Shown in pieces: positions 1-40,000 of a stretch of DNA of 40,000 nt (within the stretch, counting starts at the first letter, position 1; each line of letters begins with the position of its first letter). The translations under genes were made by a program, and so were the position numbers. A model generated the notes under the pieces. The model was given only the letters and a program-made list of their open reading frames with translations, was not told the DNA's origin and searched no databases. This DNA comes from an uncultured Candidatus Bathyarchaeia archaeon (GTDB lineage Archaea; Thermoproteota; Bathyarchaeia; Bathyarchaeales; Bathycorpusculaceae): positions 6,700 to 46,699 of the forward strand of contig CAYSWL010000006.1 of NCBI GenBank assembly GCA_964434745.1. Direction: 5' to 3'.

Positions 1-917
1 GCCGTGAATACCGAGGTAAAGTATCGCTCATTATCCAGCATGCAATAAATATACTAAGACCAAATTTTCCTAAGCGGGGTTTTTCTTCTGAAGAAATTCT
101 AAGAACACTACTTCAGACATTAGATGAAGAAAACTCGCATATGATTCTGTCTTTAGACGAATTTGACACAATAATTGAAACTGAAGGCTCAGATGCTGTT
201 TATAACCTAACTCGGCTTCAAGAAATGCGGCCAAATCTACCACAAAGAGTCTCAATTATAGGCATTATGCGGAATTTGAAGCCTATTGAACGCCTAGATG
301 CTAGCGCTAAGAGTACTTTGCAGCGAAATGTGCTACATCTTGAAAAATACTCAAAAGATCAAATGGTAGATATCCTCAATGAACGTGTTGCTATGGCTTT
401 TGAGCCGTCTACAGTTTCAGAGGATACAGTTAGTCTTACTGCTGATTTAGCTCGCAGTGAAAACGGACATGCAAGATTTGCCATTGAGCTACTTTGGAGA
501 GCTGGAAAATACGCTGATGCCGAAGACTTAGATGAGGTTACCCCTGAATGTGTGCGAAAGGCTATTTCGAGCATAGTTCCAATATTGCAAAAAAGCGAGT
601 TGACTAATTTAGGTATACAAGAACAACTATTCTTGTTAGCAGCATCAGAAGTTTTTCAGGAAAGCACAAAAGCTTATGTTACGCTTACTGATATTGAGCA
701 AGCCTATGCTGTAACTTGCGAAGAATTCAATATTGAACCTGTCAGTCACACACAACTCTGGAAGTATGTCCAATATCTTGATGCATTAGGAATATTAAAA
801 ACAGAGGTTTCAAACACTGGACAGCGTGGGCGCACAACACTTATTTCCTTACCTTCAGTTTCAGCACATGAATTAGCCAAAGAATTACGCAATATAATTG
901 AAAAAATCAGGAGATAA
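1..917 (+). CDS. cdc6: Orc1/Cdc6 replication initiation protein (AAA+ with C-terminal winged helix); 5' end lies upstream of the window
   Basis: The frame of ORF 141..917 is open back to base 3 with no stop. It shows an LDEFD Walker-B-like block, a lid/sensor region and a C-terminal wHTH (GQRGRTTLISL) typical of archaeal Orc1/Cdc6. Confidence 0.85.
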   Translation, partial: REYRGKVSLIIQHAINILRPNFPKRGFSSEEILRTLLQTLDEENSHMILSLDEFDTIIETEGSDAVYNLTRLQEMRPNLPQRVSIIGIMRNLKPIERLDASAKSTLQRNVLHLEKYSKDQMVDILNERVAMAFEPSTVSEDTVSLTADLARSENGHARFAIELLWRAGKYADAEDLDEVTPECVRKAISSIVPILQKSELTNLGIQEQLFLLAASEVFQESTKAYVTLTDIEQAYAVTCEEFNIEPVSHTQLWKYVQYLDALGILKTEVSNTGQRGRTTLISLPSVSAHELAKELRNIIEKIRR

Positions 918-922
918 AATAA

Positions 923-1192
923 ATGGACATTGAAGATATTTTTTCCTCCAAGCCAAGAATGAAAATTTTAAAACTAATCTGGAAACTAAGCGAACTAAAT
1001 GTTTCAGACGTTGCCCGTAGAGTTGGATTGAACTTTACTTCGACTAGCCGCCATCTACAATTACTCACTGAAGAAGGGATTTTACAGGAACGCACCTATG
1101 GGCGTATCCGTATGTACAGATTTAATACAGGCTCCTCGAAAGCCAAAGCAGTAGAAAACTTAATTGAAGTTTGGGAACAGACCAAAAAATAA
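923..1192 (+). CDS. small ArsR/SmtB-like winged-helix transcriptional regulator
   Basis: 89 aa. MKILKLIW..LNVSDVARRVGLNFTSTSRHLQLLTEEGIL matches the ArsR-type HTH recognition-helix pattern. It starts 6 nt after the cdc6 stop. Confidence 0.7.
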   Translation: MDIEDIFSSKPRMKILKLIWKLSELNVSDVARRVGLNFTSTSRHLQLLTEEGILQERTYGRIRMYRFNTGSSKAKAVENLIEVWEQTKK

Positions 1193-1242
1193 AATGTATT
1201 ACTCATTAAAAGACTAAAATCATTCATAAAAAATGAAAACAA

Positions 1243-1509
1243 TTAAGTGCAGTTATCTGCTGAGTCTTTAGGACCATCAATTATTGTCCGAATTATTCTT
1301 TTCAGTTCTTCTTCAAATTCAGGCATAAAAGTTATCCCTAAAGTTTGCTCGTAGTATACACACATAAACCTTAGTGCTGCGTATGCTTCTGGTATACTAT
1401 TTGTTTTTTTAACTAATACCGCGTTTACTTTTTGACTTATTCTAGCAAGTCTATCAAAGTCTATGTCAACTTCATCAACGGAACGATTTTTTTCAGACAA
1501 CACTATCAC
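1243..1509 (-). CDS. hypothetical small protein
   Basis: 88-aa ORF with no recognisable motif. It fills an otherwise empty gap and has plausible composition. Confidence 0.35.
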   Translation of the reverse strand: MIVLSEKNRSVDEVDIDFDRLARISQKVNAVLVKKTNSIPEAYAALRFMCVYYEQTLGITFMPEFEEELKRIIRTIIDGPKDSADNCT

Positions 1510-1551
1510 TTGAACTTGAATATGATAAACAAACTATTTTTCTTTTATGCT

Positions 1552-1656
1552 ACTGAAAAAACTACCAGAATTATTCAAAAAGGCGGGTACCCGAAAGATA
1601 CACCTGTCTCAGTTGTGTATAAGGCAACTTGGCCTGAACAGAAAATTATTTTATAA
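1552..1656 (+). pseudogene. C-terminal remnant of a CbiF/CobM-type precorrin (tetrapyrrole) methyltransferase
   Basis: The tail of ORF 1432..1656 reads TEKTTRIIQKGGYPKDTPVSVVYKATWPEQKIIL. This resembles the conserved C-terminal block GGxxxDTPVAVVxxATWPDEKI of corrin methylases. No N-terminal SAM-binding part is present. Confidence 0.45.
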
Positions 1657-1830
1657 CATTAACCTGAATATAACTACTTTTAATTTTGTAATAGAAGGTA
1701 AGGCAGATAGCCAAGGTTACAAGTTTTTATATAAAGAAGTGTTTTCTTATGCAATTAGCCTAATATAGTTAACATGAGAATATAGTATGTTGTCGGGATT
1801 CTTCAAGAGAGACAATTTGCGTGGCGTAAA

Positions 1831-2577
1831 TTGCTTTTTCAAGATCGATTCTGGCAGACCAAGAAAAAGAGGGGATTAGTATTGAAACAGAAAAAGACTA
1901 CTATAAACGAACAGCTTGCGACGCTTTCAGTAAGGTATGATGTTTATCCTGCTGAGCTCTTCAACGCGTTAGTTGCAGCGAAAGAATCAGAGAAATCAAC
2001 CGCTGGAGAACTTTCAGTCGAATACAGGGGAAGTATAAACAACGAAGCCATCTTCCTAATTAAGAAAAATGGAAGTATAGTTGTACAGTTCCGAGTTGAA
2101 GAAGAGCTGCTATCAAGAAAAGATATTCATTTTGATAATTGGATGAATACTGATAAAGTACGTAAACAGATTGCTAGGCAAACACCGTCCGAGTTGACAG
2201 TTTCATTAATTAAAGATTTACGAGTGGGCATGAGAAAAGTCAATGTAGACGCCCAAGTGTTAGAAGTACCAAAGCCACAAACAGTCTATACACAGTTTGG
2301 AAACCGTGCTTTGTTAAGCAATGCAATTATTTCAGATGAATCAGGAAAAATTAAGCTCTCTTTGTGGGATCAACAAATTAATACAATTAGTGTTGGAGAT
2401 AGCATACAAATAAGGAACGCTTCTGTTGCTGCATTTAAAGGTGAACCACAGTTACGTTTAGGAAAAACCGCCACGTTAAATGTTACTCAGAAAACACCAT
2501 CACCAAACTCCACTAAACCCCCTAAAAATGAAGATACAGATAAAACTAAATCCACAGATAAGATAGTGATGGCATAA
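1831..2577 (+). CDS. OB-fold nucleic-acid-binding protein (SSB/RPA-like) with a low-complexity C-terminal tail
   Basis: The C-terminal half (VNVDAQVLEV...ALLSNAIISDESGKIKLSLWDQQI...GDSIQIRNASVAAFKGEPQLRLGK) has the classic OB-fold anticodon-binding/SSB pattern. The start is uncertain: an in-frame TTG at 1882 preceded by GAGGGG is an alternative. Confidence 0.55.
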   Translation: MLFQDRFWQTKKKRGLVLKQKKTTINEQLATLSVRYDVYPAELFNALVAAKESEKSTAGELSVEYRGSINNEAIFLIKKNGSIVVQFRVEEELLSRKDIHFDNWMNTDKVRKQIARQTPSELTVSLIKDLRVGMRKVNVDAQVLEVPKPQTVYTQFGNRALLSNAIISDESGKIKLSLWDQQINTISVGDSIQIRNASVAAFKGEPQLRLGKTATLNVTQKTPSPNSTKPPKNEDTDKTKSTDKIVMA

Positions 2578-2609
2578 ATAGTTTAAGTTTTAATCAAGTA
2601 GAGAAGGTT

Positions 2610-3200
2610 TTAGGAAAGCAAAAAAAGGCCGACCTCGGCAAGCAGGTTGGGAAAAAGTTTTACTTGTTTATTATTTGTAATATAAACGGATTTTTCAATT
2701 TGGATATTTCTTTCTTGGCAGTATTTTTTAAAATCGGCTATGCTTAGAAAGTGAAGGTTTGGTGTGTTGTACCATTCATAAGGTAGGGAAGGAGTCACAG
2801 GAACTCTACCGTGGAAAAACATCTGGATTCGCGCAGGATAATATAAGAAGTTAGGAAAGCCCACTATTATTTTTTTACCTACACGTAATGATTCGCTGAG
2901 CACGTAATCAGGTTTTTTAACCTGCTGGAAAGTTTGGTTTAATATTACATAGTCAAAGCTATCATCTGAATAGTCTGCTAGCCCTGTATCGATATCTTCT
3001 TGAAAGACGTTTAAGCCAGCTGCAACGCAGCTATGGATTGCATCATCACTAATTTCTATGCCTTGTGCTCTAACCCGTTTTTCATTTATTAGTATAGAAA
3101 GTAGTTTACCATCACCACAGCCTAAGTCTAGTACAGATGCACCATTTTCAACCCAGCTAGTAATAATTTTATGCTCTATTTTTGTTGTATAGAGGTTCAT
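2610..3200 (-). CDS. metW: methionine biosynthesis protein MetW (methyltransferase fold)
   Basis: 196 aa with a VLDLGCGDG SAM-fold motif. It overlaps the upstream metX by 4 nt, the usual metX-metW arrangement. Confidence 0.8.
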   Translation of the reverse strand: MNLYTTKIEHKIITSWVENGASVLDLGCGDGKLLSILINEKRVRAQGIEISDDAIHSCVAAGLNVFQEDIDTGLADYSDDSFDYVILNQTFQQVKKPDYVLSESLRVGKKIIVGFPNFLYYPARIQMFFHGRVPVTPSLPYEWYNTPNLHFLSIADFKKYCQERNIQIEKSVYITNNKQVKLFPNLLAEVGLFLLS

Positions 3201-4357
3201 ATTGAGGTTTCACCAGTGTTATTATCGATGTGTATTCCGTTAGGGATGCCTTTTAGAAAATTTCTAATCAGTTGAGTTTCTTGTTCTACTTCCAATAGGA
3301 AAGCATCGTGTCCATAAGTACTGTTAATTTCACAGTAGCTTGCATCCACTCCAGCGAGTTTACAGGCTTTTACGATTTCTTGCGAGTGATATGTAGGGTA
3401 GAGCCAATCTGACTTGAAAGCGAGCACTAAAACTTTTGCTTTCAATCCTTTGAAAACGTTATTTAGGCCGTGCCCGTTTAGCAGATTGAATATATCAATA
3501 GCTTTTGTTATGTATAGATAGCTGTTGGCGTCAAAACGTTTGACAAAGCTGTCGCCTTTGTAGTGTAAGTAACCTTCTACTTCGAATTCAGCACTAAACT
3601 TGAAGCGTTCTTTTTCTTCTTTAGTACGTCTACCAAACTTATTTGCCATAGATATGTCGCTCATATATGTTATGTGTCCGATCATACGAGCAACTGCTAG
3701 ACCTTTTGCCGGAATCGAATGTCCATAGTAATTACCGTTTTTCCAGTCTGGATCAGCCATAACTGCTTGTCGCCCAACTTCGTTGAAAGCTATTTGTTGT
3801 GGAGTATGTTTCATTGTAGTTGCTATTGGGATTGCAGCGCATATGTGGTTTGGATAGCTAACCATCCATTGAAGAACTTGCATACCACCAATAGAACCAC
3901 CTATTACTGCTAGTAGCTTGCTTATGCCTATGTGATCTATCAGGTGCTTTTGTGCATTGACCATGTCGGCGATTGTTACTATAGGAAAATCTAGACCGTA
4001 AGGTGTACCAGTTTTAGGATTAATTGATGCAGGGCCTGTAGATCCTTTGCAACCGCCTATTATATTGCTGCATATAACGAAGTATTTGTTGGTGTCTATG
4101 CCTTTTCCAGGCCCGATAAGGTCATCCCACCAACCGCGGTCTTTGGTTTCCTTATGAATTCCCGCTGCATGTGCATCACCGCTAAATGCGTGAAGTATTA
4201 AAATCGCATTTGACTTTTTCATGTTTAGTTTGCCATATGTCTCATATGCAAGTGTTATTGGACCTATCTTTTCCCCTGATTCTAATATTAGCTCGTTTGG
4301 TGGGTGAGCAAACATATAGTATTTTGTCTCTACGTTTTCTATAGATTGGTTAGCCAC
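3197..4357 (-). CDS. metX: homoserine O-acetyltransferase
   Basis: 386-aa alpha/beta hydrolase with a GGSIGGMQ nucleophile elbow and a MetX-like N-terminus (ESGEKIGPITLAYETYGKLN). Confidence 0.88.
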   Translation of the reverse strand: MANQSIENVETKYYMFAHPPNELILESGEKIGPITLAYETYGKLNMKKSNAILILHAFSGDAHAAGIHKETKDRGWWDDLIGPGKGIDTNKYFVICSNIIGGCKGSTGPASINPKTGTPYGLDFPIVTIADMVNAQKHLIDHIGISKLLAVIGGSIGGMQVLQWMVSYPNHICAAIPIATTMKHTPQQIAFNEVGRQAVMADPDWKNGNYYGHSIPAKGLAVARMIGHITYMSDISMANKFGRRTKEEKERFKFSAEFEVEGYLHYKGDSFVKRFDANSYLYITKAIDIFNLLNGHGLNNVFKGLKAKVLVLAFKSDWLYPTYHSQEIVKACKLAGVDASYCEINSTYGHDAFLLEVEQETQLIRNFLKGIPNGIHIDNNTGETSI

Positions 4358-4408
4358 TTTGTTAAATCTCCAAAAATTTTTAGGGCATTGTCTGATGGAG
4401 CAGCTATG

Positions 4409-5710
4409 CTATGTTACAGAGGCTTTGAGTGCTTGGTCAATGTCTTCAATAATGTCTTCTGGGTCTTCTATGCCTACAGATAGGCGAATGAAATCGTCAG
4501 TTACTCCTGTAGATTCTTGCTCTTGTTTTGTTAGCTGTTGGTGAGTTGTTGATGCAGGGTGTATAACTAAACTTTTTGCGTCTCCAATGTTAGCCAGATG
4601 TGAAAATAGTTTAACATTTTCAATGAATTTTTTACCTGCGTCTAAACCACCTTTGATGCCAAATCCTACTATACCACCATAGCCTTTTTTCAAATACTTT
4701 GAAGCTACATGGTAAGTAGGGGCGTCAGGTAAGCCAGGGTAGTTAACCCAGTTAACTAATGGATGTTGTTTAAGGAAAGTGGCAACTTTAAGGGCGTTTT
4801 CTGAATGCTTGTGCTGTCTTAGTGGGAGGGTCTCAAGCCCTTGGAGAAGCAGCCATGAGTTAAATGGACTTATCGTTAGGCCTAAATCGCGTAGTAACTG
4901 TACGCGAGCTTTGAAAATGAATGCAACATTACCTAAGCTAGGAATACTACCGAAAGTATCCCAGTATTTGATACCATGATAGCTAGGATCTGGGTCAGTG
5001 AACTCGGGGAATTTTCCTGTATTCCAAGCAAATTTGCCGCTATCAACAATAATACCGCCAAGACTAGTGCCATGCCCACCAATATATTTAGTTGCAGATG
5101 CAACAATTATATCAGCCCCATAATCAATGGGTCTAACTAGACCAGCGCCTACAGTGTTGTCAATAATTAAGGGTATACCCGCTTCATGAGCAATTTTTGA
5201 GAGACCCTCAAAGTCAGGGACATCAAGTTTAGGATTACCTATTGTTTCAGCATAAATAGCACGAGTTTTTGGTGTAATTGCTTTTTTGAATTCATTTGGT
5301 TTTTGCGAATCAACAAAAGTAACTTTGCGGCCGATTTTGGCGAATGTATAGTGTAATAGGCTATAGGTTCCACCGTAAAGGTTGTTGGCAGCAATAATTT
5401 CGTCTCCGAGTTGTGTAATTGTTAATAGTGCAAGTGTAATGGCAGCTTGTCCTGATGATGTTGCTAGCCCTCCAGACCCTCCTTCGATTGCAGCCATACG
5501 TTTTTCAAAAACATCTGTTGTGGGATTCATTAAACGTGTGTAAATATTACCTATTTCTTTTAGTGCAAAAAGGTTTGCTGCATGATTAGTGTTTTTAAAT
5601 ACATAAGATGCAGTTTGGTATATGGGAACGGCTCTAGCCCCAGTTGTTGGATCAGGTGTTTCTTGCCCGGCTTGGACTGCCACTGTGTCTATGTTGTTGT
5701 ATTTTGTCAT
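4409..5710 (-). CDS. metY: O-acetylhomoserine sulfhydrylase (PLP-dependent)
   Basis: 433 aa of the Cys/Met-metabolism PLP family, with the [13 protein letters not shown]-lysine block. It sits at the head of the metX-metW operon. Confidence 0.88.
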
Positions 5711-5746
5711 TTTCTGATTGCTCCTTTATTGTTAAAACATAATTAA

Positions 5747-5759
5747 ATAACGGCGTTAT
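5747..5759. promoter_or_regulatory. 13-bp palindrome ATAAC-GGC-GTTAT in the divergent metY / HTH-CBS promoter region (candidate operator)
   Basis: A perfect dyad read directly from the sequence. The same ATAAC-N3-GTTAT dyad recurs upstream of cysK. Confidence 0.45.
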
Positions 5760-5820
5760 ATGGATTTTTGCTCGTTTTATTCCAAAAAGAATATCAACCA
5801 AACACACCTAACCTAAAATC

Positions 5821-6381
5821 ATGTTACCACATCTAGAAGACATTGGCAAAAAAAGAAGACAACTTGGACTAAAACAATCAGAACTAGCCAAAATGTCAGG
5901 TGTAAGCCAATCATTGATTGCAAAGTTGGAATGTGGAAAAATTGACTCATCATACACAAAAGTAAAAACTATTTTTGAAGTACTAGAACGCCTGGAAGCA
6001 AAATCTAAAATGCAAACTCAGACAGACAAATTGTTTAACAATGAAGTGATTGGTGTCCAGAAAGATGAACCTCTTTCAAAAGTAGTACAATTAATGAAAG
6101 AGCATGGCTACTCACAACTTCCAGTCTTTGAAGGTAAATTGTCTGTAGGTAGCATATCAGAGAAAACAATCCTACGCCAAATTCTTGCGGGCAAAAATCT
6201 CACGCAGTTATCAATATTGTCCACAAGCGAAATAATGGAAGAAGCATTTCCCCAAGTAAGCGATGATGCACCGACAACGACTATTTCGAGTTTACTGCAA
6301 ACCTATCCAGCAGTTCTCATATCGAAAAAAGGAAAAACAGTTGGCATAGTTACTAAAGCTGATTTACTGCGCATTATTTAA
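5821..6381 (+). CDS. transcriptional regulator with XRE-type HTH and a C-terminal CBS pair
   Basis: N-terminal LKQSELAKMSGVSQSLIAKLECGK HTH followed by two CBS-like repeats (HGYSQLPVFE...; AVLISKKGKTVGIVTKADLL). This matches the archaeal COG3620-type architecture. Confidence 0.8.
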   Translation: MLPHLEDIGKKRRQLGLKQSELAKMSGVSQSLIAKLECGKIDSSYTKVKTIFEVLERLEAKSKMQTQTDKLFNNEVIGVQKDEPLSKVVQLMKEHGYSQLPVFEGKLSVGSISEKTILRQILAGKNLTQLSILSTSEIMEEAFPQVSDDAPTTTISSLLQTYPAVLISKKGKTVGIVTKADLLRII

Positions 6382-6455
6382 CCCCCCAAAGTTAATTATT
6401 ATGCCCACATTAGTTAGTTATCAGTAACCACAAAGGTTTAATAACAAACACTCAT

Positions 6456-6468
6456 ATAACACTGTTAT
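6456..6468. promoter_or_regulatory. 13-bp palindrome ATAAC-ACT-GTTAT upstream of cysK (candidate operator)
   Basis: A perfect dyad 16 nt upstream of the cysK TTG start. It has the same half-sites and spacing as the site at 5747..5759. Confidence 0.45.
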
Positions 6469-6483
6469 ACACTGGTGAATTAA

Positions 6484-7425
6484 TTGACCCAGATTAACAA
6501 TAACATATTAGACACCATCGGAAAAACACCCCTTGTACGATTAAACCGGCTTACACAGGGTCTAAAAGCCACCATAGTTGTCAAACTAGAATCACGTAAT
6601 CCTGGTGGAAGTGTAAAAGACCGCATCGCACTAAGCATGATAAACCAGGCAGAAAAAACAAACCAACTAAAACCAAACAGCACCATAATAGAACCAACCA
6701 GCGGCAACACCGGCATAGGACTAGCCATAACAGCAGCAGTCAAAGGCTACAAACTAATACTAACAATGCCAGAAACAATGAGCACAGAAAGAAGAAACTT
6801 ACTCAAAGCGTATGGCGCAGAGTTAGTATTAACTCCGGGTCCAGAAGGCATGGGTGGAGCCATAAAAAAAGCAGAAGAAATAGCCGCAAATACACCTAAC
6901 TCATTCATACCCCAACAATTCAAAAATATCGCCAACCCAAAAATCCACAGAGAAACAACAGGCCCAGAAATATGGAACGAAACTGATGGTAAAGTCGATA
7001 TTCTAGTTGCAGGTGTAGGTACTGGTGGAACCATAACTGGTATAACCCAATACATTAAACCCTTAAAACCCACCTTCAAAGCAGTAGCAGTAGAACCTGC
7101 ATTTTCACCCGTTCTAAGCGGAGGCAAGAAAGGGACCCACAAAATTCAAGGCATTGGAGCAGGCTTTATACCAGATATTTTAAAACTAGACATAATTGAC
7201 CAAATAATACAAGTAACAGACCAAGATGCACTAAACACAGCTCGCCTACTAGCAAGAAAAGAAGGCATACTAGCAGGCATTTCCTCAGGAGCAGCAACAT
7301 GGGCAGCATTACAAGAAGCAAAAAAAGAAGAAAACAAAGACAAGCTCATAGTAACAATACTACCAGATACAGGTGAACGCTACCTAAGCACGTCACTATT
7401 TCAAGACCTACCACCGAACACGTAA
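6484..7425 (+). CDS. cysK: cysteine synthase A / O-acetylserine sulfhydrylase
   Basis: 313 aa with a TTG start. It carries NPGGSVKDR (PLP lysine), SGNTGIGLA and [10 protein letters not shown] loops. Confidence 0.88.
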
Positions 7426-7936
7426 CTAAACAACAATACGACTTGTAAGCCAAAATTTAACAACCACATTTTTTGCATACAGTTAAAGTTAAAAAGTAAA
7501 TAAAATTTCAGATACCTAAGTAGTAATTTACATGAACCCTAAAATAATAAATCATAATTAATGAAGTCCCAAAAAATTATTATAGTTCAGGTCAGAACTG
7601 ATTAGATTCATTTTATTGCCCGCTTAAAAAGTGGATGCTTACAAGAACAATGCCTTCAAATAGTAAACTGAACACTTCAATCTAAATAACAGCGATATCA
7701 ACTATAATTACTTAAATCCCAAGCAAATAAAGCAAAATGGTGCACTTCAAAACTCATTGTTATAAAAACCATAAGCTAAACAAGCAAGGCATTAGTCTAT
7801 TAGAAAAAAGCTGAAAGTATAGGTGAACTTAATAAATTTGTAAATAAGAAATTGCTTTGTTGATTCATATTTGCTCTGTTAATAATACGTAATTATACCA
7901 CACTTCTTAAGTATAAGAGTGTTATATCCACTTTAG

Positions 7937-8269
7937 ATGCAAATGCCCATTACCTGCGAAAATGTAGCTCGTTATATTTTACCGACTTTCCGGTCATTCA
8001 TAGCGAAAGAACTAGTCTCTAAATATAAGCTCACCCAAAATGAAGCTGCAAAAAAATTGGGCACAACCCAAGCCGCAATTAGTCAATATAAAAATAGTAA
8101 ACGCGGTGTTAAAGGCCTTCCAGATTATGAAGAAATTGAACCATTAATCCAAAATGCCGCTTCAAAAATTGCAAAAAAAATGGTAAAAACTGAAGTTACA
8201 CCAAGTGAACTCAATGAAGCTATTTGCGAGTTGTGCAAAACTATACGCAAAAGTAAAAAATGTCCGTAA
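7937..8269 (+). CDS. small archaeal HTH transcriptional regulator (XRE-like, COG2522-like)
   Basis: 110 aa. LTQNEAAKKLGTTQAAISQYKNSKRG is an XRE-type HTH, and there is a C-terminal CxxC-like pair (CELCK). Confidence 0.55.
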   Translation: MQMPITCENVARYILPTFRSFIAKELVSKYKLTQNEAAKKLGTTQAAISQYKNSKRGVKGLPDYEEIEPLIQNAASKIAKKMVKTEVTPSELNEAICELCKTIRKSKKCP

Positions 8270-8278
8270 AAAAGAAAA

Positions 8279-9553
8279 TTAGGTTTTTGAGCTTAATTCA
8301 GTAATTAGCTCTTTTGCACGGTCCATTCGGATTTTCTTTTCTTTAATCATTGATTCGGCGACAGTGTCAACAATTGTTCCTGTTGCGCCAGCAGCAATAG
8401 CAATGTTTCGGGCATGAAGTGACATATGACCTCGTTGAATGCCTTCACTTGCTAAAGCTCTAAGAGCGCCTAGATTTTGTGCTAAACCTAAGGCTGCACA
8501 GATTTCTGCGAACTCATTAGCTGTTTTTACACCGAGAATTTTTAGTGCGATTTTTGCTATTGGATGAGTTCTTACTGCACCGCCAATTAGACCTACTGCC
8601 ATAGGTAATTCTATTGACCCGGATAAGTCACCGTTTTCGGTGACTTCCCATTTAGAAAGCGAGGTATATTGGCCGTTTCTTGCAGCGTATGCATGTGCTC
8701 CTGCTTCAATGGCACGATGATCATTACCTGTAGCTACTATTGAAGCTATTATTCCGTTCAATATACCTTTGTTATGAGTTGCCGCACGATAGGGGTCCGC
8801 TTCAGCAAAGGCAGAAGCATTTGCTATGCCGTCAACTGCATCTTCTCCACCTACAGCATCCTTAGGAACAATGCAGCGGGCTCGTGCTAGACGTTGGGTA
8901 GCTAAGTTAGTAAGTATGCGTAGATACACTTTTCCACCGGTAACATTTGCAATAGTCGGAGAGATTGATTCAGTCATTGTATTTACTGCATTTGCACCCA
9001 TTGCATCGCGGCAATCAACATGTAACTCCACAATAAGCATATCTCCTCGTGGAGTATGTATTACTCTGCCATCGATATCTTTTGCACCGCCACCATGAGA
9101 TACAAGAATTGAATCCTGCTCGTTGGCTTTTTTAAGTAACTCTTCTTTAGCCTCTAAAACTCGAAGTCTAGCAGCATAAGGATCTTTCATACCCATTATT
9201 TGTATTTGACCAATCATCACAGGTGTTGTACTACTAGTAAAAAAGCCTCCGCCATCACGCACCATCTTAGCGGCATAACTTGCAGCAGCAATAACTGAAG
9301 GCTCTTCAGTAGCCATAGGAACCAAGTAATCTTTACCATTAATTAAAAAATTTACACCTACACCCATTGGTATAGGAAAAGTGCCAATTACATTTTCAAC
9401 CATTCCATCAGCAACGTTTAGAGGTAAAGAACCTGTGTTCAGAAGTATACTGCATTCTTCTTCTGTTAAACCTGCAAAGTCCTTGACCAAAGCTAAACGG
9501 TCTTTAGGACCAAGCTTGTAAAATCCTGAAATTGCGGAAGACTTATTTGTCAT
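8279..9553 (-). CDS. hmgA: 3-hydroxy-3-methylglutaryl-CoA reductase, class II type
   Basis: 424 aa with ENVIGTFPIPMGVGVN, PMATEEPSVIAAAS and CRDAMGANAVN blocks. The EEPSV-AAAS block is the class II signature; class I has TTEGCLVAS instead. Confidence 0.85.
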   Translation of the reverse strand: MTNKSSAISGFYKLGPKDRLALVKDFAGLTEEECSILLNTGSLPLNVADGMVENVIGTFPIPMGVGVNFLINGKDYLVPMATEEPSVIAAASYAAKMVRDGGGFFTSSTTPVMIGQIQIMGMKDPYAARLRVLEAKEELLKKANEQDSILVSHGGGAKDIDGRVIHTPRGDMLIVELHVDCRDAMGANAVNTMTESISPTIANVTGGKVYLRILTNLATQRLARARCIVPKDAVGGEDAVDGIANASAFAEADPYRAATHNKGILNGIIASIVATGNDHRAIEAGAHAYAARNGQYTSLSKWEVTENGDLSGSIELPMAVGLIGGAVRTHPIAKIALKILGVKTANEFAEICAALGLAQNLGALRALASEGIQRGHMSLHARNIAIAAGATGTIVDTVAESMIKEKKIRMDRAKELITELSSKT

Positions 9554-9631
9554 GAGTTTGCACCAGACCGTAACAGTATAAGCATGTGCTTTTAAGTCTT
9601 AGGAAAATTTTACATTAACACGCATGATTTT

Positions 9632-10654
9632 TTAAGAAATTGATGCTTGATAATTTTTGCAAGGCATAGCTACAGCAGGAATTTTTAGACGCTTTTTTAT
9701 TTCCTGAGCTAATGCTTCGCCGTGACCACCAGCGTGATTATCTGTGATTACTCGTTTGGGTTTTGCTTGCTTTACATATTCTATTAGCCCGTTAAAGTCA
9801 GAGTGGTCACTTAATGCGAGCACATATTCACGTTCACCTATTCGTCTACAAGGAGAACGAAACTCCCAACCGCTTATGCATATTCGTTCATCAAGAAGCC
9901 CGACTCGATTTCGACTATTCATGTGATAAAACGCAACACAAGGCAAGTTCTCATCAAGAAGCATCTTACCTTCTTTTTGAGTTGACAAAGTCAAGCAGCC
10001 TAGCTGCATACCGTGACTTTCACAAACTTTAGAAATTTGGTACACCTTCTCAGGCATAACATACGGAACTGAGACATGCGCTTTGTGTAATATCTGCATT
10101 ACTTCTTGCAATTTGCCATGGTAACCAAAGACGTAAACCGGACCTTTTTTTAATCGAGCTTCAACCATTTGCACTAAAAGTTCACGCACATCAACGTCAA
10201 AAGAGCGCTTACATGAAGGGCTACCATAAGTTGATTCAACTACTAATGTATCACAATCTATTACTGGTGTCCCGTCTATCTTGAAATCGCCAGTCCATAC
10301 AACCCGGTCGCCTTCAACGTTTTCAACAAGCACCTGAGCAGCACCTAAAATATGTTCAGCCTTATACAATGTAATTTGTTCATTATTATAATTTAGAGGT
10401 TTTTCGTATTCCAATGTCTCAATAGCTTTCATTTTAGGCCCTATTGGACCTTCCAAGACGTCAATCAGGTCACGAGTAGCTTTAGTCATTAAAACTTTTT
10501 CACATTGCCGCAAACTCCACCGTAAACCACCTGTGTGATCAGCATGTGCATGTGTTACTATTCGTAAGGGACGATTTTTGTGGTAGGCATCACATGCTAC
10601 TGAATCACCCAGCAGAATTGCGCCTCTTTGTGTTACGGCAGCTTTAGCAGTCAA
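9632..10654 (-). CDS. metallo-beta-lactamase-fold / short beta-CASP-like nuclease
   Basis: 340 aa with the HAHADHTGG (HxHxDH) motif and a C-terminal LSDHSDFNGL...VITDNHAG block typical of short beta-CASP RNA/DNA exonucleases. Confidence 0.65.
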   Translation of the reverse strand: MTAKAAVTQRGAILLGDSVACDAYHKNRPLRIVTHAHADHTGGLRWSLRQCEKVLMTKATRDLIDVLEGPIGPKMKAIETLEYEKPLNYNNEQITLYKAEHILGAAQVLVENVEGDRVVWTGDFKIDGTPVIDCDTLVVESTYGSPSCKRSFDVDVRELLVQMVEARLKKGPVYVFGYHGKLQEVMQILHKAHVSVPYVMPEKVYQISKVCESHGMQLGCLTLSTQKEGKMLLDENLPCVAFYHMNSRNRVGLLDERICISGWEFRSPCRRIGEREYVLALSDHSDFNGLIEYVKQAKPKRVITDNHAGGHGEALAQEIKKRLKIPAVAMPCKNYQASIS

Positions 10655-10664
10655 TAATGCACAC

Positions 10665-11069
10665 TCAAGATTTAATAGTTCGAGGTGCTAGCCAATTAAT
10701 AAGTTCTGGCGGATTTTCGCATTTTACAATGACTTTTATAGGGCCAAGTGGTGATTCTGCTTCAGCTTCAGAAAAAGAAACATGACCGGCAAATGCTACT
10801 TGTTTATTTAAATAAAATGTTAATGAATCACTTTTCATGCCATCATGTAGAACTTTTCGCGATGCATCTCTAATACGATCTCTAGCTAGAATATTTCGCA
10901 GTACGCTGAGCGTTTCTTGTCCTTTTGCTTGAGCAGTTAAAATGCTACCTTTATGCATAGGTTTAGTTTCAATAGGAAGATCTCCGAAAAGATTAGATAT
11001 TGCCTTCTGTACCTTATTTTCGCTTTCTGTAGGGTTAACATCAGCTTCCAAATATACTGTTATTTCCAT
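10665..11069 (-). CDS. UPF0201 family RNA-binding-domain protein
   Basis: 134 aa. The N-terminus EITVYLEADVNPTESENKVQKAISNLF matches the UPF0201 (PF01877-like) pattern, and it overlaps the upstream UPF0200 partner gene. Confidence 0.65.
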   Translation of the reverse strand: MEITVYLEADVNPTESENKVQKAISNLFGDLPIETKPMHKGSILTAQAKGQETLSVLRNILARDRIRDASRKVLHDGMKSDSLTFYLNKQVAFAGHVSFSEAEAESPLGPIKVIVKCENPPELINWLAPRTIKS

Positions 11070-11626
11070 TTGTGTTCAATACTCCTTAGAATTTGACAGA
11101 CCCGCTCGTTAAGGGTATCTATAGTTTCATCATTTATTATAATATACTCTGATAGTGCAATAGCTTTGCCTATGCCAACACCCAATTCGCGCATATCGCG
11201 CTCATTAAAAGTTTCCCATGTTTTTGGGTCGTCACTTCTGCCTCGATTAGCAAGACGTTGAAATCTAGTATCAGGTGGAGCATGAACGGCAACTAGAACA
11301 AATTTTCCAAAATATTTTCTAAAAACTTCAACCTCAACAAAACTTCGAATCCCGTCAATTATTACCTTAGAAGCTTCTTTTGCAACTATTTTGGGAACAC
11401 ATTTTTCAGCTACAACCGTTTCTCCGCCCATAGTTCTTAGCTCTAACATCACTTTACCCACATTTACTGGGTTGAGCTCTAGTCCCCTTTTTGTTGTCTC
11501 TTCTCTAATAACATCACCCATACTAACAACAGCATAACCAGTACTCTGAACAGATTTTACAACCAAAGATTTGCCTGCACCGGGCATCCCAGTTAATCCA
11601 ATGACTAACTTATCAGTATTCAACAT
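11060..11626 (-). CDS. UPF0200 family P-loop nucleotide kinase-like protein
   Basis: 188 aa with the GLTGMPGAGKS Walker A motif. The conserved archaeal pairing with UPF0201 is present. Confidence 0.7.
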   Translation of the reverse strand: MLNTDKLVIGLTGMPGAGKSLVVKSVQSTGYAVVSMGDVIREETTKRGLELNPVNVGKVMLELRTMGGETVVAEKCVPKIVAKEASKVIIDGIRSFVEVEVFRKYFGKFVLVAVHAPPDTRFQRLANRGRSDDPKTWETFNERDMRELGVGIGKAIALSEYIIINDETIDTLNERVCQILRSIEHKWK

Positions 11627-11926
11627 AAAGCGACCTCTTACTTTTTACCATACTATATCAATAATTTAAAAGCATCCATAAGTAAACTACCAATCAACAA
11701 GATGTAAGAAGCTTAAAAAAACCGTAGATAAAAATGCAATTATTTCGCAATGCATAGAAAAAGAAAACATAATTGGTATTATAAAGAGCAGTAAAGCAGC
11801 CTAAGGATTCTTTCAAAGATTTCAACTAATTTTAAAAAAAATGACAGCACCTATTTTTGTTTTGGCAGCAAATTCTGAAAAAGACTTTATCAAGGGGAAC
11901 TAATAGAAGGTACTTGAGGTACTATA

Positions 11927-12493
11927 ATGTCTGAGCATGTGCGAGCCTTCTTGGCGTTTGATTTAGATAACGAGGAAGTAAAGAAAAAATTAGCTGAATT
12001 ACAACGTCTATTGGCTAATACTGGTGCTGATTTAAAACTTGTCGAACCAGAAAATATTCACATTACTATACGTTTTCTTGGAGATATTACACTTCGCATG
12101 GCAGACAAAATTTTTGAAGAAGTCGAAAAAATCCAGTTTAAACCGTTTATAGTAAAAATTGGCGGTATAGGAGTATTTCCCAACTTAAATTACCCACGTG
12201 TAGTATGGGCAGGCATAACTCAGGGAGCGACCCAACTTCAAAGTATCTTCACGCAACTCGAACCGAACTTACAACAATTAGGGTTTTCACCTGACCCAAA
12301 AGGTTTTAGTCCACACCTAACCATAGCAAGAGTCCGCTCAGCCCGGGGCAAACCGCAACTCATCAATTTTGTACAGAAAAATGCTCATTTTACCTTTGGC
12401 GAAATCAACGCAACAACTTTTCGTCTTAAGCGAAGTGAACTAACACCTCAGGGACCAATTTACTCAACACTTAAAGAGTATAGGCCACAGTAG
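11927..12493 (+). CDS. thpR: RNA 2',3'-cyclic phosphodiesterase (2H family, LigT/ThpR)
   Basis: 188 aa with two HxT/S motifs (HITIRFLG and HLTIARV) at the canonical spacing. Confidence 0.85.
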   Translation: MSEHVRAFLAFDLDNEEVKKKLAELQRLLANTGADLKLVEPENIHITIRFLGDITLRMADKIFEEVEKIQFKPFIVKIGGIGVFPNLNYPRVVWAGITQGATQLQSIFTQLEPNLQQLGFSPDPKGFSPHLTIARVRSARGKPQLINFVQKNAHFTFGEINATTFRLKRSELTPQGPIYSTLKEYRPQ

Positions 12494-12514
12494 CAGTAAC
12501 AAAGGGCAGTTGTA

Positions 12515-13948
12515 ATGCAATCTAGTAACATTGAAGAACTGGTAAGGCAGATACTGCAGGAGATAACACCAACAGAGGCTGAAATACATAAGATAACCTT
12601 GGTAGCTTCAGAGTTAGAACGTAAGGTTTTGTTAGCCTGCAAAGAATTCGGCGTTGATGCCACTGTGCGGGTAGAAGGATCCACAGCCAAAGATACTTGG
12701 CTTAAAGGAGATCTAGATATAGATGTTTTCATGAGGCTGCCTACATCTATTTCACGAAAAGCGTTAGGTGAAATTAGTCTTAAAATTGCTCGCAAAGCAA
12801 CCGAGGGGCACCAGCAAATTGAACGCTTCGCTGAACACCCTTACTTGGAGACCTATATTGAAGATATTCGTGTGAACATTGTGCCATGCTATGATGCTAC
12901 GCCAGGCGAATGGTTAAGCGCTACAGATCGCACACCGTTTCACACTAATTATATTAATGAACATATGGACAAGCAGATGCGTAGCGAGGTTCGCTTGTTA
13001 AAGAGGTTTATGAAAGGAATAGGTGTGTATGGAGCAGAGATTAAAATTGGCGGATTTAGCGGTTACCTCTGCGAGTTACTAACGCTTCATTATGGATCAT
13101 TTATTAATGTACTTGGAGATTTTTCTCATCATATACCAAAGCGGGTAATAGATATCGAAGGATACTATGAAGGTAGAGCAAGAGAAATTGAACTACTCTT
13201 TTCTGAGCCACTTGTGATAATTGATCCAGTTGACAAAGGACGCAATGTTGCTTCAGCTGTTCAACCTCAAAGGCTTCAAACTTTTACTGCTGCTAGCCAA
13301 GCATTTCTTAAAGACCCCAGTAGAAAATTTTTCTATCCACCTACAAGAAGTCCTCTGGATTTAAAAGCACTTATGCAAAAAATAAATGGCCATAGTTCAG
13401 ATTTTGTCTTTTTAACATTTGGCAAAATAGAAGCAGTTCCAGACATTTTATGGGGTCAATTATATAAAACGAAAAAGAGCTTGCGCAAACTCTTAGAGCT
13501 TAGTGATTTTGTTGTTTTACGTGATACAATATGGAACGAAGAGAATAAAGACTGCACCATTATGATTTTTGAGCTAGAACAACACATCTTGCCCATTACC
13601 AAAAAGCATTTAGGTCCACCTTTAACGCAAGAAAAAGAATGCGAACACTTTCTATCTAAATATGTTAAAAATGAAAAAGTAATATCTGGACCGTATTTAG
13701 AGAATGACCGATGGGTAGTCCAGTTACCGCGTAAATATAACGACGCTGTAGAACTATTCAATTTAAAATTAAAGACAGGTGGTAGAGATGTTGGTGTTGC
13801 AAGTTTAATTGCACAATCGATTCTCAAAAATTTTAAAATCGATATCAATACCGAAATAGCTACAATTTATAAGGAAAAACCAAGTTTTGCAATATTTTTA
13901 ACAGATTTTATAGATGGTAAACCATTTTGGCTTCAGTCAAATAATTAA
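12515..13948 (+). CDS. cca: CCA-adding tRNA nucleotidyltransferase, archaeal class I
   Basis: 477 aa with the GSTAKDTWLKGDLDIDVF nucleotidyltransferase motif and RTPFHTNY, at the length typical of archaeal Cca. Confidence 0.88.
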   Translation: MQSSNIEELVRQILQEITPTEAEIHKITLVASELERKVLLACKEFGVDATVRVEGSTAKDTWLKGDLDIDVFMRLPTSISRKALGEISLKIARKATEGHQQIERFAEHPYLETYIEDIRVNIVPCYDATPGEWLSATDRTPFHTNYINEHMDKQMRSEVRLLKRFMKGIGVYGAEIKIGGFSGYLCELLTLHYGSFINVLGDFSHHIPKRVIDIEGYYEGRAREIELLFSEPLVIIDPVDKGRNVASAVQPQRLQTFTAASQAFLKDPSRKFFYPPTRSPLDLKALMQKINGHSSDFVFLTFGKIEAVPDILWGQLYKTKKSLRKLLELSDFVVLRDTIWNEENKDCTIMIFELEQHILPITKKHLGPPLTQEKECEHFLSKYVKNEKVISGPYLENDRWVVQLPRKYNDAVELFNLKLKTGGRDVGVASLIAQSILKNFKIDINTEIATIYKEKPSFAIFLTDFIDGKPFWLQSNN

Positions 13949-14007
13949 ACAGACAAAACTGTTTTAATTTAAAATAAGTCTTTTCACTAATTTTAACAGA
14001 GCAGTAT

Positions 14008-14544
14008 TTACGGTAGCTTTACATCTTGTAATGAAGACTTTTCATTGATGCTGGTTTTTCCTATTATCGAAATATTGCCATTGGTTTCTAGAACCACAGC
14101 GTCTACATCCCTAAGTGAAGAATACCCTTTGGACCGCAAAGCTTGCAGGATTTCATTCTCTACAAGCCGCTCTTGTTTAATGGCATCTTTTAAAATTTCG
14201 CCTTTGTAACACAAAAGTTTGGGCTCTGATTTGACTACACGACTCAATATTTTTGATCTACTTGAAAAAAACGATATGAAGAACTGTAAGGAAATCAATG
14301 TTACCAACGCTGTAAATCCATCTATAAAAGATACACTGCTATTTAGAATGGTTGAAGCAAGAGTAGTACCTAAAGCTACTGTCACAATAAAATCAAAAGC
14401 ATTCATGGCAGAAAGTGTCCGTTTACCAGACACACGCAATATTACAATTAGCAAAAAATACAAAACAACAGCAGTCACTATTATGCGAATAATTCCTATA
14501 AGGGTAATAAAAACCATAGTAAAAACCAATTTAGTAAAGAGCAA
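14008..14544 (-). CDS. DUF421 (YetF-like) membrane protein
   Basis: 178 aa with N-terminal TM helices and a C-terminal soluble domain ending in the DVDAVVLETNGNISI pattern. Confidence 0.6.
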   Translation of the reverse strand: MLFTKLVFTMVFITLIGIIRIIVTAVVLYFLLIVILRVSGKRTLSAMNAFDFIVTVALGTTLASTILNSSVSFIDGFTALVTLISLQFFISFFSSRSKILSRVVKSEPKLLCYKGEILKDAIKQERLVENEILQALRSKGYSSLRDVDAVVLETNGNISIIGKTSINEKSSLQDVKLP

Positions 14545-14602
14545 ACTTACATTTTATTATTTTTATTCATACAAAAAATGGTGATAAAACACTTTTGATT
14601 TA

Positions 14603-15544
14603 CTATTTGCGTTGCTCTTCTAGATTAACTTGCCCCGAAATGGATAATGTTGTTGAAGCTATGTGTATATTTTTTGATTTCTGAATTTCTTCTAAGATAT
14701 TTTGGCTTAGTTTGGAGTTTACAGATCTCCTGATATTGATTTCTGTTATGTATCTAATTTTAAATGTTATCCAGTTATCTGTTAAAGTTATGTAGATAGC
14801 TGGTTGTGTGCGGCGTTTTGCTATGTAATATTTTTTTCCCAACTCTAAAAGTGCTTTTTCTGCTTGCTCAACAGTTGTCTTTGTTTCTTTATCAACTATT
14901 GCCATTATTTTTAGGTAAGCTTCTTTCCAGTCACTATCATATGTTATAGGTAAAGATATTTCGTCCCATATGTAACTGTACTCTCGGTTATAATTGTCAA
15001 AAATTCTAGATAAAATAAAAGAGTTTGGTACAGTAGTGAAACGCCCTGTTGTTTGATCTCCTTCTATCCATTCTTTAATTTCTAACAAGGTAGTATTGAA
15101 TAAACCGATATCTAATACATCTCCGTATTTTCCATCCACTTCGATACGGTCACCAATCTTGTAGTTTTGGTTAATTAATATGATAATTCCGCCAGCCATA
15201 TTACGGAAAACATCTTGTAACGCGATTGCTATACCTGCGCCAATAATACCTGTAGAAACAAATAATATGCTTACATCTTGAACCCAAATAATCAATAATG
15301 CTACGAGAATAGCAATAACATAAAGTATGTTAACGATTCTACGAAAAGAAAACTGCGCTTTTTTATTAAAAACACGCCCAGCTACCCAGCGGCCAAGAAA
15401 ATATTTAACCGCATATGTTATAATAAATACTAGAAAAGTTGAAAAAATCCGAATCGAATACGGAAAATAATAGAAGTATGTAACAAAAATTGCCAGAACC
15501 GAAAAGGCTATAACAACAGTTACCACAAAAACTGACTTTAACAT
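14603..15544 (-). CDS. mechanosensitive ion channel, MscS family
   Basis: 313 aa with TM helices followed by the IGDRIEVDGKYGDVLDIGLFNTTLLE beta-domain signature. Confidence 0.8.
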   Translation of the reverse strand: MLKSVFVVTVVIAFSVLAIFVTYFYYFPYSIRIFSTFLVFIITYAVKYFLGRWVAGRVFNKKAQFSFRRIVNILYVIAILVALLIIWVQDVSILFVSTGIIGAGIAIALQDVFRNMAGGIIILINQNYKIGDRIEVDGKYGDVLDIGLFNTTLLEIKEWIEGDQTTGRFTTVPNSFILSRIFDNYNREYSYIWDEISLPITYDSDWKEAYLKIMAIVDKETKTTVEQAEKALLELGKKYYIAKRRTQPAIYITLTDNWITFKIRYITEINIRRSVNSKLSQNILEEIQKSKNIHIASTTLSISGQVNLEEQRK

Positions 15545-15696
15545 TGCTATTTCTATCGGACCACTTCTTACTTAAAACCTTTTATGTAGACGTAAAAGAA
15601 GCATAAAACAGATAAAATATTTTTCACATTTAACTTTACTTACACTTTAAAATATGATAATAAAAAAGGATATATCGAGAATTTTATATAGATTAC

Positions 15697-15996
15697 ATGG
15701 TGGTTATTTTGTCAAGTTTTGATGAAATTTTAGGTAAAGATGTTATTGGCGCAAAAGGGTATAATTTAGGCACAGTTAAAGGTGCTGAAGTTAATGTTGT
15801 AGAATGGAGAATTACACATTTACATGTAAAACTATCTAGCCAAGCAGCTGACGAGTTAGGTTTTAAAAAGCGATTTAGAAGTTCCACTGTATGTATGCCA
15901 GTATCTTTTATTTCAGCCGTTGGAGATGTAGTGACTCTAAATAGAGCGCTTACAGAAATTAGCGGTGATAACTCAATTACAGAATGTAAAGAATAA
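15697..15996 (+). CDS. PRC-barrel domain protein
   Basis: 99 aa. ILGKDVIGAKGYNLGTVKGAEVNVVEWRITHLHVKL matches the PRC-barrel pattern. Confidence 0.7.
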   Translation: MVVILSSFDEILGKDVIGAKGYNLGTVKGAEVNVVEWRITHLHVKLSSQAADELGFKKRFRSSTVCMPVSFISAVGDVVTLNRALTEISGDNSITECKE

Positions 15997-16068
15997 AGTA
16001 AAAAAGCTAAATGCAGCTCTTCAGGTTGCAGGATTATTTTTTGCTATAGACATTAATTAACAGTAACT

Positions 16069-17100
16069 GTGGATTTGTTCTATTTGAAAAAAATTGAAGT
16101 TATTGTGCATACTGATGAAGCTAAAAATGTTGAAGAGGTACTTGATAAGATAGGGTTACTATTTAGCACTTTAGAGGTCCACATAGAAACAAAGGAATAC
16201 AAGTTTTTTTCAACTTTATTACCTGATGAATTGGCTGAAGATACAATGAGCAAGCTTGCTGATTGTATTGATTTAGAGCAAAAAGAGAACATGATAAGCA
16301 TCTATGATGTTAAGGGCGTAACATCAACATTTATGGATAAATTAAAAGAGAAAGCCTCTGAGAAAAAAACTACTGCTAACCCTACTGAAGAGCTTGTTGA
16401 AAAAACCGACAGGTATACACATTTTAATAAAGACGTGCTTGCAATGACATCGCTTGCGACACTTGTTGCACTTGCAGGACTTTTTCTTGATAATGTTGTG
16501 ATAATAATAGGTGCTATGATTTTGCCACCTATGCTTGGACCAATAACTGCATTGGCGGTTAATGCAAATCTAGGTAGGGCAAAAAAGCTCGTGCATAGTC
16601 AATTTTCAGTAATATTTTTAATCACTACAATAATATTCATCGCTGCAGTAACAACTTTTATTGCATCTCAATTCTTAAATTTACCAAGGACATCTGACCA
16701 AATAATTGCACGCACAAGTGTAACTGTATTTGATGTCTTAGTAGCCTTGATTCTCGGAATAGCAGCTGGATTAGTTTTTCGCGTAGCGTTATCTGAAAAC
16801 CTTTTTGGAGTAGCACTCTCAGCTGCCTTAGTACCTCCTGCTACAGTAGCAGGAATTCAATTAGCATTTGCAAATGAAATCCTATTTGTAGGTTCACTGA
16901 TTCTAGTTCTAGTCAATCTTTTTGCCCTTGAATTTGGATGTACGTTAATGCTTAGAGTAATGGGTGTTACAGCACGTAATTACTATAAAAAAGGCGAAGG
17001 AAAGAAAAACGCGACTTATTCGATCATACTTTTAGCAATATTACTAATAATACTTGCAATAGTTATCATATTCTCCCCTCTAGGGCCTAGCAGCGATTAG
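16069..17100 (+). CDS. DUF389 / TIGR00341-type hydrophobic membrane protein
   Basis: 343 aa with a soluble N-terminal domain followed by multiple TM helices, including the GAMILPPMLGPITALAV block. GTG start. Confidence 0.6.
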   Translation: MDLFYLKKIEVIVHTDEAKNVEEVLDKIGLLFSTLEVHIETKEYKFFSTLLPDELAEDTMSKLADCIDLEQKENMISIYDVKGVTSTFMDKLKEKASEKKTTANPTEELVEKTDRYTHFNKDVLAMTSLATLVALAGLFLDNVVIIIGAMILPPMLGPITALAVNANLGRAKKLVHSQFSVIFLITTIIFIAAVTTFIASQFLNLPRTSDQIIARTSVTVFDVLVALILGIAAGLVFRVALSENLFGVALSAALVPPATVAGIQLAFANEILFVGSLILVLVNLFALEFGCTLMLRVMGVTARNYYKKGEGKKNATYSIILLAILLIILAIVIIFSPLGPSSD

Positions 17101-17415
17101 TTATTAACGAAGTTGTTATCATAAATTATAACAAGAAAATTTGAATTCTCTCATCAACTTATCAAAGTATACAAACATATTGAACTGTAAGAGGTTACAG
17201 CATACAAAGAAGTAAGTGAAATATTTCAAAAGTTAGATGACGAATAAAAATAGAAACGATTAAAGTTTACATTATTTAATAAACGAGTTCATACTAACAA
17301 TGTTAACCAGTAAGATATTAGACACTCTTGGGAAACGAATGTAGATAGACATAACTTTTTTTTGGAAATGCTAAAATGTTGTAGCAGTAACTTTTAGGTA
17401 ATAGAAGGTTATGCT

Positions 17416-18465
17416 TTGCCGTTTAATGAGTTACGTAAAGATTATTTTATGGACCGGTGGGTTGTGATTGCAACCGAACGGGCTAAACGACCGAATGATT
17501 TTGTTAAACAAAAAGTCATGACCTTTCAAAAGGATGCTAAGTGTCCTATGTGTCCAGGAAATGAGCATATGACACCGCCGGCAGTCTTAGTCTATTTACC
17601 ATCAACCAAAGGTAATATAATTAAGACCAAAGATGATGGTGAATATCGTCATAAGGATTGGCTTGTTCGATGCGTACCTAATTTATATCCTGCTTTTTCA
17701 GCCCCGAAAAACCAAGGTGACATATTGGAAAAATTAAATGGTAAACATTTTGGATATGCGTTTGGGCATCATGAAGTTCTTATTGAATCACCTGATCACT
17801 TTTCACATCCAGCAGAAACATCATTAGAACAATTGACCTATGTCATTAACGCCTACAAAGACCGCCTATCGGAACTCTTAAAAAAGTCGTATGTAAAATA
17901 TGTGCAAATTTTTCGCAATCACGGTGTTGAAGCAGGTGCATCACAGTCACATCCACACAGTCAGATAATAACTACTCCTTTCACGCCGCCTAATATCAGT
18001 CAAGAACTGAATGCTAGCAAAAACTATTGGGATATGAATAAAAGATGTTTAATGTGCAGTATTGTAGATAGAGAGTTGTACACATCTAGGCTTATTGCTA
18101 AAAATGATCATTTTGTAGTTATTGCACCTTACGCAAGTGTGCATCCATTAGAGTTTTGGATAATTCCAAAACGTCACAGTTCAAGCTTGATAGATTTAAC
18201 GCAATTAGAGACTGATTCTTTAGCTTTGATGCTTAAAAATTCACTAAGAGCACTTAAAGAGGTAGTTAATGACCCGCCGTATAATTTTGGTTTCCATTTG
18301 GGGCTTAAGAAAGATGTTGATGATTACTACCACTGGAGCCTTCAAGTGTATCCAGCGTTGGCTATGTGGGCTGGTTTTGAGAAATCTACTGGTGTTTATA
18401 TTAATACAGTTAAACCTGAGACGGCAGCTAAAGAGCTGCGAAAGATGTTTAAAAGCCATATTTAA
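17416..18465 (+). CDS. galactose-1-phosphate uridylyltransferase-family (HIT superfamily) nucleotidyltransferase/phosphorylase
   Basis: 349 aa with the CPMCPGNE zinc motif and the SQSHPHSQ active-site HxHxQ motif. The TTG start is inferred because the N-terminus NELRKDYFMDRWVVIATERAKRP is conserved in the family. Confidence 0.78.
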   Translation: MPFNELRKDYFMDRWVVIATERAKRPNDFVKQKVMTFQKDAKCPMCPGNEHMTPPAVLVYLPSTKGNIIKTKDDGEYRHKDWLVRCVPNLYPAFSAPKNQGDILEKLNGKHFGYAFGHHEVLIESPDHFSHPAETSLEQLTYVINAYKDRLSELLKKSYVKYVQIFRNHGVEAGASQSHPHSQIITTPFTPPNISQELNASKNYWDMNKRCLMCSIVDRELYTSRLIAKNDHFVVIAPYASVHPLEFWIIPKRHSSSLIDLTQLETDSLALMLKNSLRALKEVVNDPPYNFGFHLGLKKDVDDYYHWSLQVYPALAMWAGFEKSTGVYINTVKPETAAKELRKMFKSHI

Positions 18466-20530
18466 ACACTTCATGTTCGTATTTTGGTCGGATCTGAAGA
18501 ATGTCTTCTATGTATGCTCTTAAGAGTTCAGCTACACTCCAAGCCTGTGCTATGCAGCCACGAGGTCGATGAGGAGGGTCGCCATCAAAAATTTCGCTAA
18601 TCGTGCCTAGTCCGCCTTCATAAATTTGCCGTTCGAAAAGCGTCTGTAAAAAGGTTTTCATTGCGAATTCAAGGTTTTGTGCACTAGTTCCCCAAGCTTT
18701 TAGGTATCCTGAAATGAAAGGCCCTAGTAGCCAAGGCCATACGGCCCCGTTATGGTATGCTTGATCGCGAACACGCATAATACCATTATATATGCTTTTA
18801 TATTGCGGGTCACTGCGTGCAAGAGTTCGCAATCCGCAGGGTGTTAAAAATTCTTGGCGAACTAAATCGACAACAAGTCTACTTCTATCAATATCTAACA
18901 TAGAAAAATCTAGAGATGTTGCTATGATCTGGTTAGGCCTTAATGATAAATCTGGTCCGTTTGTTTCAAGCACATCAAATAAACTATTTTTCTTTGGATT
19001 CCAAAATTTATCATTAAAACTTGCCTTTGTCTGTTTAGCCATAGTAACGAATTTTTCAGCTATTGCTTGCTCATGAAATCTGTTAGCTAAAAGAGCCATT
19101 ATTTTGAGTGTGTTATACCAAAGAGCTTGCACTTCTACGGCTTTACCTGTACGAGGGGTAACTGCTTGACCTTCAATGTTTGCATCCATCCACGTTAAAC
19201 GTGAACCATGTGAAATTAGGCCATCAGAGTCTAAGCGGATATTAAATTCGGTGCCTCTTATATGGTGATCAATTATTGATTTGAGCATTTCCCATAGGTG
19301 GTCTTGAATGAACTGGAAGTCACTGGTATATTTAAGGTACTGTAGAACTGCGTTTACATAAAGAAATGTTCCATCAACAGTATTGTAGACTGGTTCTCCT
19401 GAGGTATCATCTATAAGATTTGGAATTAACCCGTTTTTATAATAACGACCAAAACTCTGTAGAACATACTTTGCTTCATTAAATCTGCCAGTTGCCATCA
19501 GCAGTCCAGGCAGGGAAATAAAGGTGTCGCGTCCCCATGGACTAAACCAGAAGTAGCCTGCGATAATTGATCGCCTATAATTTACTTCTTTGGTCACAAA
19601 TGAGTCTGAAGCTAAAAGAAGCCAGTTTAACCACGCATTAGGGATCACTGAAGAACTATAATTATAAAAGGAGTCTAAGAATCGGCTACGTTCATCAAGA
19701 ACTTGCATGAATAAGTTATCAAAATCAGTCACTGTTCTACCAGCAGATATGATAAGGTCTTCAGTTTGGTGAATATCTTTGTTAGCTCCAACAACTACAG
19801 CAAATCGTGTTTCATTATTAGGGGATATAGGAATCTCGTAGTATCCAGGTTGGTATATATCGTCTGTATCTAATTCGCCGCGTACGTTTTCTTCATGATA
19901 GTGTACAGCATTAACCCAGTTCGGCTTTTCTACAAAATTACCTGCAGAAGAGTACCCTATTACGGTAGCATCAGGGGCAGTGAATATTAGTTTGACTCTA
20001 TTTTCTCCAGTTTCTTGCCGAAAACTCAGCGGGTTCTTCCAAGGATCAACAACTGTATGAAAATGCCTACAAGTCATCATAGGATAAATTCGAATTTTTG
20101 CATTACTCATATTTCCGTTACTAACAGTATATAAGCTGACAACTAGATTTTTTTGTTGGGGCATAAACAGTGTTTTTTTAATCGTCAAGTTAGGGATTTG
20201 ATAAGTAAATGTTGGAAAAGGTGAGATTGAAAATTCTTTAAGATACTGATAACCTTGAGGGTATATAGTACCGTGGAACTCGTTTGCACCTAGGCGATAA
20301 ATATTTTCTCCAATAAGAACATCTTCATCTAGTTTTGATAAACAGACTGTACGTTCCCCAGGGGGATTTAACGCAGCAACAAGTAATCCGTGATACTTAC
20401 GAGTGTTTAATCCTAAAACTGTTGAAGAGGAAAAGCCGCCTAGTCCATTAGTTATTATCCATTCCTTCTGGACAGCTTCACTAAAACGAGAAAGCACTTC
20501 AGAAGACAAAGTAATAGTAGGCAATTTCAT
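18449..20530 (-). CDS. glycogen debranching enzyme, archaeal type (amylo-alpha-1,6-glucosidase)
   Basis: 693 aa with an N-terminal EWIITNGLGGFSSSTVLGLNTRKYHGLLVAAL block and a C-terminal (alpha/alpha)6 GDE_C-like region (YHNGAVWPWLLGPF). Confidence 0.8.
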   Translation of the reverse strand: MKLPTITLSSEVLSRFSEAVQKEWIITNGLGGFSSSTVLGLNTRKYHGLLVAALNPPGERTVCLSKLDEDVLIGENIYRLGANEFHGTIYPQGYQYLKEFSISPFPTFTYQIPNLTIKKTLFMPQQKNLVVSLYTVSNGNMSNAKIRIYPMMTCRHFHTVVDPWKNPLSFRQETGENRVKLIFTAPDATVIGYSSAGNFVEKPNWVNAVHYHEENVRGELDTDDIYQPGYYEIPISPNNETRFAVVVGANKDIHQTEDLIISAGRTVTDFDNLFMQVLDERSRFLDSFYNYSSSVIPNAWLNWLLLASDSFVTKEVNYRRSIIAGYFWFSPWGRDTFISLPGLLMATGRFNEAKYVLQSFGRYYKNGLIPNLIDDTSGEPVYNTVDGTFLYVNAVLQYLKYTSDFQFIQDHLWEMLKSIIDHHIRGTEFNIRLDSDGLISHGSRLTWMDANIEGQAVTPRTGKAVEVQALWYNTLKIMALLANRFHEQAIAEKFVTMAKQTKASFNDKFWNPKKNSLFDVLETNGPDLSLRPNQIIATSLDFSMLDIDRSRLVVDLVRQEFLTPCGLRTLARSDPQYKSIYNGIMRVRDQAYHNGAVWPWLLGPFISGYLKAWGTSAQNLEFAMKTFLQTLFERQIYEGGLGTISEIFDGDPPHRPRGCIAQAWSVAELLRAYIEDILQIRPKYEHEVFKYGF

Positions 20531-20862
20531 TAGAAATCACTTATACATAAATTTAATACAGTATTGTAATCAGCCAGTTTGAATGTAGAACCTTTAAAAG
20601 ATATAATGAAACCTGAAGGTTCTTGAAGGAAAAATTCGGTCCACAAAAGTGCTCACACAATTATTAAGTCACGATTTGTCCTAATATCTTTTAGCTATAA
20701 TATTTTTGCACAAAAAATGTCTGTGTACTACAGCAGATAAGGTTATATTAGAAGTATAATTAATAATTAGCAATATTCTAGGTTGTTAACTGCCTGGTGC
20801 AACTAAGTTTTATCAATAGCAGGCATATTTGAATTAGTTAGATTAATTTTGAAGGCTTTCTT

Positions 20863-22689
20863 ATGTGGATAGGAGCTAAATATCAAGATAAAAATTGTGA
20901 ATTTACTGTCTGGGCACCTTATGCTTCAAGGGTAGATTTAGTTCTTAGGAAGAATAATGAAGCAAATAATATGGAAAGGACAAAAGAAGGGTACTGGAAA
21001 ATACTTCTTGAGAAGGCAAATCAGGGGCTGGAGTATATGTTTCAGTTAGATAAACAAACACTTTTGCCGGACCCAGCGTCAAATTTTCAGCCAAGAGGAG
21101 TCTTTGAACCGTCTGCAGTTATAGATCACGATTCTTTCAAATGGCAAGATAACGACTGGAAAGGAATAAGTCTTAAAGATATGATTTTTTATGAATTACA
21201 TATAGGAACTTTTACACCTGAAGGTACGTTTAATGCAGCTGAAAAAAGAATTTGTGAACTTGTAGATTTGGGAATAAATGCTTTAGAATTAATGCCTGTT
21301 ACTCAGTTTTCAGGTAGTCGCAATTGGGGTTATGATCCAGCATTTATTTATGCTGTCCAGAACACTTATGGTTTGCCTGATGATTTGAAGCATTTTGTGA
21401 ATGAATGCCACAGACAAAACATCGCTGTATTTTCAGATATAGTATACAATCATGCTGGCCCAGAGGGTAATTTTTTAAATTTATTTGGACCATATTTTCT
21501 TAAGAAACAGGCAACACACTGGGGACCAATGGTTAATTTTGATGGTCACCTTAATGGCCCAGTGAGAGATTATTTTTTTCAAAACGCATTGTTCTGGCTA
21601 GAAAAATACCATTTTGATGGTCTTAGGCTTGATGCTGTTCTTTCTATGATAGATTCTAGTCCTGTACATTTTTTACAACAGTTAACTGAAGCTGTACATA
21701 ATTGTTCAGAGAAGCTCAAACGTAAGATGCTGTTAATCGCTGAGAGTGGGTATAATCAGCCTAAAGTTCTTTTACCCAGAACGAAAGGTGGCTTTGAATT
21801 TGATGCTCAGTGGTTGGATGATTTCCAACATGCATTATTTGCTTTATTGACTGGTGAACAAGAAGGTTACTATGGAAATTATGGTAAAATTAGTGACCTT
21901 ATGGAGATTTTAGTTCAATCATATTTACATGTAGGTGGTGGAGGATTTGATAAATCTTTTAGACGAAGAAGGCCTGATGAAGATTTTCTTTGGATTACCT
22001 CTGATCGACTAATAGCGTTTGCTCAAAATCATGATCAAATCGGTAATCGACTGCTTAGCGATCGCTTAACTACTATTGCAGGATTTGAAGCTGCCAAAGT
22101 AGCTGCTGGAATTACTTTGCTTTCACCTTATACACCGTTACTTTTTATGGGAGAAGAGTACGCTGAGACTGTACCGTTTAATTTTTTTGTTGATTATACT
22201 AGTAAAGAGCTCTCTAAGGCTACCCGTGAAGGAAGAGTAAAAGAGTTTGGTGAGTTTCACTGGAAAGGGGAAAATCCTGACCCTGCAGATTTAGAGACAT
22301 TTGAGTCATCGAAACTTTGCTGGGACAAAAGATATTGCGCAGTAGGTAAAAAAATTCTATTATATTATAAGATGTTGATACAGCTAAGGAAACATATGGC
22401 AGCGCCGTGTTATGCTGATAGAAAAAACATGAGACTATATGGAAACGAGTTGGAAAAAATTGTGTTTATACACAGATGTGATAGAAACTATACTAATATC
22501 TTAGTTGCTAACCTAAATCCAAAGGAGTCTAGCTGTATATTTCCTATTGGTGAATATAATTATGTCAAAATTTTAGATTCATCTGACGTTTTATGGAATG
22601 GTCCTGGTGAAGTTTTACCTTGTGAAGTTAAGAAAGGAGATAAATTGAAAATAAACGGCTTTAATTTGGCTGTTTTTGAATCTAATTAA
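20863..22689 (+). CDS. treZ: malto-oligosyltrehalose trehalohydrolase (GH13)
   Basis: 608 aa with an N-terminal FTVWAP module and GH13 catalytic blocks DIVYNHAG, GLRLDAV, LIAESG and FAQNHDQIGNR. Confidence 0.78.
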   Translation: MWIGAKYQDKNCEFTVWAPYASRVDLVLRKNNEANNMERTKEGYWKILLEKANQGLEYMFQLDKQTLLPDPASNFQPRGVFEPSAVIDHDSFKWQDNDWKGISLKDMIFYELHIGTFTPEGTFNAAEKRICELVDLGINALELMPVTQFSGSRNWGYDPAFIYAVQNTYGLPDDLKHFVNECHRQNIAVFSDIVYNHAGPEGNFLNLFGPYFLKKQATHWGPMVNFDGHLNGPVRDYFFQNALFWLEKYHFDGLRLDAVLSMIDSSPVHFLQQLTEAVHNCSEKLKRKMLLIAESGYNQPKVLLPRTKGGFEFDAQWLDDFQHALFALLTGEQEGYYGNYGKISDLMEILVQSYLHVGGGGFDKSFRRRRPDEDFLWITSDRLIAFAQNHDQIGNRLLSDRLTTIAGFEAAKVAAGITLLSPYTPLLFMGEEYAETVPFNFFVDYTSKELSKATREGRVKEFGEFHWKGENPDPADLETFESSKLCWDKRYCAVGKKILLYYKMLIQLRKHMAAPCYADRKNMRLYGNELEKIVFIHRCDRNYTNILVANLNPKESSCIFPIGEYNYVKILDSSDVLWNGPGEVLPCEVKKGDKLKINGFNLAVFESN

Positions 22690-22736
22690 TTAATGTTAAA
22701 GAATAAAATGTGATACTCTGCTAGGCAGAGTAATTT

Positions 22737-24411
<1,675 letters not shown>

Positions 24412-24751
24412 CTAAAACTTGGAAAAAGCAAAACTATACACGATGCTATATTGATGCTTGTGTGAAAGTTTTATGCAATACATTTTGTTTAAACTGTTTT
24501 ATTATAAAACTTGGTGCTAAAGAAGCGTTATCTTTTAAATCGTAAACTACTAAATAGAGAAAAGTCTATTTCTACTCGAAGTAAATACTTTTAAAATATA
24601 AGTTGAGCTGTAAATTACCAGCTAGAAAGCTTTACTATAAACTTAACAGTATTCAGAATAACACTTTTTTATTGCAAAAATGTTTTGTTAAAGTTGATAA
24701 TTATTTTTCTGTGCTTTAAAGCGTGTTTCTGGGTATTCTTTTTACAAAATT

Positions 24752-24798
24752 ATAGATACGTATGTATTTTTCAGATAAGTCGTAAAGCACTCTTGAGT
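24752..24798 (+). repeat. copy 1 of a ~45-nt direct repeat in the tpiA-prs intergenic region
   Basis: ATAGATAC..TTTTTCAGATAAGTcgtAAAGCACTcTTGAGT aligns by eye with 24923..24964. Confidence 0.6.
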
Positions 24799-24922
24799 AT
24801 GTTATTAATTGATATTTTCAGATTTTCTTGTTAGCTTATTTTGGTTCATCTAATAAACCAAGATGACGAATAAATAACCAAGTTACATACTTATTTTACT
24901 ATTCTATCTTCAACTTAAAAAG

Positions 24923-24964
24923 ATAGATACTTTTCCCAGATAAGTTAAAAAGCACTTTTGAAGT
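24923..24964 (+). repeat. copy 2 of a ~45-nt direct repeat in the tpiA-prs intergenic region
   Basis: ATAGATAC-TTTTCCCAGATAAGTtaaAAAGCACTtTTGAAGT aligns by eye with 24752..24798. Confidence 0.6.
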
Positions 24965-25009
24965 TAGGTAGAATAAAACTGTATCAGCTATGATGAGGGA
25001 ATTATTAGG

Positions 25010-25882
25010 ATGAAAATTGTTGTTGGTCCTGCTTCACAGGAGCTTGGCGAGAGAATTTCACAGTTAACTGGTTATGAGAAAGTTAATGTTGCGTCAAGGA
25101 TTTTTCCTGACGGAGAATCATATGTACGCTTAGAGGGTAATGTTGAAGGTGAACAGGTTTTTATAGTACAGACAACTTGTGCGCCACAAGATACGCGAAT
25201 TATGCAGTTATCGTTTTTAGCGGCTGCAGCTAAACGTAATAAAGCTCAAAAAGTCACCGCTGTAGTTCCATACCTCGCTTATGCCCGACAGGATAAAATC
25301 TTTTTACAGGGCGAGAATATTAGCATTGAAACTGTAGCTAAAATACTTGGAGCTTCAGGAATTGATCAGCTAATTACTGTAAATATTCATGAATCTAATG
25401 CACTTAAGATGTTTCCTTTTCAAGCGAAAACCATCTCGGCAATTCCACTTCTTGCTCAATATTTTGTTGACAAAGGCATAAAAAATGCGTTTGCTCTTGC
25501 TCCTGATAAAGGCGCAATGTATATCGCAGATCAAGCTAAGCAAGTGCTAGGCGGAGAAAGCGGACACATGGAAAAGGTTCGAGACAGATATACTGGTCAG
25601 ACTACTCAGACTGCAGCGCATCTTGAAGTGAAAGATAAGTCAGTAATTATCTTTGACGATATCATCAGTACAGGAGGAACAATTGTTGGTGCTGCAAAAA
25701 TTCTTAAAGAACAAGGAGCCGCCCATGTCTATACGGCATGTGTACACGGACTGTTAATTGGCGATGCTGAAAAACGTATCTTAGATGCGGGAGTTGAAGA
25801 AATTGTTGCTACAGACAGCATTCCAAGTAAAAACAGCAAAGTCTCACTAGCACCGCTCATTAGTCAAGAAATCAAGGCGTAA
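25010..25882 (+). CDS. prs: ribose-phosphate pyrophosphokinase
   Basis: 290 aa with the N-terminal FPDGE pattern and the PRPP-binding loop VIIFDDIISTGGT. Confidence 0.88.
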   Translation: MKIVVGPASQELGERISQLTGYEKVNVASRIFPDGESYVRLEGNVEGEQVFIVQTTCAPQDTRIMQLSFLAAAAKRNKAQKVTAVVPYLAYARQDKIFLQGENISIETVAKILGASGIDQLITVNIHESNALKMFPFQAKTISAIPLLAQYFVDKGIKNAFALAPDKGAMYIADQAKQVLGGESGHMEKVRDRYTGQTTQTAAHLEVKDKSVIIFDDIISTGGTIVGAAKILKEQGAAHVYTACVHGLLIGDAEKRILDAGVEEIVATDSIPSKNSKVSLAPLISQEIKA

Positions 25883-25887
25883 ATCTA

Positions 25888-26928
25888 GTGGCTAAACTCT
25901 TTTTTTTAATTAGTGGCGAATTCGAAAGCCTATCATTTTCTGAACTTAAGGCTATTTTTGAAGCTGAAAATTATTCTTATGAAATCACAGAAAAACTTGA
26001 TCAGATAGTACGGCTACAAGCAGACCCTGGAAGTGTTAAACAAATTCTACGAAGAAGTGCGTATACGCGTGTATGTGCGCAAGAACTGTTTTGTTGTGAT
26101 GCAAATGACCAATCAATAGTTGATGCTGCGAACAGCACAGGCTTTCAACATATCTTAGAGAAAGGAGTATCTTTTGAGGTTCGCATACGTCGAATTAAAG
26201 AGTACAATAGTAAAGAGGATACTATGCGGCTAGAACGTCAACTTGGTACACTTATCTTACAAAATGCGCCGCATGCAAAAGTGAATTTGAGTAGACCAGA
26301 CTTATCTTTTTTTGGTGTTCTTACTAATAGTAAGCTCGTATTTGGTATAAAGCTTGGTGAAATTATACCTAAACCGTTTGTTGAACGTCGAGCGCGAAAA
26401 AAGCCCTACTTTCATCCATCAGCTATGAATGCAAAGTTGGCGCGTTGTATGATTAACTTGGCTCATGCTCAAACAGACACAGTCATACTAGATCCGTTTG
26501 TAGGAACAGGAAGCACTATTATTGAGGCAACACTTATCGGTTGTAGAGCAATTGGCATAGATATCATCCATAAAATGGCTAATGGTGCATTGAAAAATAT
26601 TCGTCACTTTGGCTTAAACCCATATGGAGTTGTTTTAGCAGATGCAAGAATCCTGCCATTGACGAAAATTGACTGTTTGGTAACTGATCCTCCCTATGGT
26701 AAAAGTGCAACCACTATGAAGAGTGGTACTAAAGCAATTATCGAAGGCGTCTTAGCTTCGGCTTATCCGCTTTTAGGCAGGGGACAACGAATTTGTATGG
26801 CAGCACCTAAAACATTAGATATTCGAAAAATAGGCGAACAATATGGGTATAAACATTTAGAGTCACATTTTGCCTATGTCCATCGTACATTGACGCGGGA
26901 AATCGCCGTCTTCGAAAAACTGGAGTAA
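25888..26928 (+). CDS. THUMP-domain tRNA (guanine-N2) methyltransferase, Trm11/TrmG10 family
   Basis: 346 aa with a GTG start. A THUMP-like N-terminal half is followed by class I MTase motifs DPFVGTGS and DPPYG. Confidence 0.72.
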   Translation: MAKLFFLISGEFESLSFSELKAIFEAENYSYEITEKLDQIVRLQADPGSVKQILRRSAYTRVCAQELFCCDANDQSIVDAANSTGFQHILEKGVSFEVRIRRIKEYNSKEDTMRLERQLGTLILQNAPHAKVNLSRPDLSFFGVLTNSKLVFGIKLGEIIPKPFVERRARKKPYFHPSAMNAKLARCMINLAHAQTDTVILDPFVGTGSTIIEATLIGCRAIGIDIIHKMANGALKNIRHFGLNPYGVVLADARILPLTKIDCLVTDPPYGKSATTMKSGTKAIIEGVLASAYPLLGRGQRICMAAPKTLDIRKIGEQYGYKHLESHFAYVHRTLTREIAVFEKLE

Positions 26929-26935
26929 AATATAG

Positions 26936-27856
26936 ATGAGCATACGTTTAATATTTCTAGGTACAGGTGCGGCCGTGCCTACTATTGAACGCAGTTTACC
27001 AGCAGTAATTTTTAGCAGAGGTAAAGAGCAAATAATGTTTGACTGTGGGGAAGGTGTTCAACGCCAAATTATGAAAGCCAAAACAGGTCTACATAAACCG
27101 CTAAAAATTCTTATAACACATATGCACGGTGATCATGTGCTTGGTCTGCCAGGACTGCTTCAGACAATGGCACTTATGGATCGTAGAAAACCAGTTGACA
27201 TCTATGGACCGGAAGGGATAGCACAATTTATAACGTGCCTACGAGAAACACTTCAATTCAATCTAACGTATCAAGTTAACGTCCATGAAATCATTAATTC
27301 AGGGTTAATCTGCAATGAACTAGAATATGTAATTGAAGCTCAACACAATAATCATGCTGTTAATGGTTTTTGTTACGCCGTTGTTGAAAAGCCACGTCCG
27401 GGAAGGTTTAATCCATCTAGAGCCCGTGAACTTGGAATCCCGGAAGGATTAATATGGAGTAAACTTCAACAGGGACATGAATATACATTACCTAGCGGCC
27501 AAATTGTGAAACCTTCAGATGTTTCAGGACCAGTTAGAAAAGGCAGAAAAATTGTCTATACAGGAGATACTAAACCCTTTGATGAATTCGCTCAGTTTGC
27601 TGCCAACGCAGACATTATTATCCATGAAGCTACTTTTGATGATGAACTTTTTGAGAAAGCATCTCTTGACGGACATTCAACGCCTAGCCAAGCAGCTATG
27701 CAAGCAAAAGCGGCTAATGCTAAGCAGCTCTTGCTCACACACATTAGTGCACGATATACTGATACCTCATTGCTCTTACTTCAAGCTAAAAAAATTTTTC
27801 CCAATACAATCGTAGCAACAGATTTTTTTGAGATTGAACTACCTTTAAGCAAATAA
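26936..27856 (+). CDS. rnz: ribonuclease Z (tRNA 3' endonuclease)
   Basis: 306 aa with FLGTGAAVPT, the THMHGDHVLGLPGLL histidine motif and a C-terminal THISARY block. Confidence 0.88.
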   Translation: MSIRLIFLGTGAAVPTIERSLPAVIFSRGKEQIMFDCGEGVQRQIMKAKTGLHKPLKILITHMHGDHVLGLPGLLQTMALMDRRKPVDIYGPEGIAQFITCLRETLQFNLTYQVNVHEIINSGLICNELEYVIEAQHNNHAVNGFCYAVVEKPRPGRFNPSRARELGIPEGLIWSKLQQGHEYTLPSGQIVKPSDVSGPVRKGRKIVYTGDTKPFDEFAQFAANADIIIHEATFDDELFEKASLDGHSTPSQAAMQAKAANAKQLLLTHISARYTDTSLLLLQAKKIFPNTIVATDFFEIELPLSK

Positions 27857-28636
27857 CCGATTTAATATTTCTATACTCTCAGTTATATGGTCACTAGATT
27901 CTATTACTAATTTACCGTCATAACCAATTTTTTTGAGTGTCTCGGCAAACTTAGAATAGTTAATATTACCATGACCTATTCCGAAATGATTGTCGACTTC
28001 ACCAAAATTATCACTAACGTGAATATGAACTATTTTTTGAGGAACCTTTTCTAGAAACATTTCTGTCAGATTTTCTAAATGTGCATGTGCTATGTCAAAC
28101 ACTATTCCAATATCCAAGCCTGATTCGGAATAGAAACGCAGAAATTCTTCAGGGGTACTCATCAAAAACCAGTATTTCCCAGGAAGGTTTTCGACTGCAA
28201 CATTTAGACCATGTGAATTGGCAATTTCGGTAAGTTGTTTTATGCTTTCAATATTTTGTTTCCAGTCAGCATTAGGGTAGAAGCTGCCGATGCCGGTTTT
28301 CATTCCTGGATGCAATACCCAAGTTCTTGCTTCAAGATCTGATGAGTAGTTAATTGACTGGGTTAAACGTTTCATTGAAGCTTTAAGCATTATTTCTGTA
28401 GGTGATGCAATATTTATATCAGCAAAAGGCGCATGCACTGTATATTCTAAGTCGTATAATTTGCCTATCTCACGAAGTTTTGCTACACGCTTCTTATCTA
28501 GTATGTGCCAACCATCATCTACGATTTCAATATATTTCGTTCCTATGTTGGATAAACGCTTGACCATTTCTGTAAATGGTTCGCCAAGACAGTGAAGCAT
28601 TGATAAGCTAACTTTAGGAGCAGACATAGTATTCAA
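27845..28636 (-). CDS. sugar phosphate isomerase/epimerase (xylose-isomerase-like TIM barrel)
   Basis: 263 aa with HAPF, VLHPG, ENL and HIHVSDN blocks typical of the AP-endonuclease-2/xylose-isomerase-like fold. Confidence 0.7.
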   Translation of the reverse strand: MNTMSAPKVSLSMLHCLGEPFTEMVKRLSNIGTKYIEIVDDGWHILDKKRVAKLREIGKLYDLEYTVHAPFADINIASPTEIMLKASMKRLTQSINYSSDLEARTWVLHPGMKTGIGSFYPNADWKQNIESIKQLTEIANSHGLNVAVENLPGKYWFLMSTPEEFLRFYSESGLDIGIVFDIAHAHLENLTEMFLEKVPQKIVHIHVSDNFGEVDNHFGIGHGNINYSKFAETLKKIGYDGKLVIESSDHITESIEILNRLFA

Positions 28637-28947
28637 TCCTGATTAATGAAACCTGTATAAATCATTCAGCGAGATTTATATTTTAAATCGTTCAGGTTAG
28701 TGTTTGCACATGTTTTTTTGGCATATTCTATAAATCTTCAAGCACAAACTGCAAGTATTGATTTTATTTAAATCCAATATGTGCAGAATACTTAACGTTG
28801 ATTGTTTACTTCTGATTAAGTCTTTATAGGAGTCTCTTAGTTCAATTGAAATTTATCCACTATTACAGTTGGAATTAATAAAAAGATTTTTTATGTGAAA
28901 ATTAGAAAAAGAGATTATCTTGTTTTTGGATGGTGAATTTATTTATC

Positions 28948-29276
28948 CATTAATTTTTTTATCATTTGCTCCTCTGCAGGTTGGGAATAAGCCTGTTTTC
29001 CATGGCAAAGTGACTATTTAAGCCTTAATTTGGGGCTATTTTTGTGGGGAAAGCTGTTTTTGGGCAGATTTTAAACAGTTTGTAACGTGAGCCCGCATGG
29101 CCGATAACGCCATTGCATGTATCAAACTTAAGCCTATGGGCATATGCACCCGGGCATACCGCCGAAGTGTTTTTGGCATGCATCCAAACATGCACACATA
29201 CACATAACAAGAAAGTACACTAAAACGTGCAAAATCCATGGAAAAAAGCCAAAAAATGCACCTATGCAACCCAAAA
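28948..29276. repeat. left terminal inverted repeat of the casposon
   Basis: 28948..29260 is the reverse complement of 37981..38293 with a single mismatch (28978 A versus G) by manual alignment. About 16 further bases match with decay. Confidence 0.9.
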
Positions 29277-29464
29277 AAGACCCTAAATGTGCCCAATTAC
29301 ATCTAACCAAATGAGATAGCCACTATATCCATATCTTAGGTGTAAGGCTTTGGCAGGGTTATAGGATATGCACAGTATTGATAAATATCTAACTGAAGGT
29401 TCAAATTTGGCTACCCTCATCAAGGTAACTTCAAGTCAAAATCAAAAAAAGAAAAAGAGGCGTG

Positions 29465-30550
29465 TTATTTTTTCCGCTTCTGCACTGCCATTATGCATAC
29501 GGAAGCGGCTACTATGATTGCTGCTGCTAACGCGATTATCAATGCATTTGTTGGGGTGCTTGCGTTATTTGCTGGTTGTGGCGAACCTATCGGCGCTGCT
29601 GCATTAGATGGAGTGCCATAGTGTGATGCCCAGTTGACTCCTGCAACTTCTCCCGTATCAGCCCATATGGCAACTTGAAGTTCAGTGATTCCTGCTGGAG
29701 ATTCTTTATCAAGCCCAAGAGATATGCCCCAAGCAGGATATAATGCATTGTTTCTTGGCTGCATCGTCAGTTCAGTGAGTATTGCATTTTCAGCTTTAGC
29801 CAAAATAAAGCCTGATATTGTTGCATTATTGTAGGTGATGGAATAGTTTTGTGCAGCGTTTTTGGCAATCTCTATAGCTTTTGTTTGGTCTATGTTAACA
29901 TCGAAGCTGCCTATCGGTTGGCGGTCCCAGAAGTCAGTAAACTTTACAAGACGGCCGTTGCTAAAGTCTAAAGCAACTGCATTGTATGTATTGTTTATGC
30001 CCTCAGGTGCTCTTGCCCAAGTAATTGATTGTCTGCTTTCCGTATCACTATTAGTTACTTCTAGTCGTGCTTCGCCAATTTGTGCTTTAGCAGATTCAGA
30101 TATGCCGCGAGTATTGATCGTGTCTCTCATGCTTTGCAGATATGAAGCATTTGAATAGCTCGTATACCTGTCAAGGGCATTTATTGCTTGGTCTTTAGTA
30201 GCTACATCGTTTTGTGTATATGCTGGTGGATTAGCTGATAATGAAAGTATTGAACAGGACCGTATGATATTGTCTTTAACTAGGCAAACTACTGAAACTG
30301 CGTCATCAGTGGAATTTAAGATGTAATTCTCAAGTTTATAGTCAGCTACCGCCCCAGTACTTTTCAATGTTATGCTATAGCGCGCTGTGTCTATTCCCAT
30401 CACATCTTTTAGGAAAGCCACAGCATTAGCGCTGCCATCAGTAACGTTTTGTAGCTCTGAGTGCACAGTGGGCACCTGCACAGCAGCAATAGATATAGCT
30501 AGCACAGCAAGGGCAATTATTGCAAAGTTTTTTACATTAAATTTGCTCAT
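29465..30550 (-). CDS. membrane-anchored surface protein with PepSY-like repeats (casposon cargo)
   Basis: Start taken at the ATG at 30550, preceded by AGGAG. It has a signal peptide MSKFNVKNFAIIALAVLAISIAAVQ. Its last module (DQTKAIEIAKNAAQNY...LQVAIWADTGEVAGV) fits the PepSY pattern, and a C-terminal TM helix ends in KRKK. Confidence 0.6.
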   Translation of the reverse strand: MSKFNVKNFAIIALAVLAISIAAVQVPTVHSELQNVTDGSANAVAFLKDVMGIDTARYSITLKSTGAVADYKLENYILNSTDDAVSVVCLVKDNIIRSCSILSLSANPPAYTQNDVATKDQAINALDRYTSYSNASYLQSMRDTINTRGISESAKAQIGEARLEVTNSDTESRQSITWARAPEGINNTYNAVALDFSNGRLVKFTDFWDRQPIGSFDVNIDQTKAIEIAKNAAQNYSITYNNATISGFILAKAENAILTELTMQPRNNALYPAWGISLGLDKESPAGITELQVAIWADTGEVAGVNWASHYGTPSNAAAPIGSPQPANNASTPTNALIIALAAAIIVAASVCIMAVQKRKK

Positions 30551-30563
30551 ATACAAGTCTCCT

Positions 30564-32177
30564 TTAAACATGTGGCAGATATACGGTCCCATCTCCATAA
30601 ACTCGTATTTTACTAGTTATCCAACTTGGGGGTTGTCCGTCGGCACCGTTCCACCATACTGTGTTTCCGTTGTCGCCGTTGTAGCTTGGGAAGGTATTGA
30701 AGCTAGAGTATCCTGATGCTTGTGATGCGGCGTCAATAGCTTGGTTTATGGTAAGCCCAACTGTTACAGCGTAGTGATAGAAGAACACTAGCCAGTGTTT
30801 GTATAGTTGGTTTGTGTTAGAAGGCGAGATGTATTGGCAAAGCATTGGAGAGGCACTGTTAAACGAAATAAAGCAATAACCGCTCCAATCATTGCCAGTG
30901 TATGCATTTGTGTTTGTAATTGCGCCATGTGTCCAGCAGTAAGGCATACCGTAAGGTGGATATGGAGAATTTGGTCCGCCTAGTGCTTCTCCGTTGCGAC
31001 ATACCCATAAGAAAACAAAGTGATGCCTGCGATTAACTATGTTGTCGTAAACGTCCTCATCCCATACCTTACCTACATCTCCTACTGGCGTACCAGCACC
31101 GTTTTCAGCAAATCCGTAGTGAGTGACGCCCTCTCTGGTCTCCCAACCGTTATGCCCTATGTAGAGAAATGTTGACTCAGGATAATCTGTGTCATCTTCA
31201 TAAATTCCACCGAGCATGTTTCCAACGGTTGAGTATGATCGACCAGCCTGCAGGTAGTTTTCTAAGCGGCCATACTCGAGTGTATTTGAAAACATTGAAA
31301 ATATGTCATCAGCAGCATCTATAACAGCCAGATTCGCAGTGCTAGTCGCAGGATTGCCAGATGCATACACTTCAATATCGTCAACGCAAACTGAATTGGA
31401 CCCTGCATCAGTTTGGTAGGCTATTCCGAATCCTGCAACGAGTGTATTTTGTGTCATGGTGCGAGTTTGCGTAGCTACAGGCGAACCGTCAATCAACAAC
31501 TGTGCCTGATTAGTTGTCAAGTCGCGTATTAGCTCAACTTCATACCAGTCGTCTTTGCTTGGAATTGAAGTGCTCTGAACCAAGTTTAAGCTGCCACCTA
31601 CAAAGGTCTCTAGTGTCCATCTATACGTGCCAGAGACTTTAGTTATTGATGCAACAACTTGGTTTTCCCATGAATTGCCCTGCAGATACATTATTTCGAG
31701 ACGTGATGAACTGTAAGGAATGTTAAGGTCCGTGAAATATACATGCGCAATGGCTCTAGCTTCTGCACTTGTAGGAAGATACTGATATATCTTATTTGAT
31801 GCTCCAGCAGTCGATGCTGTTGCTCTAGCGCTATAATATTCACTGGTATAATAATCATCTTCAAGGAAAGGTCCATCTACGCACCATTTATCTAGATTAT
31901 CTATTTCATCATAAATCACTTTATCGAGGGGTTCTTGATCGTTACCTGCATCTGAAGCATGTATTAAGCTAGCATAGCCCCAGCCGTTATTCCATCCGTA
32001 TGGGGTTATTGCTGCATTTGCTATTGGCAGTGATGGCAATGAAACTACCAAAGACATCGAAATCAAAAGCATACTAAACATAATTACATATTTTTTCTTT
32101 TTCTCTCTCCATTTTGCTAATTTGTTCTCTTTAAATCCATCAATTAGGACTAGGCGGTGACACGCCCTCCAAAGCAA
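30564..32177 (-). CDS. secreted protein with LamG/concanavalin-like domain and C-terminal gingipain (C25)-like putative cysteine peptidase domain (casposon cargo)
   Basis: It has a K-rich n-region, a hydrophobic core and an ANA-A cleavage-like site. The central region (YEVELIRD...LLIDGSPV...VCVDDIEVY) looks like a LamG jelly roll. The C-terminal YIGHNGWE...HHFVFLWVCRNGEA...VYGDGTVYLP resembles the His/Cys dyad context and terminal GDP block of clan CD C25 peptidases. The start is uncertain (TTG at 32177 or ATG at 32081). Confidence 0.55.
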   Translation of the reverse strand: MLWRACHRLVLIDGFKENKLAKWREKKKKYVIMFSMLLISMSLVVSLPSLPIANAAITPYGWNNGWGYASLIHASDAGNDQEPLDKVIYDEIDNLDKWCVDGPFLEDDYYTSEYYSARATASTAGASNKIYQYLPTSAEARAIAHVYFTDLNIPYSSSRLEIMYLQGNSWENQVVASITKVSGTYRWTLETFVGGSLNLVQSTSIPSKDDWYEVELIRDLTTNQAQLLIDGSPVATQTRTMTQNTLVAGFGIAYQTDAGSNSVCVDDIEVYASGNPATSTANLAVIDAADDIFSMFSNTLEYGRLENYLQAGRSYSTVGNMLGGIYEDDTDYPESTFLYIGHNGWETREGVTHYGFAENGAGTPVGDVGKVWDEDVYDNIVNRRHHFVFLWVCRNGEALGGPNSPYPPYGMPYCWTHGAITNTNAYTGNDWSGYCFISFNSASPMLCQYISPSNTNQLYKHWLVFFYHYAVTVGLTINQAIDAASQASGYSSFNTFPSYNGDNGNTVWWNGADGQPPSWITSKIRVYGDGTVYLPHV

Positions 32178-32465
32178 CCAGCCTTGGTATTCTTGGTTTA
32201 ATTATTTAGTACTCCTTAAAGCTAACAGTTTATGGGATAATCAAATAAACACAAAAGAACAATACAATGTGCTACTACAGACATAACTTTTGGAAGTTCC
32301 TTTGCAACACACTTTATCACTAAAAGCTTAAATAAAGACACCAGATGAAAGAATGCATCTGATTTGAAAATAGCGTGGAAACAATCTTAATCATTATCTG
32401 AAAGGCAAATACACACCGTCAGTTATCAAATCCGAATACTCCATAACTAGCGAGTTATAATTTAA

Positions 32466-33314
32466 CTAATTATAATAAAGTGTTTGACGCCTTTTGAGAA
32501 TATGTACTGTTAACCCACTTATCAACACTAATACGACAATAATTGCAGCAATTAGCATATGTGAACCTTCAAACGGTGTACTATCATCTGCTGGAGTTAA
32601 CGTAGGATGAGATGGCAAAGGTGTTAAGCTTGTCGATATTGAGGGCAATAAAGACGAAGATAAATTGGGGGCAGTCGTTGGGCTTGGAGTTGCTATTGGG
32701 CTGGGGCTGTTTTGCGCATGTTGGCTGTATTGGTAGTTTAGGTGCATGTTTCCGTAGGTGTCATTTGTCGGCACATTTGGCATATGCCCATCATATCGAA
32801 ACTCTCCACGAGTATAGAGCGCATCAAAAAACCTAGTAGCGTTAATCTGGGCTTTAGAAACTATCTCAGAATTTAACTCATAAAATATGCGCTCACCATC
32901 AAAAGATAAACTAATAACGTTAGGCATTCGGCTTAGATTAAAAGTGTCGCTATGCACTATGCCTGATTTTCTAGAAGAAAATAAGACCGTAAAATTGCCT
33001 TTTTCGGCAGAGATTTGAAATCCTGAATTGTCTGGTTCATGGGAGTAATTTCCTGAAACTATGAAAGGCGGGTCGCTTTGGTAATAGAAGCAAAACAGCA
33101 TAAAGAAGTCTCGGTCAGTAGGATAGGCAACTGAGCTAATATCTATGGTAACTGAGGTTACATTTGAGCTTAAGCTGTAAGTTTTTAACTCGTTATAAAA
33201 GAACTGCTCAATGCTAAGCGAAGAAGGGTTAACAACCGCACCAGCAATAGGCATAGCAAGCAACAGTGCAATTAGACAAACAGAAGCTATAGCTAAAGTA
33301 ACAGATTTATCCAT
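32466..33314 (-). CDS. membrane-anchored surface protein with Pro/Ser/Thr-rich stalk (casposon cargo)
   Basis: It has a signal peptide MDKSVTLAIASVCLIALLLAMPIAGA, many N-x-S/T sequons, a PSPIATPSPTTAPNLSSSLLPSISTSLTPLPSHPTLTP linker and a C-terminal TM helix followed by KRRQ. An alternative TTG start lies at 33326. Confidence 0.6.
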   Translation of the reverse strand: MDKSVTLAIASVCLIALLLAMPIAGAVVNPSSLSIEQFFYNELKTYSLSSNVTSVTIDISSVAYPTDRDFFMLFCFYYQSDPPFIVSGNYSHEPDNSGFQISAEKGNFTVLFSSRKSGIVHSDTFNLSRMPNVISLSFDGERIFYELNSEIVSKAQINATRFFDALYTRGEFRYDGHMPNVPTNDTYGNMHLNYQYSQHAQNSPSPIATPSPTTAPNLSSSLLPSISTSLTPLPSHPTLTPADDSTPFEGSHMLIAAIIVVLVLISGLTVHILKRRQTLYYN

Positions 33315-33430
33315 CCTGCTCACCAATCACTAAAGACACTAACAAAGCTACTTTTTATATGTACCTAGAAAACAACCTGTTCTGGCAAAAGAACGCCAAA
33401 AAGCAGCTTAACAGGTTAGTATGCATTACC

Positions 33431-33487
33431 TTGTCAGAGTGATCCACCTACTATAAAAGTCGCCCTGAAAGCAGAGTTACCTTTCAA
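33431..33487 (+). repeat. internal copy of a ~58-bp sequence also found just outside the right TIR
   Basis: ttgtcagagtgatccacct...ccctgaaagcagagttacctttca aligns by hand with 38311..38368 at about 46 of 58 positions, with one 1-nt indel. Confidence 0.7.
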
Positions 33488-33490
33488 GGC
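33462..33490 (-). terminator. stem-loop immediately downstream of polB (candidate terminator)
   Basis: A 10-bp stem (GCCCTGAAAG / CTTTCAAGGC, one mismatch) with a 9-nt loop. On the minus strand it is followed by ACTTTTAT, and it begins 8 nt after the polB stop. Confidence 0.35.
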
Positions 33491-33497
33491 GCCTAAA

Positions 33498-35390
33498 TTA
33501 TAGTAAGGTTGTATTTTGGCATTGCTGAGCTTTAATGTACGGGTCGCTTAGTTTTTGCCAATCTACATTCAGGGTTCTTTTTTGAAGCTCCATAACGCGC
33601 GGCTGCTTGTGCTGACGTATGGCTTCGCCAATTTTTACCATGTGCCGCGCTTCGTAGGTGAACTTATTTTCTGCAATCATTTCCAGCAGGGTATGAACAT
33701 TGCCTTGAAAACCATGTAATGCAAACTTGATAATGGCTTCGTCTTTGCCTACTTTCATTTTTGGCATTTCTTTAGCTAAGTAAGCGGGCAAATTGCCACA
33801 CTGCAAAATTTCATTTTGCCACTTAGGCGAAAACATCACATACACTTTTGGTCTTAACAGCAAAAGTAAGCCTTCAACTTCTTTTTTAAGCGCACCTAAC
33901 TCGGTACCTGTAGGAACACTCATTGTGGTCTTAAACGAATCCGTAGCGCAGTCAATGCCACTGTAGCGATGTAAATCTCTATGTAACATGGCACGGCCTT
34001 GGCTGGTAATCCATGCGCCCACATGAGGCAAATAAAGTCCGCCTGCACGATACCATTTTTCAATTTTAGCAACCCTGTGATTGGGTAAAACCTTAAAATC
34101 TTCAAGATTTTCACTTTCAGGGTCTAAAAGAGCCTGATAGGTTTTCCCATACAAGCTGTTAAGTGCTAATTTGGCTTGGGTATTTAGCGGCGAATTTTTA
34201 GGATACTTTTCTTTTTGCGCATAGAAGTGTTCAACGTAGGGTTTGAAGGGATTTTTCGATTCAGCATGCGGCACCCAAATATAGCCAAAAACTTTTGAGA
34301 GCTCCAACTCGTTGCAGCTAAGCGCCTCTTTTAACTCGCAGCTGCTTATAGGCACGTTAGAAATTTGCTCATCATTAGCGTAGTCCATTTTGCTTGTGCT
34401 TTTGATAATTATTGGATATGGGCATTGCTTTACATAACCGCTAATATAATAGAAACCTTCATGATCAGGGTCAAACCCATCAACAGGTTTCCATTCGCCT
34501 TTAGTTAAGCCTGGCAAATTAGCCATGCTGTATGGATAAAAGCTGTTGTAATCGTACATGGAAACGTTAGGAATTGGGATAGGGGTGTTAACGAAAACCT
34601 CCGCCCTGCCTCCATGTATGGTTGACTCGGCAAGTTTTCGTATGTGCTCTGGAATTTGTGGGATATTTTCTGTTAAGAAGCATTTTCTAAAAATTTTGCT
34701 GGCCAAATGAGGCGCAGAAACAGACAAAGTAACATCGTACTGCCAGTGCATATTAAGGATATATTTGGCTAACTCGTATTCGGCTTTGCTTTCATCAAAG
34801 CAGTAGCGATACAGCTCAGCCCATTCAGTTTTAGTTCTAGGCCTTTTTCCCTGCATAACACAGCTTGGGGGATTGCGTTTTTTGTATTTTAAATCCAAAG
34901 CTCTGCTTAGATCGTAGAGTTTTCCTCTAAGAAAGTTAGCACTATCGACCACTTTGATGGTGGCGTTGTTTTTAAGTGAAATTTGCGCAAACCAGCTTTT
35001 ATTAGTAAATAGCTTAATTTCTGCTATGGATTCTCGCGTTTCTGGGTCAGTCAGGTAGCGGAAAGTAGAGTTTTTGCGCAAAAAGAGCTCGTGTTCTACT
35101 TGGGTTAAGACTGCAGGTAAGTCAAAGGATAAGTTATGGCAAAAAAGTATGTGCGTATGCTTGTTGCTGTTACAATGCTTTAACAGGTAGCTAATGAACC
35201 TGTCCAGTACGGTATTTTTATCAACCTTAACGGTGCTAATGTGGTTGCCGTCGTTAAAGATTAGAAGATATGGCTCGCCGTAGTCTGTTTCAGTGTCGAA
35301 GGTGAAAAGCTTTATTCTTTGTGGAAAGCCGCGTTTTAAGGGTCTTATGCCATCGCGCAGGTATACAGGTAAAGCTACGTGTTTGTCCAT
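33498..35390 (-). CDS. polB: family B DNA polymerase (protein-primed type inferred)
   Basis: 630 aa with ExoI FDTETD, ExoII HNLSFDLPAV, a YCFDE ExoIII-like block, Pol motif A YDYNSFYPYSM, motif B KLALNSLYGK and motif C IDCATDSF. The compact size and casposon context suggest the pPolB type. Confidence 0.85.
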   Translation of the reverse strand: MDKHVALPVYLRDGIRPLKRGFPQRIKLFTFDTETDYGEPYLLIFNDGNHISTVKVDKNTVLDRFISYLLKHCNSNKHTHILFCHNLSFDLPAVLTQVEHELFLRKNSTFRYLTDPETRESIAEIKLFTNKSWFAQISLKNNATIKVVDSANFLRGKLYDLSRALDLKYKKRNPPSCVMQGKRPRTKTEWAELYRYCFDESKAEYELAKYILNMHWQYDVTLSVSAPHLASKIFRKCFLTENIPQIPEHIRKLAESTIHGGRAEVFVNTPIPIPNVSMYDYNSFYPYSMANLPGLTKGEWKPVDGFDPDHEGFYYISGYVKQCPYPIIIKSTSKMDYANDEQISNVPISSCELKEALSCNELELSKVFGYIWVPHAESKNPFKPYVEHFYAQKEKYPKNSPLNTQAKLALNSLYGKTYQALLDPESENLEDFKVLPNHRVAKIEKWYRAGGLYLPHVGAWITSQGRAMLHRDLHRYSGIDCATDSFKTTMSVPTGTELGALKKEVEGLLLLLRPKVYVMFSPKWQNEILQCGNLPAYLAKEMPKMKVGKDEAIIKFALHGFQGNVHTLLEMIAENKFTYEARHMVKIGEAIRQHKQPRVMELQKRTLNVDWQKLSDPYIKAQQCQNTTLL

Positions 35391-35396
35391 CTTTTT

Positions 35397-36080
35397 TTAT
35401 TCTCCTGTAGACGTAGATTTGCTTGGGGCTTTGGTTTTGAAGGCTTCAACTACTGGGGTGCCTGTTTGCATAAAAAAGTGCAGGGCAATGATGTCTATAA
35501 CTTCGATGTCTTTGTCTTGTAAGCTTAAGCTAAGCATATCTGAGATGTTTTCTGTGAAGAAGCGATAGATTTCTCTAAAGCTTACACCCTCTTCACGGTA
35601 ACTGTACTGGATAGGATATAAGAAAAATAGCTCTGATTCACGCCCTACATAATAAACAGTTACTGAGCTAAATCGGCCCTTTGGATTGGCCTGAATATCG
35701 CTGGCTACGCGGGTTTTTGGGTTTACGTATCGAGTGGGCGGGTAAGTGATGTTTTGGAAATGATAATGCTCATCGAGCTTGTCTATGTAGCGTCGGGTTG
35801 GAACCCATTCGTTTGGCTTTTTTAGCTTGGGTTTTGCTTTGATGCGCTTTTTAGGCCCGCGCCTGCGCTTACCCTTTAAGCCATATTGCGCTACGCGCCT
35901 GTTGACGGTGCGCGGCGAGACTTTAAAGTAAAATGCTATCCATTTGGTGGCTTTGCCTTGCCTAAGAAACTTTGCTAAAAGAGCCCTTGGTATATCGGTT
36001 TTTGTTGTTTTTTCTTTTGATTTTGTGTTTTTCTGCTCTGTCACAATTTTTCGCCTTAGTGGCATAATTAGCCAAAACAT
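35397..36080 (-). CDS. HTH-containing basic protein encoded directly upstream of polB (candidate regulator or terminal protein)
   Basis: 227 aa. The N-terminal KATKWIAFYFKVSPRTVNRRVAQYGL is a resolvase/IS-type HTH, followed by the highly basic KGKRRRGPKKRIKAKPKLKK. Its stop lies 6 nt before the polB start. Confidence 0.6.
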   Translation of the reverse strand: MFWLIMPLRRKIVTEQKNTKSKEKTTKTDIPRALLAKFLRQGKATKWIAFYFKVSPRTVNRRVAQYGLKGKRRRGPKKRIKAKPKLKKPNEWVPTRRYIDKLDEHYHFQNITYPPTRYVNPKTRVASDIQANPKGRFSSVTVYYVGRESELFFLYPIQYSYREEGVSFREIYRFFTENISDMLSLSLQDKDIEVIDIIALHFFMQTGTPVVEAFKTKAPSKSTSTGE

Positions 36081-36094
36081 TATTATGCCTTAAA

Positions 36095-36137
36095 GTCATA
36101 TGGGCATATGACATAAAACGCGTTTGGGGCATATGAC
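36095..36137. promoter_or_regulatory. operator-like repeats in the casposon divergent promoter: GTCATATG-GG-CATATGAC dyad plus a second GGGCATATGAC
   Basis: A perfect 8-bp inverted repeat lies at 36095..36112 and a direct repeat of GGGCATATGAC at 36102..36112 and 36127..36137. The whole is flanked symmetrically by CCTTAAAG (36088..36095) and CTTTAAGG (36146..36153). Confidence 0.5.
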
Positions 36138-36160
36138 CTAAACGGCTTTAAGGTGATACT

Positions 36161-36844
36161 TTGCCCAAAAAGATTGAAAACCCGCTAAGACAAGGTCTAC
36201 CATCACGAATCTACTACTACTCATTTGCGAAGCCCATAAACGGGAATAGTATAGCCAGAGCAGTCTACAAACCAAAAGGTAGACCCGAAACCGCAAAAAT
36301 ATATCCAACAGCCAAAAAGATGGTTGAGGGGGGCTTACTAACTGTAGCTGACAAAAAGTATCAATCAAGGCCAGAAAAACTCGTTGAAGAAATCAAAAAA
36401 GAGCTAACAGATAAGAAAATAACGCTAACCGATAGCGATAAGAAACGTGTATTGAAGCTCTTGCAGTGCAGGTTCTTTAAAGAAATCATAGCCTCCGAAA
36501 TCGAAAAAGAGCCAAAAAACCGCAAGCCTCAAGATATTGACGCAGCCCAGCAAATAAGCAGTATTCTTGCCATTACCTGCATTCCGATATATCAGCAGTT
36601 TAGGCAAGAAGAAAAGGAAATAGGAGCAATGTATGCGCATGAAAAAACCAAATTCATCGGCTATATAGACCAAGAGCCATTCAAAGAAACTACAACACAA
36701 GACCCTATAACGGAGTTTTTGTTTTATCTTCAGCCCAGGCTTGCTTCTAAGCTGGTGAGGCTGCTGCCAGCAGATTTGCCCCAAGTGTGGGATTCTTTTG
36801 AAGAAGTGTTAAAGAAAATTAGCACAGAGGCAAATAAGCCATGA
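36161..36844 (+). CDS. casposon hypothetical protein, possible N-terminal winged-helix domain, translationally coupled to cas1
   Basis: 227 aa with a TTG start. The N-terminal ~60 aa (SIARAVYKPKGRPETAKIYPTAKKMVEGGLL) resemble a wHTH. Its stop overlaps the cas1 start (ATGA). Confidence 0.5.
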   Translation: MPKKIENPLRQGLPSRIYYYSFAKPINGNSIARAVYKPKGRPETAKIYPTAKKMVEGGLLTVADKKYQSRPEKLVEEIKKELTDKKITLTDSDKKRVLKLLQCRFFKEIIASEIEKEPKNRKPQDIDAAQQISSILAITCIPIYQQFRQEEKEIGAMYAHEKTKFIGYIDQEPFKETTTQDPITEFLFYLQPRLASKLVRLLPADLPQVWDSFEEVLKKISTEANKP

Positions 36845-37887
36845 GCGTAGGTAAATTAATCGTTAAAGATTTTGGGCAAACTATCGGTGTTGATAGGGAT
36901 AATTTTGTAGTAAAATCTGATGGACAGGTTAAGAGCAAAATTCCATTCTACAAAGTAAATGAGATAGTTGTTGCCAGCAAAAATGCAATAACAACTGATG
37001 CTTTGCTTTGGGCAAGCATATACAATGTAGATGTGCTATTTGCCATGCACAATGGCAAGCCCTTAGCGTTCTTAAACTCAATGAAAGACAAAGCAAACGT
37101 CGAAGTCAGGTTAAACCAATTTCGCGCCTACGAAAGCTCCAAAGGATTAGAAATTGCTAAGTCTATTTTGCTTAAGAAAATTGACAACGAAGAAGCACTG
37201 CTAAAACACCTTGGGCTCAAATGCTACTCTGAATGCACTAAGCTGCCTTCGATAGAAACGATAGCAAACTTGAAAGCAGAAAAAATGACCCAGCAACTTA
37301 GGCTTAAATTACAAGTTGCTGAAGAAGCCTTTACCCGCCACTTTTACAAAGAAATCTTTCCTTTGTTCCCAAAATGGCTACAGGTAAGCAACCGCAAGGC
37401 AAGAAACGCCACCGAACCAATGAACAACCTTCTAAACATTAGCTACGAATTGCTGGAATGGAAAATCATCAAAGCGGCAGTAAAGTCAAAATTGGAGCCT
37501 GACCTTGGTTTCTTACATAGTCTCCAAAAGGGTAAGCCTTCATTGGTTTGTGATTTAACTGAACCTTTCAGACCTTATGTTATTAATTTCTTGTTGGGGC
37601 ATGCAAAGAAGCTTAAGCAAAAAGATTTTCGCAAAGCCTTCGTTAAAGATAGGTACCCAAGATACTTTCTCACACATGAAGCTACTTGGCAGCTAATTGA
37701 GAGCATTAACTTGCAGTTGTTTGAAGCTTATGTTCCACTGCAAAGAAACCGCAAGCATGGCAGGCGCATGCAATTTGAAACCTTCCTCGATGAATTTGTA
37801 AGCGAAGTAGCGCAATATATCAACAACACTAAACCGCTAATGCCAACAACTACTTTTCCCCAATATGCATTCTTTAGCACACGCTAA
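36841..37887 (+). CDS. cas1: Cas1 integrase (casposase)
   Basis: 348 aa with Cas1 hallmark blocks: AEEAFTRHFY (Glu), EPMNNLLNISYELL and GFLHSLQKGKPSLVCDLTEPFRP (His and Asp). No cas2, cas4 or CRISPR array is adjacent, and the gene ends ~80 bp from the right TIR. Confidence 0.9.
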   Translation: MSVGKLIVKDFGQTIGVDRDNFVVKSDGQVKSKIPFYKVNEIVVASKNAITTDALLWASIYNVDVLFAMHNGKPLAFLNSMKDKANVEVRLNQFRAYESSKGLEIAKSILLKKIDNEEALLKHLGLKCYSECTKLPSIETIANLKAEKMTQQLRLKLQVAEEAFTRHFYKEIFPLFPKWLQVSNRKARNATEPMNNLLNISYELLEWKIIKAAVKSKLEPDLGFLHSLQKGKPSLVCDLTEPFRPYVINFLLGHAKKLKQKDFRKAFVKDRYPRYFLTHEATWQLIESINLQLFEAYVPLQRNRKHGRRMQFETFLDEFVSEVAQYINNTKPLMPTTTFPQYAFFSTR

Positions 37888-37964
37888 CCCTCCGCCAATT
37901 TGGCTGCAGGCAATTTATGGGCATGCACACGCTAATGCATTTTTGATGTTGCAAATGAATGCAT

Positions 37965-38293
37965 ATTTGGGTTGCCTGGGTGCATTTTTTGGCTTTTTTC
38001 CATGGATTTTGCACGTTTTAGTGTACTTTCTTGTTATGTGTATGTGTGCATGTTTGGATGCATGCCAAAAACACTTCGGCGGTATGCCCGGGTGCATATG
38101 CCCATAGGCTTAAGTTTGATACATGCAATGGCGTTATCGGCCATGCGGGCTCACGTTACAAACTGTTTAAAATCTGCCCAAAAACAGCTTTCCCCACAAA
38201 AATAGCCCCAAATTAAGGCTTAAATAGTCACTTTGCCATGGAAAACAGGCTTATTCCCAACCCGCAGAGGAGCAAATGATAAAAAAATTAATG
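37965..38293. repeat. right terminal inverted repeat of the casposon
   Basis: Reverse complement of 28948..29276. The outer 313 bp are identical except for one position. Confidence 0.9.
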
Positions 38294-38310
38294 TCTAAAT
38301 TAAATAGGCT

Positions 38311-38368
38311 TTGCCAGAGTGACCCACCTGCCTCAATAAGTTACCCTGAAAGCAGAATTACCTCTCAG
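38311..38368 (+). repeat. flanking copy of the ~58-bp sequence repeated inside the casposon
   Basis: ttgccagagtgacccacct...ccctgaaagcagaattacctctcag begins 18 nt outside the right TIR and aligns with 33431..33487. Confidence 0.7.
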
Positions 38369-38771
38369 ACATGCGCTAAACATGTGCCCTTTAAAAAGGA
38401 AAGGGCGTCTTGGCGCCTATCTTCCAAGCCAATGACAAATTGGATAGGCAAGAGTCAGTTTGACAAGCAGCCTGCTAAAAAAATCACCACGAAAAAACAC
38501 TAAAACGAAAAACTCCTTTTCACTGTTCTTTTTTGAGAACGGCCGTTCCAAAAAGTAGCACAAGCATACTAATATATAGTAGGAGTTACGCATTTGGGTT
38601 GTGTTGATTGCAGAAATGTGTATATTTGTGTATTGAATAGGGGTGTTTTTTGCTGTTTATCAGTTAATTTTTAGCTCAATCATAATTAGATTATATGTCA
38701 ACTGCGTAACTCCTATATAGTATTAAATCAACCCTTAGACTATTAACAGGTAGAAGCCTGGGTGCGAACCT

Positions 38772-39347
38772 ATGAGCAAACAGAAATATATGATAATTCG
38801 TGCAGCCCTTATTGTTATAGCATTATCTTCCTTGATAGTTGCAGCAATATGCTTTATGTTCTCGCCTGCATATTTTTCACCTAATGATGTTAAACTTATT
38901 AATCCACATTACTTGGTTGGTTCTTCTGGCAATGAATCTAGAATTTTCTTGGTATCGGCAACGCCAAGTTATGGTACCTATCCTTTTCAAGATGCACACG
39001 GTTTACCTGGCAAACCTGACATCCACACTGGTGATCCATGCTTTATAATTAATGTTACTATTAGAAATGATTATACGCCTCAAAATCCGCTACCGTACTA
39101 CCAAGGGAGTGTTAAAGAAGTAGCTTTTATCTTTTTGACGGCAAAGCTCTATGACAGCAACGGCACAATAATTGAGACAACAAACGTAACCCCGCCATAT
39201 CCTTCCCCTTCACAATTTGGTGCCCCTCTAACAAGCGTGCCGTATGGAGAAGAATACTCGTTTAACATGTATTTGGCGACTGCTAACCAAAATGTTGATC
39301 ATTTCAGCATCGAAATGCTTTATTTAGGTTCTATACCACCACCCTAA
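38772..39347 (+). CDS. N-terminally anchored extracellular protein, function unknown
   Basis: 191 aa with one N-terminal TM helix (IIRAALIVIALSSLIVAAICFMF) followed by a beta-rich domain carrying N-x-S/T sequons. Confidence 0.55.
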   Translation: MSKQKYMIIRAALIVIALSSLIVAAICFMFSPAYFSPNDVKLINPHYLVGSSGNESRIFLVSATPSYGTYPFQDAHGLPGKPDIHTGDPCFIINVTIRNDYTPQNPLPYYQGSVKEVAFIFLTAKLYDSNGTIIETTNVTPPYPSPSQFGAPLTSVPYGEEYSFNMYLATANQNVDHFSIEMLYLGSIPPP

Positions 39348-39772
39348 AGACCATTGACAGAATAACAAACAACAAGACTCAAGCAAATTTTAGAATAAGA
39401 GCCACACTACCTTCCTGTTTGAAGCTGAAATGAAGGGTTCTCCAAAGAAAACATATTCCAGAGTTTAATAATGCGCCTTCGCTCGTTTCATTTCTCTTTG
39501 ACATATTTAGTTTCCGATAGAAGCGAAATTGCTCACGGTTTACGTTCATTTACACATTTTTCTTTAGTCATGTTATTCGACGTTCTTTAAAGTAAAGTGT
39601 ATTTATGTTATACAATATAGCGAAAATAGTTTTAATAGCAAAATTTTAAAAGCAATTCAAAACAAACAGCAATTCTGTGTTCTGACAAGTCTTTAGCTAA
39701 AGTTGCAGAACATTCTCACCTACAAGTCCAACTGAAGGACAAGAAATTAAACGTTAAAAGGGAGGTGAAACA

Positions 39773-40000
39773 ATTGTTGATAAAAAGGTCAAGCTAATAG
39801 CAATTGCTTTACTTTCGCTTTTGCTTTTCCCAAGTTTAGTCGCTGCTGTAGCAACAAAATCAAATCAACCTCCAACTATGCCTTCGTTTGACCCCTTCAA
39901 AGCTTATTACCCTAGCAACAGAACTGAAATAATTGCAGCAAGAAATATAACTGATGCACAACTTAGACTGCCAAAGCTAGCACCTAACGGCACATTAATC
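39773..40000 (+). CDS. secreted protein, 3' end outside the window; start codon uncertain
   Basis: An open frame runs from the stop at 39755 to the window end and encodes KVKLIAIALLSLLLFPSLVAAVATKSNQPP..., a signal-peptide-like sequence. GGAGGTGA lies at 39761..39768. No ATG/GTG/TTG is available in frame near the RBS; ATT at 39773 is the only candidate. Confidence 0.35.
   Translation, partial: MVDKKVKLIAIALLSLLLFPSLVAAVATKSNQPPTMPSFDPFKAYYPSNRTEIIAARNITDAQLRLPKLAPNGTLI

Follow-up and report, generated by a model that had tools for sequence, protein, structure and literature searches.

The CRISPR machinery for spacer integration is proposed to descend from casposons, of which reviews through 2023 recognize four families. 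Family 1, which includes NitAR1-C1 of Candidatus Nitrosopumilus koreensis (Krupovic et al. 2014, 2019; Wang et al. 2021), comprises compact elements of 7.6 to 8.2 kb in hosts of the class Nitrososphaeria. They encode a stand-alone Cas1 of ~347 amino acids (aa) without a fused helix-turn-helix (HTH) and a DNA polymerase B of the protein-primed class (pPolB), with three or four conserved uncharacterized genes (arCOG14992 and others) upstream of pPolB. Their terminal inverted repeats (TIRs) measure 68 to 71 nt and end in ...TTCTA, and they target the 3' end of ef-2 with a ~13-bp duplication; tandem and remnant copies are known. In family 2 (Aciduliprofundum boonei, Methanosarcina mazei), the polymerase is RNA-primed and PolB3-like, Cas1 carries a fused HTH, HNH nucleases are encoded, and the targets are tRNA genes; TIRs and tandem arrays or remnants occur there as well. 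The Cas1 integrase of family 2 generates a duplication of ~14 bp, and the family has been shown to be active in vitro and in vivo, which supports the mechanism that we propose below.

The window, i.e., the whole 40-kb stretch of DNA that we analyzed, holds a 9.4-kb element with seven genes, all with open reading frames (ORFs). The TIRs enclose genes for a stand-alone Cas1, for two HTH proteins, and for a compact PolB of the DNA_pol_B_2 type, along with a cargo of three surface-protein genes. An earlier note on this DNA had described Cas1 and PolB between long, nearly identical inverted repeats, and this was borne out by Pfam matches and by TIRs of ~340 nt with 98% identity. Aligned without gaps, the arms span 28938-29275 and 37966-38303 (338 nt, 98% identity), and aligned with gaps, they span 28937-29275 and 37966-38305 (340 columns, 98.2%). 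The exactly matching ends (CATTAATTTTTTT...) were correctly placed in the earlier note at 28948 and 38293, but the length of 313 bp given there was too short. Because these ends begin within the arms, the TIRs are ~328 to 340 nt long.

In the left TIR (28937..29275), the conserved family terminus, a T-run plus ATCATTTGCTCC, starts at 28954-28956, and the outermost 17 nt (28937-28953) form an imperfect inverted extension past it. In the right TIR (37966..38305), the family terminus ends at 38285-38287. The terminus motif TTTTTATCATTTGCTCC had two matches versus 0.02 expected, only at the two ends of the element. The repeats could have belonged to an unrelated dispersed family, but the conserved terminus ties them to this element family. 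The element is compositionally foreign to its host, in keeping with the higher G+C seen earlier by eye: 41.1% versus 37.0% for the host, where 9.4-kb windows reach at most 38.9%. The contrast is clearer at third codon positions (GC3), with 0.42 to 0.44 in the core genes, 0.35 to 0.37 in the cargo genes, and 0.25 to 0.29 in host genes. No tRNA genes or Rfam matches were found in the 40-kb window.

The cas1 gene (36841-37887, + strand) encodes a stand-alone protein of 348 aa without a C-terminal HTH domain. It matched PF01867 (E = 7.6e-51) and TIGR00287 (169 bits against a cutoff of 71.7); the domain model spans residues 6 to 287, with no other Pfam domains. The family alignment shows Glu161, His226, Asp238, and Glu241 to be invariant, in line with the intact catalytic context described in the earlier note. 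Between the end of the gene and the inner edge of the right TIR are 78 bp, which agrees with the ~80 bp given before; the tip of the element is about 400 to 420 bp away. As had been stated, the window lacks CRISPR companions: an array scan found no CRISPR-like array in the 40 kb, and Pfam scans of the window ORFs examined gave no cas2 or cas4. The window has no effector either, and no array, cas2, cas4, or effector was found within ±10 kb at ~45 bathyarchaeal loci.

The polB gene (33498-35390, − strand) encodes a compact protein of 630 aa that matched PF03175 (E = 4.8e-19), the protein-primed (DNA_pol_B_2) class. The full set of Exo I-III and Pol A/B/C motifs claimed for it is invariant across five family members, as is the KxY motif. 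The closest annotated polymerases were all labeled protein-primed or came from tectivirus-like phages, while searches against solved structures gave zero matches, with the family profile included. By sequence, this PolB belongs to the protein-primed class and would presumably be primed by a protein. The orthologous site is empty in ~25 related genomes that keep the host synteny, and PolB is missing there, which speaks against a host replicative paralogue. Directly downstream of the polB stop is a terminator-like hairpin with a U-run (33431..33486, − strand), the inner copy of a 57-nt direct repeat.

Adjoining polB is a gene for a 227-aa protein (35397..36080, − strand) in which a basic linker connects an N-terminal HTH to a conserved C-terminal domain of ~110 aa. 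In protein-primed replicons, a terminal protein is covalently linked to the 5' ends, and the polymerase carries TPR1 and TPR2 insertions. The HTH/C-domain protein always adjoins polB and is missing from polymerase-less sister elements; its position and strict co-occurrence with PolB make it a candidate terminal (priming) protein. Beyond it, a divergent control region (36081..36160) holds GTCATATG/GGCATATGAC and a second GGGCATATGAC, a 9-mer also present as one copy per TIR (29138 and 38095). GGGCATATG occurred 5 times versus 0.24 expected, always within the element. On the other side of this region lies the gene for a fast-evolving winged-HTH (wHTH) protein, also of 227 aa (36161..36844, + strand; JGI label PadR), whose relatives match wHTH Pfam families. 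The last 4 nt of this gene are shared with the beginning of cas1, and the wHTH-cas1 pair was also found in the sister clade.

The cargo occupies the slot that separates the left TIR from the 3' end of polB, where other relatives hold different genes. All three genes are on the − strand. Gene 1 (29465..30598; GC3 of 0.35) encodes 377 aa with an N-terminal hydrophobic segment and a C-terminal membrane anchor. Gene 2 (30564..32177) encodes 537 aa (502 aa in some gene calls) with a signal-like N terminus; residues ~120 to 270 form a concanavalin-A-like lectin beta-sandwich, and the C-terminal domain has invariant His342 and Cys393 and no assigned function. Gene 3 (32466..33326) encodes 286 aa with a signal-like N terminus, a Pro/Ser/Thr-rich linker, and a C-terminal membrane anchor. 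Genes 1 and 3 gave no family matches. The view that a cargo module enlarges the element is upheld by two compact relatives, L006 and L097 (6.2 to 6.5 kb), which lack the cargo block.

Four relatives at ~60% Cas1 identity (L006, L097, L098/L099, and L100/L101) have the gene module in common, with conserved synteny. In at least four relatives, the module order is pPolB <- HTH/C-domain protein <- small genes | wHTH -> Cas1. The HTH/C-domain gene is the one conserved gene upstream of polB, and the remaining ones vary among relatives. Their TIRs are 166 to 352 nt long with a conserved terminus of T(5-7)ATCAKTTRCTCC. In three relatives, exact direct repeats lie against the termini, at least 12 to 13 nt counted from the T-run and 14 to 17 nt as longest common strings: TCATTAATTTAA (L097), GTTAAAATTTAA (L098), and GTTAAATTTTAAC (L100). 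These repeats are AT-rich and near-palindromic and thus fit the expectation for target-site duplications. Across the bathyarchaeal elements, 11 of 17 had exact direct repeats of 11 to 17 nt, and 0 of 300 shuffles reached the observed length. A sister Cas1 clade also comprises TIR-bounded elements, with no recognizable polymerase and a similar AT-rich target of ~13 to 15 bp; eight of these sister elements had direct repeats of 11 to 15 nt.

The window copy itself has no target-site duplication; its termini have just the 6-nt palindrome ATTAAT as a direct repeat (p = 0.36), and the 13 nt outside its termini stand in an inverted relation (11/13 match). Several published casposons are also without duplications (Table S1, PMC4046053). 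We found the window copy in both orientations among different assemblies, and its copies in at least 10 datasets were 99.9 to 100% identical and all at one locus. Neither a strain-level empty site nor a second insertion locus was found. The right flank of the element is accessory DNA (38306..40000) that lies outside the conserved host neighborhood and includes a 191-aa gene (38772-39347); past the window, this DNA goes on with a gene for 329 aa and an IS transposase as well as a diverged third copy of the TIR. Within the flank is a decayed outer copy of the polB-downstream sequence (38311..38367, + strand; 81% identity to the inner copy), a probable relic of a second element copy. Taken together, the missing canonical duplication, the two orientations, and the adjoining decayed element end indicate that the window copy has been rearranged since insertion.

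We placed the window Cas1 in a neighbor-joining (NJ) tree that covered casposase families 1 to 3, family 1 by a minority of its members. It fell within a clade of stand-alone bathyarchaeal Cas1s in 200/200 bootstraps, and this clade lay outside casposase families 1 to 3, with deep-node support of 22 to 25%. The sister group of the clade consisted of casposases alone in 16% of the 200 replicates and included an array-linked clade without casposases in ~59%. By profile score, the bathyarchaeal clade is nearer to array-linked type I Cas1s (177 bits) than to known casposases (123 bits for family 1); identity on shared columns was about 30% and ~28%, respectively. Single-sequence scores against the 2014 references were best for family 2 (66 bits), followed closely by family 1 (60 to 64 bits). 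Among the 80 best of 564 Cas1 loci from 185,579 species genomes, none was in a thaumarchaeal genome, and nearly all relatives of the element were in Bathyarchaeia metagenome-assembled genomes. For the CCA-adding enzyme of the host, too, the best named relatives were from Bathyarchaeota/Bathyarchaeia, and these affinities suggest that the host is probably a bathyarchaeon and not a thaumarchaeon. The closest non-bathyarchaeal Cas1s were of CRISPR type I (I-C/I-D/I-G-like, e.g., the Desulforudis locus L056) and have the same catalytic residues. Those genes are neighbored by cas2, by effector genes, and by arrays with as many as 103 repeats, whereas the window Cas1 is enclosed by TIRs without these. 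At the bacterial outgroup loci, cas2 and a CRISPR array were both present.

The earlier note had likened the element to thaumarchaeal family 1, but that likeness goes no further than the polymerase class and the HTH-less Cas1; the host is probably a bathyarchaeon, and the Cas1 lies outside families 1 to 3. An ordinary family 1 member in a new host would also explain the compact gene set (6.2 to 9.4 kb in bathyarchaeal elements), uncharacterized genes upstream of polB, sequence-specific targeting, the nearly top score among the 2014 references, and the relatives' duplications of at least 12 to 13 bp, similar to the functional duplication of 13 bp reported for the N. koreensis casposase, a protein of 347 aa (PMC8464041). 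We consider this improbable, since the Cas1 was never nested in family 1 and since the long TIRs with a ATCAKTTRCTCC terminus, the intergenic AT-rich near-palindromic target, and the separate wHTH gene coupled to cas1 all differ from that family. From family 2 the element differs in its polymerase class and in having the HTH as a separate protein. The opposite reading, in which Cas1 is left over from a module for CRISPR adaptation and has no relation to the neighboring repeats and PolB, draws on the match to the general CRISPR Cas1 model and on true Cas1-Cas2 loci with large arrays as the closest non-bathyarchaeal relatives. It is effectively refuted by a Cas1 free of CRISPR context, by the co-travel of Cas1, PolB, and TIRs in five elements at different loci, and by the duplications that abut TIR ends. 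A Cas1 inside a CRISPR clade with a nearby array, which the earlier note had named as contrary evidence, was not what we observed: the array is absent, and the Cas1 did not fall inside a CRISPR clade.

The polymerase and the cargo raise another possibility, namely that the element is a protein-primed virus or a linear plasmid, integrated by means of Cas1, whose cargo encodes proteins of the virion envelope or for receptor binding. The closest named polymerases, of the same class at 24 to 28% identity over 39 to 82% of the protein, belong to small archaeal viruses and tectivirus-like phages (LCBv1, OM716002; Muninn virus; Bacillus phage AP50), from which the element would differ in integrating through Cas1. 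Protein-primed linear genomes typically have long TIRs, which serve these viruses as replication origins, and all three cargo proteins look surface exposed, one with a lectin/receptor-binding-type fold. Still, this origin seems very unlikely to us: L006 (6.2 kb) and L097 (6.5 kb) are entirely without cargo genes, the slot contents vary in other relatives, PHROGs and Pfam gave no capsid or packaging matches, and the GC3 difference between cargo and core suggests that the cargo was acquired separately. A further question concerns this copy alone. The earlier note took the element to be intact and perhaps mobile; its open ORFs and 98% identical TIRs agree, but mobility finds no such backing in a copy that sits at one locus everywhere. 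The copy could be an immobilized relic, fixed at one site and recombined through its repeats, that has lost transposition whatever the family once did. The missing duplication, the single locus, the decayed element end and IS alongside, and the 17 nt by which the TIRs run past the family terminus would all fit. All seven genes and the catalytic residues of Cas1 and PolB are nevertheless intact, the TIR arms are 98% identical, and two strains differ by 0.09% in the element versus 0.6 to 1.1% in its flanks, which suggests recent spread or homogenization and not long decay. We regard the relic reading as possible but rather unlikely.

Taken together, we believe, with a probability of roughly 0.78, that the segment is an integrated casposon-type transposon of a Bathyarchaeia-resident family outside casposon families 1 to 3, the families with which it was compared. 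In our model, the target is (G)TTAAAATTTAA(T/C)-like, of the ATTAAAATTTAAT type; Cas1 would join it to both 3' ends of the element with a stagger of ~13 bp, and gap repair would then yield the target duplication. The wHTH protein, translationally coupled to Cas1, probably provides the DNA recognition or regulation for which family 2 has a fused HTH domain, and its candidate operators are the GGGCATATG sites that lie in both TIRs and in the divergent promoter. By protein priming, the polymerase would start at the ends of the element and copy it, and the candidate primer is the HTH/C-domain protein of 227 aa encoded next to polB. The slot downstream of polB, up to the left TIR, would carry variable cargo, here three predicted secreted or membrane-anchored proteins, one with a lectin fold.

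The family is probably undescribed. We found no literature linking casposons to Bathyarchaeia; most subscription journals were outside the search, and an earlier description is possible. A bolder and more doubtful proposal is that the bathyarchaeal stand-alone Cas1 super-clade, i.e., the pPolB family together with the polymerase-less TIR elements, is a separate lineage of Cas1 transposons nearer to CRISPR Cas1 than the classical casposases are. If so, it would be either the closest living relative of the transposon that founded CRISPR adaptation or a CRISPR Cas1 that escaped back into a transposon, and it would also show that a Cas1 transposon can do without a polymerase of its own.

The four known casposon families come from a narrow set of hosts, and a further, bathyarchaeal family would extend these hosts to one of the most abundant groups of sediment archaea. 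With a Cas1 lineage outside families 1 to 3 and a bathyarchaeal host, it would widen the known range of the elements proposed as ancestors of CRISPR adaptation. The family stands out by a Cas1 nearer in sequence to array-linked Cas1s than to known casposases, a separate wHTH partner, and a sharply defined palindromic target. It would offer testable material on the evolution of Cas1 target choice and of the ruler-like ~13-bp stagger, and on the question of whether the casposases really form a monophyletic group. If confirmed, the polymerase-less sister elements would cast doubt on self-synthesis as an essential property of such transposons.

The casposon occupies window positions 28937-38305. 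Its terminal inverted repeats (TIRs) align without gaps over 338 nt at 98% identity (28938-29275 and 37966-38303), and a gapped alignment places the arms at 28937-29275 and 37966-38305. The identical end CATTAATTTTTTTATCATTTGC starts at 28948 and 38293, the coordinates that the earlier note had assigned to the element. With this identical end and the alignments, we measured arms of ~328-340 nt, which replaces the 313 bp of that note. Seven credible genes lie between the TIRs. On the minus strand are three cargo genes (377, 537, and 286 aa) without a family match, the family B polymerase (PolB, 630 aa, 33498-35390; PF03175, E=4.8e-19), and, 6 nt upstream of polB, a gene for a 227-aa HTH/C-domain protein. 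A second 227-aa gene, encoding a wHTH protein, is divergent from the polB side, and its 3' end overlaps by 4 nt the start of cas1 (348 aa, 36841-37887; PF01867, E=7.6e-51). No CRISPR-like array was found in the window and no cas2 or cas4 among the window ORFs scanned, as had been read from the sequence before; scans of the window also gave no tRNA genes and no Rfam matches. The higher G+C proposed for the element was borne out (41.1% versus 37.0% in the host part of the window), and GC3 also separated the core genes (0.42-0.44) from the host genes (0.25-0.29), with the cargo genes at 0.35-0.37.

Searching 5.8 billion proteins with the Cas1 returned ~35 clusters with identities of 55-61%, plus another group with 30-37%. 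An alignment-based Cas1 scan of 185,579 species genomes found 564 relatives, the best ~45 of which came nearly all from Bathyarchaeia MAGs, followed by bacterial Cas1s; the alignment query succeeded where the genome scan with the single Cas1 sequence gave no matches. All members examined of the ~60% group carry one common module. These were L006 (a Bathyarchaeia MAG), L097 (a MAG labelled Jordarchaeales), L098/L099, and L100/L101. One strand encodes pPolB, a homologue of the 227-aa HTH/C-domain protein, and small genes; the other encodes the wHTH protein and then Cas1. The elements of this group span 6.2-9.2 kb, with TIRs of 166-352 nt, and share the terminus T(5-7)ATCA[T/G]TT[A/G]CTCC, which in the window occurs only at the two element ends. 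Cargo is absent from L006 and L097, and different genes fill the same slot, from the polB 3' end to the left TIR, in L098 and L100. RadA/Rad51-like genes lie on either side of the element of L097, whose flanks are archaeal. The bin of L101 is labelled Patescibacteria, and another family member under a non-bathyarchaeal label, L045, sits in a bin labelled Levybacteria; since both are short contigs with little beyond the element, they are likely mis-binned. In L006, the closest named relative, Cas1 (9974-11040) is split between two ORFs (153 and 171 aa), pointing to a frameshift or an error in sequencing. The TIRs of L006 are 99.6% identical despite the split.

The window Cas1 passed the curated general model TIGR00287 (169 bits, cutoff 71.7), and none of the CRISPR subtype models was passed. 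Glu161, His226, Asp238, and Glu241 are invariant among its relatives, so that the catalytic residues described in the earlier note are indeed intact. Against the 2014 casposon authors' own alignment (PMC4046053), our reference for this comparison, its scores were 60-66 bits with casposases of families 1 and 2 and no higher than 46 bits with the CRISPR subtypes there. It was closer still to bacterial Cas1s neighbored by Cas2 and effector genes and by arrays with as many as 103 repeats. Among solved structures it was equidistant, with 75 bits to the A. fulgidus Cas1 and 62 bits to the M. mazei casposase.

The phylogeny that the earlier note had called for was built as a neighbor-joining tree of 105 Cas1 sequences, in which casposon families 1-3 were represented. 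The window Cas1 and its ~60% relatives formed one clade (100%), sister to the bathyarchaeal stand-alone clade of 30-36% identity with a joint support of 100%. This bathyarchaeal super-clade fell outside families 1-3 and joined the array-linked clade only weakly (25%). In 200 bootstrap replicates the super-clade was monophyletic every time; its sister group included the array-linked clade and no casposases in ~59% of replicates and was casposase-only in 16%. A super-clade profile, limited to the columns shared with the trimmed references, scored 177 bits with array-linked Cas1s, 138 with family 2, 123 with family 1, and 100 with family 3. On these sequence comparisons, the window Cas1 is not a member of casposon family 1, 2, or 3. 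Its deep position leans toward CRISPR-associated Cas1, with weak deep support.

The Exo I-III, Pol A/B/C, and KxY motifs of PolB are invariant in five family members, which upholds the full Exo and Pol motif set recognized before. PolB falls within a large family that lacks annotation, with 1,460 representatives at E<=1e-3 and 152 at E<=1e-30. Its nearest annotated relative is the "protein-primed DNA polymerase B" of the archaeal virus LCBv1 (24% identity over 82%), and others are found in the Muninn virus of Odinarchaeum and in tectivirus-like phages including AP50. It also matched two viral DNA-polymerase PHROGs; against solved structures, neither the single sequence nor the five-member profile gave a match at E<=1. 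The 227-aa HTH/C-domain protein beside polB has a basic linker between its HTH and its conserved C-terminal domain, in which invariant Tyr/Ser/Thr residues are frequent. Because it is present in all PolB-bearing elements and in none of the polymerase-less ones, we propose it as a candidate priming protein for PolB. Its single-sequence AlphaFold model (pLDDT 38) was unusable.

The 227-aa protein before cas1 is fast evolving. One source labels it PadR, its relatives match the wHTH Pfam families HTH_24/HTH_5, and its family shows weak matches at the same position in the sister elements. The 80-bp divergent region contains GTCATATG/GGCATATGAC plus a second GGGCATATGAC. The window contains five copies of the 9-mer GGGCATATG (29138, 32781, 36102, 36127, and 38095) against 0.24 expected, all within the element: two, reading GGGCATATGAC, lie in the divergent promoter region, one in each TIR (mirrored), and one in the cargo. 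GGGCATATG is a candidate operator for the HTH proteins of the element.

The cargo genes had no matches in NCBIfam, PADLOC, or PHROGs. Signal-like N termini were found in all three cargo proteins and C-terminal anchors in two. For the 537-aa protein, the protein collection contains only 11 clusters of homologues. Its model (mean pLDDT 63) is interpretable only at a lectin-like domain, where the confident part is predicted to fold as a concanavalin-A-like lectin/glucanase beta-sandwich; a guess that its C-terminal half is a clan-CD peptidase was unsupported. The GC3 of the cargo is intermediate, above that of the host and below that of the core, which suggests a separate origin, either older or host-proximal.

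The remaining window genes are archaeal housekeeping genes: Orc1/Cdc6, an archaeal CCA-adding enzyme, HMG-CoA reductase, TIM, tRNase Z, PRPP synthase, and glycogen-debranching enzymes. Since the best named relatives of the CCA-adding enzyme (~60% identity) come from Bathyarchaeota/Bathyarchaeia MAGs, the host is, by the labels of those relatives, probably a bathyarchaeon. Dozens of metagenomic relatives, with proteins 47-61% identical, keep the order of the left flank (AP_endonuc - tRNase Z - methyltransferase - PRPP synthase). Sixteen related genomes (among L104-L149) have, at the position of the casposon upstream of the AP_endonuc homologue, a conserved set of three genes, encoding a 172-aa CxxCxxCC protein, a 159-aa methyltransferase, and a 108-aa protein; the 172-aa gene precedes AP_endonuc by ~90-530 bp. 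This set is absent from the window and from L002, another contig with the same element. On that AP_endonuc side, the locus relatives have no Cas1, no PolB, and none of the right-flank genes of the window. Thus, the orthologous site is unoccupied in the relatives, and this rules out PolB as a resident paralogue of the host.

Five other contigs on record encode an identical Cas1 protein, and a further eleven carry the flank genes; together they come from at least 10 datasets. Every one of these contigs shows the same locus. We found no strain-level empty site through both flank genes, and each contig that reaches a junction carries a TIR. Between datasets the element DNA is 99.9-100% identical. 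In the comparison of the window with L001, the element (29208-38305) differed by 0.09%, whereas the adjoining host DNA (26137-29275 compared) differed by 0.6-1.1%, which suggests that spread or homogenisation of the element postdates the divergence of the strains.

The copies are not all assembled in one orientation. The Cas1 end adjoins the flank with a 191-aa gene in the window, L002, and L086, and the AP_endonuc flank, i.e., in the opposite orientation, in L001, L003, and L005. Both orientations are thus assembled at one locus from independent datasets. Which arm carries a given TIR polymorphism also varies from contig to contig. Recombination between the 340-nt arms, as a flip-flop inversion with gene conversion, could have produced the two orientations; so could independent insertions into a palindromic site, and assembly ambiguity across the 340-nt repeat is a third possible source.

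Target-site duplications were sought at the termini. In L097, L098, and L100, the sequence that abuts the T-run on its left recurs as an exact direct repeat abutting the A-run on its right (TCATTAATTTAA, GTTAAAATTTAA, and GTTAAATTTTAAC, respectively); being near-palindromic, these repeats are absorbed into the TIRs by repeat finders. A uniform scan gave exact end direct repeats of 11-17 nt in 11 of 17 bathyarchaeal elements, a length reached in 0 of 300 shuffles, and the targets resemble (G)ATTAAAATTTAAT(C). In length they match the 13-bp duplication that experiments established for the N. koreensis family 1 casposase (PMC8464041), and they read as the signature of staggered Cas1 integration. 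The window copy is different: its sole direct repeat at the termini is the palindrome ATTAAT (p=0.36), and no matching extends beyond 28937/38305. We rejected the outer 17 nt of its TIRs as a duplication, since the 13 nt beyond the termini match as inverted (11/13) and not as direct repeats. A similar inverted-only pattern was seen at the termini of L021, a sister locus.

Further structure was found on the right. A 57-nt direct repeat (81% identical) lies at 33431-33486, just below the polB stop, and at 38311-38367, the outer copy being 17 nt outside the right TIR; it was not found in other family members. The inner copy forms a terminator-like hairpin with a U-run (z=-2.1), and the outer copy does not fold. 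Further right, partly past the window, are the 191-aa gene, a 329-aa gene, and an IS transposase (DDE_Tnp_1), followed by 72 nt homologous to the cas1-downstream spacer and then by a third TIR copy. This copy (88-92% identity, oriented as the right TIR) lies at L002:12847-13133, past window position 40000 and ~3.7 kb right of the element, and also at the ends of contigs L087 and L088. No decayed casposon genes were detectable in the right flank. The outer repeat copies are probably the remnant of a second, older tandem copy, with the third TIR as its end. This remnant resembles the remnant copies known for Methanolobus and the tandem casposon insertions known for Methanosarcina and Nitrosopumilus adriaticus. 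Recombination among the three TIR copies is a plausible explanation for the duplication missing at the window copy.

The 30-36% Cas1 clade (L007-L050, Bathyarchaeia MAGs) also comprises TIR-bounded elements, of 3.9-12.6 kb, for example L031:7467-11404, L018:6942-11119, L035:6815-11897, L046:5804-10382, and L038:5803-14530. These sister elements have a wHTH gene upstream of cas1, recurrent proteins of ~130-210 aa of unknown function, termini made of simple repeats (CCCAA, CCAAAC, TC, or TTC runs), and a (G)ATTAAAATTTAAT(C)-like AT-rich target that is duplicated exactly over 11-15 nt. They contain no recognisable polymerase and may be Cas1 transposons without a polymerase gene of their own. Reviews and methods papers to 2023 recognize four casposon families, with family 1 in Thaumarchaeota only and PolB ubiquitous, and one group mentions an unpublished wider survey. 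We found no literature linking casposons with Bathyarchaeia, although most subscription journals lay outside the search and an earlier description may exist. In a comparison that covered families 1-3 of these four, the element is set apart by its Cas1 and probably represents a new casposon family.
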